A stretch of 64,000 nucleotides of DNA from positions 15,478 to 79,477 of IMG/VR virus record IMGVR_UViG_3300042922_001062; one strand, written 5' to 3'. Within the stretch, counting starts at the first letter, position 1, and every line of letters starts with the position of its first letter. Of the stretch, positions 1 through 64,000 are shown piece after piece. The position numbers and the translations under genes were made by a program. Origin of the DNA: a virus. A model generated the notes under the pieces. The model did no database searches. It worked only from the letters and a program-made list of their open reading frames with translations, and was not told the origin of the DNA.

Positions 1-1044
1 ATCCGCCGGTGCGCCACGGTCGGGCAACTCGGCGCTCCCTTCTGCATCGAACTCCGCTCGCTCCTGCGCGTCGTCCAGGGCTATCCGCGCGGCGATGTGC
101 TCTCGCTGTCGATCGTGAAGGTCGGTGATCTGGAGCGGCTGAAGATCACCTCCGGCGGTGACGAATGGCTCCTGCCGACGTTCCCGAATGGTCCCGCCGA
201 CTGGCCCGACAGCTTTCCAGACATTGCCGACACGGCTAAGGCGACACTCTCGCTGGACGCGGGGTTCCGCTCCGATGTCCTGATCCGCGTTCGGCACGCC
301 GTCTCCCGTGAGGAGACGCGCTACTACCTGAACGGCATCAATATCTCGGCGGAGGGCGACGAGCTCATTACCACGGCGACGGACGGCCATCGGCTGGTCT
401 CGGTCCGCAGGCCCTACGCTGGGGCCGCCGACAAACTCGCCATCGTCAAGAAGTCCATCACTGTACCGAATGACTTCGTGAGGGCGATCGTCGAGGGGAC
501 GAGTGGTGCCCTCGAACTCGACTTCTACGAGGATCGACTGATCGCCACTGTTCGCGCCGACGGCGTCGTCATCCATGGCAAGCTGATCGACGGCTCTTAT
601 CCCGATTGGCGTCGCATTGTTCCGAACGCCGGCACCTGCGGCTACGAGGTTGACCGGCTCTCCCTCGTCGCGGGGCTAACGAAGCTCGCGGCAACCGATC
701 GAGACGGCGGCCTTGCGGTGGCGATGGCGCGTCGCGGGGGCCGTGTCGTTCTGGAGGCGAGGCACCCCGACGGCATCTCCAGCGTGCTGGCCGTAACCGC
801 CTCGACCTTCGCGACTTGGCCGGAGCATCCCGTTTCCTTCAATCGAAAGCTGCTGCGCGGTCTCGTTCTGCTCGGGCGCGGGGGGGCACTGCGGCTGACG
901 ATGGGCGGCCCAATGGATTCGGTTCGGATCGAGGACAGCGCGTCCAGCGAACTCACCGTCGTGCTCGCGCCCATGCGTGGCAACGACGGGGTCGTTCACG
1001 AGCCGCCGAGCTCTCCCGCGTCCGAAACGCAATCGGCAGCGTGA
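1..1044 (+). CDS. DNA polymerase III beta sliding clamp-like protein (5' partial; frame is open from base 1)
   Basis: Beta-clamp motifs EETRYYLNGI, ATDGHRL, KLIDGSYPDWRRIVP and C-terminal VLAPMR; divergent and in phage context. Confidence 0.85.
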   Translation: MRRCATVGQLGAPFCIELRSLLRVVQGYPRGDVLSLSIVKVGDLERLKITSGGDEWLLPTFPNGPADWPDSFPDIADTAKATLSLDAGFRSDVLIRVRHAVSREETRYYLNGINISAEGDELITTATDGHRLVSVRRPYAGAADKLAIVKKSITVPNDFVRAIVEGTSGALELDFYEDRLIATVRADGVVIHGKLIDGSYPDWRRIVPNAGTCGYEVDRLSLVAGLTKLAATDRDGGLAVAMARRGGRVVLEARHPDGISSVLAVTASTFATWPEHPVSFNRKLLRGLVLLGRGGALRLTMGGPMDSVRIEDSASSELTVVLAPMRGNDGVVHEPPSSPASETQSAA

Positions 1045-1363
1045 CGTCGTGACCTGGCAAACACAAGCTCGCGCGCTTCACGCGAAGGGGGCTCGGCCGG
1101 CCACTATCGCTCGAGATCTCTGTGTCTCGAAGGAGCTGGTCTACCGCCTGCTGATCGCCGGATACGCCGAACGTCGGGCCGAAAAGGCGAGGGCGTGGCG
1201 AGCCAGAAATCCCGAGCGCAACCAGCGCTATCGCGGCTCCTCCGCGCCGGAAATCCTCCCGACTGAAACGACCGTCGTGAAAGAGCGATGCGACGGCACG
1301 CGCATCTCGCTGCCGCGGGTCATGTGGCTGGAACGCCCGGATCCCCGCATCGCTCACCCCTGA
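977..1363 (+). CDS. Small HTH-like hypothetical protein (true start probably near 1049)
   Basis: HTH-like segment ARPATIARDLCVSKELVYRLL; lies in the operon between the clamp and DnaA genes. Confidence 0.5.
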   Translation: MATTGSFTSRRALPRPKRNRQRDVVTWQTQARALHAKGARPATIARDLCVSKELVYRLLIAGYAERRAEKARAWRARNPERNQRYRGSSAPEILPTETTVVKERCDGTRISLPRVMWLERPDPRIAHP

Positions 1364-1380
1364 CTTATCGAGGCGCCGTC

Positions 1381-2769
1381 ATGGATCAATCCACATGGAC
1401 CCGGCTCCGCACCGTGCTCAAGGCGCGTGTTGGCGATGAGATCTACGCCAGCTGGTTCTCTCGGCTGGAATACGAGGGATGCGCCGACCGCGTTGTCGTG
1501 TTGTCGGTCCCGACCCGATTCCTGAAGGTATGGATCGCGCAGCATTATGAGCCGCTGCTGACGGAACTTTGGCGCATGGTCGAGCCTGAGGCTCGCCTTG
1601 TCATCAATGTCCGGCAGATCACGCTGAACCGGCCGCAAGCGGTCGAGGCGCCGCCGGTGAACATCACCGCGCCGCCTCTGGAACCGGCTGCGCCGCCGGT
1701 TCACGCCGTCGACACGCCGCACGGATCGCCCCTCGATCCTCGGCTGACCTTCGACACCCTCAAGATCGGCGATTCCAACCGCCTCGCCCATGCCGCTGCG
1801 AAGAGGGTCGCGGACGTGCCATTCGCCGGCGATCCGGTGTTCAACCCGCTCTTCATCCATGGGGGTGTCGGCGTCGGCAAGACACACCTGCTTCAGGCCA
1901 TCGCCGCCACCAGCGAGGCGGGCGGCCGCCGCGTCCTCTACCTGACGGCCGAGCGCTTCATGTTCGGCTTCGTCGCTGCCCTGAAGGGCCAATCGGCGGC
2001 GGCATTCCAGGATGCCCTGCGCACAGCCGACACGCTCATCATCGACGACGTGCAGTTCCTGCAGGGCAAGAGCGTCCTTAAGGAGTTCGCCTACACGCTC
2101 AACGCAGTGATCGCCTGCCGGCGCCAGGTTGTGCTTGCCGCCGATCGCTCGCCCGCCGAGCTCGATGCCATGGACGAGCGCGTGCGGTCCCGCATAGCGG
2201 GAGGTCTTGTCGTCGAGATCGCCTCGTTGGAGGACGAGCTCAAGCTCGAAATCCTCACGGCCCGCCTTGCCGTGCTCGCCCGGCAATATCCGAACTTCAG
2301 CATCGAGCCGGACATTTTCCGCTATGTCGCCCGCCGGTGCGGGAAGACGGGGAGGGACCTCGACCGGGCGCTGAATCGACTGCTGGCCCACAACCAGCTG
2401 ACCGGCCGCGGGATCACGCCCGACGAAGCGGAGATGGCATTGCGCGACCTCATCCGCTCCGAGGAGCCGAAGAGGGTGCGCATCGACGACATCCTGCGCA
2501 TCGTCGCCAAGCACTACAACGTCAGCCGCACCGACATCCTCTCGCAGCGTCGCACCGCGAACGTGGTGAAGCCGCGCCAGATTGCGATGTACCTCGCCAA
2601 GACGCTGACCCTGCGATCGCTGCCGGAGATCGGCCGACGTTTCGGCGGTCGCGACCACAAGACCGTGCACCACGCAGTTCACAAAATCGACGGGCTGGTG
2701 ACTTCCGGCACTGAGGTCGCAGCCGAGGTGAAGTCGCTCGAGGCCATGCTGCAGGAGGATGCGGCGTGA
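1381..2769 (+). CDS. dnaA: DnaA-family replication initiator (phage-borne, full length)
   Basis: Domain I (YASWF..L, PTRFLK.WI), Walker A GGVGVGKTHLL, Walker B IDDVQFL, domain IV RQIAMYL...SLPEIGRRFGGRDHKTV. Confidence 0.9.
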   Translation: MDQSTWTRLRTVLKARVGDEIYASWFSRLEYEGCADRVVVLSVPTRFLKVWIAQHYEPLLTELWRMVEPEARLVINVRQITLNRPQAVEAPPVNITAPPLEPAAPPVHAVDTPHGSPLDPRLTFDTLKIGDSNRLAHAAAKRVADVPFAGDPVFNPLFIHGGVGVGKTHLLQAIAATSEAGGRRVLYLTAERFMFGFVAALKGQSAAAFQDALRTADTLIIDDVQFLQGKSVLKEFAYTLNAVIACRRQVVLAADRSPAELDAMDERVRSRIAGGLVVEIASLEDELKLEILTARLAVLARQYPNFSIEPDIFRYVARRCGKTGRDLDRALNRLLAHNQLTGRGITPDEAEMALRDLIRSEEPKRVRIDDILRIVAKHYNVSRTDILSQRRTANVVKPRQIAMYLAKTLTLRSLPEIGRRFGGRDHKTVHHAVHKIDGLVTSGTEVAAEVKSLEAMLQEDAA

Positions 2770-3374
2770 CCGGCTGGCCGTTCTCTCCCCTGTCGATGTT
2801 CGCCTACGACGTCGCCGAGATCGATCCTGCGTGGACCTTCGTCCTTCGCTCGGCCAAGGGAGAGAAGAAGTCCGCCCAAGCGCAGTACCAGACGATGTCA
2901 CTGGACGACATTAAGGCGCTGCCAGTGGGCAACCTGCTCGCGCCCGGCGGGGTGTGCATCATGTGGTGCACCTGGCCTCTGGTGGCGATCGGCGCCCATG
3001 TCGAGGTGATCCGCGGTTGGGGGCTGTTGCCGGTGACCGGCGGCGGATGGACCAAGCGGACACCAAGCGGAAAGATGCGGTGGGGTACGGGCTATGTCGC
3101 CCGCTCGCTCCACGAGCCGTACATCATCGCGCGACTGCCCGGTTCGCCATGGAAAGGCGCCGGCTTCCCGAATCTGGTCGAGACGCTGGAAGCGGAAGCT
3201 ATCGACGGCATTGCCCGCGAGCATTCCCGCAAGCCCGACGAGTTCTATGCGGTCGTGGAGAAGGCATGGCCGGAGGCGCGACGCGTGTCCGTTTTCTCGC
3301 GGCAGTCGCGCGCCGGTTGGGAGACGTGGGGCAACGAAGCGACGAAGTATGATCAGGCGGGATGCGGGCTGTGA
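2766..3374 (+). CDS. MT-A70 family adenine methyltransferase
   Basis: IDPAW (DPPW-like), YQTMSLDDIKALPV, GTGY, REHSRKPDEFY, GWETWGNE. Confidence 0.85.
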   Translation: MTGWPFSPLSMFAYDVAEIDPAWTFVLRSAKGEKKSAQAQYQTMSLDDIKALPVGNLLAPGGVCIMWCTWPLVAIGAHVEVIRGWGLLPVTGGGWTKRTPSGKMRWGTGYVARSLHEPYIIARLPGSPWKGAGFPNLVETLEAEAIDGIAREHSRKPDEFYAVVEKAWPEARRVSVFSRQSRAGWETWGNEATKYDQAGCGL

Positions 3375-3388
3375 GGAGGCTTCGGATC

Positions 3389-3907
3389 TCACAAGCTGGC
3401 GTCGGTGCCCGCATGCGAGAGCTTGACGTAGCGCGCCGTTACGTCTTCGACGTGCTGCTCGATCCAGCGCGACATGGCGACTTCTTCATCCAGCGACTGC
3501 TGCAACAGCGGCACGGCGAATGCCGACCCGTTGATCTCCGCCATCTTCAACAGGGATTTGTAGGCGGCCGTCTCGAAATTCTCGAAGGCGAAGTTGGCGA
3601 AGGTGGCCTTGAGGATCGCGTCGTCGGCCATGCTGGCGGCCATGGAGTTGGCGCTGCCCATGAAACCCATGACCACGTCCTTGAAGGTCGAGGTGTCCTC
3701 GCCGAGCTCCCCGAGGATTCGCTCAAGGCGTTCGTCCTGACCACGGGTCTCCTCGAGGTGCTGCTGCAGCTTTGTCTTCACTTCCGGATAGGTCTCGATC
3801 GACGAAATCTGACTTTCCATCATCGAGATCGCTTCGCGCTCCATGGCGTGAGCGTTGCGAAGGCCTACGACAAAAAGAGAGCGCGGGGTTTCATCGGCAG
3901 AGGACAT
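3389..3907 (-). CDS. Ferritin-like DUF892 (YciE/YciF family) stress protein, moron
   Basis: LRNAHAMERE, HLEETRGQ..RLE, ENFETAAY, LDEE motifs. Confidence 0.88.
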   Translation of the reverse strand: MSSADETPRSLFVVGLRNAHAMEREAISMMESQISSIETYPEVKTKLQQHLEETRGQDERLERILGELGEDTSTFKDVVMGFMGSANSMAASMADDAILKATFANFAFENFETAAYKSLLKMAEINGSAFAVPLLQQSLDEEVAMSRWIEQHVEDVTARYVKLSHAGTDASL

Positions 3908-3944
3908 CAGGGTGCTCCGGACGCTGGCGAGGGACTGTCAATCC

Positions 3945-3969
3945 AACCTTCTGAAGGGAGGAAGGTTCC
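3945..3969 (-). promoter_or_regulatory. EcfG/sigmaT-type promoter
   Basis: Minus strand reads GGAAC-N16-GGTT, about 40 bp upstream of the DUF892 start. Confidence 0.7.
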
Positions 3970-3979
3970 TGACGCGCCG

Positions 3980-4225
3980 TCACAACTGCCCGCGCTGGCG
4001 CAGCAACTGCACGAGCCGCTCTGTAACGTCCTCCACAGCGGAGGGCTCTCCGCTCTGTCCGGCGGCTATGAGCTGATCGATGGTCGCTTCAACCTCGGGG
4101 GAGCGCTGCCCCTCGCTCGAGGCCAGAAACTCAACAGCTGCCAAGAAAGTGTCGATGGTGCGGGGCGGATCGCCCTGCAACACGATCGGCCTCGCAAGTG
4201 GTTGCTGCAGCCTATGGGGCATCAC
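3980..4225 (-). CDS. Small hypothetical protein (moron)
   Basis: 81-aa ORF co-oriented with the neighbouring minus-strand morons. Confidence 0.5.
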   Translation of the reverse strand: MMPHRLQQPLARPIVLQGDPPRTIDTFLAAVEFLASSEGQRSPEVEATIDQLIAAGQSGEPSAVEDVTERLVQLLRQRGQL

Positions 4226-4294
4226 TGCAAACTCCTCGACAAGGATTATACCCCAACCGGCGCGGGCCCGGTCTCAAATGTGCAGAAGTGGGCA

Positions 4295-4600
4295 TTAGTC
4301 CAGCAGGCCGTTGAAGGGAGGCAGAACGCGGAACTCGGCCGTTGTGGTGGTGAGCGGGTGCAGTTCCACTTCGTAGACCGCGCCGGTTTCCAGCGTCAGC
4401 CAGGCGCGACCGTCGCGAGCGCCGAGAAGCGCGGCCATATCGGTCGCAACCTGCCCACTGATTATCACCTCGCCGGCCTTTGGGCCGGTCTTTCGACGCC
4501 TCACCGAAAGCCAGTAGTCAGCTTTGGCGGCCGCCATTCCGGGCGGGCGCAGCATGCCTTTGCCCGTCAGTCTGCGGAGAAATTCCACTGCCGTCCCCAC
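4295..4600 (-). CDS. Hypothetical protein (moron)
   Basis: 101-aa ORF directly downstream of an exact EcfG-type promoter motif. Confidence 0.6.
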   Translation of the reverse strand: MGTAVEFLRRLTGKGMLRPPGMAAAKADYWLSVRRRKTGPKAGEVIISGQVATDMAALLGARDGRAWLTLETGAVYEVELHPLTTTTAEFRVLPPFNGLLD

Positions 4601-4630
4601 GCTTTAGGCGTCACCCCTGATGCAGCGGCG

Positions 4631-4655
4631 AACGCCCCGAGTGCCGTAAGGTTCC
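4631..4655 (-). promoter_or_regulatory. EcfG/sigmaT-type promoter
   Basis: Minus strand reads GGAAC-cttacggcactcgggg-CGTT (exact GGAAC-N16-CGTT). Confidence 0.75.
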
Positions 4656-4701
4656 GCGAAAATCGAAGCAAATTCGTCTGTTCCCGGCCGGGGGAGCGTT
4701 T

Positions 4702-5019
4702 ATGACACGCGAACTGCTCCCCGATCGCCGCGCCGCCGAGAGCTTCGAGATCGAAGTGAAGGGCATCAGCTACACGGCCACCTTCGGCTATTACGACGAC
4801 GGGCGCCTAGGCGAGATCTTCCTCTGTGGTCCCAAGGCCGGCACTGATGTCGAGGTGAATGCCCGCGATGCCGCGGTGGTCACTTCTATCGCCCTGCAGC
4901 ACGGCGCCAGCCCGGACATGCTCCGGCACGGCCTGTCGCGCGATGAAGAGGGCAGGGCGCTCTCTCCGATCGGCACGGTGCTGGACATGCTGGCCTCCGC
5001 CACGGGGGACAGCGAATGA
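4702..5019 (+). CDS. Stand-alone TSCPD-like domain (resembles the class II ribonucleotide reductase C-terminal domain)
   Basis: RELLPDRR...GYYDDGRLGEIF...SIALQHG pattern. Confidence 0.7.
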   Translation: MTRELLPDRRAAESFEIEVKGISYTATFGYYDDGRLGEIFLCGPKAGTDVEVNARDAAVVTSIALQHGASPDMLRHGLSRDEEGRALSPIGTVLDMLASATGDSE

Positions 5020-5363
5020 CGCCGTTCGAGGTCCGCCACCTCCTATCCGCCGTGCGCCTGCCGCTCGACAGCGAGAAAGCGTTGCAGGCCGCCATAGAGG
5101 CTCACCTGACTGCGTCGGGCACGGCGTTCAAGCGCGAGGTCACTCTGGCGCCGGGCGACATCGTCGACTTCATGGTCGGTGCCGTTGCCGTCGAGGTGAA
5201 GATCAAGGGCCAGCGGCGCGCCATCTACCGCCAGTGCGAGCGCTACGCTGCGCATGACAGCGTTGAGGCCATCCTACTCGTCACAAACGTCGCCATGGGC
5301 TTTCCGCCCGAGATAGGCGGCAAGCCGACGGCCGTCCTGCATCTCGGGAGGGCCTGGCTGTGA
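5016..5363 (+). CDS. PD-(D/E)xK nuclease-like protein
   Basis: REV...IVDF...VAVEVK...QCERY motif arrangement. Confidence 0.6.
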   Translation: MTPFEVRHLLSAVRLPLDSEKALQAAIEAHLTASGTAFKREVTLAPGDIVDFMVGAVAVEVKIKGQRRAIYRQCERYAAHDSVEAILLVTNVAMGFPPEIGGKPTAVLHLGRAWL

Positions 5364-7009
5364 AGACCTATGGCTCGCTGCATTACGAAGGTTCGCGCTG
5401 GGTGATGAGCGGCATCGACCCGCATGTCGCCATCAAGCTCAAGGCGATGTTCCCGGCCGTGCCGAAATGGGCCACGGCACCCTTCACCTTTCCCGACACG
5501 GTGAGCATCGCCTCCGATCTCGAATGGTTCCTGCATCGCTACCCGATGGATATGGCGGAGGCGGACCGCTCCCGCATGGTAGCCGGCCGTGTGGCCCTCA
5601 CCGATCAGCGGAACGACGTCGAGCGCATCTTCGTGCCCGAATGGTCGCCGCCTGCCACGCTGGGCTTCAGGCCGGGCAGGGAGCTCTATCGCTATCAGGC
5701 CGAAGCGGCCGAAGTGATCCGCAAGCTGGGCCGCCTGCTGCTCCTGGACGATGTCGGGCTCGGCAAGACGGTGACGGCTCTCGGCGCCCTTTCGGATGGA
5801 AAGCACCTGCCGGCGGCGATCGTCGTGCAGCCGCACCTCCGCACCCAATGGGTGAAGGAGTACATCGCGAAGTTCACCACGCTGCGGGCGCACATCATTA
5901 AGGGCACCGTGCCCTATGAGCTCCCGCCCGCAGACCTCTACGTCTTCGCCTATTCGAACATCGCCGGCTGGGTCGACATCGCCGCCGAAGGGAAGTTCAA
6001 GGCGGTCGTCTACGACGAGGTCCAGGAGCTGCGCACCGGGCCGGACACCGCCAAGGGTGCGGCGGCCAAGGTCTTCACGGCCAATGCTCGCGTGCGCATC
6101 GGCCTGACCGCCACGCCGGTCTACAACTACGGCACCGAGATGTTCCATGTTGTCGAGGCGATCGAGCCCGGCGCCCTCGGAGGATATTGGGACTTCGACC
6201 GCGAGTGGTGCAGCCACAATGGGTCGAAGGCCATCGTGAAGGATCCCGAGGCCCTCGGCACGTACCTGCGCGAGTTGCAGCTGGTGCTGCGCCGCGAGCG
6301 CGCCGGCGGCAACGTGAACACCGTGCCGATCGAGGTCGAATACGACCAGCAGGTCGAGGCCGATTCCGTCGATCTCATGCGCATCCTGGCGACCACCGTC
6401 GTCAGCGGCTCGTTCTCCGAGCGGGGACAGGCGGCGCGCGAACTCGACATCATGGCGCGCATGGTCACCGGCCTCGCCAAGGCCAAGGCGGTTGCCGCCT
6501 ATGTCCGCTTGCTGCTGGAGGCCGGGCTGCCAGTCCTGCTCGCGGGGTGGCATCGCGAGGTCTACGATATCTGGGGCCGCGAGCTCGGCGAGTTCAAGCC
6601 GGTGCTCTACACCGGCTCCGAAAGCCCGGGGCAGAAGGACCGGGCCAAAGAGGCCTTCATCAGCGGCGACACCAACCTGATGATGATCTCTCTGCGGTCC
6701 GGCGCGGGGCTGGACGGGTTGCAGAAGCGATGCAACCACGTCGTCTTCGGCGAACTCGACTGGTCACCGAAGGTGCATGAGCAGGTCATCGGCCGGCTCG
6801 ACCGACCGGGTCAGCAGGAGCAGGTGACGGCGATCTACCTGCATGCCAATGGCGGATCGGATCCTCTGATCCTCAGCATGCTCGGCCTCAAGGCCAGCCA
6901 AGCGCAGGGCATCGTCGATCCGGGCAAGGGCATTGTTCCCGTAACGTCCGACGGCAGCCGCATCCGTGCGCTCGCCGAGCGCTTCCTGCAGGGGAGCGCT
7001 GCGGCATGA
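5360..7009 (+). CDS. SNF2-like superfamily 2 helicase
   Basis: LYRYQ, DDVGLGKT, YDEVQ, LTATP, GLDGLQ, QVIGRLDRPGQ. Confidence 0.88.
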   Translation: MKTYGSLHYEGSRWVMSGIDPHVAIKLKAMFPAVPKWATAPFTFPDTVSIASDLEWFLHRYPMDMAEADRSRMVAGRVALTDQRNDVERIFVPEWSPPATLGFRPGRELYRYQAEAAEVIRKLGRLLLLDDVGLGKTVTALGALSDGKHLPAAIVVQPHLRTQWVKEYIAKFTTLRAHIIKGTVPYELPPADLYVFAYSNIAGWVDIAAEGKFKAVVYDEVQELRTGPDTAKGAAAKVFTANARVRIGLTATPVYNYGTEMFHVVEAIEPGALGGYWDFDREWCSHNGSKAIVKDPEALGTYLRELQLVLRRERAGGNVNTVPIEVEYDQQVEADSVDLMRILATTVVSGSFSERGQAARELDIMARMVTGLAKAKAVAAYVRLLLEAGLPVLLAGWHREVYDIWGRELGEFKPVLYTGSESPGQKDRAKEAFISGDTNLMMISLRSGAGLDGLQKRCNHVVFGELDWSPKVHEQVIGRLDRPGQQEQVTAIYLHANGGSDPLILSMLGLKASQAQGIVDPGKGIVPVTSDGSRIRALAERFLQGSAAA

Positions 7010-7338
7010 GCGGGAGCGTCTTCCTCCGCCGCGGTTACAGCCTCGATGATGCCGGCCGCATCCATTATGACGATGTGTCCGCTACATGGGAGCAAGCTGA
7101 TGCGCTCGCCGGCAGGCGCGTGGATCGTCGGCGAGCCTACGCGATCATCAATGGCGATCTTTGCGAACTCGTTCGCTGGTCACAGCCGTGCACCGGGTGC
7201 TTCGAAGCGCCGGAATGCACCATGTACGACATGGAAACCACGCGCGGCCATGGCTGCTGCGAGTGCGGCTACACAGGTCGCGTGCGGCAAGGTTCGTATG
7301 TCGAGCATTCGATCGCTGAGGCGGGGAGGGACGATTGA
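7006..7338 (+). CDS. Hypothetical protein with two CxxC motifs
   Basis: CTGC and CECG; overlaps neighbours by 4 bp on each side. Confidence 0.55.
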   Translation: MSGSVFLRRGYSLDDAGRIHYDDVSATWEQADALAGRRVDRRRAYAIINGDLCELVRWSQPCTGCFEAPECTMYDMETTRGHGCCECGYTGRVRQGSYVEHSIAEAGRDD

Positions 7339-8354
7339 TCATCCGCCGCCGCTACAACCGCAACTTCACGGTCCTACCCAACTCGGTGCTCGATGATGAT
7401 CGGCTGTCCGCCGAGGCCATGGGCGTGCTCTGCTATCTGCGCTCACGTCCGGCCGACTGGAACGTCGAACTTGCCCACCTTTCCGAACGCTTCAAGATCG
7501 GCCGGGATAAGACGCAGCGCGTGGTCGCGGAGCTTGTCGATGCCGGCTGGATAAAGCGTGAACGCACGCGGGATCCGGTCACCCGCGCCTTCAACGGCAT
7601 CGACTATGTTGTGTACGACGAGCCGGCCGACACCATAGATAGCGGCTCCGACGATGTTGAAGGCGGCGAGCCACAGCCTGAAAATCCGGTTGTGGCTCCC
7701 GACACACCTAAACACCATCCACAACCGGCTTTGCCGCGCGCGGCTTTTCAGGCTGTGCATATAGAAGAACCAAATACGGAAAAGGGAACAAACACCCCCA
7801 TAGCCCCCAAGGGGGCGGTGGGCGAGGGGACTTCGTCAGGGCAGGAGGATGAGCTCTACGCCGAGTTCATCCGTCGGTACGCCGCGCCGCCGACGGCATC
7901 GACCGTCACCCCGCGCCGGCATTGGAACAAACTCTCGGATGCCGAGAGGCGGAAGGCCGTCGACGCCATCGCGCCGTACCGAGCGGCCTGCGCAGCCGAG
8001 AAACCCAAGCCGCGGAAGATGCTCGACCCGAGCGCCTATCTGGCCCGGCACATCTTCGCGAACTTCGCGACGTCGCTGGCACCGAGGCCGCCGGATAGCC
8101 CGGCCGTGGCGGCGCTGCGGCAGGCGCTGGGGCCGAACTTCGCGCACGGCGTCATCGTCGAGGTCGACACTCCCGAATGGCGGGAATGGCAGGCGGTCGC
8201 CGACGAGGCGGGGTTCCCGCTGCGGGCCATCGCATACCCGGCACGTCCGTTCGCTGGCCGACCTAGGGCGATCACCGGCCGGTTACTGCCGAGCGCATGG
8301 CCACCGAGCCGTGACGGGCCGGATAGGCGTCAGCAGGCGGCGGGCGAACGGTAG
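7335..8354 (+). CDS. Phage replication initiator (N-terminal winged HTH)
   Basis: NFTVLPNSVLDDDRLSAEAMGVLCYLRSRPADW; NTPIAPKG linker typical of phage replication proteins. Confidence 0.75.
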   Translation: MIIRRRYNRNFTVLPNSVLDDDRLSAEAMGVLCYLRSRPADWNVELAHLSERFKIGRDKTQRVVAELVDAGWIKRERTRDPVTRAFNGIDYVVYDEPADTIDSGSDDVEGGEPQPENPVVAPDTPKHHPQPALPRAAFQAVHIEEPNTEKGTNTPIAPKGAVGEGTSSGQEDELYAEFIRRYAAPPTASTVTPRRHWNKLSDAERRKAVDAIAPYRAACAAEKPKPRKMLDPSAYLARHIFANFATSLAPRPPDSPAVAALRQALGPNFAHGVIVEVDTPEWREWQAVADEAGFPLRAIAYPARPFAGRPRAITGRLLPSAWPPSRDGPDRRQQAAGER

Positions 8355-8369
8355 CGGCGGAGAGGGACG

Positions 8370-8624
8370 ATGACGGACATACGGAAGCAGGCGGTGATCG
8401 AGATCGCCGAAATCATCGATCCGATGGCGTGGATCAGGATGCGCCATCACATCGACACCCCGCGCTTCGGAAGGCGTCGGCAACGCTCCATCGAGAAAGC
8501 GAGGTCGATCTTGATCGAGCTGGCCCGCAGAGAGCCCGGATGGCGTTCGGGTCTGACGGTGATGCTTCGGCGGAAGGACGGTGGTCGGGTGAAGCAGGAG
8601 GTTCGCGATGGCGCGCAAAGGTAG
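8370..8624 (+). CDS. Hypothetical protein
   Basis: ATG with GAGGG RBS, within the operon. Confidence 0.5.
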   Translation: MTDIRKQAVIEIAEIIDPMAWIRMRHHIDTPRFGRRRQRSIEKARSILIELARREPGWRSGLTVMLRRKDGGRVKQEVRDGAQR

Positions 8625-9303
8625 GAAGAGGAAGGAAGGCGGGCGCACGCGCAGCGGCAAGCTCTCCGAGGCAAACACCGAGCGCGCCGCCCGCGGCCTG
8701 CGGGGCGTGATGGACGTGGCGCTCTCGCAGCCGCATCGGGCCTGGCTCGGCAAGGGGCGCCGCAGCGACCAACTGGCAGAGAATGCCCTGGGTCGCCTGC
8801 TGCTCGGCGGCAAGATCACGGAATCGGAGTATTGGGCCGGCGACCGCTGGCGAAAGCTCGTCGGCGAGTTCCACCAAGTGCTGGCTGCGCCCGTCATGCC
8901 CGGTTCAGCTATGGGGCAGATGGTGGCCGATGAAGTCGACAGCGACAGCCGCAATCGTTCGGAGAGGTCGGGGACGGCGGCTGAGCGCGAGACGGACGAG
9001 GAACGCCGGGAGCGCGTGCTCGTGCAGCACAGCGCGGCCATGAATGCCATACGGCGCCTGTCAGACAAGAGGCAAGTGTTCGCGGTGATGGAGAGCGTCG
9101 TGCTTCGCGATGCCGAGATCGACTTCGCACTTCTCCAGGTGCTGAAGGCGGGTCTGGGTCAACTTGCCCGCCTGTGGCGAATGGAGCGGCCGCACGATCC
9201 CATGGAGGAGAAGCACGGGCCGAAGCCGAGAGTGCGAGCACGGCGGGCGGATAGGCCATTGTGGGGCCACGAGGAAAGGGAGCTCGACATCACGTACAAA
9301 TAG
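8608..9303 (+). CDS. Putative late-gene regulator/antiterminator (positional call)
   Basis: Basic N-terminus MARKGRKRK; last early gene before a terminator and the packaging module. Confidence 0.45.
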   Translation: MARKGRKRKEGGRTRSGKLSEANTERAARGLRGVMDVALSQPHRAWLGKGRRSDQLAENALGRLLLGGKITESEYWAGDRWRKLVGEFHQVLAAPVMPGSAMGQMVADEVDSDSRNRSERSGTAAERETDEERRERVLVQHSAAMNAIRRLSDKRQVFAVMESVVLRDAEIDFALLQVLKAGLGQLARLWRMERPHDPMEEKHGPKPRVRARRADRPLWGHEERELDITYK

Positions 9304-9386
9304 GTGCGCAAGCGACGCTCGCCCTCTTGCGTTGATCGAGCAAATCAGTCCTAATTGCCGACGAAATTCATGATCGGAACGAAATG

Positions 9387-9416
9387 CGCCCGCTGCTCCC
9401 GCCGCGGGCGTTTTTT
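9387..9416 (+). terminator. Rho-independent terminator
   Basis: CGCCCGC...GCGGGCG stem followed by T6. Confidence 0.7.
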
Positions 9417-9441
9417 GTGCCCGGAACGCGTACTCGCCCAA

Positions 9442-9467
9442 GGAACCTTCGTAACCATCCTCCTGTT
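9442..9467 (+). promoter_or_regulatory. Possible EcfG-type promoter
   Basis: GGAAC-N17-TGTT about 100 bp upstream of 9568. Confidence 0.45.
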
Positions 9468-9567
9468 ATCAGGCGCGGTCCTTCACGAGCCGTGAAACCG
9501 CCGGCACGACGGCGATCCTGGGCCCCTCCATGACACGCTCTCGCGCTGTTCAGTCAGGAGGAAATCC

Positions 9568-10482
9568 ATGGTCGAGACATATTCAGCGACGACGACCGCA
9601 GCGACGGTTGAATCGTCTTCATCCGCTGTAAGTTGGGGACCTGTCATTGCGGGCGCCGTTGCCGCTTCGGCTCTGACATTCGTGTTGATGCTGGTCGGCT
9701 CCGGCATCGGGCTCACCATGGTTTCTCCGTGGGTCAACGAGAGCGCAAGCGTTACGACTTTCGCGGTCTCCACGGCCATCTGGCTTGTCGTGGTGCAGTG
9801 GCTTTCGTCCGGGCTAGGAGGCTATCTCACCGGGCGCCTACGGACGAAGTGGACGGGACCCAAGACAGGCGAGGCGATGTTTCGCGATACCGCCCACGGC
9901 TTTCTGGCCTGGGCCCTCGCCACTCTGCTTGTCGTGTCGGTTCTAGGCTCCGCTATTTCGTCGACCGTCAACACCGGCGTGCAGGCTGTATCGACGGTCG
10001 CCTCGGGCGCTGCTCTAGGCGCTTCGGCTGGCGCGACGTCGAATGCTGGAGCCGAGGAGAGTTCAGGCGCCACCGCCTATTTCGTGGATGCGTTGTTCCG
10101 CCCAAGTGATCCTGCTCAACAAGCGGCACCCGGACCCGAGGGTGACGCTGCCGCGGCTGCGCAAGCCTCCCGGATCCTCATGGCCAGCGCGGCCGCGGGA
10201 GAGGTTTCGCCCGGCGACAAGGCCTATCTTGGCCAACTGGTCGCCGCTCGCACGGGTCTATCGGAGGCTGACGCCACGGCGCGGGTCGATGCCGTGCTGA
10301 AGCAGGTGAACGACGCGAAGGTGAAGGCGCAGCAGGCGGCGGATACTGCTCGCAAGGCGAGCGCGACATTCGCCCTCCTTGCCGCACTCTCGATGATGGT
10401 CGGGGCATTCATCGCTGCCGTCGCCGCTGCCATCGGCGGCTATCAGCGCGATGACGACAATCTGTATGTCAGAGCGCGCTAA
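9568..10482 (+). CDS. Multi-pass membrane protein (moron)
   Basis: SAVSWGPVIAG, GGYLTGRLR, RDTAHGFLAWA and several hydrophobic helices; AGGAGG RBS. Confidence 0.8.
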   Translation: MVETYSATTTAATVESSSSAVSWGPVIAGAVAASALTFVLMLVGSGIGLTMVSPWVNESASVTTFAVSTAIWLVVVQWLSSGLGGYLTGRLRTKWTGPKTGEAMFRDTAHGFLAWALATLLVVSVLGSAISSTVNTGVQAVSTVASGAALGASAGATSNAGAEESSGATAYFVDALFRPSDPAQQAAPGPEGDAAAAAQASRILMASAAAGEVSPGDKAYLGQLVAARTGLSEADATARVDAVLKQVNDAKVKAQQAADTARKASATFALLAALSMMVGAFIAAVAAAIGGYQRDDDNLYVRAR

Positions 10483-10627
10483 AGGCGCGAGTAGAGCGGG
10501 CGGAACTCATACCCTCCGTCGGAGCCCGACGTACCGTAATGGCTCGCTCCCTCTGGTCATGCTATGCATCGAGATGCATGTCACGCGAGGCGGACAGCAT
10601 TAGTTTGACGATCTAAGGAATAGGCGA

Positions 10628-10837
10628 GTGGCTACAGGTACTGTGAAGTGGTTTAACGGCCAGAAGGGTTACGGCTTCATTCAGCCAGACCAAGGTGGGC
10701 CGGATGTCTTCGTGCACATTTCCGCCGTAGAGCGTGCCGGCCTCTCGGGCCTCGCCGACGGTCAGAAGGTCAGCTACGAGATCGAAAATGATCGCCGCTC
10801 CGGGAAGGCTTCTGCGGTCAACCTTCGGGCGCAGTGA
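10628..10837 (+). CDS. cspA: Cold-shock protein
   Basis: GTVKWFN, KGYGFI (RNP1), DVFVHISA (RNP2). Confidence 0.93.
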   Translation: MATGTVKWFNGQKGYGFIQPDQGGPDVFVHISAVERAGLSGLADGQKVSYEIENDRRSGKASAVNLRAQ

Positions 10838-10861
10838 CTTTCCAGTCTGTGCAACCATTAG

Positions 10862-10884
10862 ACCCGCCGCACGCGGCGGGTTTT
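10862..10884 (+). terminator. Terminator between the convergent csp and OsmC genes
   Basis: ACCCGCCGC-AC-GCGGCGGGT followed by Ts. Confidence 0.7.
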
Positions 10885-10887
10885 AGA

Positions 10888-11331
10888 TCATCCGGCTCCA
10901 TCCGACACGCTAAGCTCCCCGCTCCGGCGCACAGACGTGTGAACGGTAACGCCTCGCTGAATTGAGTTGCTCACCGTTGAGCTCTCGATCGCCGTGCGGA
11001 TCACCTTATCAATGTCAGCGCCTTGTTCGCAGGCGGTCGCATCAACGGTGACCGATGCAGAGGTAGCGAGGGCGGGAGAGCCTTCGAAGGTCACCTCAAC
11101 ATCGACGGCGATGGACGCTAGTTTCACGCTCATCTCGTGAGCGACATACTGCAGGTCGTTGCAGAGGCACCCGCCGATTGCGAGGGCGAGCAACTCACCC
11201 CCATTGAAGCCGAGACCCTGGCCGCCGGCCTTGCCCGCTGGCCTGTCCACCACGATCGTGTGGGCGCCTGATCGCCCTACCACCGCTTGGGTTTCGGGTA
11301 GGGTTCTCAGGTGGACAGACATCGTCGCCAT
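10888..11331 (-). CDS. OsmC/Ohr-like protein
   Basis: D.P...GG.GLG.NGGELLALAIGGC motif; the second Cys appears replaced (SSTVSNSI). Confidence 0.8.
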   Translation of the reverse strand: MATMSVHLRTLPETQAVVGRSGAHTIVVDRPAGKAGGQGLGFNGGELLALAIGGCLCNDLQYVAHEMSVKLASIAVDVEVTFEGSPALATSASVTVDATACEQGADIDKVIRTAIESSTVSNSIQRGVTVHTSVRRSGELSVSDGAG

Positions 11332-11542
11332 GAATCCCTCCGCTCTTGAAAGCCTGAGCTTAGCAAGGTCACGGGCCGCATGAACACGCCTGCGATCTCG
11401 CGCCGGGGCCGTCAATGAAGAACCGGTGCAGTGAGGCCAGCCGTGTTGGAGAGACCCTTGGGAAGGGTGTCGCCGCCGCGCTCAATGCCGCGGTGAGGGT
11501 CGCCGTCATTGCCGCCTGCGGCCGCTATCTCGGATGGTGGTG

Positions 11543-11752
11543 ATGGCGTGCGGTCCCTGCGGACGGGCGCGGCATGCGTCCAAGCTGGCGCTACGCGCCG
11601 CCATGAAGGGCGACCTACGAGAGGGCGCCATTCGCGCCAAGGAAGCCGCCGCTCACATCGGGGTGAAGATCAGGGGCCACGATGCAGAAGCGACGTCTCA
11701 GGAACCTTCGGCCACGACTGGCAGCGGCGAAGCCTCGCCTCGGCTACGTTGA
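11543..11752 (+). CDS. Small hypothetical protein
   Basis: MACGPCG start with a CxxC motif; immediately upstream of the HNH gene. Confidence 0.4.
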   Translation: MACGPCGRARHASKLALRAAMKGDLREGAIRAKEAAAHIGVKIRGHDAEATSQEPSATTGSGEASPRLR

Positions 11753-12059
11753 AGGTGACGCCAAGGCGCAAGACCGCCACCGCAACGCGCTGTCACCATG
11801 GCGCGCCTGGTACCACACCGAGCGCTGGCAGCGGCTGCGCCTGAAGATATTCGAGAGGGATGCCTACACCTGCCAGCGCACCGGAGAGGTCTGTGCCGGG
11901 CGGCACCCCGCCGCAAACAGCCCCGTGGCGAACCACATCCGCCCGCACAAGGGCGACCCGGCGCTGTTCTGGGATGAGGACAACCTCGAGACCGTGACCA
12001 AGGCGGTGCATGACGGCATCGTGCAGGCGGAGGAGCGGCGCGATGATACTCGCCCTTGA
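11682..12059 (+). CDS. Terminase-associated HNH endonuclease (start uncertain)
   Basis: WY.TERWQRLR..IFERD.Y.C, NHIRPHKGD..LFWD..NL; located upstream of terS like HK97 gp74. Confidence 0.85.
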   Translation: MQKRRLRNLRPRLAAAKPRLGYVEGDAKAQDRHRNALSPWRAWYHTERWQRLRLKIFERDAYTCQRTGEVCAGRHPAANSPVANHIRPHKGDPALFWDEDNLETVTKAVHDGIVQAEERRDDTRP

Positions 12060-12396
12060 CCACCTCATCTTCGGCAATGGCTACGGCATGGCTTCGCCGT
12101 TCTGTGATGCCCGCTATTACTGGCTCGTCGACACCCACCATCAGAAGCGGAGCGGTCGGAACGGAGAGCTCTATCAGTACGGCGCCGGCTTCGGGGCGCA
12201 GCTGAGGAGCCGGCAGTGGACGCACCCCCGGGCCGGCGAACGCCGTAGACTTGCCGGCCGCGAGTTCGTGGTGTTCCACAGCACCCGGCGATGGTTCCGT
12301 GTCGAGGTGGCGTGGTCGATGGTCGGGCTGCCCCGGGCGATCGACGAGGCCAACGCCGCGCTCCGCGAGCTGGAACGGGACCTCGGGCGTGTCTAA
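12043..12396 (+). CDS. Hypothetical protein
   Basis: ATG with GGAGGAG RBS overlapping the HNH 3' end. Confidence 0.55.
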   Translation: MILALDHLIFGNGYGMASPFCDARYYWLVDTHHQKRSGRNGELYQYGAGFGAQLRSRQWTHPRAGERRRLAGREFVVFHSTRRWFRVEVAWSMVGLPRAIDEANAALRELERDLGRV

Positions 12397-12485
12397 TCCC
12401 AACCCCACAAGGTGAAAACAACAGGTCACTTGTTGTTCCGCCGGTTCGTGGGCGACCTCGACCCGGAATTTTCCCTCCATGGGCA

Positions 12486-12597
12486 GGGGGGAGGGTCAAA
12501 AATCGACCATGGGTCAACCTACGGACCGGCGCCCCCTACATGCAGAGATTTTTTCCTCCCTGGACAAATTTCGGGGTGCGTACCAGCACTGCGTACT
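12486..12597. other. Putative helper cos/packaging initiation region
   Basis: Intergenic, between HNH and terS: G-run, GTCAAAA, ACCGGCGCCCCC, AGAGATTTTTT and TGCGTAC repeats; copied in the satellite. Confidence 0.75.
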
Positions 12598-12601
12598 GCC
12601 G

Positions 12602-13171
12602 ATGAGCGATCAGAACTCCACCATCGACTGGCCGGCGATCGAGCGTGATTTTCGTGCTGGATCAATGTCTAACCGCCAACTCGCTGATTGGTACTCGATC
12701 TCGGAAGGCGCGATCCGCAAGCGGGCGAAGAAGGAAGGTTGGACGAAGTCCGGTACGCAGCCGAAAGTGCGTACCGAGAGCGCGCACCGCGCTCCTCTCG
12801 CTCCGACGCCCACAACACCGGAGACCACTGCGCCGGAGGCCATTGTCAGCCGGGGCCGCAATCTCACGCTCCGGCTTCTCGACGAACTCGAGGCCACCAC
12901 CAGCCGCATCGGCGAGCTGGAGATGATGATTGACGCTGTAGCCGACGGTGAAGACGCAGAAGAGCAACGCAAGGTCTTGAAGCAGATCATCTCGCTCAAG
13001 CAGCGCGCTGAAATCCTGAAGTCGCTCGCGCTGTCGGCAAAGACCCTTTCCGAAACGACAACCGCCGCTCCGGCCGGCAAGAAGGCCGAGAAGCAAGCCG
13101 CTGCGGAGAGGGTGGCAAGCAAGTTCGGTGTCCGTACCCCGCCTAAGCTGGTGGTCGACAACAAGCCATGA
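12602..13171 (+). CDS. terS: Terminase small subunit
   Basis: [21 protein letters not shown]...[17 protein letters not shown]; overlaps the terL start. Confidence 0.82.
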
Positions 13172-14847
13172 AGCCGTGGTCCACTGCCTGTCCTGATTGG
13201 GAACGACGGATCGTTGCCAAGCAGTCGCTGATCCCGTTCGCGCCGCTCTTCCCGTCGGAAGCAGAAGCCGCCCTGGAGGTCTTCAAGGCGCTGAAGATCG
13301 TCGACGCTCCTGGCAGTCCAACATTCGGAGAAGCCTGCGAGCAGTGGGTGTTCGACTTCGTCGCCGCCATCTTCGGCGCGGCGGATCCGGAGACGGGCTC
13401 CCGGCTGATCCGAGAGTTCTTCCTGCTGATCAGCAAGAAGAACAGCAAATCGACGATCGCGGCCGGCATCATGCTCACTGCCCTGATCGTCAATTGGCGC
13501 CTCTCGGCGGAGTTGCTCATCCTGGCTCCGACGATCGAAGTCGCCGACAATTCGTTCAAGCCGGCGGCCGATATGGTCCGCCACGATGAGGAACTCTCAG
13601 ATCTCCTGCATGTGCAGGACCATATCCGAACCATCACGCACCGCGTCACCAAGGCCTTCCTGAAGGTGGTCGCTGCGGACGCTGACACAGTGTCCGGCAA
13701 GAAGGCCGCCTTCGTTCTCATGGACGAGCTCTGGGGTTTCGGAAAGAAGCCGCGCGCTGCTGCGATGCTGCGAGAGGCGACGGGTGGTCTCGTCTCGCGG
13801 CCGGAAGGCTTCGTGATCTATCTCTCAACCCAGTCCGACGAGGAACCCGCTGGCGTCTTCAAGGCCAAGCTGGACTATTTCCGGGGCGTTCGCGAAGGCA
13901 CGATTGTCGATCCGACTAGTCTGCCGGTGTTGTATGAATTTCCGGAGCCAATGGTCGAAGCGACGTCGTATCTCGACCCGGCGAACTTCTACATCACGAA
14001 CCCCAACATCGGACGGTCAGTCGATCGGGGCTGGCTGGAAGATGAATATCGCAAGATCAAGGATGCGACCGGCGGCGAGCTGCAGGTCTTCTTGGCGAAG
14101 CATCTGAATGTCGAGATCGGTCTCCGCCTCGCACAGGATCGTTGGTCAGGAGCCGGCTATTGGCCTCGCTGTGCCCACCCGGCGCTGCGCGACCTCGATG
14201 TGTTCCTGGGCCGCTGCGACGTTGTCGTCGCGGGTGGTGACGGTGGAGGTCTCGACGATCTCTTCGGGCTCGTTTTGATCGGCCGTGACCGCGATACGCG
14301 AAAGTGGCTCCTTTGGGCGCACGCGTGGGCGCATCCTGACGTGCTTGAGCGCCGACAGGAAATCGCTCCGCGGCTGCGAGATTTCGAAGCCGAAGGCTCG
14401 CTCACCATCTGCAAGCACCCGACACAGGATCACGAAGAGATCGCTGCCATTCTTCAGCGGGTTCATCGCGCGGGGCTTTTGCCGGAAGAAGCTGCGATTG
14501 GACTTGATCCCTTCGGCGTGACCGCTCTCATCGACGTGCTGATCGAGGCGGGCATCAGCGAAGACCAGATCATCGGTATCGCTCAGGGCTACAAGCTGAA
14601 CGGCGCCGTGCTTGGCCTGGAGCGCAAGCTGGCCGACGGCACCGTCGAACATGACGGCTCGACCATGATGAACTGGGTGGTCGGCAACGCGAAGGTGCAG
14701 AAGCGCGGCAATGCCGTGCTGGTGACCAAGGAAATCGCTGGCAAGGCCAAGATCGATCCACTCATGGCGGCCTTCAACGCAACGATGCTGATGGCGCGTA
14801 ATCCCGAGCCGAAGCAAACCCCTTCCTATCAGATGATCATCATCTGA
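13168..14847 (+). CDS. terL: Terminase large subunit
   Basis: ISKKNSKS Walker A, MDELW Walker B, STQ coupling motif, GDGGGLDDL and KIDPLMA nuclease motifs. Confidence 0.95.
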
Positions 14848-14876
14848 GGCGGCTGCGACCGCCTGGAGATCCCGAC

Positions 14877-15976
14877 ATGAACCGGATGTATTCGGTCCTC
14901 ACCGTCAAGGCGGTGGAGGATGACCAGCGCATTATCCGCGGCACCGCCACCACGCCGTCGCCGGACCGCATGGGCGATATCGTCGAGCCGCTCGGCGTGA
15001 CCTTCCAGAACCCGCTGGTGCTGCTTCACCAGCACGACAGCGACCGGCCGGTCGGCACGGTCACCTTCGACAGGCCGACGGCGAAGGGCATCACCTTCGA
15101 GGCGAGGCTCCCGACGATCGAAGAGCCCGGGCCGCTGAAAGACCGCGTCGACACCGCCTGGGGCGAGATCAAGGCCGGCTTGGTCCGTGCCGTCTCCATC
15201 GGTTTCCGAGCGCTCGAATACTCGTGGATGGATGATGGCGGCATCCGCTTCATCTCCACCGAGGTGCTCGAGCTCTCTCTCGTCTCCGTTCCGGCCAACG
15301 CCGAGGCGGTGATCTCCACCATCAAGTCGATCGACGCCCCTGTGCTCGCCGCGACCGGCAAGGGGCCGAAGGCGTCCGATCGGCCTGCACCTCCCGGCGT
15401 CTCGGGGAAATCCGTCAAACCAGTGAACCTGAGGCCGAAGGAGGCCAGGACCATGAAGACCATCGCTGAGCAGATTGCTGCTCTCGAAGCGTCGCGGCAG
15501 ACCAAGGCCGCGCGCATGGCTGAAGTCATGCAGAAGAGCATCGACGAGGGCCGCTCGACCGACGCCGCGGAGCAGGAGGAGTTCGACACCCTTGAGCAGG
15601 AAGTGTCCGCGCTCGACGGCGACCTCAAGCGCCTCCGCGCGCTGGAGAAGGCGCAGGCCGCCACCGGGAAGCCGGTGATCGCCAATCAGATCCGGACGGC
15701 CGAGCAGGGCACCACCGCGCGTTCGGGTGTCACCCTGAAGTCCGCGGCGCCGGATAAGGGCATCCGCTTCGCGCGGTACGCCAAGTGCCTCGCCATCTCC
15801 ACCAAGACCCATCAGTCCGTGGTGTCGGTGGCCGAGGCCATGTACGGCGGCAAGGATGACGACTTCATCGACATCGTGAAGGCCGCTGTCTCGGCGATGA
15901 CCACCGGCAACACCGATGCGCTCATCGGCAACGAGGGCGGTTTCGCCGACTTCGTGGAATTCCTCCGCCCGATGAC
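14877..15976 (+). CDS. Prohead protease-major capsid fusion, 5' part (interrupted by the satellite; reads on to a stop at 16004)
   Basis: HK97-type protease motifs DRMGDIV, LLHQHD, AVSIGF, ELSLVSVPAN, then coiled-coil delta domain and capsid start. Confidence 0.92.
15959..15976 (+). repeat. attL core (18-bp direct repeat)
   Basis: ATTCCTCCGCCCGATGAC, identical to 31721-31738. Confidence 0.95.
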
Positions 15977-16024
15977 GAGTGTCAACCAAGCGGTCGCGAT
16001 TTAGCGAACACTTTCAATATGTTG

Positions 16025-16049
16025 AGCCCGGCCGTGCGCCGGGCTTTTT
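16025..16049 (+). terminator. Rho-independent terminator just inside attL
   Basis: AGCCCGGC-CGTGC-GCCGGGCT followed by TTTT. Confidence 0.82.
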
Positions 16050-16079
16050 CGTTTCCGTAGTGTCCACAGCGTTCAAGAA

Positions 16080-16092
16080 AATCAATGGCTTA
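16080..16092 (+). promoter_or_regulatory. IHF binding site (second, one-mismatch site at 16012-16024)
   Basis: AATCAA-TGGC-TTA matches WATCAA-N4-TTR exactly. Confidence 0.65.
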
Positions 16093-16114
16093 CACGGGCA
16101 CCCGGTGCCTCCAT

Positions 16115-16132
16115 GCGACAAATGAGCGACAA
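16115..16132 (+). repeat. Putative integrase arm-type sites (left arm)
   Basis: GCGACAA twice, 11 bp apart; the same arrangement occurs at 31669-31686. Confidence 0.65.
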
Positions 16133-16152
16133 CGTAATCGAGGGAACTGGCT

Positions 16153-16425
16153 GTGAACGCGACAAAAAAAGCCGAAGGTGAAATCCTCTACGGGGTAAAG
16201 GCCATCGCGAAGTTTCTCGGGGTGACGCGCCGGCAAGCGCAACACCTCGTCGACTCCAAGGCGGTGCCAAGCTTCAAGATGGGGCGGACGGTGTGCGCCC
16301 GGCCCGAGCGGGTGCGAAGCGTGATTGAAGCAGCGGAGAACGGCAGGGCCGCGCCAAGCGATCAGGTGGACCAACCGCAGGACGGCGGGCAGCTTAACCT
16401 TCTCGGCGGCGGCGAACATGGCTAG
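16153..16425 (+). CDS. AlpA/excisionase-like HTH protein
   Basis: [19 protein letters not shown]...[13 protein letters not shown]; paralogue of 29218-29613. Confidence 0.75.
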
Positions 16426-17482
16426 CGCCAGTATGCTCCCGATCGTCACGGTGTCGAATGGCATCGTGATTGCCTCCAGCCGCGACGTGGCGGCCTATTT
16501 CGACGCAGACCATCGCGTGGTGCTGCTGGCGATCGATACGCTCATGGTTGAGGCCCCCGACGTAGCCGAGGCACACTTCCGCGAGCACCACGGCGAGGCC
16601 AGGCACTACGACATGACGCGCGGTGGCCTAGCGCTGCTGGCGCGCTCGCTGAGCGGTCCGCAGGTCGGGCGGTGGCGTGAGCGCTATCTCGAAGCCTTCG
16701 ACCGCCAGCAGCGCGCGCTGGGGCAGGGCAGCGCGCTCTCGGTGCGTCAGCATCAGCCGAGTCCGTCGCCGGCGTTGGTGCCTGCCCTGCCGGACAACCT
16801 TGCCGATGGTGAGCCTCTCACGATGTCGAGCCGGGAGATCGCCGACCTCACCGGCAAGGAGCACGACAACGTCCGCCGGGACATCAAGAACCTCGCGGAT
16901 GGGCTTTCCCTCAGCTTTGAGGAAAAGTCCGAACCGTCGGCAGGCGGGCGCCCCTCGAAGGTGTTTCTCCTTCCGAAGCGTGAGTGCCTGATCCTCGTCT
17001 CGGGGTACAGCATCGAGCTGCGTGCCCGTATCATCGATCGCTGGATGGAACTTGAGGTGCGGCAGGCGGACCCGGTGGCGATGTTCAACCCGTCCGATCC
17101 GCGCATCGTGTCGGCCGTGCTGTCCCATTGGCATCAGGAGGCCACGACGGCACACGCAGCGCTTGCCAAGGCCGAGGGCACGCTGGCGCGGATCGAGACC
17201 ACTGCCGGCTCTCTCTGCATCACGGACGCTGCGAAGGCGCTCTCGCACCCGCCCAAGGCGCTGTTCGCCAAGCTCTACCGCAACCATTGGACCTATCGGC
17301 GCGGTGGCAAGGGCGATTGGCTGGGCCATGCCGACAAGTGCCGTGCCGGCCTGCTGGATCACCAGCCTACGACTTATCAGCGTGACGGCGAGACGGTGAT
17401 CGGCACGCAGGTCGTCGTGACACCCAAGGGATTGCGGAAGCTGGCCGAGCTGCTCGCTCACGATCCGGATTGGAGGGACTGA
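16418..17482 (+). CDS. Antirepressor-like protein: two Rha-type domains plus a KilA-C (ANT) domain
   Basis: [31 protein letters not shown]...[29 protein letters not shown]...VTPKGL. Confidence 0.85.
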
Positions 17483-17709
17483 TGCCCGACATCATCGACG
17501 TCGACTGGGAATGCTGTGACGCCGAGGGTGAATCCTTTGAGCACCACGCCGAGCCGGACAAGGTGGCGGAAGGCCTGCTGATCGACGAGCCAGTGCTGGT
17601 GCGCTACCCCAACGGCCGTATAGCTGATGGCAACCGCATCGTGGTGACGGAGCGTGGCCTGGAGGCGCTGAAGTCCTTCGTCATCGAGGAATCGAAGGGC
17701 AGCCACTGA
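17482..17709 (+). CDS. Small protein resembling the KilA-C C-terminus
   Basis: RIVVTERGLEALK versus [13 protein letters not shown] in the upstream gene; TGATG coupling. Confidence 0.5.
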   Translation: MPDIIDVDWECCDAEGESFEHHAEPDKVAEGLLIDEPVLVRYPNGRIADGNRIVVTERGLEALKSFVIEESKGSH

Positions 17710-17820
17710 GGGGGGGAGGTCAAAAGGTCAGACGGCGTCCGTCTCTGGACCGGCGCCCCCTACATGCAGAGATTTTTTCCTCCCTGGACAAATTCGGGGT
17801 GCGTACCAGCGCCGCGTACT
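17710..17820. repeat. Satellite copy of the helper putative cos region
   Basis: 17747-17820 matches 12523-12597 at 72/75 positions; upstream G-run and GTCAAAA also conserved. Confidence 0.9.
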
Positions 17821-17919
17821 ACGTAATATCCATATGATATCAGGCAGATAGCCTCGGTACGCACCCTGCGTACCGCGCGTACTAAGTGCGCACTGCGTAC
17901 CACTGATAGCAGAGGCCCC

Positions 17920-17995
17920 GGGGGGGTATGCGGAACGTCAGGGACGCCCTTCTCTGCACCGGCGGCCTCACCAAAACTCTCGCAAAGCCAGATTG
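17920..17995. other. Second, diverged cos-like element
   Basis: G7 run, GTCAG, TCTCTGCACCGGCG with the same G-run to ACCGGCG spacing (38 vs 39 bp). Confidence 0.55.
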
Positions 17996-18005
17996 AGGTC
18001 CCGGA

Positions 18006-18377
18006 ATGTCTAATCTGGCTTCCGAGATGAGCTTCGCGGCGCGCGTCGATGAGCGCGAGCGGATGATGCTGCAGGCGATCAGCCATGCGGGATGGTGGAT
18101 GTCGCCCGACGGCCGGATCGGCGAACGGGATGCCGCGGCGCTCCTGGGGTACGGACACCCGGATTCATTCCGGAACGCGAGACGTCGCGCGGATCCTGGT
18201 GGGTGGCCACGTGTATTTCGCCTCGGCGGGAACGGAAACAAGCTGACCTATCAGGTCCGAGATCTGGCGGAGTTCGTCGAGCGCAAAGCAAATCCGCCGG
18301 CCGAAACCTACGATATTTTCCGCAAAGTCAATCGCGCGGGATCGGCGCTCTCCGACGCCCGTCGTAAGCTTGCTTGA
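18006..18377 (+). CDS. Putative DNA-binding protein (MerR/AlpA-like HTH)
   Basis: IGERDAAALLGY...SFRNAR...GGWPRVFR...LTYQVRDLAEFVE. Confidence 0.6.
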   Translation: MSNLASEMSFAARVDERERMMLQAISHAGWWMSPDGRIGERDAAALLGYGHPDSFRNARRRADPGGWPRVFRLGGNGNKLTYQVRDLAEFVERKANPPAETYDIFRKVNRAGSALSDARRKLA

Positions 18378-19426
18378 CCTTGATAAGGAGCGAGCTGATG
18401 CGCATCAATTCCGCCGGACACCTGCCCGCGATCATGGGCTTTCTCGCCCGGGCGCACCTTGCCGGTGTTTCGCCCTTGGAGATCGCGGCGAAGGATGGTG
18501 CTCCGCCCGACCTTCAGCTCCTCGTCAGGGCTGCGACCGGTGCCGTCATGCTCGGCGACGTCGCTGCTGCTGGCGCGCTGCGCGCGGCGGTCGAAACCTT
18601 CATCGGGACGCTGCGCGGGCGCTCCATATTCTACACGCTCCTCGCTGATGGCGCGTTCGTCCGCGCGCCGATCCGCACACGGCTCACAGCAGTCGAGAAC
18701 GGCGTGGTCGCCTACGTCGTGAGCGAGGGGCGTGCGAAGCCGGTTTCGAGGATCGGGCTCGACGCCGCGGGACTGGAACGCGCCAAGGCCACTTCGCTCA
18801 TCGTGCTGACGCGCGAGGCTGTGTACGCATCCTCGCCGGCGCTGCTCGACTTCCTGACCTCTGAGCTGCAGGGCGCGGTCTCGGCGGCCGTCGACGCGGC
18901 CTTCATCGCAAGGATCATCGACGACGGCTCGCCGAGCCTCACGCCGACCTTCAGCGCGTCGGGAGCGGGCATCGACGACATCAGGTTTGACCTCCGGCGA
19001 CTGCTCGACGCCGTGAACGTCACGGGCAGCGGCCATCTGGCATGGCTGATGTCGGCAGACGTCGCGAACCGCCTCGCCGTGCTCGTGGAGCACTTTCCCG
19101 GTATGGCGCCGAACGGTGGGACATTGCTCGAGCAGCCGGCCTTCGTTTCCGAGGCCATCGACCCGGGCTCGCTGCACTGCCTCAACGCCGCGTCGATCGC
19201 GGCGGACAGCGAGGCCATCATCGTGCGGTCCAGCGACGTCGCCAGCGTCGTTATGGATACCGCCCCAGCGCAGGACAGCTCCACGCCGGCGGCGACGCAG
19301 AACGTGTCGATGTTTCAAACCAACTCGACCGCCGTGCTCGCGGAGGCGTTTTTCGGAGCGCAACGGGTGCGGCCGAACGCGCTGGCGACGCTGACGGACA
19401 TCGCCTGGGGCGACGTGGCCTCATGA
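18374..19426 (+). CDS. Satellite HK97-fold major capsid protein paralogue (no protease domain)
   Basis: Aligns with the helper capsid: FIGTLRGRSI/FVEFLRPMTI, VSEGRAKPV/VGEGKGKPL, QD...VSMFQTNS.A..AE. Confidence 0.85.
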   Translation: MTLIRSELMRINSAGHLPAIMGFLARAHLAGVSPLEIAAKDGAPPDLQLLVRAATGAVMLGDVAAAGALRAAVETFIGTLRGRSIFYTLLADGAFVRAPIRTRLTAVENGVVAYVVSEGRAKPVSRIGLDAAGLERAKATSLIVLTREAVYASSPALLDFLTSELQGAVSAAVDAAFIARIIDDGSPSLTPTFSASGAGIDDIRFDLRRLLDAVNVTGSGHLAWLMSADVANRLAVLVEHFPGMAPNGGTLLEQPAFVSEAIDPGSLHCLNAASIAADSEAIIVRSSDVASVVMDTAPAQDSSTPAATQNVSMFQTNSTAVLAEAFFGAQRVRPNALATLTDIAWGDVAS

Positions 19427-20250
19427 GCAGGGTCGATCCCGCTACCGCAGCAGCGCTGAATAAAATTGACGTCCGCGTCGCGGAGATCGACGCCGCGCTC
19501 AAACGCCTCGACGCTGATGACTACAAGCACTTCAAAGATTTGCACCGCGCCGGTGCAAACGAGAAGGTGCGGCAGCAGCTCAACGCGGAACGCGCGGTGC
19601 AGATGCACAACCGGGCGCGGGTGCTCGCAGGCGAGCCGGTTGAACAGCCAGCACCCACGGAGCAGGCCAAGGCACTGCGGCTGCCGCCGGTGGAGCTCTA
19701 TGGCAAGGCCGAGCGACCCTGCAGAATCGAGCCAGCCATTACCCGCAGAGACGACTTGGTCGGCGTTGGCGATAGAACCGCCGATGAGATTCTCGATGTC
19801 GCCGAAGTTGAAGAGCGCGTGTCAGCGGACATCGCGCAGGCGATCGAGGTCGCCCACGCCAAGATGCGGGAGGCAATGACGCGCAATCCCACGTACGCGT
19901 TCGACTTGTCGACGCTGATCATGCTGAAGACCACCATCATCCAGGCGATGGCGCAGGCGACAATCATCGAAGCCGTCGGCGGTGTGCTGCGGCGCGAGCT
20001 CGAGGTGAAGCTCACCGATCGGATCGCAGTGCTGGAAAAGCGGATCGAGGAGTTTGAGCGCGGCGGCTTCGAGTATCGCGGCATCTATCAGCGCGCCCAA
20101 GCCTACAGACGAGGTCAGGTCGTCACCCATGACGGAAGCATGTGGGTGGCCGCCAAGGACACCGTGCTGCCGCCGGGCGCGCCGGAAGGCATGAACGAGT
20201 GGACTTTGGCCGTTAAGCGTGGCCGGGACGGGAAGGACGCCACCCGATGA
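19423..20250 (+). CDS. Coiled-coil protein with a C-terminal domain paralogous to the helper collagen-like head protein
   Basis: YRGIY....Y.RG.VVT.DGSMW...WTLAVKRGRDGKDA versus helper YRGVF....Y..GDTVT.AGSLW...WTLAAKRGRDGKEA; ATGA coupling. Confidence 0.8.
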   Translation: MSRVDPATAAALNKIDVRVAEIDAALKRLDADDYKHFKDLHRAGANEKVRQQLNAERAVQMHNRARVLAGEPVEQPAPTEQAKALRLPPVELYGKAERPCRIEPAITRRDDLVGVGDRTADEILDVAEVEERVSADIAQAIEVAHAKMREAMTRNPTYAFDLSTLIMLKTTIIQAMAQATIIEAVGGVLRRELEVKLTDRIAVLEKRIEEFERGGFEYRGIYQRAQAYRRGQVVTHDGSMWVAAKDTVLPPGAPEGMNEWTLAVKRGRDGKDATR

Positions 20251-20432
20251 AAGAGCAAGCCGTCGCCCTAACGAAGCGGTGCGTTGCGGCCTTCGTCGAG
20301 AAGATGGGCAGGCAGCCGGATGCGCACGAGCTCGATCTGCTCGCTGCGGCCGCGTGCCGGCATCTCCAAGACCGCGAGCACATGCGCCGATGGCCCGCCG
20401 CGACGGCGTCCGGATCTTCCACGGTGAACTAG
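20247..20432 (+). CDS. Small hypothetical protein
   Basis: ATGA-coupled 61-aa ORF. Confidence 0.45.
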   Translation: MKEQAVALTKRCVAAFVEKMGRQPDAHELDLLAAAACRHLQDREHMRRWPAATASGSSTVN

Positions 20433-20466
20433 CTCAAGCCTAGACCTCATAGCCTTAGGTGAGGCG

Positions 20467-20757
20467 ATGCCAAACTCAGAGATGCTCACAACTTACTCCC
20501 ATGGTACCGTTTCAGTGACCAAGGGATCAAAGACCGTCCGGGGCAAAGGCGTTTTCTGGCTGGACGTGCGGTCGTGCGACAGCCTCGAAGCCGGGGACCG
20601 CTGCCTCACCACCATCGCCTCAGTAGACGCGACCGATTTCACCACATTGGAGCTTGCTGTGCCTTGGTGCGGCGAGACAGCGGAGGACGTCCCTTACGTG
20701 ATCCGCTTCGACGCTCCGCAGCGATTTCCCGGCTACAGGGGGCGCGCCGATGGCTGA
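20467..20757 (+). CDS. Stand-alone tail-fibre N-terminal (anchor) domain paralogue
   Basis: YSHGTVSV...TIAS...LELAVP....DVPYVIRFDAPQRF matches the first ~80 aa of both fibres. Confidence 0.75.
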   Translation: MPNSEMLTTYSHGTVSVTKGSKTVRGKGVFWLDVRSCDSLEAGDRCLTTIASVDATDFTTLELAVPWCGETAEDVPYVIRFDAPQRFPGYRGRADG

Positions 20758-21847
20758 CCTCTACAGCACCGGCACCGTCTCGGTGCCCAGCGGTGGCACG
20801 ACTGTTACGCTGACCGGGGGGCTCTTTAGCGGTGTTCTCGCCGGCGATACGATCGAGATCGGCGAGCTTCCCGCGAAGACGATCGCATCGCCGACCGACG
20901 CCAGTCATCTGGAACTGGCCGTCGCGGTGACGTCCGATCAGGTGGATGTCCCCTATGTGCTTCGCTTCGACGCCCCGTCGCGCTTCACCTCCGGCTATCT
21001 CGCGGAGCAGGTGCGGGCGCTGATCGCGCAGGCGGGCATCATCAAGGCCGCCCGGCCAAACTACGAGGTGCAGAGCCTCGGCGGCAACGCACCGCCTGGC
21101 TCTCCTGTGACGGGAGACATGTACGTCGTCGGCACCGCGCCGACCGGCGCATGGGCTGGGCGGGCGAATAATTTGGCGCAGTGGACCGGCTCGGCGTGGC
21201 TGTTCACAGCGCCGGATCGAGGAACGACGGTCGTTAGCGTGGCGACGGGTATTGTGTCGATCTGGGGCGGCGCGGCGTGGCTACCTTACATAGGCCCTGG
21301 CGCTTTCATGCAGACGCTGATGCCGGCGGCGACGCAGGCCGCGGCGCAGACTACGCTTGGGCTCGATAGGGCCGCCCGCACGCTCTGGACGGCGGATATC
21401 TCCACTCCTGTCGCGGCGATTAACGTCCCGCTCGCGGCGGCGTATCGGGCGTTCAAGCTGACCATCGGCTGCCTCACCGGCTCGGATGCGACAGCCAACT
21501 TGATACACCGCATCAGCCGCGACGGGTCCACGGTCGACACGGGTGCATCGGACTATCAGGGGTCTGCGCTTGTTGTCGTGGGTAGCGGAGTTTCCGCGGC
21601 GGCGCGGACGGCGTCGGATGCGTTTCTCGGCACGTTGACGGCCACGATGGTAGCAATGGACATCACGCCTGGCGCGGCCGGTCTGCCGTACATGTGCACT
21701 TCCCAGTCTATGGAGTTCGCCTCTGGATATCGTCTTGATTTCCGCGGTACCCGTGCCGCGAATGTCGGGCGCGCTCAGTTCATCCAGATCTACCCGTCAG
21801 CCGGCAATCTGACTGCTGGGACGCTGACGCTGGCCGGGTATCCGTGA
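20750..21847 (+). CDS. Satellite tail fibre / receptor-binding protein (DUF2793-like module, distinct C-terminus)
   Basis: First 177 aa are 153/177 identical to helper fibre 49412-50605; the C-termini are unrelated. Confidence 0.9.
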   Translation: MADLYSTGTVSVPSGGTTVTLTGGLFSGVLAGDTIEIGELPAKTIASPTDASHLELAVAVTSDQVDVPYVLRFDAPSRFTSGYLAEQVRALIAQAGIIKAARPNYEVQSLGGNAPPGSPVTGDMYVVGTAPTGAWAGRANNLAQWTGSAWLFTAPDRGTTVVSVATGIVSIWGGAAWLPYIGPGAFMQTLMPAATQAAAQTTLGLDRAARTLWTADISTPVAAINVPLAAAYRAFKLTIGCLTGSDATANLIHRISRDGSTVDTGASDYQGSALVVVGSGVSAAARTASDAFLGTLTATMVAMDITPGAAGLPYMCTSQSMEFASGYRLDFRGTRAANVGRAQFIQIYPSAGNLTAGTLTLAGYP

Positions 21848-21892
21848 CGCCCGCCGCCGGGCTTCGAGGTGGTGGCTCGGCGGTCAGATATG

Positions 21893-21918
21893 AAAAAGGC
21901 CGCCCCGAAGGGCGGCCT
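21893..21918 (-). terminator. Terminator for the minus-strand moron (possibly bidirectional)
   Basis: AAAA-AGGCCGCCC-CGAA-GGGCGGCCT. Confidence 0.75.
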
Positions 21919-21932
21919 CTCTCACCGTCCGG

Positions 21933-22250
21933 CTAGCACGGTGTCTGCTTATTGGTGCAATCGCGACGGCCGTCATCCGAATTGCCGCTGCCGGCGGCCT
22001 TGGCCTCGCCGGGGTTCATGGAGTTGTTGCGCCCCTCGCTGGGCATGGTCGATTTCGGCACACCGGAGCCAACGGCCGGGGACTGGTCCTTGTAGCGGCT
22101 CTCGGTGGTGCCCGAGCTATTGTCGGAGCCGGTTGTAGCTCCCGCCGTGGAACCCGAGTTCCCTTGGCCGCTGCTCTGGGCCATCACAGGTGTGCCGAGC
22201 GCCAGTAATGCTGCCAGCGTGGCGATGGAAGTCGTCTTGGCATAGTTCAT
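21933..22250 (-). CDS. Small secreted Ser/Gly/Thr-rich protein (moron)
   Basis: Signal peptide ending PVMA-Q, low-complexity body, C-terminal CxxxxxxC; AGGAGG RBS. Confidence 0.75.
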   Translation of the reverse strand: MNYAKTTSIATLAALLALGTPVMAQSSGQGNSGSTAGATTGSDNSSGTTESRYKDQSPAVGSGVPKSTMPSEGRNNSMNPGEAKAAGSGNSDDGRRDCTNKQTPC

Positions 22251-22274
22251 GAGTTCCTCCTTCGATATGAGGCG

Positions 22275-22299
22275 AACCCACAGCTCTAGATGACGTTCC
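22275..22299 (-). promoter_or_regulatory. EcfG/sigmaT-type promoter
   Basis: Minus strand GGAAC-N16-GGTT, 25 bp upstream of the start codon. Confidence 0.72.
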
Positions 22300-22464
22300 G
22301 ACCAAATTGGCCGCTGAGGTACACGGCTAATGCACCTCGCGCCAACGTGAGCACTTTCCTGCCAGGCGGCTATGTCGATTTATTCCTTCCGCGAATCGTC
22401 AATCATCGCCTCGATGGCCCCGATCATCACTTCGAGGTCGGCGATCAGATGCAGTAACGATTTG

Positions 22465-22578
22465 CTCGACTTCCGCGGCACCCGCATCGCCAATCCAGGC
22501 CGTGCGCAGTTCATCCAGATATACCCGTTCGCCGGTAATCTGGCAGCCGGCCCTCTCACGCTGAAGGACATTCTGTAG
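22465..22578 (+). pseudogene. Orphan 3' end of an alternative tail-fibre allele
   Basis: 114-bp diverged duplicate of 21734-21847 (LDFRGTR.AN.GRAQFIQIYP.AGNL.AG.LTL). Confidence 0.8.
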
Positions 22579-22589
22579 GAGCATCTCAC

Positions 22590-23027
22590 ATGAACATTCT
22601 GGACGTCGACGGCGTGATCAAGCCGGCCGACCCCGCCTGGATCGCCCAGCGCGCGCTTGACGCCCTCCCGGTGGCTCCGACGCCAGCGGACGTCATCGCC
22701 GAGCGCGAGCGGCGCCTGGCCCTCGGATTCGCCTACGACTTCGAAGACGAACGCGGCGTGCACCACATCGCGACCACCCCGGAAGACATGAAGGGCTGGG
22801 ACGAGGTGACCATGCTCGCCAACGCCGCCATCAATGCCGGCGTGGCGGCGACCGAGATCCTCATCCTCACCAGCACCGGCCCGGTCACCGTGACGGCCGC
22901 CGAGTGGCAGCAGGTGCTCCTCGCCTCGGCGAACTTCCGCCAGCCGATCTGGCAGACCAGCTTCGCGCTGCAGGCGATGGACCCGATCCCGGCTGACGTC
23001 ACCGACGACGTGCACTGGCCGGATTGA
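22590..23027 (+). CDS. Tail fibre assembly/chaperone-like protein (DUF4376-like)
   Basis: DVIAERERRLALGF...IPADVTDDVHWP; AGGAG RBS; follows the fibre 3' end. Confidence 0.7.
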   Translation: MNILDVDGVIKPADPAWIAQRALDALPVAPTPADVIAERERRLALGFAYDFEDERGVHHIATTPEDMKGWDEVTMLANAAINAGVAATEILILTSTGPVTVTAAEWQQVLLASANFRQPIWQTSFALQAMDPIPADVTDDVHWPD

Positions 23028-23231
23028 CCTCCCAAGCGCCGCACGGTCATGACCGCTCGAGTTGATGGGCCGCGCTTGGTCTATTCGGGCACGAGGAAAG
23101 CCCAGCAGAATCCTGATTATCCACCACTGGCCGGAAGAGATCGGAAAGGCCGCTGGCCACGGCAGTAGCGGCTTGAACAAGTCTCGCCCGGCGCGCCACA
23201 ATTGCGGATGGGCATCCGAATCTGTACCGAC

Positions 23232-23879
23232 ATGCAATGCGTCGTCGACTGGCTCTACACGTGGCAGACGCTCATCTCGGGCGTGTTGGCACTGGGGGCG
23301 GCGGCGATGACTGTGGGGCTTCTGCGGATCCAGATCGAGGACGAGCGCGCCCGACACCGTTCCCAGCGGATAGCTAAGACATTGGCGGCCCGAGCGACGT
23401 TGCCAGATGCCCTGAGCGACATCGCGCGATACACCCGGGAGTGCATGGCTTATCTCGTCGGCAAGCGAGCCGAGCCACCGTTGGCGCCGGCCGACGGGAT
23501 AGCCGCGATCAAGGGCGCAATTGAATTCTGCGATGGCGACCCGGCCACCGCTCTCTTCGCTCTCGCCAGCTATTATCAAGTCCAACGAGCCCGGCTGGCG
23601 GAACATCGAGTTCGCCGAGGTCCAGAAAATCTGGACCGAATGCGAGATTGTGCGCACCTCAGAGCGCTGAGCGATCGGCTATTCGATTACGCTCGAGGAG
23701 AAGGCCTCGATGTTCGGACGGGTCGGCCGGATCCTGAAGAAGTTGTGAGGGCACTTGGCCAGATCGTCGGGCCTGGACCCATGATGACTCGTCCGAACGA
23801 ACGTGCTCGGCTCGAGGCCTGGATAAGAGGCACTCCCTTACGCCCCGACGACGAAGATGAGGCCGAGGAAGACGAGTAG
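23232..23879 (+). CDS. Membrane-anchored hypothetical protein (satellite cargo)
   Basis: WQTLISGVLALGAAAMTV N-terminal TM helix; acidic tail. Confidence 0.65.
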   Translation: MQCVVDWLYTWQTLISGVLALGAAAMTVGLLRIQIEDERARHRSQRIAKTLAARATLPDALSDIARYTRECMAYLVGKRAEPPLAPADGIAAIKGAIEFCDGDPATALFALASYYQVQRARLAEHRVRRGPENLDRMRDCAHLRALSDRLFDYARGEGLDVRTGRPDPEEVVRALGQIVGPGPMMTRPNERARLEAWIRGTPLRPDDEDEAEEDE

Positions 23880-24170
23880 ACGTCGGCTTGGCGGGTGCTC
23901 GCCTCCACGGTCTCTCTCGATCCCCGATGCCGCCGAATTGACACTGCTGCCGATCATGATGAACGTGTAGTGGCGGCGTAGGCGCCATGCCGGGCGAGAG
24001 CCTCGGCCTGGCCCTGCAGATCCTGACGGCTTTCCTATTCGGAGCGGAACAGGAGTAGGGACTGCCTCAGAGAATCTTGATTTACGTCCCTATAGTCCGG
24101 CCGCCTTGCGGAGCGCGGCATTGATGCGATCCTGCCAGCCTGGCCCGTCCGAAGACGAACCTTAGTTCGT

Positions 24171-26600
24171 TCAGGCAGCCGCAGGCTTTTGCCGAGCCAC
24201 GTACATTGCCATAGGCACGCACGGCAAATGGTGATTCGAGCTCGACATGAGGAGCAATCGGTTCACGTTGTTGTCCTGGAACCCGCCGATCCGTATCACC
24301 GATTGCAGCCATCCGATGGAATGCGGCACTCTGGCCTTCTTGATAAGGCGTTGGATGGCTGTCCTACTTCGGGAATGTCGCGCCGCCAATTGCGCTTCGA
24401 AGTTTGGCTTCACTTCTTCCGCCTTCAGAGACTTTAGGTAGTTGAACGTGCGACGGATCACCGATCGGAACTCGACGAATTCAGGTGCTTCTCTCAAGCT
24501 AAGGATATCGTCGCACTGGGTCGGAAACTCCAGTGGGGCTGACCGGATGTCTGCCGCAAGCGAATGTAGCGTCGATGAAGTTCCCAAATAGCGGCGGTTC
24601 AAAGCTGCGTTCAGCTCCAGCCAACGATGCTTGCTGTCAGTGAGGATCTGCGCCCCCGTGGCTTGCGCCAAATACATGGCGATTTCGAAGTTGGGTGCCA
24701 ACTTCATGAGCTGGATCTGTCCACCTGTTTCGGGAGCCAAGCTCTCCGGTTGGAGCACGGCAAGCGGGTCGGCCTCTCGGAGCTGGCCGATTTGCGGCAT
24801 CAGTTCGTCGAGATCGACTGTTTCGCCCTGCGGCATTGCTCGAGCGATCTGATTGCGTAGCCCCTCTTCGGACAAAGCGAGGAGTGTGCGCTTGAAGTCG
24901 TCGCGCATCAGTTCCTCCATCCGAGGGTCGTTTGAAATCTCGAACTCAAGGCCGGATGCCCGCGCCCTGGCCATCGCCATCATTTGATCGCGCAGGTGGA
25001 TGTCGAAGTCACAAGGATCGGGGATCAGGTTGACCAGACCCGCCTCGACCAACGGCATCATGCTCACGAAGAAATGGATCGTCTTCAACAGTTCGCCCCG
25101 GTACTGACCCGGGTGCTCGGTCGGACGGAATTTCTTATTCAGGGTGCCGGGGTGGACGAAAGGGTGCTGAATCAGCATTTCACCGAAATACAGCGGCGAA
25201 CCAATCGCGAATTCGTTGATGTGCTGGGGATGGAGGGAGCCGGTATAGACCGATCGAAGCTGCCCGTCCGGCTTTGGGAGTAAGTCGAGCAGGTCGGTTT
25301 CCAGTGGCCATAGGCCTTCGTAAAGGCTATAGGCACTTGCAATCTTTTCGTCGGTCATCTCGCGCCGAACTTGGGTCCAGTCCTTTCTGTCCAGTTCAAG
25401 GAGGTTCGACAAGCCGCGGAGAAGCATAAGGTTTCGCTCGCGGATGCTCCTAGCCGTCCAGCTCGGCCTTAGCTCGGATGGCTTCGGCTCGCAGCATCTG
25501 GCGAAGAGGTCGCCGGACCCACAACCACAAGAGTCCTTCGGTTTCAGCGGTGACACCGGCAGATCCTTTTGAAGGAACGCGCGCGGCTTTTCTGACCGGC
25601 CAAACTCATCCTGATAGTGAACATGTCCGCTGTCGAATTTGGCAAACATTTCACCGCCAAAAAGGTGGAGTTCGGTCTCTGGTGGTCGTAGTGTCTCCCG
25701 CAACTCCTTCCAAGATTTCTTCACCGTTTTCTCTGGATAAAGCCATGCCTCGCGTCCAGCAGCGATGTATCTTTCGGAGCGAGCCTTGAGGATGAAGTTG
25801 ATCTCCGAGACTTGTTGATCATCGAGTTCGCGAGACCGGATGAAATCGATCGTCGATACCATCGTCGGATGAAAGTTCCGAGCGAAGGTCCGGTTCTCAA
25901 GCGGATTCACGTCCGGGTTCTTTGCATACTCAAGATTTGTCAGGATCAGGCAGTGGTCTGGTCCCAGAGGGAAGATGGTCTGCGAACCTTTCCATGCAAT
26001 TGCCGGATCGTCGGTTTGGTCGCAACCAAGGTCTGCGGGAGGAGCAGCATAGTTATAAATCGTTACCGGATGGTCGGTAATGATGAACTTGACAGAGGCA
26101 TTTCCCGCCGAGACAATCTCCCGGACGCCAGTGGTCCAAATGGTACAATTGAGAAAACGAATACCCTGCATCTCAAGCATAAGCTCATTCTGGGAAAGCT
26201 CAGGGTACTGTCGCTTTAGCCACTCTAGGCCCTTTGGAGTGCGAAGCTTTTGGATGTCGATATACTCGAAAAAGGTCTTGAAGTGGGAGTGCCATGCGGC
26301 CTTGTCCAAGCCAGAGAGGGCGCGGACCGCGTCCGCGCCGCGGGTGTCAATGTCGCCGAATAGTTGTCGCTCGATTTCATCGTTTACCGCCGTTCCAAAG
26401 AATGTTGAATAAAGATCCCTTTGAACGAACGCACGGGATGTTGGAGAGTCAAACAATGACCGCCCTGTGTTTTTTCCTCCATCCCTCCGTGTGAAAATCG
26501 GCGGTGACAAGTCGAGATAGAATAAGGTTCTGCCTCCGTCGGTGAGGAAGCGTTCTTGATACCATTGGGGAACGTAGTGATTATTTCTTCTTACTGACAT
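24171..26600 (-). CDS. DUF4238-domain protein with a SEC-C-like motif (candidate anti-phage)
   Basis: N-terminal HYVPQWY, FIITDHPV, IFPLGP; central CGCGSG..FARCC; AT-richer codon usage. Confidence 0.75.
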   Translation of the reverse strand: MSVRRNNHYVPQWYQERFLTDGGRTLFYLDLSPPIFTRRDGGKNTGRSLFDSPTSRAFVQRDLYSTFFGTAVNDEIERQLFGDIDTRGADAVRALSGLDKAAWHSHFKTFFEYIDIQKLRTPKGLEWLKRQYPELSQNELMLEMQGIRFLNCTIWTTGVREIVSAGNASVKFIITDHPVTIYNYAAPPADLGCDQTDDPAIAWKGSQTIFPLGPDHCLILTNLEYAKNPDVNPLENRTFARNFHPTMVSTIDFIRSRELDDQQVSEINFILKARSERYIAAGREAWLYPEKTVKKSWKELRETLRPPETELHLFGGEMFAKFDSGHVHYQDEFGRSEKPRAFLQKDLPVSPLKPKDSCGCGSGDLFARCCEPKPSELRPSWTARSIRERNLMLLRGLSNLLELDRKDWTQVRREMTDEKIASAYSLYEGLWPLETDLLDLLPKPDGQLRSVYTGSLHPQHINEFAIGSPLYFGEMLIQHPFVHPGTLNKKFRPTEHPGQYRGELLKTIHFFVSMMPLVEAGLVNLIPDPCDFDIHLRDQMMAMARARASGLEFEISNDPRMEELMRDDFKRTLLALSEEGLRNQIARAMPQGETVDLDELMPQIGQLREADPLAVLQPESLAPETGGQIQLMKLAPNFEIAMYLAQATGAQILTDSKHRWLELNAALNRRYLGTSSTLHSLAADIRSAPLEFPTQCDDILSLREAPEFVEFRSVIRRTFNYLKSLKAEEVKPNFEAQLAARHSRSRTAIQRLIKKARVPHSIGWLQSVIRIGGFQDNNVNRLLLMSSSNHHLPCVPMAMYVARQKPAAA

Positions 26601-26657
26601 TGCCCTTTAGCATCGCTCCCGCCGCTAGTTGCTGCAATTCTTACCGGCTTGGGCGAA

Positions 26658-27920
26658 TTAAGGATGGCCTCGCAGCGCGATCATCTTGTTCGCGACACGG
26701 GCGGCCAAGTCGGAATGAAACTCCTCAAGGCTCTCCGCGGCTTCGATGAGGGCTTCGTCGGCACCGTCATCGTCCATCGCTTCGACCAGCTGCTCGACCT
26801 GTTGCGCAAGCTCTTCGAGCGCCTGATAGAGCCGGGTGCATTGGTCCAGAGTGAGCGACGGGTCGGCGAGGGCAGCGGGGACATCCTTGGCGAGATGCTT
26901 CGCCCTCTCGCCGCGCTCGCGCAGCAAAGTCATCCAGTCCGTCGCCATGTCGACGCGCTCCAGCAAAGCCGTCAGCTCCGCCCGTTTCAGGGTCGCCTCG
27001 ATAGTGGTCTCCTTCAACGCAGGTCCGCCGGGGCGGTGGGGGGACGTGACGGCCGCCCGAACGGCCAGTGCGCTCGATGGTGGCGCAGCGCCGATCGTGG
27101 CCATGAAATCCCCTTCGGGCACGATGCGCACGATATGGCCGGCGGCGAGCATGGCTTCGGCCTTGAGGTGCTTCGCGCTCTTGGGCGTGCCGAAATGCAC
27201 GTCTCGATCGCCGAGCACGAGCATGGTGGTGTGGCGGGTGACGCCCGGATGAACGTCGGCGCCAGCGGCCGCGGCAAGATCGGCCGCGGCGCTCTTGCCG
27301 AGCTCCAGCTTGCCGGTGAACACCACGACCTGGCCCGACAACGGCCCGTCGCCGACAGCCTCTCGGCGGATCGGAGCCGCCTTCTCGCCGGAGACCGGCA
27401 GTTCAACGCGGCGGAACCAGCCGTCCAGGTCCAGGCCGGTTTCTTCCATGGCGCGGTGCAGGATCACGCCGGCGGCGCGCGCGTCCTCAAGAGCGTCGTG
27501 GTGACGGAAGGCGATGCCGAACTCGGCGGCAATGATCGGCAGGCTGTAGCTCGCCCTGTCGGGCCATGCCCGCCGGGCGACGCGGATTGTGTCGAGCCAG
27601 CGGTTGCCGACGGATGCCAAGCCATGGCGATCGCAGGCCCGCATCAGCGACGTCCGGTCGAAGGGTCCATGGCTGATAACGGGCCGGTCACCGAGAGCAT
27701 TGAGAAGCCAGTCGTGCCGGTGGCGGAAGGGCAGGCACCCCGCGACGGCTTCCTCGTCGATGCCATGAATGCCGACGTTAAAGGCGTCGAAATAGTCCTC
27801 CGGGTCGATGAGGTGACATTCGGCGTGGATCTCTCTGCCGCCATCGAACACGACGACGCCAAGCTGGCAGATGCTGCTGTAGTTCGCGTTCGCGGTTTCT
27901 ACATCGATCGCGACGAACAT
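26658..27920 (-). CDS. DEDDh 3'-5' exonuclease plus BRCT domain and helical C-terminal extension
   Basis: IDVETAN, HHDALEDA; BRCT pattern LSGQVVVFTGKL...GVTRHTTMLVLG. Confidence 0.85.
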   Translation of the reverse strand: MFVAIDVETANANYSSICQLGVVVFDGGREIHAECHLIDPEDYFDAFNVGIHGIDEEAVAGCLPFRHRHDWLLNALGDRPVISHGPFDRTSLMRACDRHGLASVGNRWLDTIRVARRAWPDRASYSLPIIAAEFGIAFRHHDALEDARAAGVILHRAMEETGLDLDGWFRRVELPVSGEKAAPIRREAVGDGPLSGQVVVFTGKLELGKSAAADLAAAAGADVHPGVTRHTTMLVLGDRDVHFGTPKSAKHLKAEAMLAAGHIVRIVPEGDFMATIGAAPPSSALAVRAAVTSPHRPGGPALKETTIEATLKRAELTALLERVDMATDWMTLLRERGERAKHLAKDVPAALADPSLTLDQCTRLYQALEELAQQVEQLVEAMDDDGADEALIEAAESLEEFHSDLAARVANKMIALRGHP

Positions 27921-27991
27921 GGCTCCCTCCCATACCTTCCGGAAGGTTGCACATCGGCTCCGTTCACGGCAAGCGCGCCTGTTCTGCGACG

Positions 27992-28840
27992 CTACTCGGT
28001 GAGCAGCCCCGCCAAACGCCCCTTTGCGATAAGATAGCTAACAAAGGAAGCGCACGCTCCCAGCATGAACAACGCGTCAGCCTCGTCGACGTTCGCGGCG
28101 TCTTGGTCGAGCAGCGAGTGCCGTATGCCTTTCTCGTCGCTGGCATAGCCATAAAGGGCCGAGAATCCTTTCTTCATTGCCTCGTGGATGGCGCCAGCCT
28201 TTTCCAGTTTGACCAGAGCGGGGCCAAGTGTAGTCGATCCCGGCGCTAGCTGTACTGCGACCGCTTCAACAGCATGGATAGCTTCGCGCACGCAGTCCGG
28301 ATACTTTCCTGCAGTGGCAGCTTCTATCGAGGACCTCAAATGGGCATAGGCGCCGGTGATGCCGACAGCGCGTGCGGACTTGAGTGCTGCTTCGAGAGCT
28401 GCAGCCTCCGTCGGATCGGTTATGGGGGCAATAGTATCCCCGTCGACCACGCGATAAGCTGCGTGACAATTAACTAAAACGTCGGCAATATGCTTGCGGA
28501 ATGCGGCTGGCGTATAATTGAATCTTAGTATCCATTCAATAAATCCAAAAACTTCTACGTAGTCGCCGTTCTCTATAATTGTCTGAATTCGTCGTATTTG
28601 TTGAAAGTGCAAAGAAATGTATTCACTAGAGAATCTATTTTGATGAAATACAAACTCCGCCTTGAGAATTGCATTCCATGGCTCGGCAACGGTGTGGTCG
28701 CCGCGCCTTGGAAGAACATGCATGTCGAACACGAAGAACAATTGAGCCCTCAGTTGAGGGGAAAGTTTTTTCAAGGCGAGTTGCGTTGGTAACGGTGCGC
28801 GACCTTCGGCTTGCTCAAAGGAGACTAATTTCCTGTCCAT
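27992..28840 (-). CDS. AbiJ-NTD4-like / HEPN-like abortive-infection candidate
   Basis: SFEQAEG..PLP.QL..LRAQL N-terminus; C-terminal EAIHAVEA, LYGYASDEKGIRHS. Confidence 0.7.
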   Translation of the reverse strand: MDRKLVSFEQAEGRAPLPTQLALKKLSPQLRAQLFFVFDMHVLPRRGDHTVAEPWNAILKAEFVFHQNRFSSEYISLHFQQIRRIQTIIENGDYVEVFGFIEWILRFNYTPAAFRKHIADVLVNCHAAYRVVDGDTIAPITDPTEAAALEAALKSARAVGITGAYAHLRSSIEAATAGKYPDCVREAIHAVEAVAVQLAPGSTTLGPALVKLEKAGAIHEAMKKGFSALYGYASDEKGIRHSLLDQDAANVDEADALFMLGACASFVSYLIAKGRLAGLLTE

Positions 28841-28911
28841 GATCCGCCCCACTTCCAATGCGTGGCAACCTGCCATTGGAGTACCGGCAGCGCAATGAGC
28901 GCCTTCGCGAT

Positions 28912-29064
28912 CCCCTCTTGGCGGAGGGGGCGAAGCAGCGCATAAATGGGATTGGGCTTGAACACCCGGACGAAAGTTATAGCGCGACGCCCTTGGCGGG
29001 GCTTGGCGCCGAAGCACAGCGCCCTTGGCGGGGCGGTGTGCAAGGTCGCACCTTGGCGGGTGCG
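28912..29064 (+). repeat. Four hairpins with an identical TTGGCG loop
   Basis: CCCCTC/GAGGGG (28912-29), GCCC/GGGC (28989-29002), CGCCC/GGGCG (29020-35), CGCACC/GGTGCG (29047-64). Confidence 0.8.
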
Positions 29065-29080
29065 CCGGACCTGGCCATCA

Positions 29081-29167
29081 TGGCCGGGAGCGGTGCGCTA
29101 TGTCCAGAGGGTACGCCCTTAAAAGCGCGTCGGCCTGTAACTTTCGCAGGTGTTCAACTCCCGGCTG
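29081..29167 (+). ncRNA. C4/CI-type antisense RNA with upstream a1b1 and downstream a2b2 targets
   Basis: Closing stem GCCGGGAG/CTCCCGGC; TAACTTTCG and GGTGTTCAA are complementary to CGAAAGTTA/TTGAACACC (28958-79) and TTGAACA/CGAAAGT (29191-210). Confidence 0.75.
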
Positions 29168-29217
29168 CCGGTCTGCTACCGGCGACGGCCTTGAACAGCC
29201 GAACGAAAGTACATCCC

Positions 29218-29613
29218 ATGAACATGAACGCCAGCCGGCCGAGACCGGCCAGCATCCCACCGACCGAGGTCGCGCGGAAGCTTCTCGACATCCGTCACGA
29301 CCTCCAGCGCGAGCTTCAGCGCGTGGACACCCTGCTTGCAATGCTCGGCGCCCCGGTGGCGGCGGCAGGGTGTCAGCCGGACACTCCGGCGGGACGTGGC
29401 CCCAATTTCGGGGAGACGTCGGCGAGTGATCTCCTCTATGGAGCGCCAGCCATTGCGGGCTATCTTGGCCTTACCGAGAAGCAGGCCCGGCACCGTATCG
29501 AGGCGGGGAATATTCCGGCCTTCAAGATCGGCGGCACGGTGTGCGCCCGCCAATCCTCCCTGTCCACATGGCTCGCGAACCTCGAAGCCGCAGCCGCGCA
29601 TGCGGAGGACTGA
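29218..29613 (+). CDS. Excisionase/AlpA-like HTH protein with an N-terminal coiled coil
   Basis: LLYGAPAIAGYLGLTEKQARHRIEAGNIPAFKIGGTVCAR. Confidence 0.75.
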   Translation: MNMNASRPRPASIPPTEVARKLLDIRHDLQRELQRVDTLLAMLGAPVAAAGCQPDTPAGRGPNFGETSASDLLYGAPAIAGYLGLTEKQARHRIEAGNIPAFKIGGTVCARQSSLSTWLANLEAAAAHAED

Positions 29614-29615
29614 TC

Positions 29616-29867
29616 ATGCTGGTGGATCATGATTTCGGCGGACTGCTTCCGCCGGCAAGCGTCGATCGCATCGCCACGCGCCGCGCGCTCGCGTCGATCA
29701 TCGAGCGGGCGCTCGCGCTGCGGGATGCCCTCGATGATGACGCCGATCTTGAGGAGTGCGGCGACGCCGAGCCCAGCCTCGGTGCATCGGAGGCAGGCGC
29801 GCACTTCTGGTCTCAGATCGGATGGGCGAGGGGAGGCGACGGCGACCTTGAATGGGGGGGGTCATGA
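29616..29867 (+). CDS. Small acidic hypothetical protein
   Basis: GGAGG RBS; D.DLEE..D.EPSLG and DGDLE motifs. Confidence 0.55.
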   Translation: MLVDHDFGGLLPPASVDRIATRRALASIIERALALRDALDDDADLEECGDAEPSLGASEAGAHFWSQIGWARGGDGDLEWGGS

Positions 29868-30283
29868 CCGTGCGCTCTATGCTCTCGGTGGTCGGGGGAA
29901 CTGACCTCGCGGAGGGTATGCCCAAATTTGGGGGTACCCCCTTCCGCTCCTCCAAGGTGTTCATCAACCCCGACTGGTCGGCCATCTGCCACGCACTGGA
30001 AGGTATCGACCCTGAGCACCTCCAGACGGCGCCCATAGCGTCGCTGGTGGCCGGTATGGAGGCGCGCCTGCGGTTCTGCTGCCAGACGCTCTCCCTGCCG
30101 TCCTACGCGTGGCAGGAGGGCCATACGGCCATAGCGAAGTGCCTCGACGATGCGTCGGCGCTCTCCGACTTCGCGGCGCAGTGGGGAATCTCCACAGACT
30201 GGATACTACTAGGGGACGCCCGCTCCTATGTTCGGGTGCGCACCTTCGGCGCCGCCGGTAGCATCCGCTGGGCCGCTGACTGA
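29864..30283 (+). CDS. Hypothetical protein with an XRE-like C-terminal motif
   Basis: FAAQWGISTDWILLG; ATGA coupling. Confidence 0.5.
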   Translation: MTVRSMLSVVGGTDLAEGMPKFGGTPFRSSKVFINPDWSAICHALEGIDPEHLQTAPIASLVAGMEARLRFCCQTLSLPSYAWQEGHTAIAKCLDDASALSDFAAQWGISTDWILLGDARSYVRVRTFGAAGSIRWAAD

Positions 30284-30414
30284 CTATCCGCCCGGCGCCG
30301 CCTCGCGCTGGCGCCGGGCATTTCGATACGACATGAGAATTTCATCAAGGCATTGAGCATGCTGGGCTTTCCCGGGCTTCCTAAAGCTGCATGCGACAAC
30401 CGAGGCAAATCACC

Positions 30415-31713
30415 ATGGCGAGTGTTCGCAAGCGCAAGTGGATCCACAACGGCAAAGAGGGTGAAGCGTGGGTCGTCAACTATACCGACCAGGGGGGCAA
30501 GCGCCGGCAGAAGGCTTTCGACCGGAAGAAGGAAGCCGACGCTTATCGGACGGAGATCGAAGCGGAGATCAAGCAGGGAGTGCATACTGCTCTCAACGAG
30601 AGCGTGAAGGTCTCTGAGGCCGTGCGGGCGTTCTGCGTCGACTGCCAGAAGCGCGTGACGGCAGGAACGATGACGAATGGAGGATTCAAGAGCTACCGAT
30701 GGAAGCTCGAAAAGTACGCAGTGCAGAAGTTCGGCACCCGCAAGGTTTCCACGATCACGGCTGAGGAGGTGCAAGATTGGGTGGACGAGTTGCTGCGGAC
30801 GCTGTCGCCGACCTCTGTCACGGGCATCTACGTGGCCTTCGGCGTACTGCTATCGTTCGCGGTCCGGCGCCGTTGGGTGCGTAGGAACATCCTGCGGGAC
30901 ATGCCGTGCAAGCTACCGGCAAGGCCAAAGCGCAAGGCGGTGCCGACCAAGGCAGATATTTTGGCCCTGATGCACGCCGCATCTACGATGGAGCGCGGCG
31001 AGAACCTCCTGACGTTCGTCAATCGGCTGGTCGTTGTGGCCTGCGGCGTGTTCGGCGGCTTCCGCCCTGGAGAAACGTTCGGCCTTCAATGGGAGGACGT
31101 CGACTGGCAGAAGGGCGTCATCCACGTCCGCCACAGCCACACTAAAATGGACGGGCTGAAGGCGCCCAAGACCGAGGCGGGATATCGCGATGTTCCAATA
31201 ACCGCCCCCATTGATCGGGCCTTGCGGCAGTGCGCGCGCTACTGGACGATCCGCCGGCTTGCTGAAGGGCCGGGTTTCGGCAGCGATCACCCGAAGGCGA
31301 TCTTCTCGCGGATCGCGCGCATGTGGGAGGGCGAGTTTATCGCGGTGCGGCCGGAGGACCTGAAGGGGTTCGTAATCCTGACCAAGGTGGGCAAGCCGAT
31401 GACGGCGACGGCGAGCGCAACGACGTTCTGGTCCCGGCTGATGAAGGCGGCGGGCCTGCAAACGGAGGACGGGAAGAACCGCTTCACGCCGCACGCGCTG
31501 CGCCACGCCGCGGCGAGCCTGCTTATTGAGGCGGGTCTCGACGACATGAACCTGAAGCGCTTCATCGGGCACGCCTCGATCCAGACGACGAAGGATATCT
31601 ACGGGCACCTTTTCCCGACAGACGAACGGATGGTTGCAACAACGGCAGCGATTGCGCGCGATCTGGACGCAACAACAGAGCGACAAACATCTGTAAGGCA
31701 CCCGCTGCAATAG
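30415..31713 (+). CDS. int: Tyrosine recombinase (integrase)
   Basis: GFRPGE (R), PKTEAG (K), HALRH, IGHAS, IYGH (Y); N-terminal arm-binding-like domain; stop codon 7 bp before attR. Confidence 0.95.
   Translation: MASVRKRKWIHNGKEGEAWVVNYTDQGGKRRQKAFDRKKEADAYRTEIEAEIKQGVHTALNESVKVSEAVRAFCVDCQKRVTAGTMTNGGFKSYRWKLEKYAVQKFGTRKVSTITAEEVQDWVDELLRTLSPTSVTGIYVAFGVLLSFAVRRRWVRRNILRDMPCKLPARPKRKAVPTKADILALMHAASTMERGENLLTFVNRLVVVACGVFGGFRPGETFGLQWEDVDWQKGVIHVRHSHTKMDGLKAPKTEAGYRDVPITAPIDRALRQCARYWTIRRLAEGPGFGSDHPKAIFSRIARMWEGEFIAVRPEDLKGFVILTKVGKPMTATASATTFWSRLMKAAGLQTEDGKNRFTPHALRHAAASLLIEAGLDDMNLKRFIGHASIQTTKDIYGHLFPTDERMVATTAAIARDLDATTERQTSVRHPLQ
31669..31686 (+). repeat. Putative integrase arm-type sites (right arm, inside the int 3' end)
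   Basis: GCAACAA-CAGA-GCGACAA, 11-bp period; a further GCAACAA at 31636. Confidence 0.6.
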
Positions 31714-31720
31714 GAAAAAT

Positions 31721-31738
31721 ATTCCTCCGCCCGATGAC
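31721..31738 (+). repeat. attR core (18-bp direct repeat)
   Basis: ATTCCTCCGCCCGATGAC. Confidence 0.95.
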
Positions 31739-32612
31739 CATCGTCGGCCGCTTCGGCACCGGCAACATCCCGGCGCTGACCCGCATCCCCTTCCGGGTGC
31801 CGCTGATCTCGGAGACCTCCGAGAGCGACGCCCAGTGGGTCGGTGAGGGCAAGGGCAAGCCGCTGACCAAGTTCGGTGTCGGTCGCACCGAGCTCACTCC
31901 CCTGAAGATCGCCACCATCGCTGTCCAGACGATGGAACTCATCCGCGACAGCTCGCCGTCTTCGGACGTGCTGGTGCGGAACTCGCTGGCGAAGGCCATC
32001 GCGAAGCGCACCGACCTCTCGTTCATCGATCCGTCCTCGGCGGCTTCCGCCGGCGTCCGCCCGGGTTCGGTTCTGAATGGTGTCGCCGCCACGGCGAACA
32101 GCACGGCCACGGGCGCCGACGGTGTCCGCGAGGATGTCCAGGCGATCATTGGCGCCTTCGTGGCGGCGAACAACCCGCTGCAATCCGGCGTCTGGGTGAT
32201 GTCGGCGACCTACGCGCTTCGGCTCATGATGATGCTGAACCCGCTGGGCCAGCGCGAATTCCCCGGCATCACGATGCAGGGCGGCACCTTCTTCGAGCTG
32301 CCGGTCATCGTGTCGAACTACCTCGGCGACTACGTAGCCCTGGTCAATGCCGAGGACATCTGGTTCGCCGATGAAGGCGGGGTCGACGTCGCCATGTCGA
32401 CTGAAGCGTCGCTGGAGATGGTGGACAACCCGACGCAGGACAGCGGCGCCGAAACTCCGGTCGATTCCGAGATGGTGTCGATGTTCCAGACCAACTCGGT
32501 CGCCTTCCGCGCCGAGCGCACGCTGAACTGGGCGCGCCGCCGCTCCAGCGCGGTAGCGTGGATGGACAACATCACCTGGAGTGATCCGGCCGAAGAGAGC
32601 GCCGGCGTCTGA
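31734..32612 (+). CDS. Major capsid protein, 3' part (HK97 fold)
   Basis: AQWVGEGKGKP, LTPLKIA.I, SMFQTNSVAFRAER; in frame with the 5' part across the att core. Confidence 0.93.
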   Translation: MTIVGRFGTGNIPALTRIPFRVPLISETSESDAQWVGEGKGKPLTKFGVGRTELTPLKIATIAVQTMELIRDSSPSSDVLVRNSLAKAIAKRTDLSFIDPSSAASAGVRPGSVLNGVAATANSTATGADGVREDVQAIIGAFVAANNPLQSGVWVMSATYALRLMMMLNPLGQREFPGITMQGGTFFELPVIVSNYLGDYVALVNAEDIWFADEGGVDVAMSTEASLEMVDNPTQDSGAETPVDSEMVSMFQTNSVAFRAERTLNWARRRSSAVAWMDNITWSDPAEESAGV

Positions 32613-32629
32613 TCGCCGCCGCGCGAATG

Positions 32630-32655
32630 AGCCGGCCGCGATCATGCGGCCGGCT
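32630..32655 (+). terminator. Hairpin after the capsid gene (weak terminator or stabiliser)
   Basis: AGCCGGCCGC...GCGGCCGGCT with a poor U-tract. Confidence 0.45.
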
Positions 32656-32677
32656 TCCTCTTGATGGGGAGGCTTCC

Positions 32678-33034
32678 ATGAAGAGCCAGTCCTACATGAC
32701 GCGGGCGCTACGCGCTCGTGACCCCCGCTTCGCACGGATACTGGGGCGGCTCGGTTACGCCGCGCCGGAAATGACCCTCGAAGCTGCCCCCTCCGCAGTT
32801 CCCCTGCAGGCCAGTGAACCGCCAGCCGCTGGCGCTGATCGGTCGGCCTCCGCAAGCTCCGCCGATCCGCTCGACCACGACGGCGACGGCACGAAGGGCG
32901 GCAGCAAGCCGGCCGAGCAGAGCGAAGAACTCAGCGCGCTGCGTGCCGAATATCAGGCTGTACTCAACAAGCGCCCCTTCCACGGCTGGGACGCCGAGAC
33001 CCTGAAGGCGAAGATCGCGGAAGCGAAGGCCTGA
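32678..33034 (+). CDS. Small head-associated hypothetical protein
   Basis: GGAGG RBS; DPLDHDGDG.KGGS and LRAEY...GWDAETLKAKI motifs. Confidence 0.7.
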   Translation: MKSQSYMTRALRARDPRFARILGRLGYAAPEMTLEAAPSAVPLQASEPPAAGADRSASASSADPLDHDGDGTKGGSKPAEQSEELSALRAEYQAVLNKRPFHGWDAETLKAKIAEAKA

Positions 33035-33037
33035 CCG

Positions 33038-34396
33038 ATGCGCATCCTCGGCCTCACCATCACTCGCGAGAAGGCGATGGCCCCTGTCGCCCCGCGTAGT
33101 GGCGGCTGGTGGCCGATCATCCGCGAGAGCTTCGCCGGCGCCTGGCAGCAGAACGTCGAGGTCAAGTTCGACGCCGTATTATCGAACCATGCCGACTTCT
33201 CCTGCCGCACGCTGATCGCCTCCGACATCGGTAAGCTGCGCATCAAGCTGGTGCTGAAGCAGGGAGAGATCTGGCAGGAGACGACGAACCCGGCTTATTC
33301 GCCGGTGCTGCGGAAGCCGAACCATTTCCAAACCCGGCAGCAGTTCATGGAATGCTGGGTGTTCTCCAAGCTCCAGCGCGGCAACACCTATGTGCTGAAG
33401 CAGCGCGATGGCCGCGGCGTCGTCACTCGGCTCTATGTGCTCGATCCCAACTTGGTGACGCCCCTCATCGCTGAGGACGGCAGCGTCTTCTACCAGCTGA
33501 GCGCGGACCCGCTGGCGTCGATCGAAGAGAGCATCGTTGTTCCGGCACGGGAGATCATCCACGACCGCTTCAACTGCTTCTTCCATCCGCTCGTCGGGCT
33601 GTCACCGATCTACGCCGGCGGCCTCGCTGCAATGCACGGGCTGGCGATCCAGAACATGTCGGCCAGCTTCTTCCAGAACGGCGCGCAGCCCGGTGGCATC
33701 CTGACGGCACCCGGCGCGATCTCCGACGAGACCGCCGCACGGCTGAAGGCCACCTGGGAGGCGAACTACGGCGGCAAAAACCGCGGCAGGGTGGCGGTGG
33801 TCGGCGACAACCTCAAATATGAGGCTTTGACCGCCAAGGCCGTCGATTCCCAGCTGTTGGAGCAGCTGAAGTGGACCGCCGAAGTGGTCTGCTCGACCTA
33901 TCATGTCCCGCCGTACAAGGCCGGCGTCGGCGCCGCCCCGACCTACAACAACATTCAGGCGCTCAACGTCGAGTATTACTCGCAGTGCCTGCAGGCGCTC
34001 ATCGAGGCGATCGAGGCCTGCCTTGATGAGGGGCTCGGGATGGACGGTGTCACCATGGGCACCGAGCTCGATCTCGACGGGCTGCTACGCATGGATTCCG
34101 TCACGCAGATGGAAGTGCTCGACAAGGGAAAGTCGATCATGACCCCTGATGAGCAGCGCAAGAAACTGGACCTCCCACCGGTCGACGGTGGCGACGTCGT
34201 TTATCGGCAGCAGCAGGACTACTCGCTGGCGGCGCTGGCCAAGCGCGATGCCAAAGACGATCCGTTTGCCAAAGCCGGAGAGGCGCAGTCGTCGGCTCCA
34301 CCTGCGAACGACAACGGCGAACTTGAAGCGGCCCGTGCGGGGTCTTCCTTCAAGGAGACCCTTGCCAAGCGGAGGCAGGCTTATGTTCGATGGTAA
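33038..34396 (+). CDS. Portal protein (HK97 family)
   Basis: LRKPNHFQT, GNTY, EIIHDR, GLSPI, FFQNGAQPGGIL, VPPYK. Confidence 0.95.
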   Translation: MRILGLTITREKAMAPVAPRSGGWWPIIRESFAGAWQQNVEVKFDAVLSNHADFSCRTLIASDIGKLRIKLVLKQGEIWQETTNPAYSPVLRKPNHFQTRQQFMECWVFSKLQRGNTYVLKQRDGRGVVTRLYVLDPNLVTPLIAEDGSVFYQLSADPLASIEESIVVPAREIIHDRFNCFFHPLVGLSPIYAGGLAAMHGLAIQNMSASFFQNGAQPGGILTAPGAISDETAARLKATWEANYGGKNRGRVAVVGDNLKYEALTAKAVDSQLLEQLKWTAEVVCSTYHVPPYKAGVGAAPTYNNIQALNVEYYSQCLQALIEAIEACLDEGLGMDGVTMGTELDLDGLLRMDSVTQMEVLDKGKSIMTPDEQRKKLDLPPVDGGDVVYRQQQDYSLAALAKRDAKDDPFAKAGEAQSSAPPANDNGELEAARAGSSFKETLAKRRQAYVRW

Positions 34397-35669
34397 GGCT
34401 TTCGGCGAAGGACTGGCCTCGTCTGTAGCTGACCATATCGACGCTATTGTCCAGCCTCTGCTGAAGCGTATCGAGGAACTGGAAGCTCGCCAGCCCCAGC
34501 GCGGCGAAAAGGGTGCCGATGGCCGCGATGGCACCAGCGTGACCTTGGCTGACGTCGAGCCGGTCATTGTGCAGGCCATTCGGCTCGCGATGTCTGGGCT
34601 GCAGCCGGCGCGCGATGGTGCCGATGGAAAGGATGGCCGCAGCATCACGGTCGAGGATGTGGCGCCCCTCATCGCCCAAGAGGTCGCCAAGGCCGTGGAC
34701 GCCCTTCCGGTGCCCGTTGACGGCAAGGACGGCCGTGACGGTGAAACGCCCGGCGACGAGCAGATCGCCGCCGCTGTCGCCCGTCACTTCGAAGCGAACC
34801 CGCCTGCCGCCGGCCGTGACGGCGTCGATGGCGCTCCGGGTCGGGATGGCGCCGACGGCAAGGATGCCGCGCCTATCACCGATGCAGCGCTCCACGATGC
34901 CGTTGCGCGCTATCTCGCCGCCAATCCGCCGCCGGCGGGTCGTGACGGCCGGGACGGTGTTGACGGCAGCCCTGGCAAGGATGGCGCCGATGGAGCGCCG
35001 GGACGGGACGGTGTCAACGGCAAGGACGCTGCGCCTATCACCGACGAAGACATCAACCTCGCTGTCACGCGCCATCTGCAGACCAATCCGCCAGCCGCCG
35101 GCCGGGACGGGCGTGACGGTATCGACGGCGCGCCCGGCCGGGATGGGATCGACGGCAAGGATGGCGCGCCTGGGAAGGATGGGTCTGATGGCCGTGACGG
35201 CGTCGGTCTCGCCGGCGCGCTCATTGACCGGGTCGGCCAACTTGTCGTGACACTCACGGACGGCAGCACGCGCGAGCTCGGACCCGTCATCGGTCGCGAC
35301 GGCCGTGACGGCGCCAACGGGCGGGATGGAGTGCCTGGTCGCGACGGGTTCTCGCTCAAGGATTTCGACGCCGAACTGAAGTCGGACGGCCGGACGCTGG
35401 TCCTGAAGTTCGACGACGGGTCGGACATCGCCTTCGCCGTCGAGCTTTCCTTCCCGGTCATGATCTATCGGGGTGTCTTCAAGGAAGGGCAGCCCTACGA
35501 GTGCGGTGACACCGTGACGTGGGCGGGCTCGCTGTGGCACTGCGATGCCGCCACCTCGGAGCGCCCCGGCGAAGGTTCGAAGGCGTGGACCTTGGCGGCG
35601 AAGCGCGGCCGCGACGGCAAGGAAGCCGTCTCGCTCCCGCGCGACCGCAACGAACCGGTGAAGCTGTGA
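34383..35669 (+). CDS. Collagen-like (Gly-X-Y) head accessory protein
   Basis: Repeated GRDGVDG.PG.DG blocks alternating with AVAR...NPP helices; C-terminal aromatic domain. Confidence 0.8.
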   Translation: MFDGKAFGEGLASSVADHIDAIVQPLLKRIEELEARQPQRGEKGADGRDGTSVTLADVEPVIVQAIRLAMSGLQPARDGADGKDGRSITVEDVAPLIAQEVAKAVDALPVPVDGKDGRDGETPGDEQIAAAVARHFEANPPAAGRDGVDGAPGRDGADGKDAAPITDAALHDAVARYLAANPPPAGRDGRDGVDGSPGKDGADGAPGRDGVNGKDAAPITDEDINLAVTRHLQTNPPAAGRDGRDGIDGAPGRDGIDGKDGAPGKDGSDGRDGVGLAGALIDRVGQLVVTLTDGSTRELGPVIGRDGRDGANGRDGVPGRDGFSLKDFDAELKSDGRTLVLKFDDGSDIAFAVELSFPVMIYRGVFKEGQPYECGDTVTWAGSLWHCDAATSERPGEGSKAWTLAAKRGRDGKEAVSLPRDRNEPVKL

Positions 35670-35965
35670 TGACCCTGATCTCTCTGGAAGAGGCGAAGCA
35701 GCACCTCAAGGTGGATGACGCCGCCGAGGATACCGAGATCGGAAATTTGGTCGCGTCCGCGTCGGACATGATCATGGATTACCTGAAGCGGACGGAGACC
35801 GGCTGGGATGAAGCTACCACGCCTCCGCTGGTGAAGGCGGCGACCAAGATCATCCTGTCCGGGCTCTATGACGATCGTGAGGGCACCGGCGCCGGCGACT
35901 TCTTCGCGCCGAATGGAGCCGTAGCCCGGATCTTGGCCCGCTACCGTGATCCCGCGATCGCCTGA
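35669..35965 (+). CDS. Head-tail connector (HK97 gp6-like)
   Basis: LISLEEAKQHLKV, P.VKAA, YDDRE. Confidence 0.88.
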   Translation: MTLISLEEAKQHLKVDDAAEDTEIGNLVASASDMIMDYLKRTETGWDEATTPPLVKAATKIILSGLYDDREGTGAGDFFAPNGAVARILARYRDPAIA

Positions 35966-36578
35966 GGCCGCCTGGCCGGATTGGAGCGGCCGAACCTGTG
36001 TCGTGGTGGCCTCGGGGCCGAGTGCCGGCAACATTGACGTCGGCCTCGCGCGCGGAGCGTCGCCGGTAATCGTGATCAACGAAAGCTGGCGGCGCGCACC
36101 GTGGGCCGACGTCCTCTATGCCTGCGACCATGCATGGTGGCGGCACCGCGCCGGTGTCCCCGAATTCCGCGGAGTGAAGATCGCCGGCGACAGGCGTGCC
36201 TCCAACGAAGGCTGGGGCGTGCTGGCCGTAAGGGTGCGCCGCGTCGATACGATGGTGTTCGGGGAACCTGATGTGGTCGGGCGCGGCGGCGGCGCCAGCG
36301 GCTTTCAAGCCGTGAACCTCGCCGTGAACCGGGGTGCCCACCGGATCCTGCTTGTCGGCTTCGACATGCTGCCGGGCCGCCGGCACTGGCATCCCGATCA
36401 CAGCGGGCGCCTGAGGAATCCGACAGACCATCTCTTGCGGCTTTGGGCGAGCGCGCTCGATCGTGCGGCCGAGCCGCTTCGGGCGCGAGGCGTCGAGGTC
36501 GTGAACTGCAGCCCAACATCGGCGCTGACGGCATACCCCCAGATCGAATTCAAGGAGGCGGTGAGATGCGCGAACTGA
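35946..36578 (+). CDS. Glycosyltransferase-like protein (MAF/MptE/sialyltransferase-like fold)
   Basis: CVVVASGPS, VIVIN, SGFQAVNLA, ILLVGFD, VVNCS. Confidence 0.65.
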   Translation: MIPRSPEAAWPDWSGRTCVVVASGPSAGNIDVGLARGASPVIVINESWRRAPWADVLYACDHAWWRHRAGVPEFRGVKIAGDRRASNEGWGVLAVRVRRVDTMVFGEPDVVGRGGGASGFQAVNLAVNRGAHRILLVGFDMLPGRRHWHPDHSGRLRNPTDHLLRLWASALDRAAEPLRARGVEVVNCSPTSALTAYPQIEFKEAVRCAN

Positions 36579-37141
36579 CCACCCGCAGCGGCCGCCGGCC
36601 GTCTCAACTCCCGGAAGAGCTCTTCGCCTTCACCGACCTCCTACGCGCTCGCGGGGTGACGTCGTACCTTGAGGTCGGTGCGCGACACGGCGACACCTTC
36701 AATACCGTGATGCGCTCGCTCCCTACGGGCGCTCGCGGTGTTGCCGTCGATCTCGGCGGCGGCCCTTGGGGCACGCTGAAGAGTGTTCGGGCGCTGGAGG
36801 ATACGGTCCGCGCGCTTCGTCTCGACGGCTACGATGCCGATGTCGTCTTCGGCGACAGCACATCGGAGGAGGTCACCTCCGCGGTAGCCGCTACGGCGCC
36901 GTTCGATGCCATCTTCATCGATGGTGATCACCGCTACGACGGCGTAGCTGCGGACTGGAACAACTACGCCCGCATGGGCAAGATCATCGCATTCCATGAC
37001 ATCGCCGGCGACGGCATGACGGATCGCGCTGGCAATCCCGTCGAGGTGCCGCGGCTCTGGGCAGAGATTCGAGCCGTCTGCAACACCGTCGAGTTCATCG
37101 CGCCCGGCTCCGCAATGGGTATCGGCGTCGTTCTGCCGTGA
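36566..37141 (+). CDS. Class I SAM methyltransferase (Methyltransf_24-like)
   Basis: YLEVGARHG, FDAIFIDGDH.YDGV, IIAFHD. Confidence 0.85.
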   Translation: MRELTTRSGRRPSQLPEELFAFTDLLRARGVTSYLEVGARHGDTFNTVMRSLPTGARGVAVDLGGGPWGTLKSVRALEDTVRALRLDGYDADVVFGDSTSEEVTSAVAATAPFDAIFIDGDHRYDGVAADWNNYARMGKIIAFHDIAGDGMTDRAGNPVEVPRLWAEIRAVCNTVEFIAPGSAMGIGVVLP

Positions 37142-37926
37142 GGGCGATCATCGTGGCGGCGCCGCGCGCCGCTCATCAGCAAGGCTTCGGCGGCGCTTTC
37201 GCCGCAGGCCTGCGCCGCCATGGCGTCACGGTGGAGATCCTGCCGGCGCCTGCGCCGTGTGACCTTCTCGTGCTCTGGGGCGTCCGCCAGCGCGGGGCGA
37301 TCGAACGGCAGAAGGCGGCCGAGGGCGAGGTCTGCATCCTCGAGCGCGGTTACGTCGGCGACCGCTTCACATGGACATCGGTGTCATTCGGCGGCGGCTT
37401 GAACGGACGGGGCGAGTTCCGCGGTCCTGTCGATGATCGCAGCCGCTGGGATCGGCATTTCGCTGGCCTCATGCGGCCGTGGCGGCGACAGGCGGGCTAC
37501 GCGCTCATCATGGGTCAGGTGCCCACGGATGCCGCGCTGCGCGGCATCAACCCGATGCGGCTATGGAACGATGCCGCCGCGCGCCTGAGAGAGCAGGGCG
37601 GGGAGGTTCGCTTCCGCCCGCACCCGAAGGCACCCGGCGTCAGGCTCCGCGGTGTCCCGCTGGCGTGTGGCGGCCTCGACGAGGCCTTGGCCGGGGCATC
37701 GGTCGTCGCCACGATCAACAGCAACAGCGGCGTCGATGCCGTCCTAGCCGGTGTTCCGACTGTGGCGCTCGATGCCGGCTCTATGGCCAGGCCCGTGGCC
37801 GCGCACGATGTGGGCGAGATCCTGACGCCGGATCGTGAGGCATGGGCCGCCCGGCTGGCGTGGTGTCAATGGACCATCGATGAACTCGGGTCCGGCCTCT
37901 GCTGGGAGATGGTCGGCCATGGCTAA
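37138..37926 (+). CDS. KpsS/KpsC-like GT-B glycosyltransferase
   Basis: ILERGY, GQVPTD, FRPHP, INSNSGVDAVLAGVP. Confidence 0.7.
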   Translation: MRAIIVAAPRAAHQQGFGGAFAAGLRRHGVTVEILPAPAPCDLLVLWGVRQRGAIERQKAAEGEVCILERGYVGDRFTWTSVSFGGGLNGRGEFRGPVDDRSRWDRHFAGLMRPWRRQAGYALIMGQVPTDAALRGINPMRLWNDAAARLREQGGEVRFRPHPKAPGVRLRGVPLACGGLDEALAGASVVATINSNSGVDAVLAGVPTVALDAGSMARPVAAHDVGEILTPDREAWAARLAWCQWTIDELGSGLCWEMVGHG

Positions 37927-38266
37927 CACCCCGCGTGTCGGCGAGCTTCGGCATCGTCTCGCTTTCGACAAGCGCGGCCAAGGCAATGATGGTTTCGGCA
38001 ACACGGTGACATCCTGGCAGGAGCAGTTCGTTGTTTCCGCCGCCATGCGCCCTCGCGGCGGCTCGGAGGCCGTCATTGCCGCCCGCCTCGAAGGGCGCAA
38101 CCTTGTCGGCGTCTATGTGCGGTCATCGACGCAGACCCGCCAGATCACGACTGACTGGCGTTCGCGCGACGTCCGTCGAGGCACCGAATACGCCATCGTC
38201 CACGTCGATGCCGTCACCGATCCGGCGTGGGTCTATCTCGATATCCGCAGCGGGACGGCGGCCTGA
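37919..38266 (+). CDS. Head-tail adaptor / head closure protein
   Basis: GELRHRL.F, DGFG....W, GGSEAV.AARL.G. Confidence 0.85.
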   Translation: MANTPRVGELRHRLAFDKRGQGNDGFGNTVTSWQEQFVVSAAMRPRGGSEAVIAARLEGRNLVGVYVRSSTQTRQITTDWRSRDVRRGTEYAIVHVDAVTDPAWVYLDIRSGTAA

Positions 38267-38769
38267 TGGCCCGTCGCGGCGGGATCATCGGGCTGGCGAA
38301 GCTCGATCGAAAGTTGAAGCGGCTTCCACAAGTCGCTCTCATCGAAATCCGCTCGGCGATGGAAGCCACCGCCGGGCAGATCGTCGCTCTCGCGAAGTCG
38401 CTGGCGCCGAAGGAAAGCCACGCGCTGGAGAGGTCAATCGGCTGGACGTGGGGCCAGCCGCCTCGGGGCTCGATCACATTGGGCAAGGTGGCCCGCTCCG
38501 CTCTCGGGAAGCAACTCACCATCACAATCTACGCCGGGGACGACGAGGCGTTCTATGCCCGATGGGTGGAGTTCGGCACGGCGCCGCATAGCCTTGCCAG
38601 CGGTGCGGATGTCGGCCGGAGCAAGAGGCAGGACGGCGGTGCCCAGCATCCCGGCGCGGCGGCGCATCCGTTCTTCTTCCCGGCCTACAGGGCAAACCGC
38701 AAGGAAGCGAAACGCAAGGTCCGCGCGGCGACCCGCCGAGCGGCCAAGCGCGTAGCTGCTGGAGGCTGA
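38266..38769 (+). CDS. HK97 gp10-like tail completion protein
   Basis: FYARWVEFGT, AHPFFFPA. Confidence 0.88.
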   Translation: MARRGGIIGLAKLDRKLKRLPQVALIEIRSAMEATAGQIVALAKSLAPKESHALERSIGWTWGQPPRGSITLGKVARSALGKQLTITIYAGDDEAFYARWVEFGTAPHSLASGADVGRSKRQDGGAQHPGAAAHPFFFPAYRANRKEAKRKVRAATRRAAKRVAAGG

Positions 38770-38770
38770 T

Positions 38771-39160
38771 ATGGACGCCTCGCTGGAACTGCAGGGCAAG
38801 CTGTTCGCCGCCCTCACCGCGGCGGGAATCGCCGGCGGCCGTGTCTACGATCACGTCCCGCCCGATGTCGCTTTCCCGTATGTCAGCTTCGGGCCGTGGA
38901 CGTCGACGAGCGATGATGCCGACTGCATCAGCGCCGACGAGATCACCGGGCAGATCGACGTCTGGTCCCGCCAGCCCGGCTTCGTCGAAGCGAAGCAGAT
39001 CGCTCGCGCTGTCCGCGACGTCTTGCGGGATGCCGACCTGACATTGGCAAGCAATGCGCTGGTGCTTCTTGAGCACCGCATCACTCGCAACATGCGCGAG
39101 GCCGACGGCCTGACATCGCGCTCGGCGATCACCTTCACGGCTCTGATCGAAGAGCCCTGA
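38771..39160 (+). CDS. Tail terminator (DUF3168-like)
   Basis: RVYDHVP...FPYV..G, IDVWSR. Confidence 0.85.
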   Translation: MDASLELQGKLFAALTAAGIAGGRVYDHVPPDVAFPYVSFGPWTSTSDDADCISADEITGQIDVWSRQPGFVEAKQIARAVRDVLRDADLTLASNALVLLEHRITRNMREADGLTSRSAITFTALIEEP

Positions 39161-39226
39161 TCCCTCGGCACCGCCCGAGATACCCGCCCGCTCTGCGGGC
39201 TTTCTGTGCTGCGACAGGAGATTTCA

Positions 39227-39664
39227 ATGGCACAGCCCGAAACCATCAAGGGCGGCAAGGTCAAGGTCTTGCTCGGCTCCGGCTCGCCCATCGATTACGG
39301 CGCCCCGTGCGGCTTCACCTCGAAGTCGATCACGCTGACCAAGGGCCTCGAAGAGGTGAACATTCCGGACTGCGACAACCCCGATGCGGTATCGTGGGTC
39401 GGCCGGGATGCTTCCAGCCTCTCGATGGCCGTTTCCGGCGAAGGTGTCACCGCTGCGGAATCGGTCGAGGTCTGGCTCGATGCCTGGGAGAGCGTCGAGA
39501 GCGTTCCGGCTCAGGTCGTGTGGGAGTTCCCGAGCAAGACGATCACCTGGGAGGGCTTCATGCACGTCGAGACCATCGAGGCGACTGCTCCGAACGGGCA
39601 GCGCGTCACGCAGACGGTGAGCATGCAGTCCGACGGCGAGATGGTGCGCGTGGTGACGCCGTGA
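39227..39664 (+). CDS. Major tail tube protein
   Basis: APCGFTSKS, PDCDNPD, VSGEGV, MQSDG; AGGAG RBS. Confidence 0.85.
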   Translation: MAQPETIKGGKVKVLLGSGSPIDYGAPCGFTSKSITLTKGLEEVNIPDCDNPDAVSWVGRDASSLSMAVSGEGVTAAESVEVWLDAWESVESVPAQVVWEFPSKTITWEGFMHVETIEATAPNGQRVTQTVSMQSDGEMVRVVTP

Positions 39665-40232
39665 GCCGAGACGCCAGGTTGGTCACCAAGGTCGCCGGCG
39701 TCGATGTCGAGTTTCGCCTCGGCTGGGGGCAATTGGTGACCCTCCAGGAAACGTGCGACGCCGGTCCCTTCGTTATCCTCAACCGGCTTGCCGACGGATC
39801 GTGGAAGACCGACGACATCGCCGCCACCTTAGTGCTCGGCCTTGTCGGTGCCGGGCGCACGCATATGGAGGCGCTCGGCATCGTCGAAGGCTGGCTCGAC
39901 GAAAAGAACGGGCGGCTGCCGGTCGAGAACCTGACGCTCGCCCAGGCGGTGCTCGGCGCCAGTCTTGTCGGCGCGCCGGATGAACCGCTGGGAAAAGCGG
40001 CGGCGGCGGATCAGAAGATCGCCTAGACGATCTCCCGAACGGCAAGTTCAGGTTCGCCGCCATTTACGGGGCCGGGGCGGTCCTCGGCTTCACCCCGCAG
40101 CAGGTCGACGCCATGTCGATGTGGCAGTTCATGGCCGCCGTCGAAGGCTATGCCGCCGCGCACGATCCGAAGGCCGGGCAGCGGCTTAGCGCCCAAGAAA
40201 AGGACAGCCTCGCCGACTGGCTCGGGATTTAA
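39661..40232 (+). CDS. Tail assembly chaperone G (39661-40026) and -1 frameshift product GT (to 40232)
   Basis: G GGA AAA slippery site at 39990-39996; the -1 frame is open to TAA at 40232 (GFTPQQVDAMSMWQFMA). Confidence 0.8.
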
Positions 40233-40242
40233 CCGGCGCTGG

Positions 40243-40842
40243 TCACCTGTCGGTTATCTCCGGCGGGTGTTGGCCTCTGTCGTCGGTTACACAGCGGGCG
40301 CGCTGCGGCAGATCGAGGCCAAGGCCGTTCTTCGCTGAGAAGTCGAAGGTCACCGCGACGTTGCCCGTCGGCGCTCTGTAGACGTTCGTTGTGAACCATG
40401 ACTTGTCGAACGACGACGGGAAGCGAAGCGTCCTCCTGACGGACGTCTCGCACCGGGCGACGAGCTCGGAATCCGGAATGGCGACCGTCTTCTGCTGGAT
40501 GGATACCGGGGCCAATCCGGCATCAAGGTCGGCGGCAGTGAAATAGAACCGCTGCAGGTTCGTGCAGTCCACAAAGATCACGATCTTATTGGGCGGGGCG
40601 CTCCGGGTATCGGAGAGCTCCGAGACTTCCACCTTGTCGCATGCCGGGTTCGAAGCGGCTCGCTCGGCGGCCACCTTTCGGTAGCCATCGATACGAGCGA
40701 CGGCCTTCGCGCCCCATTTCGCGAATGTCGTCGGATAACCCTTCGGGGTGTACGGCGCGTAGGCGATGGGATCGACCACGCCAGCGGGCGCCGCCGTCGA
40801 CACCCAGGCGCCCAACAATCCGATCAGCAGGCTCTTGAGCAA
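40243..40842 (-). CDS. Secreted/periplasmic moron protein in the tail operon
   Basis: Signal peptide, four Cys; antisense between the chaperone and tape measure genes. Confidence 0.75.
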   Translation of the reverse strand: MLKSLLIGLLGAWVSTAAPAGVVDPIAYAPYTPKGYPTTFAKWGAKAVARIDGYRKVAAERAASNPACDKVEVSELSDTRSAPPNKIVIFVDCTNLQRFYFTAADLDAGLAPVSIQQKTVAIPDSELVARCETSVRRTLRFPSSFDKSWFTTNVYRAPTGNVAVTFDFSAKNGLGLDLPQRARCVTDDRGQHPPEITDR

Positions 40843-40854
40843 GAGAACCCCCCT

Positions 40855-43290
40855 ATGGCCTCTGCAACCGACCTTGAGCGCCTCGTCGTCCAGCTATCGG
40901 CCGACGTCAAAGGCTTCGAAAACTCGATGAACCGCGCGGCCGGTATCATGAACCGGCAGGCCCGCGAAATCGAGCGTCGTAGCTCCCAGATGGCCAGCCG
41001 CCTCAACGGCATCGGTCGTCAGGCGGCGCAGAGCCTTATTGTGCCCTTTTCGGGGATCGCATCGGCACTCAGTGTCCGGGAAGTCGCCGCCTACGCCGAC
41101 ACCTGGACCGAGGCCGGCAACAAGATCCGTGCCGCGGCGACGTCTGCCGGTGTCCAGGCCCGGAGCCTCAACGATCTCAAGGATGCTGCGAACGCCGCGC
41201 GCACCGACCTCGAAAGCTATGTCGACCTCTATGCCCGGCTGATCCGCTCGGCTTCCGGCGTGGCTGAGAGCGAGCAGGAGATCGCGGCGGCAACGCAGAT
41301 CGTGGCGCAGGCCTTCAAGGCCGGCGGCGCCTCCGCCTCGGAACAGGCCGCCGGCATCCTGCAGCTGGGGCAGGCGTTGGGCTCCGGGGTGCTGCAGGGC
41401 GACGAGCTCCGGTCCCTGCGCGAAAACGCGCCGATCCTGGCACAAGCCATTGCCGACGAATTCGGCGTGACGATCGCCGGATTGAAAGAGCTCGGCGCCG
41501 AAGGCGCGCTGACCTCGGAACGGGTGTTCCGGGCGATCCTCAATGCGCAGTCGAAGGTCGCGGCTCAGTTCAAGGCGACCAACGCGACGATCCGTGACGG
41601 CGTCACGGCCGTGAACAATGAGTTCCTTGCCTACATCGGGAACGCGGACAGCTCGGCAGGCGCCAGCCGCGCGCTCGCCGGCGCGCTGCTGGATCTCGCC
41701 GCAAACTTCGGCCCGGTCGCTGACGGTGTGTCCGCGCTTGCTCTCATCATTGCCGGGTCTCTGACCGGTCGCGCTCTTGCCGGCTTGATCGTCACGCTGC
41801 CGAACGCCGTCGCGGCTCTTGGTGCCCTCCTGACGGCGCTGCGCGCTGGAGCGCCGGTGGCGGCGACCTTCACCGCAGCGCTTGGCCCTATCGGGCTGCT
41901 GGTCGGTGCCGCCGCTGCGGCGATGCTCCTCTTGTCGTCTCGGCAGGAGCAGGCCGACGAGGCCGCCCAGGCTCACCGCAAGGCGCTCGTCGACCTACAG
42001 GACGCCTATGCTGCGGTGAAGACCGGGAGCGAGGGCGCCGAGAAGAAGCTCGCCGACCTGTCGGCTAAGCACCTCGAAGCCGCGAAGGCCGCGGTCACCA
42101 ACGCCAAGGCGCAGTTGGAGGCAGCCCGCGCGGTACAGGCCGCCGGCGAATCCACGATGCCGGCTTTCGGCCCGGAAGGTCTGCTGGCTCCGGCCGCGCA
42201 GGCCGGCTTCGTGGAGCGGAACACCGCTGCTGCCATCGAGATGCTGGAGAAGCGGCAGGCCGAGCTCGCCGATCTCGAAAAGAGGCTCGCCAATCCGGAA
42301 ACCGGGCTTGCCGGCGATACTGCCGGCTTCGGAAATGCCCCGGCGGTGACCTCAAGTTCGAAAGTCGGTCGGCGTACCGCTGACGACCGCTTCCGAGAGG
42401 ACATCCAGTCGGTGCGAGACCGCACCGCCGCGCTCGCCGAAGAACAGTCGATGATCGGCCAGAGCCTCGCCGTGCAGGAATCCCGCCGCGTCGCCCTCGA
42501 TCTGGAGCAGCGAGCTCTTGCTGATCTCCGCGAGGAAGCCCGACGCAAGGGCGAGACCGACCTCGAAAGCATCCAATTGGCGCCCGAGCAGATCGCGGCG
42601 ATCCATGAGGTGGCGGACGCCTATGGCCAGCAGGCTGCGGCGCTTCAACAGGCGCAGCAGGCTTTCGCTGAAGGAAATGCCTTGGCGCGCGACTTCACTG
42701 GCGACTTAGTCGACGGCTTGAAGGACGGGAAGCTCGAGGCAGGAGAACTCGCCGACGCCCTTGCTGATGTCGGTGATCAACTTCTCGACCTCGCACTGAA
42801 CGCCCTATTCGACACCAGCAGCGGCGGCGGAATCCTGGGGGCGCTTTTCGGCGGCCTCGCCAAGGGCGGGACGGTCTCCGGTTCGGGCGGTATCGGTCAT
42901 GCCGCGACCGGCGGCAGCATCAGCGGACCTGGAAGCGGAACCAGCGACAGCATCCCCATGATGTTGTCCGACGGCGAGTATGTCGTCCGTGCCAGCCAGG
43001 CCAAGAAGTTCGGCGCCCTGCTTGAAGCGATCAATTCTGGAAGGATCGGGAGGATGGCAGCGGGCGGCCCTGTGTCGGCCCCCCGCTTGCCGCCGCTGAC
43101 GACAATGGGCGGTGCCTCCGGCGGGACCATGCGGTTCTCGTATCAGGGGCCGTCGGTGTCCATCGGGGCCGGGGCCTCGGTGGAATCCGTGGCCGCGCTA
43201 CGCAAGGTGCTGGAAGAAGATCGCCGCAGCTTCGCGCAGCGCACGGTGCGCGTCATCCGCGACGCGCAGCGCCGCAATGTGGGGATCTGA
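40855..43290 (+). CDS. Tape measure protein
   Basis: DLERLVVQLSAD, QLGQALGSGVLQGDELRSLRENAP, GPGSGTSDSIP.MLSDGEYVV. Confidence 0.95.
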   Translation: MASATDLERLVVQLSADVKGFENSMNRAAGIMNRQAREIERRSSQMASRLNGIGRQAAQSLIVPFSGIASALSVREVAAYADTWTEAGNKIRAAATSAGVQARSLNDLKDAANAARTDLESYVDLYARLIRSASGVAESEQEIAAATQIVAQAFKAGGASASEQAAGILQLGQALGSGVLQGDELRSLRENAPILAQAIADEFGVTIAGLKELGAEGALTSERVFRAILNAQSKVAAQFKATNATIRDGVTAVNNEFLAYIGNADSSAGASRALAGALLDLAANFGPVADGVSALALIIAGSLTGRALAGLIVTLPNAVAALGALLTALRAGAPVAATFTAALGPIGLLVGAAAAAMLLLSSRQEQADEAAQAHRKALVDLQDAYAAVKTGSEGAEKKLADLSAKHLEAAKAAVTNAKAQLEAARAVQAAGESTMPAFGPEGLLAPAAQAGFVERNTAAAIEMLEKRQAELADLEKRLANPETGLAGDTAGFGNAPAVTSSSKVGRRTADDRFREDIQSVRDRTAALAEEQSMIGQSLAVQESRRVALDLEQRALADLREEARRKGETDLESIQLAPEQIAAIHEVADAYGQQAAALQQAQQAFAEGNALARDFTGDLVDGLKDGKLEAGELADALADVGDQLLDLALNALFDTSSGGGILGALFGGLAKGGTVSGSGGIGHAATGGSISGPGSGTSDSIPMMLSDGEYVVRASQAKKFGALLEAINSGRIGRMAAGGPVSAPRLPPLTTMGGASGGTMRFSYQGPSVSIGAGASVESVAALRKVLEEDRRSFAQRTVRVIRDAQRRNVGI

Positions 43291-43292
43291 CG

Positions 43293-43943
43293 GTGGCCAT
43301 CACCTATCCTCGCAACCTGCCGGCCTGCGGCGCCCGGCGGGTCGCTTTTGAACTGCTCGATCCGGTCGTCTCGTCGCCAAGCAAGCGCGGACTGGTGATC
43401 AATCGCACGCAGGTGGTTGACCCGATCTGGCACCTGCGCGCGGAAACGTACACCCTGCGCCAGCCGGCGGAATGGGCTGCCTGGGGCGCGAGCCTCGGCG
43501 GCGGGCTTCGCACCTTCCTCGCCTCGGATTCCCGCTATCGCCGGCCTCTGGCCTATCCGAATGCAGAAGCCCCCGGCGACATCTCGCCGGGATGGGCGGG
43601 CACCGCCGCCATCACCGCACTCGGCGCCGGTGGTGCTCTATCTCTGGTCAGCCTGCCGGCAGCCTACAAGATCAAGGCCGGCGACCGCATCGGCATCCAG
43701 CAAGGATCGCCGGAGCGGTATGGCTATTACCAGGCCCTGGAGGATGTGACGGCGACGGCCGGCGGCGCCGCGACCTTGACCGTCGCGCCCTTTCTCCACA
43801 CCAGCATCTTCACGGCGCCGGGCACGGCCCGGCTGTGGCGCCCCAGCGTTGAATTCGTGCTGGACGCATCGTCCTGGCGTGAGGAGCCCGGCGCCCGGCC
43901 GGGATGGTCCACCTTCAGCTTCGAGGCCTGGCAGAAGCTATGA
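43293..43943 (+). CDS. Distal tail-like protein
   Basis: Position after the tape measure gene; RPLAYP and F.F.AWQKL. Confidence 0.7.
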   Translation: MAITYPRNLPACGARRVAFELLDPVVSSPSKRGLVINRTQVVDPIWHLRAETYTLRQPAEWAAWGASLGGGLRTFLASDSRYRRPLAYPNAEAPGDISPGWAGTAAITALGAGGALSLVSLPAAYKIKAGDRIGIQQGSPERYGYYQALEDVTATAGGAATLTVAPFLHTSIFTAPGTARLWRPSVEFVLDASSWREEPGARPGWSTFSFEAWQKL

Positions 43944-43970
43944 TCACGCTTCCTCCCAATCTGCTCGCAG

Positions 43971-44378
43971 CTATTGACGCTCTACCTTCAAGGGCGGCGC
44001 CGCTTCTGCGCTTCTCATTCGAGGACGGAGGGCGGCACTTAGCTCGCGTGGCAGACGAAAGTGGTGAACCGATCCGCCCTCTAACGTTAGAGAAAGCACA
44101 ATTGTCCCCGGCGTCTCGGTCGGCCCAGCGTCGACGGCCGAAACCTCAGTCATTCTGACGAACCCCACCGTGCCGATGGGCGGTTGCATCACGCTCAGGT
44201 TCAAGAGCAGGCCGAGCTGGTAATGCAGTTGTTCCGCTTTCTCTCGGCTGAGGCCCAAGTTCAGAACGCTATCTCCGGCTGCGATCGGCCAGGTTAAAAC
44301 GACCGTATCCCCCTCTGGCGTCATCGCCAGATCAACGCGGTCGCAATCATAGATTTTCTGGCTTGGTTCGTACTGCAT
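43971..44378 (-). CDS. Hypothetical moron inserted in the tail operon
   Basis: GGAGGGG RBS; flanked by a duplicated gene start (43940 and 44450). Confidence 0.65.
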   Translation of the reverse strand: MQYEPSQKIYDCDRVDLAMTPEGDTVVLTWPIAAGDSVLNLGLSREKAEQLHYQLGLLLNLSVMQPPIGTVGFVRMTEVSAVDAGPTETPGTIVLSLTLEGGSVHHFRLPRELSAALRPRMRSAEAAPPLKVERQ

Positions 44379-44449
44379 AGCCCCCTCCCGTTGCGAAATA
44401 CCATCAAACCATCCGCACGACGGACGAGTCGAGCGGAGAACGGGGTTCC

Positions 44450-45076
44450 ATGATCACGCTCCCGTCCGACGTGCTGGCCCTGCTCGATGCCGGGCGGATT
44501 TCCATTCGCGGCCTGATCCGCTTCGACCTCGGGTCCGGCACATATGGCTTCGTGCGCTCGGTGCAGCCGCTCACCTGGTCCGGCGTGACCTACCAGCCGG
44601 GCGGTCTCATCTCCGTTTCCGACCTCGATTCTTCGATGGACGGTTCGGCGCAGGCCTTCACGGTCAAGCTGGCGGCCTCGCCCGATGACGAGCTGACGCC
44701 CGAGGTGTTGCTGACGATCGAAGCCGAGGATTACCGGGACCGGCCGGTGACCATCTATGACGCCTATTTCCATCCCGACACCGGCGGCCTCCTGCATGTG
44801 CAGGCGCTGAAGCGCGGTTACATCGACACGATCGACCACTTCGACGATCCGGAGGACGGCTACACTCTCGAGGCCAAGTGCGAGAGCCGGGCGCTCGATT
44901 ACACCCGCACCAACGGGCGTCGCCGCACCGTCGTCGATCAGGCGCGCCGCGCGCCGGGCGATCTGTTCTTCGAGCACGCCGCCATGCGCGGTCGCGAAGT
45001 CATCTTCTGGGGGCGGGAAAAGGCGGCGGCGCCGCGACCCCAGGTGCCCCGATCGACGACGCCACGCCGGCGCTGA
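44450..45076 (+). CDS. Minor tail protein
   Basis: GVTYQPGG, EDYRDRPVTI, RG.IDTI, GDLFFEH; tail operon position. Confidence 0.75.
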   Translation: MITLPSDVLALLDAGRISIRGLIRFDLGSGTYGFVRSVQPLTWSGVTYQPGGLISVSDLDSSMDGSAQAFTVKLAASPDDELTPEVLLTIEAEDYRDRPVTIYDAYFHPDTGGLLHVQALKRGYIDTIDHFDDPEDGYTLEAKCESRALDYTRTNGRRRTVVDQARRAPGDLFFEHAAMRGREVIFWGREKAAAPRPQVPRSTTPRRR

Positions 45077-45092
45077 AAGCGGACCACTCACC

Positions 45093-45497
45093 ATGCGGAT
45101 CAAGGGATGGGAACGCGAGCTCCGGCTCGTGGTCGAGAAGCATATCGCCCTGCCGTCGGCCTATGGCATCTCGGATTGCTACATCATCGCCGACGACGCC
45201 GTCGAAGCCATCACCGGCAAGCGGATGTTCACCGGGGCGCGGGGCTATCGAACGGGGGCCGGCGCCGCGAAGAAGCTGCGGAAGCGCGGCTTCGCGACCG
45301 TCGCGGACGCCTTCGCGGCACGCTTCGCCGAGATCCCGGCGATGATGGCACAGCGCGGCGACATCGGCGTCATCCACCAGACCAATGGCGAGGTGACCGG
45401 GGGCGTGTTCACCGGGCTCGGCTTCTTTACCCGCGACGGTGATCGCGCCGTGTTCCTGCCCTGCACCGACGTCGCGCGCGCTTTCCGGGTCGACTGA
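45093..45497 (+). CDS. NlpC/P60-like (DUF6950-type) tail protein
   Basis: YGISDC, AVEAITG, AQRGDIGV. Confidence 0.75.
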   Translation: MRIKGWERELRLVVEKHIALPSAYGISDCYIIADDAVEAITGKRMFTGARGYRTGAGAAKKLRKRGFATVADAFAARFAEIPAMMAQRGDIGVIHQTNGEVTGGVFTGLGFFTRDGDRAVFLPCTDVARAFRVD

Positions 45498-45500
45498 CAG

Positions 45501-48017
45501 ATGCCGTTCATTGCACCGATAGTTGGAGCCGTTGGTGCCGCCATCGGCGCCGTCGGTTCGTTCGTCGGCAGCCTCGGCATCGTCGGCCAGGCGCTGCTCG
45601 GCATCGGCGCCAGCGTGCTCTCCAGCGTCATCCAGAAGGAGACGGCCGGAAAGCCGGAGAAGCAGCCCGGCGGCGTGCAGTTCGAACGCCAATATGGCGG
45701 GGACGTACCGCGACAGGTGGCCTGCGGCCTCGTCGGCATTGCCGGGCACGACACCTATGTGAACACCTTCGGGCCGAGCAACGGCATCCTTCAGCAGATC
45801 TACACGCTGTCGGACTTTCCCTGCCATGGCCTGTCGCGCGTGGCGATCGACGGCAAGTGGGTGACGCTCGGTCCCGTTGGCGAAGATGGGATGCAGAAGG
45901 TCACCAGCGGCGAGTACGCCGACTTGATCCGCATCCAGTTCGTCGATGGCACGCAGACCGCCGCGGTGGCGGGGCTCGTTACCGCGGCGAACCCGGCCGA
46001 CCGATGGACGGCCGATCACATCGGCGCCGGCGTCGCCTTCGTCTATGTGGCGCTCGCCTTCACCGAACCGCTCACCAGCTTCCCCGACTTCTTCTTCGAG
46101 TTCTACGGCGCCCGGCTCTACGACTGGCGCAAGGATTCGACGGTCGGCGGCTCCGGCGGGCACCGCTGGGGCAACTACGCCACCTATGAGTTCACCGAGA
46201 ACCCGGTGGTGATGGAATACAACTACCGGCGCGGCATCGCCTGGAATGGCGATTTGTTCTGCGGCATGGGCATGCCGGCCAGCGACCTGCCGCTCGCCAA
46301 ATGGACCGATGCGGCGAACATCTGCGACGAGTCGACGGATTACGGCACGCGCTATCGCTGCTCGATCATGCTCGACTGCACCGCCATGCATGGTGAAAAC
46401 ATCTCGTCGCTACAGCTGTCGTGCGGGGCGAAGAAGGTCGATGCGGTCGATGGGTCCTGGCCGCTGGTCGGCCACGATCAGGCGGTGGTCGCCACCATCG
46501 CCGACGACGACCTGATCGTGGGCGTGCGGGGGCGCTGGACGGCACGCCGTTCGATGAGCGATCTCGTCAACTCGGTCGCGGGCAACTTCCCCGATCCCGA
46601 CCAGCTGTGGTCGATGATCGGCTATGAGACGCAAACCAGCCCGGCGCTGGTGACGCTCGACCGCCGCAACCGCGATATCGCCGTCGACTTCCCGATGGTG
46701 CGGTCGAAGGACCAGGCCGCACAGCTTGCCGGCATCTATCTCGAGGAGAACCGCTACGAGGCGACCGGTGAAGAGGTCTGGCGTCCGCGGTTTCAGGTGC
46801 TGGAGCCTGGAGACTGGATCCGTCGCATCGGGCGCACGCACGGCGACCGCATCTACCAGATCACCGGCCTGTCGCTCGCCTCGCACGACGCCGACGGGCC
46901 GCGCAACGTCTCGGTGACGCTGCAGGAAGTCGATGGGGCGATCTATGACGGCATCACGGCTCCGCCGATCGTCGTGCCGATGCCGCCCGGCGCGCCAGTG
47001 CTGCTCAACGAGGTGCAGTCATTTTCGCTTATCGCGATTTCGCTGCAGGGCTCCAATGGACGACTTCTTCCGGGCATCCGCGCCGCTTGGGCAACGATCG
47101 ACGACGTGACGATCACGGCGGTCGATATCCAGTACTACCCGACGGCGCAGCCGGCGGCGGTGATCACCAAGACCGTGCCCGCGAGCCAGACCGTCATTAT
47201 TCTTGCGGAGGGGCTGGTCTCGAATACCGAGTATACGGTGCGGACCCGCCTGCGCACCGATCCGCCCCGAGTGATCGCCTGGACGGCCGGCGAGACGGTG
47301 ATGACGGACAGCATCACTGATGAGGCCGAGGAATTCGCGCGCTGGGTGGCCGAAGAGGTGGCGCGGCAGAGCGGTGCGGCCTTCGCCGCCATCGACGCGC
47401 TGCGCGAGGATTTCGGCCAGCTGATCGCCGAGCAGGATGCTCAGAACTGGCGCGACAAGGAAGAATGGGGGTTTCAGCTCTCCGCCTCCGCCGAGCGGGT
47501 GACCGCCTCCTACACCGAGAAGATCACCGTCGTCGCCAGCGACGTCGCCGGCATCGCATCTCAGGTCGTGCAGTTGCAGGCGGAACTCGACAATCTCGAC
47601 GCCGGCGTGACCTTTCGTTCGGTGGCGGCGGTCTCGCTACCGGCCGGTGCGCTCGCCGCCTATGAGGCTGCCGCGGAGGTAAGCGACGGCGTGTACACGG
47701 CGCGCGCCGCCATGATGATCGCGGCTTACAGCAATGCCGGCGTCACGTATTCGACCTTCGAAGCCGAGGCCGATCTGTTCGTGCTGACCCGGCGCGTGAA
47801 CGATATCCGCGTCTCGCCCTTTGTGTCGAATGCCTCCGGCATCTTTATTCAGGGCAACCTGATCGTCGACGGGTCGATCACCGCGCCGAAGCTGAACGTG
47901 GCGAGTATAGACGCCATCTCCGGCAATTTTGGCGAGATGTGGGCCGGTCGGATTCGTCCGCCTAGCGGCAAGATGGATATAAACCTCAACTCCGTCTACA
48001 TCGACTTCTGGAGCTGA
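45501..48017 (+). CDS. Tail tip / host-specificity protein (J-like)
   Basis: G.RLYD.RKDST.GGSG.HRW, NPV, LEPGD, DGSITA.KL. Confidence 0.85.
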   Translation: MPFIAPIVGAVGAAIGAVGSFVGSLGIVGQALLGIGASVLSSVIQKETAGKPEKQPGGVQFERQYGGDVPRQVACGLVGIAGHDTYVNTFGPSNGILQQIYTLSDFPCHGLSRVAIDGKWVTLGPVGEDGMQKVTSGEYADLIRIQFVDGTQTAAVAGLVTAANPADRWTADHIGAGVAFVYVALAFTEPLTSFPDFFFEFYGARLYDWRKDSTVGGSGGHRWGNYATYEFTENPVVMEYNYRRGIAWNGDLFCGMGMPASDLPLAKWTDAANICDESTDYGTRYRCSIMLDCTAMHGENISSLQLSCGAKKVDAVDGSWPLVGHDQAVVATIADDDLIVGVRGRWTARRSMSDLVNSVAGNFPDPDQLWSMIGYETQTSPALVTLDRRNRDIAVDFPMVRSKDQAAQLAGIYLEENRYEATGEEVWRPRFQVLEPGDWIRRIGRTHGDRIYQITGLSLASHDADGPRNVSVTLQEVDGAIYDGITAPPIVVPMPPGAPVLLNEVQSFSLIAISLQGSNGRLLPGIRAAWATIDDVTITAVDIQYYPTAQPAAVITKTVPASQTVIILAEGLVSNTEYTVRTRLRTDPPRVIAWTAGETVMTDSITDEAEEFARWVAEEVARQSGAAFAAIDALREDFGQLIAEQDAQNWRDKEEWGFQLSASAERVTASYTEKITVVASDVAGIASQVVQLQAELDNLDAGVTFRSVAAVSLPAGALAAYEAAAEVSDGVYTARAAMMIAAYSNAGVTYSTFEAEADLFVLTRRVNDIRVSPFVSNASGIFIQGNLIVDGSITAPKLNVASIDAISGNFGEMWAGRIRPPSGKMDINLNSVYIDFWS

Positions 48018-48019
48018 TC

Positions 48020-49399
48020 GTGGCGGCGAGCAACTTCACCATCGCAAGCCTCGGCGGGATCGTCCGGATTCGGAGCTGCCTCGCTCCATACGACCCGAAG
48101 AACCTCTCTCTCGATCCGCGCGTGGTGACGTTCGACAGCGGGCGCCGAAACGTCATGCGCCTGCTCACCAGCGGCGTAGCGGGTGCCGGCTCGCTGCCGA
48201 CGAAGAACATCAACTATCCTTCTACCTTCGGTGGCATCGCTGGTACGCGTAATGTGCGCCGCCTGGCGCTTGCCGGGGCCAACGGTCCGACCCGCCCGAC
48301 GCTGGCATGGATGAGGAATGGCGGCGGCACGCTGACGCGGTACCCTGCCGGCTCTCCTGTCTCGGGCAGCGGAATTTCGACGAGCTACGCCCGCGGCTAC
48401 GGCACTTGCGCCGTGACGCTGGAGAATGACGAGATTTGCTTTTCGCCCAGCCGGGCGAACGTGGAATATGCCTACTTCGTCTTCGGGACGAACCCGACAG
48501 CGTTGGAAGGGGCGGGTGGCAATGGCGGCAGATTTGGGCTGCACCCGCTCTACGGCTACGGTGCATTCATCTCACGGCCAGGGTTCGACCATCTGACGTG
48601 CAGCCTCGACGACATGATGTTGTCGACGCGAAACAACCATTTCCAGATCGAGGAAACGGGCACTGTCACCTGCAACACTTATAGCGGCGGCGGCCCCAAT
48701 TTCAGTTCCGACCAGGTGGATGGCGACCCGTTCCCGCTTAATTTCGGCGGCACGCTGCGGCGCTACGCCATTGCCACGCTGAGCAAGGCATACCCGCACT
48801 ATCCCCCGGTCATTGCCTATGCTCCGGACGGCGGCAACCAGCAGCTGGTGAGCATCTTCTGGCTGAATTCGACGCAGATCCTGCTTGCCGGCATGCCGAA
48901 TGACACGACGCCGATCCGCTACGCCGTGGTGGGCAGCGACCCGGCGTATGTTCCAGGGCCCGACACCTCCTCGGTGTGCCGGGTGCACATGGAATCCGGC
49001 GGCCTTTTCGTCACCAAGAAGAATGTCAGCTTCTACAGCGCCGGCGCGAACGACTTCCTCTTTCGCTCCGACCGGATCACGCCCTATTTCCCGGACTTCG
49101 GGGCAATCACCACGGCACAGAACACGAACTGGTACAACCTGCCGGCGGCCGGCGTGCCGCCAGTTGGGGCGGGAACGCCGTTCGGCTTCATCCTGGTGGC
49201 TGACGGCACCTCAGGTTGGTGGTGTGGCTGCGGCAAGGTGCAGTCGCAGGACATCGTCGCGACGGGTGGCGGCGCCTATCAGAACATCTTCCGCGCCACG
49301 ATCACGAGCCGCACCCAATACCTCTGGGAGCGGACTTCCGGCTGGACCGCAGCAGCATTCGGCTGGGTCGCGGCCATGAACATCTCCGACTTCGGCTGA
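48020..49399 (+). CDS. Tail-associated protein with three internal repeats
   Basis: Recurrent G.FISRPGFD....S.DDMML.T-type units (also GLFVTKKNVS....NDFLFRSD). Confidence 0.65.
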   Translation: MAASNFTIASLGGIVRIRSCLAPYDPKNLSLDPRVVTFDSGRRNVMRLLTSGVAGAGSLPTKNINYPSTFGGIAGTRNVRRLALAGANGPTRPTLAWMRNGGGTLTRYPAGSPVSGSGISTSYARGYGTCAVTLENDEICFSPSRANVEYAYFVFGTNPTALEGAGGNGGRFGLHPLYGYGAFISRPGFDHLTCSLDDMMLSTRNNHFQIEETGTVTCNTYSGGGPNFSSDQVDGDPFPLNFGGTLRRYAIATLSKAYPHYPPVIAYAPDGGNQQLVSIFWLNSTQILLAGMPNDTTPIRYAVVGSDPAYVPGPDTSSVCRVHMESGGLFVTKKNVSFYSAGANDFLFRSDRITPYFPDFGAITTAQNTNWYNLPAAGVPPVGAGTPFGFILVADGTSGWWCGCGKVQSQDIVATGGGAYQNIFRATITSRTQYLWERTSGWTAAAFGWVAAMNISDFG

Positions 49400-49411
49400 C
49401 CCGAGGACACC

Positions 49412-50605
49412 ATGCCCGAATTCTACAGCACTGGCACCGTTTCGGTGCCCGCCGGCAGCACGACCGTGACCCTGGCCGATGGTCTCTGGAGCGGCGTCCT
49501 TGCGGGTGACACCATCGAAATCGGTGATCTCCCGGGGAAGACAATCGCATCGCCGACGGATGCCACTCATCTGGAGCTCGCCGTGCCGGTGACCGCCGGC
49601 CAGGTGAATGTTCCCTATGTGCTCCGCTTCGACGCGCCTTCCCGTTTCACCTCCGGCTATCTCGCGGAGCAGGTGCGGGCGCTGATCGCCCAGGCCGGCA
49701 TCATCAAGGCCGCTCGGCCGAATTATGAGGTGCAGAGCCTCGGCAGCAACGCCCCTCCCGGCGCGCCCGTCACGGGCGACTTGTATGTCGTGGGCACCGC
49801 GCCGACGGGCATCTGGGCGGGCCGGGCGAATAATCTGGCACAGTGGACCGGGTCGGCGTGGCTGTTCACCGCGGCTGACCATGGTACGTCCGTGGTCAGC
49901 GTCGCGACGGGCATCGTGTCGATTTGGAACGGCACGGCGTGGACCACGTTCCAGACTGCGCTTGGCTTTGCCCCGGTGAACAAGGCCGGCGATACCATGA
50001 GCGGTCGGCTGATTGCTGACGGTGGCGTACAGGGCAATAACGGCATCGCCACTGCCACCTTGAATCTCGGTGAACTCGAGGTTCAAGGCAACGGCATCGG
50101 CGCCGCGGCCATGGCGTTCCACCGCCCCGGCGGGTTCGCGGCCTACTTCGGACTTGATACCGACAATGCGTGGAAGGTCGGCGGCGGCTCGTATGGAGCC
50201 GTGGCCCACAAGATCTACCACGCGGCCAGCATCGTCGGCACCGTCTCGCAGTCCGGCGGCACGCCGACCGGCGCGATTGTCGAGCGCGGCAGCAACGCGA
50301 GCGGCGAATTCGTCCGCTTCGCAGATGGGACCCAAATATGTTGGCGCACGACTTCCGGCACAACGCTGTCGACGACCACCGTAGCGAACGGGTTGTACCG
50401 AACCGATCCCTTCACCGTTACCTTCCCGGCGTCGTTTGCGGGGGTACCCTTTGGCATCATCAACATTGGTCCGGGTAACGGCTGGATGGGCACCCTGTCA
50501 GGGGTAAACACCACGCAGTGGACCTATCAGCTGCTCGCGGTTCAGGCGATCACGTCTGGCGCGACGAACAATATGCAATTCTTGGCTGTCGGCAGGTGGT
50601 TCTGA
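49412..50605 (+). CDS. Helper tail fibre (DUF2793-like module, gp53-like C-terminus)
   Basis: PVNKAGDTMSG, FHRPG.FAAYFGLD, GAIVERGSNASGEFVRFADGTQICW. Confidence 0.88.
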   Translation: MPEFYSTGTVSVPAGSTTVTLADGLWSGVLAGDTIEIGDLPGKTIASPTDATHLELAVPVTAGQVNVPYVLRFDAPSRFTSGYLAEQVRALIAQAGIIKAARPNYEVQSLGSNAPPGAPVTGDLYVVGTAPTGIWAGRANNLAQWTGSAWLFTAADHGTSVVSVATGIVSIWNGTAWTTFQTALGFAPVNKAGDTMSGRLIADGGVQGNNGIATATLNLGELEVQGNGIGAAAMAFHRPGGFAAYFGLDTDNAWKVGGGSYGAVAHKIYHAASIVGTVSQSGGTPTGAIVERGSNASGEFVRFADGTQICWRTTSGTTLSTTTVANGLYRTDPFTVTFPASFAGVPFGIINIGPGNGWMGTLSGVNTTQWTYQLLAVQAITSGATNNMQFLAVGRWF

Positions 50606-50910
50606 TGCGCATCGACCTTTCACCCATGCGGCGCGACGACGTCCTGATCGTCAGCAAGGCCGGCGACGTGCTTACCATCAACGGCGCGGCGATCGACTTC
50701 TCCGGGCTGCCCGACGGGGCGACCGTTCCCAACGGGGCGGTGCTATCCGACTGGATCGTCGGCGAGGTCAGCCGCGTTGCAGGCGATCTCGAGTTGACTC
50801 TGATCCTGCCGCACCGGCCTGCGCCGTCGCAGGCGGTCGCCTTTCCGGCGCCGATCCTCGATCCGGTCGATGGAGTGATCGTGCTGCCTGCCGATGAGGA
50901 GACCCCTTGA
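50605..50910 (+). CDS. Tail fibre-associated protein
   Basis: MRIDLSP.RRDD, GDVLTING..IDFS.LPDGAT. Confidence 0.7.
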   Translation: MRIDLSPMRRDDVLIVSKAGDVLTINGAAIDFSGLPDGATVPNGAVLSDWIVGEVSRVAGDLELTLILPHRPAPSQAVAFPAPILDPVDGVIVLPADEETP

Positions 50911-51251
50911 TGCGGACGCTCACCCCTGCCGACTACATCACCGCCGACCAGAAGGCGGCCGAGCAGCATGAGCAGCTCCTCGCCATGTACTCGTCCACCA
51001 TCCAGGGCATGCTCGATGCCAAGGCGCAGGAGCGCCAGTATGACGGCATGCTCGCAGCGGTCACCTATCTTGACGATCCGAACCCGGCCTATGCCGCCGA
51101 GGCGACGGCGCTGAAGACCTTTCGTTCGAATGTTTGGACCTATGCCTTTGCCGCCCTGGCCGAGGTTCAGAGCGGCGCGCGAGAAGCTCCAACTGTCGAG
51201 GCTTTCTTGGCAGAGGTCGCTGCGGCCTGCCCGATCACGTGGCCATCGTGA
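50907..51251 (+). CDS. Tail fibre chaperone-like protein
   Basis: LDAKAQERQYD....A.TY, EA......R..VW, C-terminal WP. Confidence 0.7.
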   Translation: MMRTLTPADYITADQKAAEQHEQLLAMYSSTIQGMLDAKAQERQYDGMLAAVTYLDDPNPAYAAEATALKTFRSNVWTYAFAALAEVQSGAREAPTVEAFLAEVAAACPITWPS

Positions 51252-51927
51252 GGTGGCCACGATCGTCGATGTATTGGGCTAGTCTGTCTCGTATAAACCG
51301 GATGGCTTCCGCGGGAAGCCGCTCCGCCGCGTCGCGCGACTTCAACGTCGAAACATGCCGTCGATGATAGAGGGTGCTGCCGTCATATTGGCTAAAGCCG
51401 ATATCCACCAGGCTCCGATCGGCGTTTTCGAGGTTGTCGGTTAGCGCCTTCACGGCGCTCTTAGAATGCCGCTTCGCGATGCGACGGGCCTCGAATGGCG
51501 AAGAATACCCAAGAAACCGCCCGATGCGCCACGCAGCATAGAATGGGCGGCGGTCTATCTCATCATAGTCAATTACCAGAGAGTGAGCTCGGATTTCGGC
51601 GAACATGTCGAGCCACTCTTTGAGGTCGTCAATGGACCTTTCGAGCGTAAAGCCGAAGGTTTCCATCCATGAAGCGATGGCGTCTTCAGGTCGCCTTACC
51701 GTGCATATCGATTTGGCGGCACCAAGATTAATCAGACGACGGCAGCTCGAGCTTACGCTATGCGACTTCATAATTACGAAGTCACTCTCCCCACTACGGC
51801 TGACGACATTCAGAAAGTCGTTTTCCGGCTCCTGATAGACTGACCCTCGGGAAGAGAGGTAGTCCCGCGCCACGTTAAAGCTGAAAGTCGACCCGCTTCG
51901 CTGCATGCCGCCGATCACGACAATCAT
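51235..51927 (-). CDS. Sulfotransferase-family (P-loop) protein, moron
   Basis: GMQRSGST (5'-PSB-like), RRPEDAIAS (3'-PB-like). Confidence 0.75.
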   Translation of the reverse strand: MIVVIGGMQRSGSTFSFNVARDYLSSRGSVYQEPENDFLNVVSRSGESDFVIMKSHSVSSSCRRLINLGAAKSICTVRRPEDAIASWMETFGFTLERSIDDLKEWLDMFAEIRAHSLVIDYDEIDRRPFYAAWRIGRFLGYSSPFEARRIAKRHSKSAVKALTDNLENADRSLVDIGFSQYDGSTLYHRRHVSTLKSRDAAERLPAEAIRFIRDRLAQYIDDRGHLTMAT

Positions 51928-52108
51928 CTGTGCGATTCCAAAGTTCCTTGAAGGGTCGAAGGTGCAGCAGCGGCAAACCCGGGTCAACATGATGCCGCCG
52001 CTGCGCGCAGCGGCTGGTTGGAGCGGGTCTGTCGCAACGGCAAGCTGGCTCGTTAGCGCCCAAGTAGTCGGCGTTTGCCCTCGCCCCGCGGCCAATTGGC
52101 CGAGCCCC

Positions 52109-52291
52109 TCAGCCGTCGTCGGGTAACCCTTTCATTCCGGAAGCAGCAATGCGCCTGGCGCTGCGATTTAGGTGCCGGTGAGCATCGGCGTCTTCTGCCG
52201 TGAACCGTGCGACGCGACGGTCGACCCACCAGCAGAACATGACCGTGATCGTGCCGATGCCCGCAAAGACGAGGCCGAAGCCGTCCACCAT
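52109..52291 (-). CDS. Small membrane protein
   Basis: N-terminal TM segment. Confidence 0.35.
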   Translation of the reverse strand: MVDGFGLVFAGIGTITVMFCWWVDRRVARFTAEDADAHRHLNRSARRIAASGMKGLPDDG

Positions 52292-52338
52292 TCGGCGCTG
52301 AACCGCATTGCCAGATCTCCTCGTGGGTTCGGCCGGGC

Positions 52339-52563
52339 CTATTGAACTGCCGCCTGATCAAGTGCTTTCCAAGCTGCCTCAAGCTGCTTCCATGACTCCC
52401 TACTAACTCTAACGATCGCCAGCCTTTCATCACGGGTCAACGATGGCTTGCGGGCCGCGGCGAGGGCGTAGGAGTGGTCCTCGATCGCGCTCTCCAGCTC
52501 GGAGAGCATTTCGATCAGCCTCTTTTCGTCACTCACCGCATCTTCCCTTCGGACATAGCTCAC
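52339..52563 (-). CDS. Small helical hypothetical protein
   Basis: Coiled-coil-like composition. Confidence 0.4.
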   Translation of the reverse strand: MSYVRREDAVSDEKRLIEMLSELESAIEDHSYALAAARKPSLTRDERLAIVRVSRESWKQLEAAWKALDQAAVQ

Positions 52564-52634
52564 CGTCGTTGCACCGCAGGCCGCCTCAGGGCTGGGCCTG
52601 ATCCTGTTCCTAACTCGACAATCTGGAGACCGCC

Positions 52635-53303
52635 ATGGCGCGTACCGTCACGCCTGAAGTCGTCGCGCATGTGAAGCGCTTCGAAGGTTGCAAACTTGCG
52701 GCCTATCCCGATCCCGGTTCAGTCAAGGGTGAGCCGTGGACCATCGGCTACGGCCACACCTCGGATGCCTTCATGCCGGTCAAGAAGGGCATGAAGATCA
52801 CGCAGGCGCAGGCGGACGCCGCGCTGGAGCACGACCTGAATGAGGTGGCGGACGCTCTCGACCGCCTCGTGAAAGTGCCCCTGAACGACTGGCAGCGGGG
52901 CGCCCTCGCCAGCTTCGTCTTCAACATCGGCGAGGGGGCGTTTGCCAAGTCCACCCTCCTGCGCAAGCTCAATGCCGGCGACTACGACGCCGTGCCCGCC
53001 CAACTCGCCCGCTGGAACAAGAACGACGGCAAGGTCATGAAGGGCCTCACCAACCGTCGCGCGGCCGAGGCAGGCCTGTGGGCGAAGGGCTCCTTCGTGG
53101 CCTCGAACACCATCCCCGCTGCCCCCGGCACCCCGATCAAGGATCTGGTGACGAGCGAGAACATCACGGCGACCGGCGGCCTTCTGGGTGGCGCGGCTGC
53201 GCTCGCGACGGGTAGCGGCCCGGTGCAGATCGCGGTCGGCATCTGCCTCGTGATCGCAGTCGGCGTCATCGCCTTCCTCATCATCCGAAAGGCCACGCGA
53301 TGA
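52635..53303 (+). CDS. GH24 lysozyme (endolysin) with a C-terminal TM segment
   Basis: FEG....YPD...PWTIGYGHT, SFVFNIG, GLTNRRAAE; hydrophobic C-tail. Confidence 0.93.
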   Translation: MARTVTPEVVAHVKRFEGCKLAAYPDPGSVKGEPWTIGYGHTSDAFMPVKKGMKITQAQADAALEHDLNEVADALDRLVKVPLNDWQRGALASFVFNIGEGAFAKSTLLRKLNAGDYDAVPAQLARWNKNDGKVMKGLTNRRAAEAGLWAKGSFVASNTIPAAPGTPIKDLVTSENITATGGLLGGAAALATGSGPVQIAVGICLVIAVGVIAFLIIRKATR

Positions 53304-53545
53304 CATGGCTACTCGCCCTCTGGGGCAAGGCGAAATTCTACATCCTCGCCGCCGCCGCGTTCCTTGCTGCCATCGGGGCAGCGTGGTGGCGGGCAAGGGA
53401 AGACGGGAAGAACGCGATCCGGCTGGAGCAGGCCAAGGCGCGGGAGAGGCTTCAGGAGAAATACGATGAAATCGACCGCGCGCCTGCTGATGTTGACGCT
53501 GCCTATGATCGCCTTGGGCGGATGCGTGACGAACGTCGTCGGTAG
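53300..53545 (+). CDS. Putative i-spanin (Rz-like)
   Basis: N-terminal TM plus coiled coil, after the endolysin. Confidence 0.65.
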   Translation: MTWLLALWGKAKFYILAAAAFLAAIGAAWWRAREDGKNAIRLEQAKARERLQEKYDEIDRAPADVDAAYDRLGRMRDERRR

Positions 53546-53678
53546 CTGCCCCGGCCTGTCGGCGCCTCCGAAAGAGGCTGTAGCGGCCTTGCGCGCGTCC
53601 GGCAGCACTCAGGTTGACGCTTGGGTCGTCGACCTCGATCGCCATTACCAGAAGCTCGATGCGTGTGCGGGGCGCTGA
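53466..53678 (+). CDS. Putative o-spanin lipoprotein (Rz1-like)
   Basis: Lipobox LGGC; overlaps the i-spanin 3' end in another frame. Confidence 0.7.
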   Translation: MKSTARLLMLTLPMIALGGCVTNVVGSCPGLSAPPKEAVAALRASGSTQVDAWVVDLDRHYQKLDACAGR

Positions 53679-53962
53679 TGCACAACGAGCCCACCGAAAA
53701 CCTCGTTCTCTCCATCTCGAAGGACGAACTGTCCCAGATGATGGAGAAGGCGGTGCAGCGCGGCCTCGCCGACGCCGGCCTCTATCTGGAGGACTCGGAC
53801 GACCGCAAGGAGGCGCGCGAGGATTTCCGCTTCCTGCGCCGCTGGAGACGGGCCGCTGACGGCGCTGCCTCCAAGATCGGATATGCCGTCATCACCATCC
53901 TGACGGGCGGCCTGCTGATCGCTCTCTGGGTCGGCATCAAAGTCCATGTGCTCAAGCAGTGA
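53678..53962 (+). CDS. Putative holin-like membrane protein
   Basis: Single C-terminal TM; in the lysis cassette. Confidence 0.5.
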   Translation: MHNEPTENLVLSISKDELSQMMEKAVQRGLADAGLYLEDSDDRKEAREDFRFLRRWRRAADGAASKIGYAVITILTGGLLIALWVGIKVHVLKQ

Positions 53963-54118
53963 CACGGCCTGCTGAGCACTCCAATCCATCGAGGCCGACG
54001 GGTGAATCCCCTGCGTATCGGCCATCCACGGGAAAGGCGGATTCGACAGCTTCTCGTCTCCAGCCGATATCTGTACGATGCCCGACCGCGCCTGAATAGC
54101 TGAGGACCCCGAGCGCAA

Positions 54119-55288
54119 ATGTTCGTCTCTTTCGCCCAGAATAAAGAAGACGTGATGCTCTGGCGAGCTCTAAAAGATGTTGAGCTTGGGTTCTACATCG
54201 ATATCGGGGCCGCCTGGCCACAGTTTCACAGTGTGACGAAGGCGTTCTACGATCGAGGCTGGAGCGGCATAAATATTGAGCCAAATCCAGCTCTACTGAG
54301 CCAGCTCAACCAGCACCGGGTGCGCGACCGCAACCTGGGGGTCGCAGTCGGCGATGCGCCAGGCGAAGTCACAATCAACATCATGAGCAACGAAGGCCTC
54401 TCAACAGTCGTTGACTCCATCGCTGAAGAGCACCACGCAAAAGGCTTCCAGTCCAGCGGCGTCCTTGTGCCCATGGCCACGCTGGAATCGATATGCAGCG
54501 ACTACGTGCCTCCCGGCCAAGACATTCATTTTCTGAAGATCGATGTAGAAGGTTTGGAAGACGCGGTGCTGCGTGGCGGAGACTGGACACGCTTTCGACC
54601 TTGGGTCGTTGTGATCGAGGCGATGGAGCCCATGGTCCAGGTTGAAAGCCACGAAGAATGGGAAATATTCATTCTCGATGCGGGTTACAGGTTCGTCTAT
54701 ACGGATGGATTGAACCGTTTCTACGTTGCAAATGAGCGGGAGAGCTTAGTTCCCCGGTTTAAGTACCCACCAAATATATTTGATGAGTTCATGACGGTCG
54801 ACATGCAGAGCGCATTACTGTCGGCCGCGGAGCTAGGGCAAAGGGCAGAGCTTGAAAGCCGACGTGCTGCGGAGCTGGAACACAGGGTGGAGCTCGAACG
54901 CCAACGTGCCGACCGTCTGAGCGAGCTCGAAGCTGTGCTCGAGGCCGAGCGCCAGCGGAAGAGCGAACTAGAGGGTCAGCTCTTTGCCGCGCATCAGGCG
55001 AGCGAAGAGCTGTCGGGACAACTCCAGACCGCGCGCCGGATGGCAGAGCAATTGGATGTGTTGCAGTCCTATCTGCGACAAAAGGGCTGGGCGGAACGTT
55101 GTCTCTTCAGATGGGATGGGCGTCCCCATCGCCTCGTTCAGCGGCTACTCTTTCATACTGACGGCAGATGCAGGGCGGTGTCGAAAAGTATCGTTCTCGA
55201 TAGCAAGGGGCAGCCCCGTCGCCCGTTCCAGCGGTGGTTGACCAGCGAGGCATACCAGGCGCTTCCAAAGGCGATTAAACTCGATTAA
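54119..55288 (+). CDS. FkbM-family methyltransferase with a coiled coil and basic C-terminal domain
   Basis: SFAQNKED, YIDIGA, GINIEP, FLKIDVEG, DGLNRFYV. Confidence 0.9.
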   Translation: MFVSFAQNKEDVMLWRALKDVELGFYIDIGAAWPQFHSVTKAFYDRGWSGINIEPNPALLSQLNQHRVRDRNLGVAVGDAPGEVTINIMSNEGLSTVVDSIAEEHHAKGFQSSGVLVPMATLESICSDYVPPGQDIHFLKIDVEGLEDAVLRGGDWTRFRPWVVVIEAMEPMVQVESHEEWEIFILDAGYRFVYTDGLNRFYVANERESLVPRFKYPPNIFDEFMTVDMQSALLSAAELGQRAELESRRAAELEHRVELERQRADRLSELEAVLEAERQRKSELEGQLFAAHQASEELSGQLQTARRMAEQLDVLQSYLRQKGWAERCLFRWDGRPHRLVQRLLFHTDGRCRAVSKSIVLDSKGQPRRPFQRWLTSEAYQALPKAIKLD

Positions 55289-55433
55289 AGTGCGACCTAA
55301 AGAGTTGTAGAAGTTCTATCTCCATGCCATCGCAAGTAGTTGATGTAAGTGCTTTCGATGGGGAACAGATTACAATCGACCCTTCGGCCGCAATCTGGCG
55401 GATTGCAAAGATCTCGGAGAAGATGTTTCAGCA

Positions 55434-55925
55434 ATGACAAAGCTTGAGCTTTTGGCCAGTAGCGCGACCGATGATGTCGGCTTTAGTAAAACTCAGGCCG
55501 AGATTATTGAGGCGCTCCGCTCCGAGAACATCGAGTTACTAGAGCGTCACCGGCTTGAGATTCGCAGGCTCGAGATCGCGTCGTATCAAGCGGAACTGCG
55601 GCTTGCCGCCCATCTGCGGCACGCGTCTCAGCAGCTCAACGAAGCTACGGCGCGACTGTCGATTCTAATCGCGGCTGAGGAAGCCAGGGCTATGATACCG
55701 CAGGTAATGACTTATGGAGAGCGGGGAGCCATAGGAAAATTGCTCTTTCGGAGGAATGGAAAGCCGCACAAGCCCCTGAGAGTGCTGCTTTTTTCTCGCT
55801 CGGGTCGCCCGCGGAAATTCTCGCGCTTTCTAGTTATCAACAAGAATGGGATGCCCCGGCGTCGGTTCCGGCAGTGGATGTTAAGTCCCGGCTATCAGAG
55901 ACTGCCCGGCGCTGTGCAGTTTTGA
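55434..55925 (+). CDS. Coiled-coil protein sharing the basic C-terminal domain of the FkbM protein
   Basis: LFRRNGKPH..LLF..SGRPR....NGMPRR.F.QW..S..YQ.LP.A aligns with the 54119 C-terminus. Confidence 0.7.
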   Translation: MTKLELLASSATDDVGFSKTQAEIIEALRSENIELLERHRLEIRRLEIASYQAELRLAAHLRHASQQLNEATARLSILIAAEEARAMIPQVMTYGERGAIGKLLFRRNGKPHKPLRVLLFSRSGRPRKFSRFLVINKNGMPRRRFRQWMLSPGYQRLPGAVQF

Positions 55926-55965
55926 TCCTTTTGGCATCGCGTTTTCACGGCGGGGGAGTTGTAAA

Positions 55966-57954
55966 TTGCTCACAGTATCCAATGTTTCGTCGGGCTCCGG
56001 GTTGTTCTATTACAATTCTGTTGATCCTGAAGTGTCCATTATTATACTTAATCTCAATAAACCGGACATGACCGTCGAATGTCTGGAAAGTATATGGGAA
56101 AATACCAGCGGTGCAACTTACGAGGTTATCGTAGTAGATAATGGGAGCAGGAAAGAAGAGTATCTCTCGCTCGTTCGCTACGAGGGCCCGCATACGCTCA
56201 TTCGCTTGGAGGTGAATAGGTTTTTTGGCGAAGGAAACAATATCGGAGCAGAGGCGGCCAAGGGAAAGTATCTTCTGTTCTTGAACAACGATGTAGTGGT
56301 CACGAAGTGGTGGCTTGAACCTCTGATCCACACGATTCGTACGGAGCCGAATGCCGGTTGTTGCGGTCCAAAGTTTGTCTATCCCGATGGTCAACTGCAA
56401 GAGGCTGGTGCCTTGCTAGATCAGGATGGAAATTCAGTCCAGATCGGCAAATTTCAGTCCCCGGATCAGCCTCGATTTAATAAGATGCGAGAAGTTGATT
56501 ACGTTTCAGCTGCGGCAGTGCTGATGCGGAAGGCTGATTTTGAGAGTGTCTTGGGTTTCGATTTTCGGTATGAGCCAGCTTACTACGAAGACTGCGATCT
56601 GTGTCTGAAGATTGCGACCCTCGGAAAAAGCGTATATTTTGTCCCAGAATCTACGGTTATACATTACGAGAACGCCACGACGTCGGACCCGTCTAACGGA
56701 CTTCGGCTTTCCACGATCGTTGATCTAAATCGCCGGAAATTTGTGAAGCGCTGGGCTTCGTTTCTCGAGAGTGGTCGCCACGATGGGCGGCATTTCACAG
56801 GGCGAATCGTTCCGGCGAATGCGCCGAATGGCAGACGAGCGGGCTTCTATACGCCCTACAATATCAATCCCGGTGGTGGGGAGCGCTATCTGCTGGGCGT
56901 CATAGAAGTGTTTTCGCGGCTTGGGTTCGCGCCGACACTGATTGTGCCCGAGCGGTTTTCGCGCATCCGGATATCGTCAGTCCTCAAGAGCCTCAGTCTG
57001 GAGTTGCCGAGCCTGGACATCGTTACCTACGCCGAGGCGGTCAATGGCGAGCCATATGACGTGTTCTTCGCTCTCGGCAACGAAATTTGCCCCAGTTCGC
57101 CTGGGCTCGGGGTTCGCAACATTTATTGCTGCCAAGTTCCGTTCAAGTCGGCCCCCGAGGAGCTTGAGCGGCGCCTGCCGTGGTTAGCTCGATACGATGC
57201 GATCGTGTGCTATTCGGAGTTCGTCGAGGCATTCATTCGCGAGCAGCTTGCAGGCACAGCGTTCGAACGGATGACGGTTGAGGTCCTTTATCCCTCTGTC
57301 GGGCTTGTAAGCGGCGCGTCGGAGGGAGAGCGGGCGGGAATCCTGGCGATCGGGCGCTTCTTCACGGGAGGACACTGCAAGCGGCAGGACATGATGATCG
57401 AGGCCGTCGATGATCTCGTGTCTCGTGGTAATAATGTCGTCCTGCACCTTGTTGGCTCCCTGCCGCCGGAGCCAGAGCATCGGGCTTATCTTGAGGATTG
57501 CCTGAAGCGGGCGGAAGGCCTACCGGTGCAATTCCATGTCGACGCGGCGCCCGAAGAGGTCGAGGACTTGCTGGCCAGCAGCTCGGTCTACTGGCACGGG
57601 GCGGGATTCGGCGTCGATCCTGCTGAGCGGCCCGACCAATGCGAGCATTTTGGCATCAGCGTCGTCGAGGCGATGTCGGCACGGGTGGTCCCGGTCGTTG
57701 TGAATAATGGAGGGCCCGCGTCGATCGTCGAGGACGGAGTTTCCGGTTTCCACTATGGGGACAGAGATCAGTTGGTGTCGTTGACGGAGGCGCTCCTGAA
57801 TGCCGATGCGGTGGAGCTCGATCGGCTCCGGGGGCGCGCTTATGACAGGGCTCAGCACTACTCTTATGCAGCATTCCGTCAACGGTGGACGGCCTTTGCG
57901 GAAGATCTGCTCATGAGGACGCCGGCTGCGGCCGAGGCGGGATCGGCGAGTTGA
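55966..57954 (+). CDS. Bifunctional GT2 + GT4 glycosyltransferase
   Basis: VSIIIL, VVDNGS, FLNNDV, YYEDCDLC (GT2); GGGERY, EHFGISVVEAM (GT4). Confidence 0.92.
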   Translation: MLTVSNVSSGSGLFYYNSVDPEVSIIILNLNKPDMTVECLESIWENTSGATYEVIVVDNGSRKEEYLSLVRYEGPHTLIRLEVNRFFGEGNNIGAEAAKGKYLLFLNNDVVVTKWWLEPLIHTIRTEPNAGCCGPKFVYPDGQLQEAGALLDQDGNSVQIGKFQSPDQPRFNKMREVDYVSAAAVLMRKADFESVLGFDFRYEPAYYEDCDLCLKIATLGKSVYFVPESTVIHYENATTSDPSNGLRLSTIVDLNRRKFVKRWASFLESGRHDGRHFTGRIVPANAPNGRRAGFYTPYNINPGGGERYLLGVIEVFSRLGFAPTLIVPERFSRIRISSVLKSLSLELPSLDIVTYAEAVNGEPYDVFFALGNEICPSSPGLGVRNIYCCQVPFKSAPEELERRLPWLARYDAIVCYSEFVEAFIREQLAGTAFERMTVEVLYPSVGLVSGASEGERAGILAIGRFFTGGHCKRQDMMIEAVDDLVSRGNNVVLHLVGSLPPEPEHRAYLEDCLKRAEGLPVQFHVDAAPEEVEDLLASSSVYWHGAGFGVDPAERPDQCEHFGISVVEAMSARVVPVVVNNGGPASIVEDGVSGFHYGDRDQLVSLTEALLNADAVELDRLRGRAYDRAQHYSYAAFRQRWTAFAEDLLMRTPAAAEAGSAS

Positions 57955-58024
57955 CGAAGCCCATAATCTTGTCGGACTGAGAGGGGGCGGCGTTGTGCAT
58001 GTTCAGAGATAGGGCAAGTATAAA

Positions 58025-58828
58025 TTGGAACTGAGCATCGATCCCGAAACAACGATCTCGTTCGCGTGCAACATTTGTGGCGCCGGCAATTTGCAACGCG
58101 CAGGGGAATTTCACCGTGAGTTTCCCAATTGTCGGCAGTGTGGATCGACGCCGCGCTTCCGGGGGATTGTCCATGCGCTAAGTCTGGGCCTCATGCGACA
58201 ATCGTTGCCGCTAAAGGAATTTCCCACCGATCGCTTCGTGCGGGGGCTCGGCATGAGCGAGTGGGATGGCTATGCTAGCGTCCTGGCTCAAAAGTTCGAT
58301 TTTACCAATACGTTCTTTCATCAAGAGCCACGCCTTGATGTGTTGAGTGATGATTGGAAAAATTACCAGAATCTCGATTTCATCATCTGTACTGAGGTGT
58401 TCGAACACGTATTGCAGCCGCTTGATCTCGGTTTTCGCAATCTGCGCCGAATGCTGAAAAAGGGCGGTGTCTTGGTTTTCTCAGTGCCGTTCACATCGGC
58501 TCCGGAAACAACCGAACACTTTCCCGGCATGGTGAATTTCGCTTTGTGTCAGATGGATGGCCAATGGGTGGTGGTGAGCCGAAAGGCGGACGGTAGCTAC
58601 GAAGTCTACGACCAGAATATTATCTTCCACGGGGGGCCAGGCACTGTGCTGGAAATGCGGATGTTCGGCCAGGATGCACTGCTCCACCAACTGGGAGAGG
58701 CCGGTTTCGAGCCTACGGTGCTGTCACAAGCTCACATGCCGATCGGCTATTTCTGGCCAACAGTCACAGACAGGCCGGAGCTTGGATATCCGGGGCTGCA
58801 CTACATCATTCTGTGCCGCGCAGTCTGA
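58025..58828 (+). CDS. Class I SAM methyltransferase with an N-terminal Zn ribbon
   Basis: CNICG, CRQCGS, DFIICTEVFEHV, LKKGG. Confidence 0.8.
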   Translation: MELSIDPETTISFACNICGAGNLQRAGEFHREFPNCRQCGSTPRFRGIVHALSLGLMRQSLPLKEFPTDRFVRGLGMSEWDGYASVLAQKFDFTNTFFHQEPRLDVLSDDWKNYQNLDFIICTEVFEHVLQPLDLGFRNLRRMLKKGGVLVFSVPFTSAPETTEHFPGMVNFALCQMDGQWVVVSRKADGSYEVYDQNIIFHGGPGTVLEMRMFGQDALLHQLGEAGFEPTVLSQAHMPIGYFWPTVTDRPELGYPGLHYIILCRAV

Positions 58829-58840
58829 CCTCCAACCGCA

Positions 58841-59851
58841 TCAGATCTTGCGCGCAACCCATCCGAGGCCAAGATATCCCGAGCTGTCGGGAACCGGCTG
58901 GACGGAAAACCCGGTCCGATCAAGGATTTCCCTGAAGAAGTCTTCGGAGAACCCGAGCTCGAGCCACTTGTTGCACGTTATGGCCCACACTGCCTCGCCG
59001 TCGTAACGCAAGCCCCACGGGAAGGTGAAGCCGTTCGAGACGGGCTCTGCGAAGAAGCAGATGCAGCCATTGTCCGTCAGAACGTGCTTATGGATCAGCC
59101 GGAGGAGCTCTTGAAACTCCAGGCAGTGATGGAAACTAGATGAGAAAAGGGCAACGTCATATCGGCGATCGACATTGCGCGCGGCTTCGAGGAATTCGGC
59201 GTTTACCGTTTTGATCCCCACCGACAGGGCCGCCGCTTCGCGCTCAATCCGCTGAAGAAAAGCGAGGTCGATGTCGACGGCGGTGACGTCGAGTCCCGCC
59301 CGCGCGAGGGGGATAGCCGAGTTGCCCCAACCTGCGCCAAACTCGATAACGCTTGTCGCGCCAGGGCAATGTTCGGCAATGACGCGGAATCCCTGAAGCG
59401 CTTTCCCGAGCTCGGAAGCGACGACGCCGAGATTCTTCGACGTCCAAGGATAGCCAACGGCAAAATCTTCGGCCTTCAGATGGGTGGATGTCAGCTCGTT
59501 CTGGACGTTGTAATCGGACTGCACAAGCATCTCATAGAGAGCAAGGACCTCAGCGCGATATGAAGCCGAGAAGGGATCCTGCTCGTTCATCCGATATGGA
59601 AATACGCTGGTGCGCCATAACTCCCGTAGTTCGTCGAAGGTCTTCGCTGCGGTGAGCTTCTGTCGATAAGCGGCTGCCTCCGCGGCAAACTCCCGGGGGC
59701 CGTGTAGGGCTGGCGCACTGCTGGCAGCTACGGTTGTTTCGATGATGTCGGGCTCAACTGCCTCGACCACCGCGGGCTTTTGGGGTTGTGCTGGCGCATC
59801 GGCGAGCGGGGTGACGTTTCGTGCTTTCTGTCGCTTGAGCCAGCGGAGCAT
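58841..59851 (-). CDS. Class I SAM methyltransferase
   Basis: VIEFGAGWG, VTAVDID, YDVALF.SSFHH. Confidence 0.85.
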   Translation of the reverse strand: MLRWLKRQKARNVTPLADAPAQPQKPAVVEAVEPDIIETTVAASSAPALHGPREFAAEAAAYRQKLTAAKTFDELRELWRTSVFPYRMNEQDPFSASYRAEVLALYEMLVQSDYNVQNELTSTHLKAEDFAVGYPWTSKNLGVVASELGKALQGFRVIAEHCPGATSVIEFGAGWGNSAIPLARAGLDVTAVDIDLAFLQRIEREAAALSVGIKTVNAEFLEAARNVDRRYDVALFSSSFHHCLEFQELLRLIHKHVLTDNGCICFFAEPVSNGFTFPWGLRYDGEAVWAITCNKWLELGFSEDFFREILDRTGFSVQPVPDSSGYLGLGWVARKI

Positions 59852-60076
59852 TACAAATCCAGTCAGCGTCGGTGTCTAACGGAGCACAGCATGGTGGGCC
59901 GCTAGAGGTCAATGAGGATTACTCAAAGGGAGCCCTAAATCGGCCATTAAGCCAATGCCGCGCATTGGGTTGCGCTTAGCGGGTGTTAATGCGTCAACTG
60001 GGAGGGGTTCGCGGGCAAGGGGCGGGATTTTGGCTCTCTTGTTGAATGCGCGTTTCGGCATGACGGGGTAGGGATT

Positions 60077-60853
60077 TTGTCTAAGAGATTGTTTCTGGTT
60101 CACATACCCAAAACAGCCGGCACGACGGTGAATGATGTCCTCTCGGAGCAAGTGGCGTCGCGCATCCATATTGAAGGTGTGCCGGCCCTGATGGCGGACT
60201 TGTCTGCTGACATCCCGGAGAGGTTCGTGTCAGGCCACCTGTCTGTGCCGCAAGCCCTGGGCCTTCTGGACCGAAGCAACTGGTTTGTATTTACGTTTCT
60301 GAGAGATCCGGTTGAGCAGCTGATATCCTACCTCAAGTGGATGCAACATAGTGCGAAGTTCGATATTCTGCAAACATTTCCAGATGATCAGAAAGATGTC
60401 TGCAATTTTCTTTTAGAAACCAACCTAAGTGATGTTGGTAGACTTAATGAGATGATGTCGACGCTACCTGCGGCGAGGTATCTTTTTGACAATTGTCAGG
60501 TGCGGTACCTCTCCGGCCATCTGACGGACGATGCATGGGTAGATCGACAGCATCTATACCGGGCCTACGATATGGTTCAGGAGCTTGATCTCGTCGGCTT
60601 CACCGAGAACCTCGATGATGGGCTTGCCAAGCTCGTGCGCGCGTCCGGACTTCCGTTGACCATCAAGTCTCGTCGCTCGAATCCGGGCCCGCCGACAGCT
60701 CGACCCGATTTCAGCCGGCCAGAGGTGCGTGACTTCTACAGGTCGCTCGTAGCGCTCGACTTGGAGCTCTTGGGGGCCATCAAGAGTTGGTCGCGGCGTG
60801 CGCTCTTTCACCTTCGGCGGTTCCGTGATGAACGACGCGTAACAGCGCAATAG
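60077..60853 (+). CDS. Sulfotransferase family 2 protein
   Basis: FLVHIPKTAGTT, FTFLRDPVEQLIS. Confidence 0.85.
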   Translation: MSKRLFLVHIPKTAGTTVNDVLSEQVASRIHIEGVPALMADLSADIPERFVSGHLSVPQALGLLDRSNWFVFTFLRDPVEQLISYLKWMQHSAKFDILQTFPDDQKDVCNFLLETNLSDVGRLNEMMSTLPAARYLFDNCQVRYLSGHLTDDAWVDRQHLYRAYDMVQELDLVGFTENLDDGLAKLVRASGLPLTIKSRRSNPGPPTARPDFSRPEVRDFYRSLVALDLELLGAIKSWSRRALFHLRRFRDERRVTAQ

Positions 60854-61110
60854 CCACCGGCTGCCGCTCGGTGAGCATCGGGCTGACATGATCAAACCCG
60901 GGCTCATGGAGGCCGACACCAGCGGGCGTGAGAGCCGCAGACCGAAGAGTGGAAGCGGATGAAGACCATCGGGCTTGGCTTCGCCGGGCTACTGGCGCTG
61001 GGCGGCATCTCCTTAGGCGCCATGCTGGCCTATGCCAGCGACACCGCGGTAAATGCTGTACGACATTGGCTGCGGATCGGCGGGTGACGGCTGGCAGCGC
61101 AAGGGAGGCG

Positions 61111-62700
61111 CTAGCGGTCTCGTCTTCGATTCTCTCTCATCTTGAGCGCCTTTATGATGCTGCTAGTAAGCGCATGCTCGGGAAACGGCTTGGACAGCCT
61201 GACAAACGGCACGGATCCAGTCTCCCGCAGTTCGGCATATCCGGTGGCGATGATGGAAGCCATGTCAGGCCATAGCCTGTCGACCTCCTCGATGAGCTGA
61301 AGGCCCGTCATCCCCGGCATTGCTTGATCAGTGATGAGCAGGTCGAACTCCTCTCCTCTGAGGGCATGAAGAGCATGAGCCGCCGAGGTGACTTCGGTGA
61401 CGTCGTGACCAAGCTCCCTCAGCATTTCGGCCGTGCTAAGAAGCACCAACGGATCATCATCCACCGCGATGATCCTCAGGCGTTCAGTTGCAGCTGGAGG
61501 CTCCAGTGCGGGTACAACTGATGCGCGCTTCGCCTCCGCTATCGCCATCGGCAGCCAGATCTCTGCCGTAGTGCCGACGTCGGCGCTGCTTTTCAAAAGG
61601 AGCTTTCCGCCTGACTGAGCTGCGAAGCCATGGACCATGGCCAGCCCAAGACCGGTGCCCTTGCCCACGCCCTTGGTGGTGAAAAACGGCTCAGCAGCTC
61701 GGGACAAGGTCGCTTCGTCCATCCCCGTACCGGTGTCTGAGACTGATACGCACACGTAGGTGCCGGCGGTGAGTTCAGTGAGATCATCAACCCGGGTCGA
61801 TGTCCCTACCATTCCGGCGCGCGCTGCGATCGTGATGTTGCCGCCGGTAGGCATGGCATCGCGCGCATTCACCACGAGATTGACCAGCGCCAGCTCAAGC
61901 TGGTTCGCATCTATGTAGGCCTTCGGAAGTCCGATGGAGAAACGCGTCTCCATGTGGATGCTGGGGCCAATCGAGCGCTGCAGCAAATCAGTCATTCCAA
62001 GGACCAATTCGGGGATGTCAACGGCCGTCGCCTTCAGCTCCTGCCGCCGGGCGAACGCTAGCATGCGTTGGGTTAGCGAGGCGCCCCGCTGGGTGGCCTG
62101 AATGGCGTTATCTAATAGCTCGACACCGGTCAGCCGTGGTGGCAGGCGCTTTCGGAACAATTCGAGGCTGCTCTGCACGACCATCAACAAGTTATTGAAG
62201 TCATGCGCGATTCCCCCCGTCAGCTGGCCGATCGCCTCCATCTTCTGCGACTGTAGGAGACGCTCTCGGGTCTCCTCCAGCGCCTTCTGGGCAGCCCGTA
62301 ACTCAGTCACGTCACGAGTGATCTTTGCGTAGCCTACCAACTCGCCATCGGGAGCGAAGATGGGGTCGATCACCACGTGTGCCCAAAAGCGGTCGCCACC
62401 CTTGCGCACACGCCAGCCTTCGGCCTCGAACTTTCCCGTTGTCGCACTCAGATGAAGAGCGCGCGCCGGCAGTCCAACGCTCCGATCTTCCTCGGTGTAG
62501 AAGCGCGAGAAATGCTGGCCAAGAATTTCTTGCTCGGTGTAGCCTTTCAAGCGCTGAGCACCAGCATTCCAGCTCGCAATACGACCATCCGTGTCAAGCA
62601 TATAGATGGCGTAGTCAGTGATCGCGTCGACCAGCAGCCGGAATCGTCCGTCCTCTGTCAAGGCCGCATGAAGTCGTTCACTTTGATCCATACTGTGCAT
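61111..62700 (-). CDS. PAS hybrid sensor histidine kinase with receiver domain
   Basis: PAS (DYAIYMLD..G.IASWN), H-box AHDFNNLL, N/G/F boxes, receiver VDDD...LITD..MPG. Confidence 0.93.
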   Translation of the reverse strand: MHSMDQSERLHAALTEDGRFRLLVDAITDYAIYMLDTDGRIASWNAGAQRLKGYTEQEILGQHFSRFYTEEDRSVGLPARALHLSATTGKFEAEGWRVRKGGDRFWAHVVIDPIFAPDGELVGYAKITRDVTELRAAQKALEETRERLLQSQKMEAIGQLTGGIAHDFNNLLMVVQSSLELFRKRLPPRLTGVELLDNAIQATQRGASLTQRMLAFARRQELKATAVDIPELVLGMTDLLQRSIGPSIHMETRFSIGLPKAYIDANQLELALVNLVVNARDAMPTGGNITIAARAGMVGTSTRVDDLTELTAGTYVCVSVSDTGTGMDEATLSRAAEPFFTTKGVGKGTGLGLAMVHGFAAQSGGKLLLKSSADVGTTAEIWLPMAIAEAKRASVVPALEPPAATERLRIIAVDDDPLVLLSTAEMLRELGHDVTEVTSAAHALHALRGEEFDLLITDQAMPGMTGLQLIEEVDRLWPDMASIIATGYAELRETGSVPFVRLSKPFPEHALTSSIIKALKMRENRRRDR

Positions 62701-62894
62701 TTCATACCCGCCAATGGCGACATTTAGAGGGCCGCGTCATACATCTACAGACATGGCGTGGATTTCTTCCTCAGCCTAGGCGCTCACGAACCGTTTGCCT
62801 GCGTCCGCGGACTTTTTGTATCGGCGTGAGGCAACCTCTTCACCGAAGGAACGTTGGCTCACGACATCGTCGAGGTAACCGACCCGAGGAGCCT

Positions 62895-63140
62895 GTGCCA
62901 AAGTATGTCTTTCGATGGTCCGACCGGCCATTTGTGACCGAGGCCAATCATCCAGACGACAATGGCGCCTGGTCGGAGGCCGTGTCGACGATCGGCCATC
63001 TCCTGCGGGATGTAGACGGTGGATTATCACCTCGTGGGCTGCTCACGCTCGATGTGTATGACGAAGACGGGGCGCTCGTTGCTTCCATCTCGGTAGATGC
63101 TGTGCGCCGGACCGGCCCAAATGGAATGAGGCCGGGCTGA
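62895..63140 (+). CDS. Small DUF6894-like protein
   Basis: PKYVF, AWSEA, LDVYDEDG; GAGGAG RBS. Confidence 0.55.
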   Translation: MPKYVFRWSDRPFVTEANHPDDNGAWSEAVSTIGHLLRDVDGGLSPRGLLTLDVYDEDGALVASISVDAVRRTGPNGMRPG

Positions 63141-63262
63141 GTAGACGATCTTCGAGGCAAGCGAGAAGCCTGTAGAGCGGCTCCGTAAAGCACGTCCAAT
63201 GAACGGCAACGGGAGAGCACGCGAGGCGTCGACCTCCCGTGCTCTCCCTGGTCCTCACTTGA

Positions 63263-63760
63263 TCACGCGGCCTTCTTCGCCTTGATGTTGGCAACCTGAT
63301 CGGCGAGCTTGGTCAGCGTCTCGTCGGTCAGGGTCTCTTCCTTGAGCGTGGCATCGAACAGCAGTGCGGCATCCTTCATGCCGAGCACTTGGGCCCAGCG
63401 CTTCAGCGTGCCGTAGCGGCTGATCTCGTAATGTTCGACGGCCTGCGCGGCGGCGGCGAGCCCGGCGTCGAGGGCCGGCTGGCCCTTGAATTCCTCGAGG
63501 ATCTCCTCGCCTTCCTCGATGATGCCGTCGATGGCCGGGCAGGTCTTGCCCTGCGCCCGCTTGCCGATCATCTCGAACACCTGCTGCAGGCGCTCTATCT
63601 GGCCCTCGGTCTCGTCGCGGTGCTTCTCGAAAGCCGCCTTGAGTTCGGGTGACTGCGCCCCGCGCGCCATCTTAGGCAGTGCCTTAACGATCTTGCGCTC
63701 TGCGTAGTAGATGTCTTTCAGCGTGTCGTGAAAAAGTGTCTCAAGCGTTTTCTCAGCCAT
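63263..63760 (-). CDS. yciF: Ferritin-like DUF892 protein
   Basis: LKDIYYAE, H..ETEGQIERL, AQAVEHYEISRYGTL. Confidence 0.9.
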   Translation of the reverse strand: MAEKTLETLFHDTLKDIYYAERKIVKALPKMARGAQSPELKAAFEKHRDETEGQIERLQQVFEMIGKRAQGKTCPAIDGIIEEGEEILEEFKGQPALDAGLAAAAQAVEHYEISRYGTLKRWAQVLGMKDAALLFDATLKEETLTDETLTKLADQVANIKAKKAA

Positions 63761-63793
63761 GTTCGTCTCCCGCGGAACTGAAACTCGAAGGGC

Positions 63794-63818
63794 AACGAAA
63801 CGGGAGCTGTTACGTTCC
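63794..63818 (-). promoter_or_regulatory. EcfG/sigmaT-type promoter
   Basis: Exact GGAAC-N16-CGTT upstream of yciF. Confidence 0.8.
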
Positions 63819-64000
63819 GAACACAGCCTGACCCACAATCTTGGGGCAGCCCTTTATTGAATTCCGCCTCTGGCGGCACGGAGAGGTTGATCCGCGGCAC
63901 TCCCCATCACCTTAGTGTGACAACCCCGTTTAACCGAGGTGGCCGACTCTCCTCGGCATCGCGGTGCCGACTCCGCCGCCCGCGCGTCGACATCATCTCC

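What the first reader, a model, noticed from the sequence alone, without database searches (positions are those of the whole stretch)
28958..29217. C4/CI-type antisense RNA switch in front of the excisionase-like/integrase operon
Seen: a1 TTGAACACC (28958) and b1 CGAAAGTTA (28971); a structured region closed by GCCGGGAG/CTCCCGGC (29083-29165) holding the exact complements TAACTTTCG (29138) and GGTGTTCAA (29149); then a2 TTGAACA (29191) and b2 CGAAAGT (29204) directly before ATG 29218. Known: this a1b1 / b'a' / a2b2 layout is that of the P1/P7 C4 and P4 CI RNAs, which block translation and transcription of the downstream gene. Inference: RNA-based control, rather than a CI-type protein repressor (none is obvious), keeps the satellite from excising.
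Basis: partly seen in the sequence, partly recalled or inferred. Interest (0 to 1): 0.7.

Follow-up and report, generated by a model that had tools for sequence, protein, structure and literature searches.

The report
C4-type antisense RNA switch, integrase operon
The leader of this mobile element's integrase operon encodes a small folded RNA that base-pairs with two matching sites on its own transcript, one covering the ribosome-binding site; this is the RNA lock known from phages P1 and P4, here in an uncatalogued family with many different "keys".

Summary
The a-N-b box pair occurs three times in the 79-kb record, all in this leader, against 0.01 expected by chance.

The 83-nt element at 29083-29165 folds as a closing stem plus two hairpins. 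b' lies in the loop of the second hairpin and a' is single-stranded.

I found 31 distinct related leaders in IMG/VR proviruses and alphaproteobacterial genomes, and aligned 18 of them. The scaffold is conserved, while a' and b' take 15 different combinations. a1/b1 and a2/b2 change with them: 92% and 88% of cells pair, 14 and 13 of 18 pairs show two-sided changes, and 0 of 500 shuffles match this. b2 always ends 5-10 nt before the ATG, so it is the Shine-Dalgarno site. A tyrosine integrase lies downstream in at least 14 relatives.

P1's own immI region, read directly, has the same topology. However, Rfam C4 does not match, sRNA-Xcc1 scores 22 bits against a cut-off of 53, and no family member reaches any Rfam cut-off. 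Three UUGGCG-loop hairpins at fixed positions are specific to this family.

No RNA data exist, so the small RNA, its action in trans and its control of excision are all inferred. This scan has already found C4-type switches on other DNA, including sRNA-Xcc1-type ones.

Verdict: a well-supported new variant of a known kind.

The parts
28912..28929 (+). Hairpin 1: CCCCTC / loop TTGGCG / GAGGGG, upstream of a1
   Evidence: Present with a different stem in L131, L127, L159 and L180. It lies in a 45-nt block identical to L131. The loop could double as a -35-like hexamer, but no promoter was confirmed.
28954..28967 (+). a1 hairpin: GGG / loop holding a1 (TTGAACACC, 28958-28966) / CCC
   Evidence: a1 pairs with a' in 96% of cells, and 6 of 9 pairs show two-sided changes.
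28971..28979 (+). b1 box CGAAAGTTA
   Evidence: b1 pairs with b' in 87% of cells, and 8 of 9 pairs show two-sided changes.
28989..29064 (+). Array of three hairpins with an invariant TTGGCG loop (loops at 28993, 29025 and 29053) and different stems
   Evidence: D1, D4. The loops start at about -90, -58 and -29 from the RNA 5' end in most of the four-box leaders; a few have only two. They are absent from sRNA-Xcc1 loci and from P1.
29082..29169 (+). C4-like RNA core: closing stem 29083-90/29158-65, hairpin I 29091-29132 (UACG tetraloop), hairpin II 29133-29151 with b' 29138-29146 in its loop, single-stranded a' 29149-29157, and tail UGCC
   Evidence: Fold. Consensus structure and compensatory changes (95% paired, 12 pairs with two-sided changes, 0 of 500 shuffles). 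Model R2 scores it 105.9 bits. sRNA-Xcc1 scores 22.3 bits.
29167..29183 (+). Trailing hairpin GCCGGT/ACCGGC with no U-run
   Evidence: It is helix 5, where 3 of 5 pairs show two-sided changes.
29187..29200 (+). a2 hairpin: GGC / loop holding a2 (TTGAACA, 29191-29197) / GCC
   Evidence: a' pairs with a2 in 86% of cells, and 6 of 9 pairs show two-sided changes. The stem co-varies (GGC/GCC versus GGG/CCC in L131).
29204..29210 (+). b2 box CGAAAGT, overlapping the purine-rich Shine-Dalgarno-like GAAAG 7 nt before the ATG
   Evidence: b' pairs with b2 in 89% of cells, and 7 of 9 pairs show two-sided changes. An ATG follows b2 by 5-10 nt in all 20 four-box leaders.
29218..29613 (+). First regulated gene, 131 aa, with a C-terminal HTH_17 / excisionase-like domain
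   Evidence: Pfam HTH_17, E 0.0019, below the cut-off. PHROG 18541 at 1e-9 and PHROG 66 'excisionase and transcriptional regulator' at 4.5e-4.
29629..30283 (+). Two small ORFs (29629-29904 and 29852-30283) between the HTH gene and int, function unknown
   Evidence: no family.
30391..31713 (+). Tyrosine integrase, the last gene of the operon, ending 7 bp before the right copy of the 18-bp att repeat
   Evidence: Pfam Phage_integrase 8.6e-22. PHROG 1 at 4.9e-58. Repeat ATTCCTCCGCCCGATGAC at 15959 and 31721.

Best explanation
The leader of the HTH-orf-orf-integrase operon encodes, on the mRNA strand, a structured RNA of about 85 nt of the P1 C4 / P4 CI design. A closing stem holds two hairpins. 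The loop of the second hairpin (b') and the single strand after it (a') are the antisense 'key'.

The same transcript carries two 'locks'. a1/b1 lies about 125 nt upstream. a2/b2 lies just downstream, with a2 shown in a small hairpin loop and b2 lying on the Shine-Dalgarno site of the first gene.

Most likely course of events (inferred). The RNA is cut out of the leader. A U precedes the closing stem and R-C-C follows it, as in RNase P substrates, and P1 C4 is such a substrate. The RNA accumulates and pairs with a2/b2 of new transcripts. This blocks translation initiation of the first gene and, through polarity, lowers integrase and the excisionase-like protein. The result would be a burst of expression on entry into a cell, followed by self-silencing while the element is resident.

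a1/b1 competes for the same key. In the uncut leader the key is predicted to pair with a1/b1 (ribosome site open) or with a2/b2 (ribosome site closed), so RNA supplied in trans that occupies a1/b1 would tip the transcript's own key onto the ribosome site.

The hypervariable key and lock letters make each element answer only to its own RNA.

Shown: the boxes, the fold, three-way covariation, b2 on the ribosome site, linkage to integrase. Inferred: processing, action in trans, the effect on translation, transcription and excision, and the role of the UUGGCG hairpins.
For: - Boxes are exact and far beyond chance.
- The fold is supported by compensatory changes, including tetraloop swaps UACG/GAGA/GAAA.
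- In a sequence-only MAFFT alignment of 18 leaders, a1b1:b'a' pairs in 91.6% of cells with 14 of 18 pairs changed on both sides. b'a':a2b2 pairs in 87.6% with 13 of 18. No shuffle out of 500 matches either, and slid controls give 32-53%.
- There are 15 a'/b' combinations among 18 leaders. The boxes are the most variable part of the RNA (0.73-1.0 bit per column, against 0.11 for the closing stem).
- Cognate duplexes are stronger than non-cognate ones (b' against the downstream flank: -14.6 versus -8.9 kcal/mol).
- An ATG follows b2 by 5-10 nt in all 20 four-box leaders.
- An integrase lies downstream in win, L156, L158, L159, L161, L165, L173, L178, L179, L180, L183, L189, L141 and L134.
- P1 immI, read directly, has the same order, with b2 plus AGG 8 nt before the ATG.
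- The nearest Rfam model is sRNA-Xcc1. Its founding member is an 88-nt RNA seen on Northern blots (PMC2996969). Its bona fide members show the same box layout.
- P4 CI pairs with seqA upstream and seqC downstream (PMC4825925).
- 'Precursor of C4 antisense RNA ... is a substrate for RNase P' is the title of a paper cited in PMC11143913.
Against: - No RNA evidence of any kind exists for this locus or its relatives.
- No + strand promoter and no intrinsic terminator were recognised, so the transcript ends are unknown.
- Rfam C4, c4-2 and c4-a1b1 do not match, and my model scores P1 C4 at only 9.7 bits. Homology to C4 is therefore not shown, only the same design.
- In predicted minimum-energy folds of the uncut leader the key is always paired in cis (11 leaders with a1b1, 6 with a2b2, 1 mixed). 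A purely cis switch would explain the covariation equally well.
- The tail is UGCC rather than RCCA and lies inside the trailing hairpin.
- The excisionase assignment is weak.
Confidence: 0.7

Rival explanations
1. A purely cis-acting bistable leader. No stable small RNA is released. The key b'a' in each transcript pairs either with a1b1 (ribosome site free, operon ON) or with a2b2 (ribosome site hidden, OFF). A factor sets the choice, perhaps one that binds the UUGGCG hairpins, or the kinetics of transcription do.
For: Predicted minimum-energy folds of 18 uncut leaders always pair the key in cis: 11 with a1b1, 6 with a2b2 and 1 mixed. Three-way covariation is expected under this model too. 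The trailing hairpin has no U-run. A conserved hairpin array lies inside the a1b1:b'a' enclosure.
Against: The boxes are the most variable part of an otherwise conserved scaffold, with 15 combinations among 18 leaders. That looks like selection for private specificities, which matters only if the RNA meets other transcripts. The compact fold, closed by an acceptor-like stem, is conserved and co-varies although it would be disrupted in either cis state. The nearest relatives in design, P1 C4 and sRNA-Xcc1, are discrete small RNAs (PMC2996969).
Confidence: 0.2
2. The repeats are DNA operator sites, direct and inverted half-sites for a DNA-binding regulator such as the HTH protein, rather than RNA pairing partners.
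For: The first gene encodes an HTH protein. The a-b unit occurs in three copies around the regulatory region.
Against: The three copies change together to many unrelated sequences while the neighbouring HTH domain stays conserved. G-U wobble pairs are tolerated (for example columns 30/207: AU 9, GU 6), which makes sense only for RNA of this strand. The inverted copy sits in a co-varying RNA fold, with b' in a loop. b2 coincides with the ribosome site.
Confidence: 0.04
3. The region is coding: an N-terminal extension of the first gene. The frame 28858-29613 is open in the window, and a database protein, P0003, is annotated with such an extension.
For: There is an open frame of 251 codons in the window. 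P0003 carries a 45-residue extension that is the translation of the RNA region.
Against: In L131, L127, L152 and L141 the frame is closed by stops inside the RNA element 75-129 nt upstream of the ATG, and in L134 at 249 nt. Substitutions follow base-pairing, not codon structure. Every leader has an ATG 5-10 nt after the SD-like b2.
Confidence: 0.01

Closest known systems
Phage P1/P7 immI: a1 b1 - c4 antisense RNA - a2 b2 - icd - ant (Rfam C4 RF01695, c4-a1b1 RF03163, clan CL00128)
   Same: The order is the same, as read in AF234172: a1 TTGACAG, b1 GTTAGTG, then the RNA with b' CACTAAC in a hairpin and a' CTGTCAA just before the closing stem, then a2 and b2, with b2+AGG 8 nt before the ATG. The RNA lies on the mRNA strand inside the leader. 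UUAUG precedes the closing stem in both. The a box sits in a short hairpin loop, as in the c4-a1b1 model.
   Different: There is no significant sequence or covariance-model similarity. C4 gives no hit at E<=10, and R2 scores P1 C4 at 9.7 bits. The regulated genes are an HTH/excisionase-like protein and an integrase, not icd/antirepressor. Three UUGGCG hairpins lie between a1b1 and the RNA, and P1 has none. The hosts are Alphaproteobacteria.
sRNA-Xcc1 (Rfam RF02221; 88-nt sRNA of Xanthomonas campestris, PMC2996969)
   Same: It is the best Rfam match, with the same fold of closing stem, two hairpins and a single strand. An intermediate, L154, scores 52.9 bits against a cut-off of 53 and has a2/b2 on the ribosome site. 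Members above the cut-off carry a1b1/a2b2 boxes.
   Different: The window RNA scores only 22.3 bits, and none of 15 family members reaches the cut-off. sRNA-Xcc1 members end in RCCA and lack the UUGGCG array. The papers read here treat sRNA-Xcc1 as a trans-acting, virulence-linked sRNA rather than a C4-type switch (PMC2996969, PMC12189769), and Rfam places it in no clan.
Satellite phage P4 immunity: seqA - CI RNA (seqB) - seqC
   Same: A small RNA is processed from an untranslated leader and pairs with complementary sequences upstream and downstream of itself (PMC4825925). It is carried by an integrative element that depends on another phage.
   Different: P4 CI acts by premature transcription termination on the replication operon. 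Here the downstream target is a ribosome site in front of an int operon, and termination is untested. No sequence similarity was tested or seen.
STAXI motif (Weinberg et al. 2010, PMC2864571)
   Same: [quoted passage not shown]
   Different: STAXI units are pseudoknots that often carry UUCG loops. Here the units are simple hairpins with a UUGGCG hexaloop. No Rfam match appeared at E<=10 in the region.

Membership tests
Rfam C4 antisense RNA (RF01695) | Covariance-model score at or above the gathering score (45 bits) | tested here: not met
   No C4 match in the window at gathering, nor at E<=10 in 28700-29400. None in L131/L127 or in 15 further members. The same model finds P1 c4 at 68.8 bits.
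Rfam C4 antisense RNA (RF01695) | Fold: closing stem with two hairpins, b' in the loop of the second and a' single-stranded before the 3' strand of the closing stem | tested here: met
   (95% paired, 12 compensated pairs).
P1/P7 immI-type switch (design) | Complementary a/b boxes both upstream (a1b1) and downstream (a2b2) of the RNA on the same strand | tested here: met
   Covariation. P1 read for comparison.
P1/P7 immI-type switch (design) | b2 overlaps the ribosome-binding site of the first downstream gene | tested here: met
   GAAAG inside b2, 7 nt gap to ATG 29218. ATG 5-10 nt after b2 in 20 of 20 four-box leaders.
P1/P7 immI-type switch (design) | Downstream genes icd and ant (antirepressor) | tested here: not met
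   The downstream genes are an HTH_17-like protein, two unknown ORFs and a tyrosine integrase.
P1/P7 immI-type switch (design) | A small RNA of about 77-90 nt is released from the leader (RNase P) and represses in trans | not testable with these tools
   No RNA run holds the locus. The only hints are U at -1, an acceptor-like stem and an R-C-C tail.
Rfam c4-a1b1 (RF03163) | Covariance-model score at or above 46.7 bits | tested here: not met
   No hit in the window. L131 a2 region scores 16.8 bits.
Rfam sRNA-Xcc1 (RF02221) | Covariance-model score at or above 53 bits | tested here: not met
   Window 22.3 bits, L155 29.4 and L154 52.9. 15 members of the window-type family have no hit at gathering.
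P4 CI RNA system | Antisense pairing causes premature transcription termination | not testable with these tools
   No terminator-like site on the + strand between a1 and the gene. Rho-dependent events cannot be predicted here.

The most novel reading that the evidence does not exclude
The leader may be a three-part lock rather than a plain antisense repressor. a1b1 would be a built-in decoy that keeps a naive transcript's own key off the ribosome site. RNA already present from the resident element would occupy the decoy and so flip each new transcript into self-repression. The three invariant UUGGCG (YUNR-type) loops at fixed positions would be the input port for an unknown protein or RNA that reopens the switch on induction. 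With at least 15 natural, mutually orthogonal key/lock pairs, the family would be an address system that lets co-resident integrative elements control integrase independently. In this record it would also time the excision of an element that interrupts its host phage's protease-capsid gene.
Probability: 0.2. Interest if true: 0.75.

Novelty: new variant of a known kind. Interest (0 to 1): 0.5.

Why it matters
- It adds an uncatalogued, well-supported RNA family (34 IMG/VR contigs plus bacterial genomes) to the C4/CI class.
- It shows that this class also heads integrase operons of alphaproteobacterial prophages and integrative elements, not only antirepressor or replication operons.
- The family supplies a natural set of at least 15 compensated key/lock variants on one scaffold. 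This is direct material for testing how RNA immunity specificities evolve, and for building orthogonal riboregulators.
- It supports reading the 'orphan' sRNA-Xcc1 family as C4-type cis-encoded switches.
- The fixed array of UUGGCG hairpins is a new module with no explanation yet.
- In this record the switch governs the recombination genes of an element inserted in a phage capsid gene, so it may decide when the host phage regains that gene.

Tried and rejected
- Rfam at gathering on the window gave nothing. At E<=10 it gave only sRNA-Xcc1 at 22 bits and a chance P24 hit.
- The single-protein related-loci search in viral and genome contigs found no relatives. The alignment query worked afterwards.
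- An exact b'a' pattern scan of viral contigs gave 119+ hits, all chance; none had target boxes.
- blastn of the leader against the phage collection gave no match.
- Sequencing runs: no RNA holder was listed, and read laying was not used.
- The sigma-70/terminator scan found no + strand promoter or terminator in the leader. The TTGGCG-N18-ATAAAT idea for hairpin 1 is not conserved in L127.
- The coding-extension reading is rejected.
- I looked for the capsid gene or the att repeat next to relatives' integrases and found none in the loci held.
- A crude longest-run matrix was too noisy and was replaced by duplex energies and pair counts.
- P1 70-94.8 kb does not hold c4; it was located by a family search.
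- Papers PMC3256417 and PMC41593 are not held.
- A second weak R1 hit at window 29887-30000 (E 0.56) was not found again with R2 and is taken as chance.

Full report
**What is there.** The window is bases 15478-79477 of a 79,477-bp IMG/VR virus record. The unit TTGAACA-N(2-14)-CGAAAG occurs exactly three times in the window, twice on + and once inverted, all in this leader. Shuffles give 0.01 on average. The whole record holds no other copy and no second RNA of this kind.

The core at 29082-29169 folds at -50.5 kcal/mol into a closing stem, a long hairpin I with a UACG tetraloop, and hairpin II with b' in its loop. a' is unpaired, and a trailing hairpin follows.

**Surroundings.** Upstream and divergent lies an AbiJ_NTD4 gene (27992-28840, minus strand). 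Downstream lie a 131-aa protein with a weak HTH_17/excisionase-like domain, two unknown ORFs, and a tyrosine integrase (30391-31713).

The integrase ends 7 bp before an 18-bp sequence, ATTCCTCCGCCCGATGAC, that is repeated at 15959. The repeat there lies inside a prohead-protease ORF, and a capsid-family ORF resumes at 31734. My Pfam scan of the larger ORFs between the repeats found no CI/XRE-type repressor. It did find a Rha/ANT protein and a second capsid-family gene.

**Relatives.**
- The HTH protein has few homologues. An alignment of them brought in 30 loci.
- The leader of L131 is 84% identical to the window's (identical columns of the two-row alignment), yet all three box sets are different and still mutually complementary (a GTGGAAAC, b CCTGAGAGA).
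- L127, from Sphingomonas ginsenosidimutans, has a third set (b CTAGAGAGA).
- A covariance model found further members: L136/L152, L141, L134, and L154 and L155 in alphaproteobacterial genomes. L136/L152, L141 and L134 carry all four boxes, L154 only a2/b2, and L155 only a1 and a partial b1.
- A 25-nt signature of the scaffold found 34 IMG/VR contigs.
- These give 31 distinct leaders. Twenty carry all four boxes at fixed distances: a1 at -119 to -132, b1 13 nt later, a2 at +24 to +30, and b2 at +37 to +45. An ATG follows b2 by 5-10 nt in each.
- Eleven others lack a complete four-box set. Most of them have a1, and usually b1, closer to the RNA and no nearby a2/b2.

**Tests of pairing.** In a MAFFT alignment of 18 four-box leaders that was not fitted to any structure, I counted the pairs of the hypothesised intermolecular-type helices.

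| Helices | Cells paired | Pairs changed on both sides | Shuffles reaching this | Slid controls |
|---|---|---|---|---|
| a1b1 with b'a' | 91.6% | 14 of 18 | 0 of 500 | 32-47% |
| b'a' with a2b2 | 87.6% | 13 of 18 | 0 of 500 | 32-53% |

- The scaffold itself is 95% paired, with 12 compensated pairs. That alignment was fitted to the model, so it carries less weight.
- G-U pairs are tolerated, which fits RNA of the + strand.
- Cognate key/lock duplexes are more stable than non-cognate ones.
- The boxes are the most variable columns of the RNA, while the closing stem is almost invariant. There are 15 a'/b' combinations among 18 leaders.
- The reading frame that is open through the element in the window is closed in the relatives. 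The coding reading, and the database ORF P0003 that follows it, can therefore be set aside.

**What it controls.** A tyrosine integrase lies 0.5-3.6 kb downstream, in the same orientation, in at least 14 leaders. The first gene is usually an unknown protein. Some N-termini resemble each other (RPMFPP-like), and in the window this part is fused to the HTH domain.

**Comparison with known systems.**
- **P1.** The Rfam C4 model locates P1's c4 at 68.8 bits. Reading that region shows a1 TTGACAG, b1 GTTAGTG, then the RNA with CACTAAC and CTGTCAA, then a2 and b2, with b2+AGG 8 nt before the ATG. This is the same topology as here.
- **Rfam C4-family models.** C4, c4-2 and c4-a1b1 do not match the window. 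L131 gives only 16.8 bits to c4-a1b1. My model gives P1 c4 9.7 bits.
- **sRNA-Xcc1.** This is the best Rfam match: 22.3 bits in the window, 29.4 in L155 and 52.9 in L154, against a cut-off of 53. None of 15 window-type members reaches any Rfam cut-off. sRNA-Xcc1 matches occur in 24 of 151 sampled alphaproteobacterial genomes. One of these, G045, is unpublished, and no other claim rests on it. Members above the cut-off show the same a1b1/a2b2 layout, and the tandem neighbours L194 and L218 differ only in b. An earlier report of this scan reached the same view of sRNA-Xcc1 on other DNA.
- **P4.** P4 CI pairs with seqA and seqC on either side of itself (PMC4825925).
- **P1 function.** P1 C4 is needed for full repression of ant (PMC8198154).

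**What is special here.** Hairpins with an invariant UUGGCG loop and freely varying stems lie between a1b1 and the RNA. In most four-box leaders there are three, with loops starting about 90, 58 and 29 nt before the RNA; a few have two. A fourth sometimes lies upstream of a1. The L141/L134 branch has UUGCCG instead. sRNA-Xcc1 loci and P1 have none. Their function is unknown. UUGG fits the YUNR loop motif of antisense recognition loops; this rests on my own knowledge and was not tested.

**Mechanism.** I commit to a C4-type mechanism at 0.7. The RNA is released from the leader and pairs with a2/b2, which blocks initiation at 29218 and is polar on int.
- Hints of RNase P-type processing are a U before the stem, an acceptor-like stem, and an R-C-C tail in 14 of 18 leaders.
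- Folding of uncut leaders predicts that the key is always occupied in cis, by a1b1 in 11 and by a2b2 in 6 of 18.
- a1b1 may therefore act as a decoy. Alternatively, the whole leader may work as a purely cis toggle (rival, 0.2).
- No RNA data, promoter or terminator could be obtained.

**Verdict.** This is a new variant of a known kind, of moderate interest.

Noticed in passing
window 28912-29064; L131, L127 and L156-L189 leaders: Hairpins with an invariant UUGGCG hexaloop and unrelated stems sit at fixed positions, with loops starting about -90, -58 and -29 from the RNA 5' end, and sometimes about -170. The L141/L134 branch has UUGCCG. A semi-conserved YGCCGA / CCGAA stretch after the first array hairpin could pair with the loop through wobble pairs. 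None of these hairpins occurs in sRNA-Xcc1 loci or in P1.
   Followed up: partly
L192-L221 (alphaproteobacterial genomes), e.g. L194/L218: Bona fide sRNA-Xcc1 (RF02221) members carry C4-type a1b1/a2b2 boxes, with b2 before an ATG and an RCCA tail. They are often tandem at about 1-kb spacing, and neighbours differ in the b box. Rfam lists the family without a clan.
   Followed up: partly
window 15959-15976 and 31721-31738: An exact 18-bp direct repeat, ATTCCTCCGCCCGATGAC, brackets about 15.76 kb. The left copy lies in an ORF with a prohead-protease domain (14877-16004), and a capsid-family ORF resumes at 31734. The element therefore appears to interrupt a protease-capsid gene.
   Followed up: partly
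window 16325-17482 and 18374-19426: The inserted element encodes a Rha + ANT(KilAC) antirepressor-type protein and its own HK97-type capsid-family protein.
   Followed up: no
L157, L163, L164, L169, L171, L175, L181, L185, L186, L188: Family members share the RNA 5' signature and an a1(b1) site at -78 to -102, but have no a2/b2 within 140 nt and mostly no UUGGCG array. This is a second leader architecture that I did not analyse.
   Followed up: no
window 28913-28957 versus L131 2187-2231: A 45-nt block upstream of a1 (hairpin 1 to the GGG of the a1 stem) is identical between the window and L131, while the boxes next to it are all different. This is a local mosaic that suggests box swapping by recombination or strong selection.
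   Followed up: no
P0003 (NCBI protein, 186 aa): This database protein starts inside the RNA element. Its first 45 residues are a translation of the near-identical RNA region, so it is probably a gene-calling artefact.
   Followed up: partly
L136:97, L162:10145, L178:7910 and window 29218: The first genes after the switch share an N-terminal motif (M-x-x-x-RPMFPP / SRPRPASIPP) but differ downstream. In the window this part is fused to the HTH domain. No family was assigned.
   Followed up: no
window 24171-28840, minus strand: Upstream of the leader lies a lower-GC block of three co-oriented genes: a DUF4238 809-aa protein, an RNase_T-family exonuclease with a weak BRCT hit, and an AbiJ_NTD4 protein. 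It looks like defence cargo. L131 has the same AbiJ-like neighbour.
   Followed up: no

Follow-up and report, generated by a model that had tools for sequence, protein, structure and literature searches.

Hairpins with a conserved loop in the predicted C4/IsrK-like immunity leader of alphaproteobacterial helper-embedded satellites

Immunity by antisense RNAs of the P1 c4, P4 CI and IsrK type is known, and its timely lifting is poorly understood, above all in helper-embedded satellites. The closest described cassettes are P1/P7 immI (a1b1 - c4 - a2b2 - icd/ant), P4 (seqA - CI - seqC) and Gifsy-1 IsrK/STnc1160 (PMC4825925; PMC10111431), and the sRNA-Xcc1 family adjoins C4 and isrK in Xylella (PMC12189769). 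Helper-embedded PICIs of Enterobacteria were described by Tommasini, Mageeney and Williams in 2023 (PMC10111431), in a text that mentions neither Alphaproteobacteria nor hairpins and describes no hairpin array. We analysed a 64,000-nt stretch of viral DNA (hereafter the window) and found in it a satellite leader that would have the same order of parts as the P1/P7, P4 and Gifsy-1 cassettes, with an upstream decoy or target, a processed antisense RNA and a second target covering the first gene's start, and that shares with them the placing of target words in hairpin loops and the prophage or satellite setting. It differs from these cassettes in giving no Rfam C4/isrK/c4-type match, in that the controlled genes serve excision and integration, and in carrying an extra array of hairpins with TTGSCG loops that lacks complementarity to the antisense RNA encoded with it. 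Comparative support for regarding this array as a conserved-loop element of a predicted C4/IsrK-type immunity leader in alphaproteobacterial helper-embedded satellites was very strong, and the motif is apparently undescribed, no description having been found in Rfam or in the literature searched.

The array is carried by a 15,762-bp satellite inserted within the protease-capsid gene of a helper prophage. A 375-aa prohead protease ORF follows the helper terminase, about 15.7 kb upstream of the 292-aa capsid half, and in the uninterrupted relatives L260 and L265 the two halves (375 aa + 292 aa) form one protease-capsid ORF of 663-667 aa after the terminase. The element has the features of a helper-embedded satellite, being bounded by repeats, located in a late gene that is intact in relatives and furnished with an integrase at one end, and it has the same orientation as the interrupted late gene; its gene content includes its own capsid homologue, a tail fibre, a Rha/ANT gene and defence genes. 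The array itself lies in a 377-nt intergenic leader between a minus-strand defence-like block, which besides an AbiJ-like gene contains an RNase_T-family exonuclease and DUF4238, and a plus-strand operon. The landmarks of this neighbourhood are as follows.
15959-15976, plus strand: left attachment repeat of 18 bp (ATTCCTCCGCCCGATGAC), satellite left end, inside the helper protease-capsid gene
27992-28840, minus strand: AbiJ-like gene of the defence-like block, the next gene leftward of the array
29218-29613, plus strand: 131-aa ORF opening the operon, with an HTH_17 match at its C-terminus (excisionase/AlpA-like; Pfam E 0.0019, below the curated cut-off)
29616-29867, plus strand: small acidic ORF with D-x-D-L-E / EPSLG motifs
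30391-31713, plus strand: tyrosine integrase at the satellite right end (Pfam Phage_integrase, 8.6e-22)
31721-31738, plus strand: right attachment repeat of 18 bp, the second copy, 15,762 bp from the left copy
31734-32612, plus strand: helper capsid half, 292 aa, beginning within the right repeat directly 3' of the integrase

Searching with the integrase listed 80 homologues, and a survey of 400 genomes sampled from the order that includes Microvirga lupini found the integrase only in the starting genome. From integrase and capsid searches, followed by searches with two conserved core words, we assembled 41 non-redundant leaders from Rhizobiales, Microvirga, Faunimonas, Brucella pituitosa, Ochrobactrum, Sphingomonas, soil and other metagenomes and IMG/VR contigs. 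Several of these relatives have, 3' of the integrase, a late gene starting in the middle of its profile (TerL, portal, ClpP-capsid or DUF6260), and the whole integrase group appears to target prophage late genes; attachment repeats were not found for the apparently minimal elements L298, L309, L312 and L319. A counterpart of the acidic ORF comes straight after the leader in 29 of the 41 loci. Its homologues from other loci (L240, L319 and others) matched no Pfam family, and the acidic ORF fell into no named ESM Atlas cluster. The HTH_17-like C-terminal motif recurs in small ORFs just 5' of the integrase in L296, L298 and L316; used as a protein query, the HTH_17 ORF retrieved no relatives, and blastn against phage records likewise retrieved none.

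The initial annotation had reported four hairpins with TTGGCG loops at 28912-29064, all of which were found exactly as claimed and with perfectly paired stems.
28912-28929, plus strand: hairpin 1, CCCCTC-TTGGCG-GAGGGG, 6-bp stem, with an outer stem prolonged over 28899-28941
28989-29002, plus strand: hairpin 2, GCCC-TTGGCG-GGGC, 4-bp stem
29020-29035, plus strand: hairpin 3, CGCCC-TTGGCG-GGGCG, 5-bp stem
29047-29064, plus strand: hairpin 4, CGCACC-TTGGCG-GGTGCG, 6-bp stem

A fifth, stemless TTGGCG that had been placed at 29003 is present at 29003-29008, right after hairpin 2. The stems had further been described as four different ones, and their sequences do differ; hairpins 2 and 3 have flanks partly in common (a 22-nt direct repeat with 86% identity), which reduces the count to three independent stem sequences. 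The complete record of 79,477 bases has 204 TTGSCG hexamers on its two strands, of which only 5 are flanked by perfectly paired stems of 4 bp or more, and four of those five belong to the array; a record-wide scan for clusters of at least three hairpins with the same loop and different stems returned the array only. A chance origin of the array is excluded. Of the nine copies of the 8-mer CTTGGCGG in the window, four fall within the array, and scans of viral and genome collections for a triple CTTGGCGG pattern gave, among the matches listed, chance or tandem repeats and no related array. ViennaRNA found each hairpin stable (-8 to -27 kcal/mol) and drew the loop as a UGGC tetraloop on a closing U-G pair. 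A coding repeat was rejected, as the four hexamers lie in different frames of a 58-aa ORF (28946-29122). Arm sites of the integrase were rejected as well, the array being 2.7 kb from the right attachment repeat and the hairpin symmetry then lacking an explanation, and so was a cosB/pac-like terminase site, for which there is no copy close to the helper TerL.

Folding and comparison of loci gave a single architecture for the leader, ordered as a hairpin, a predicted sigma-70-like promoter, element A, two to three TTGSCG hairpins, hairpin P0, a three-way junction, a further hairpin and element C. Its elements, apart from the array, are as follows.
28954-28988, plus strand: element A (a1b1/seqA-like), a GGGC-TTGAAC-ACCC hairpin showing word X, then word Y (GAAAGTTA)
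29070-29088, plus strand: hairpin P0, CCTGGCC-ATCAT-GGCCGGG
29082-29166, plus strand: three-way-junction core RNA (P1, P2, P3), C4/sRNA-Xcc1-like by a weak Rfam match, RNAalifold and fold
29188-29220, plus strand: element C (a2b2/seqC-like), words X and Y repeated, extending into the first ORF's ribosome-binding site and ATG

Element B, at about 29127-29160 inside the core, is complementary to A and C, and the core carries the complement of Y in the P3 loop together with the complement of X. Across loci, X sits in the loop of a GGGY-X-ACCC hairpin in A and again in a hairpin loop within element C. The words X and Y vary from locus to locus, with complementarity to B and repetition in C kept. 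An RNAalifold analysis of 21 leader cores of the G type (loop position 4 G, see below) showed compensatory changes in P1 and P3, and the fold of the whole leader had a z-score of -5.8. In many loci an A/U-rich linker (CCGAAA/U-type, single-stranded) lies 3' of the array. When B was paired in RNAduplex with its cognate A or C and with non-cognate ones, the energies differed little (-44 vs -39 kcal/mol), and this contrast was given no weight as evidence.

At the gathering level, Rfam 15 (including C4 RF01695, isrK RF01394, sRNA-Xcc1 RF02221 and STAXI) gave 0 hits in the window and 13 related loci. The best sub-threshold hit was sRNA-Xcc1, with 22.3 of 53 bits and an E value of 0.27, and it fell on the core, not on the hairpins. 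No C4/isrK RNA was found within the first 15.6 kb of the helper, and a weak isrK match at 21847-21922 of the window was set aside as unrelated to the leader. The C4-type control that had been proposed to adjoin the array was indeed recognised beside it, as a predicted antisense switch in the leader of the excision/integration operon.

Hairpin P0 and helix P1 draw on one segment, GGCCGGG, which forms the 3' arm of the former and the 5' strand of the latter, and only one of the two can form at a time. This common segment begins with T in L313 and L395, where both partners are altered to match; the shared segment is otherwise nearly invariant, which leaves little covariation behind a P0/P1 competition. 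The proximal TTGSCG hairpin ends a few nucleotides 5' of P0 (5 nt in the window). Pairing of the loop with the 5' arm of P0 was rejected because L313 has TTGGCG loops yet another P0 arm, nor was a pairing partner in the core or the downstream leader accepted, since none is conserved among loci.

Far from being absent in related elements, the array was present across the 41 leaders, with two to four such hairpins in each leader for which enough sequence was available, always on the integrase strand. In 325-nt segments covering these leaders, perfect stems of at least 4 bp flanked 89 of the 122 plus-strand TTGSCG hexamers, compared with 5 of 1268 in the other 898 kb of these loci. The 98 hairpins had 60 distinct stems, closed by C-G (78), T-A (11), G-C (5) or A-T (4). 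For covariation we aligned 87 distinct hairpins, whose selection used the three loop-adjacent pairs. Standard pairing was found in 81.9% of cells (48.1% in shuffles, 35-54% with slid partners), both sides had changed in 222 cells (81 in shuffles), and the covariation score was 0.817 against 0.200 in shuffles, of which 0 of 500 came up to 0.817. Pairs 4 and 5 from the loop, which were not used in the selection, were paired in 94% and 78% of hairpins. At these unselected pairs G-T/T-G exceeded A-C/C-A by 16 to 4, which favours the plus strand, a modest indication given that many copies are orthologous. The array was always co-oriented with the C4-like core and its hairpins fell into fixed positional classes between A and P0; hairpin 4 belongs to the proximal class, which almost every G-type leader has at -46 to -51 relative to the TGTCCAG anchor. 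The suggestion that the structure is under selection around a fixed loop was thus borne out by pairing and covariation across the 41 homologous leaders. On these comparisons, the motif can be described as short stems of any sequence with a TTGGCG/TTGCCG loop in leaders that would control excision genes, and it appears widespread in small mobile elements inside alphaproteobacterial prophage structural genes.

The loops divided the leaders into types. TTGGCG loops occur in the window and 25 other leaders, TTGCCG loops in those of Microvirga, Brucella, Faunimonas and relatives, and each type is paired with its own version of the downstream core. Among the 87 aligned hairpins loop position 1 was always T and position 4 was G or C, and five of the six loop positions are near-invariant across orders of bacteria. 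Further variants changed in concert within a locus. In L416 all three hairpins have TTGCAG, and in its orthologue L415 hairpins 1 and 3 have TTGCCG and the middle one is degenerate (TGCCAG); the two leaders are 88% identical, their flanking genes are barely alike, and the switch in L416 has no compensating change anywhere in the leader. The two distal hairpins have CTGGCA in L397 and L399 and CTGCAA in L404, where the proximal hairpin remains TTGGCG. A change at loop position 1 goes with one at position 6 (U..G to C..A), which fits the predicted wobble pair closing the tetraloop and does not discriminate between strands. Parallel loop changes within one element that have no partner in cis imply a trans-acting reader. 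The satellites of the window and of Microvirga occupy the same helper capsid gene (capsids 86-88% identical) and have different loops (G versus C). Next to the leader, no candidate reader protein was conserved across the 41 loci, where only the acidic ORF and the integrase recur, neither of which is an obvious RNA binder.

Hairpin 1 stands apart in its relation to the promoter. Its loop occupies the -35 position of the predicted leader promoter (TTGGCG, 17 nt, CATAAA at 28941-28946), whose CATAAA lies 7 nt 5' of element A; this promoter was placed by alignment with other loci and was not called by a consensus promoter scan. The same arrangement of a loop on the -35 was seen in Microvirga and L407-type loci, and in L416 the copy at the predicted -35 switched its loop along with the downstream copies. 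Other loci have a CCCC-GNRA-GGGG or TTGGCG hairpin 3-10 nt upstream of a separate -35, and counterparts of hairpin 1 lie upstream of or across the predicted -35 in at least 15 loci. Being on or upstream of its own predicted promoter, hairpin 1 would be in RNA only by read-through from upstream. Such read-through is conceivable since satellite and helper late operon run in the same direction; without it, the reader must act on DNA too. What the consensus scan did report is a promoter-like site on the minus strand (TGGACA-18-CATGAT, 29106 to 29077) within the conserved core, its -35 being the reverse of the invariant TGTCCA and its -10 the reverse of the A/T-rich P0 loop. A set of promoters in which each loop serves as a -35 was rejected, as no -10 follows hairpins 2-4.

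Our main reading, to which we give a probability of about one half, is that the hairpins would act as plus-strand RNA bound by a sequence-specific trans factor that tunes the folding or processing of the immunity RNA. The hairpins would be modules of a nucleic acid in single-stranded form, for which the plus-strand RNA of the excision/integration operon's leader is the likeliest candidate; in it the stems need only pair, and the loop (a UGSC tetraloop on a U-G closing pair as drawn) would be the part recognised by a sequence-specific trans-acting factor, probably a protein. We infer that this factor, bound beside P0, the competitor of P1, may shift the folding, processing or stability of the precursor; the shift would set the amount of active immunity RNA, or of an A-bearing decoy, and that level would in turn decide the translation of the operon of HTH_17, acidic-ORF and integrase genes. 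The array, sharply defined and widely conserved, is the obvious candidate for the input side of the immunity switch. A more specific proposal, which we put forward tentatively, is that the array may be the sensor of a protein-responsive RNA immunity switch, in which a loop-specific RNA-binding protein chooses between P0 and P1 and hence determines maturation of the C4-like RNA. It is equally tentative that this protein would come from the satellite, the helper or the host and meet lineage-specific loops (GCG, CCG, CAG, CTGGCA). If the array is such a sensor, alphaproteobacterial helper-embedded satellites couple excision to the state of the helper, and the array is an RNA-protein recognition motif of a new class that adds a new layer to immunity by antisense RNA. 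If the reader is a protein, the loop variants provide a natural specificity series, and the 41 leaders provide the basis for a covariance model for annotation.

Other explanations have to be weighed against the plus-strand reading. Action at the DNA level, with the hairpins forming in single-stranded DNA, as cruciforms, or serving as operators by which a protein such as the HTH_17/AlpA-like one shuts the leader promoter, is fairly unlikely in our estimate. It would account for the copy on the -35 in the window, Microvirga and L407-type loci, including its concerted switch in L416, and it would agree with loop variants that all start with TTG or CTG, like -35 hexamers, and with spacings often near multiples of 10-11 bp. 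However, a protein that binds duplex DNA gives no reason for flanks that vary and are always complementary, strict co-orientation and a position between A and the core in a structured RNA suit RNA better, and at the unselected pairs G-T exceed A-C. Extrusion from duplex DNA is, moreover, unlikely for GC-rich stems of 4-6 bp that carry 6-nt loops, and no rolling-circle Rep or relaxase was found among the Pfam-scanned part of the satellite ORFs. The same pairs bear on the chance, which we consider distinctly small, that the minus strand is the functional one, with an antisense promoter in the core (TGGACA, 18 nt, CATAAT-like) firing leftwards, so that CGCCAA-loop hairpins stand at the 5' end of an antisense RNA that carries anti-A (B-like) or is the 5' UTR of leftward cargo genes. 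The promoter scan calls TGGACA-18-CATGAT, the hexamers are the reverse of the conserved TGTCCA and P0 loop, and the next leftward gene in the window (AbiJ-like) is on the minus strand; against this, the 16 G-T on the plus strand, as opposed to 4 A-C, would be mismatches on the minus strand, the upstream genes of L298, L309 and L319 are on the plus strand, so that there is no leftward operon there, and the invariant residues are equally accounted for by a plus-strand RNA.

The initial annotation had interpreted the array as boxB/nut-like sites for a helper-encoded RNA-binding antiterminator, by which helper induction would override the C4-type block. The boxB of lambda N has a GNRA-like pentaloop, occurs once per operon and is paired with boxA. 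Part of the interpretation stands, as a fixed loop with free stems follows the logic of boxB, a trans reader is implied by the concerted loop switches and, like lambda nut, whose loop is read by a protein, the array presents a conserved loop on variable short stems in a phage leader. Helper transcripts can also enter a satellite that is co-oriented with the interrupted helper late gene, and some promoter-proximal copies resemble a strong hairpin followed by a T-containing tract (L407, L408, L415). Antitermination itself left no sign, there being no intrinsic terminator 3' of the array, and the loops are of six nucleotides, or tetraloops on a U-G pair, rather than GNRA-like pentaloops. Unlike lambda nut, they come in two to four tandem copies. 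The proposed use by the helper fared poorly, since a search for stem-TTGGCG-stem sites found none in the helper part of the record, the 79-kb helper-plus-satellite record holding no other stem-flanked TTGGCG, and satellites in one helper capsid gene differ in loop type. Nor was a candidate for a helper-encoded antiterminator found, as no arginine-rich, N-like or ANTAR-type protein was seen among the scanned ORFs, N-like proteins being a group that lacks a reliable profile. We therefore regard this interpretation as unlikely. It is very unlikely that the loops are docking sites for an antisense RNA encoded elsewhere, in the manner of the a1/a2 loops of c4/IsrK cassettes, even with word X of the same leader itself shown in hairpin loops in A and C and CGCCA at one fixed core position in nine G-type leaders. 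A loop complement of at least 5 nt is in the core of only 15 of the 41 leaders and is absent in the window, the three C-to-A loop changes of L416 have no partner change in the leader, and the rest of the record has no C4/isrK match. Whereas c4/IsrK docking loops are complementary to the co-encoded antisense RNA and flank it, such complementarity is found here for the words X and Y and not for the TTGSCG loops, and the TTGSCG hairpins are all upstream of the core, with none between the core and the ATG. Passive elements, either spacers between A and the core or protection of the 5' leader fragment from nucleases, would fit stable hairpins often followed 3' by an A/U-rich single-stranded linker, as at RNase E sites, but near-invariant loop positions and concerted switches within a locus are not expected of spacers; we hold this to be highly improbable, and give as little credence to the idea that the loop is kept for thermodynamic or processing reasons rather than for binding.

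Read as plus-strand RNA, the array resembles several described elements in part. CsrB/RsmZ-type sponge RNAs carry GGA in their loops and bind CsrA/RsmA; they share with the array the combination of several hairpins, one loop motif and different stems in one RNA, but the array loops contain no GGA. The dual-hexaloop motif bound by ANTAR proteins (targets of EutV, NasR and AmiR), with A at loop position 1 and G at position 4, is similar in having tandem short hairpins, free stems and six-nucleotide loops, and there too a protein shifts an alternative RNA fold (PMC8934654). The loops of the array, by contrast, start with U (or C) and have G at position 4 in the G type only; no terminator-like site follows the array, and no ANTAR protein match was found in the record, though control genomes likewise gave none. 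STAXI, a pseudoknot with UUCG loops repeated 2-3 times close to integrase genes and sometimes close to c4 RNAs (Weinberg et al. 2010, PMC2864571), is likewise a small repeated structured unit near an integrase for which, as for the array, RNA versus single-stranded DNA is undecided; it differs in its taxa and its pseudoknot, and there is no Rfam STAXI match here. The element as a whole resembles the Enterobacterial PICIs (PMC10111431), which are integrated in a helper late gene and co-oriented with it, have an integrase and an AlpA-type gene at one end and, as predicted here, carry C4/isrK-type immunity RNAs. The integrase group described here differs from theirs in being alphaproteobacterial and in targeting protease-capsid, TerL, portal and ClpP-capsid genes, and these alphaproteobacterial integrases beside truncated prophage late genes (TerL, portal, protease-capsid) take the idea of the helper-embedded satellite beyond the Enterobacteria.

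We found that the satellite interrupts the protease-capsid fusion gene of the helper prophage, dividing it into two parts of 375 aa and 292 aa. Since the right copy of the direct repeat that bounds the element extends over the beginning of the capsid part, the reading frame stays open in both. The features concerned, in window coordinates, are as follows.

15959-31738: satellite of 15,762 bp, delimited by an 18-bp direct repeat at both ends
29616-29867: small acidic ORF with the motifs D-x-D-L-E and EPSLG
29077-29106, minus strand: promoter-like site TGGACA-18-CATGAT in the leader core

Within the leader, the 377-nt region 5' of the integrase operon, a single GGCCGGG segment is contested by two structures, the P0 hairpin and, in the C4-like RNA, helix P1 (29070-29090 and 29157-29166), and this competition for the same bases suggests a conformational switch. 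In the minus-strand promoter-like site, the hexamer TGGACA is the invariant core sequence TGTCCA read on the opposite strand, and CATGAT is likewise the reverse complement of the A/T-rich P0 loop. This arrangement is conserved in leaders with TTGGCG loops (G-type), and the equivalent place in those with TTGCCG loops (C-type) is taken by CTTGTA-17-CATAGT. The TGGACA-18-CATGAT site may serve as an antisense promoter.

Comparison of two related loci showed 88% identity between L415:6328-6712 and L416:5921-6306 over the leader cassette only, with flanking genes that are barely alike; the leader appears to be a modular unit that passes from one element to another. Homologues of the acidic ORF, which has neither a Pfam family nor a named Atlas cluster, lie directly 3' of the leader in 29 of the 41 loci. 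At six related loci (L294, L296, L298, L312, L316, and L319), the integrase is followed on its 3' side by late genes starting mid-profile, namely TerL, portal, ClpP-capsid fusion, and DUF6260 genes.

Close to the satellite's left end, 30 nt (29520-29549) of the HTH_17 ORF, the first of the operon, recur at 16272-16301 with 87% identity, and this repeat points to a second gene fragment of AlpA/excisionase type at that end. A single minus-strand hairpin, GCGC-TTGCCG-GCGC, was also seen around position 16236.

A DUF2793 fibre protein is encoded both by the satellite (20750-21847) and by the helper (49412-50605), with the domain at residues 106-177 in both. Outside the window, a tRNA gene close to where the record begins on its left side (G000:C1:1127-1200, L424) may mark the helper prophage's own integration site. 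Just 3' of the satellite tail-fibre gene, the stretch 21847-21922 weakly matched the isrK RNA family (RF01394; 16.8 bits, E 0.01) and is probably a terminator-like structure.
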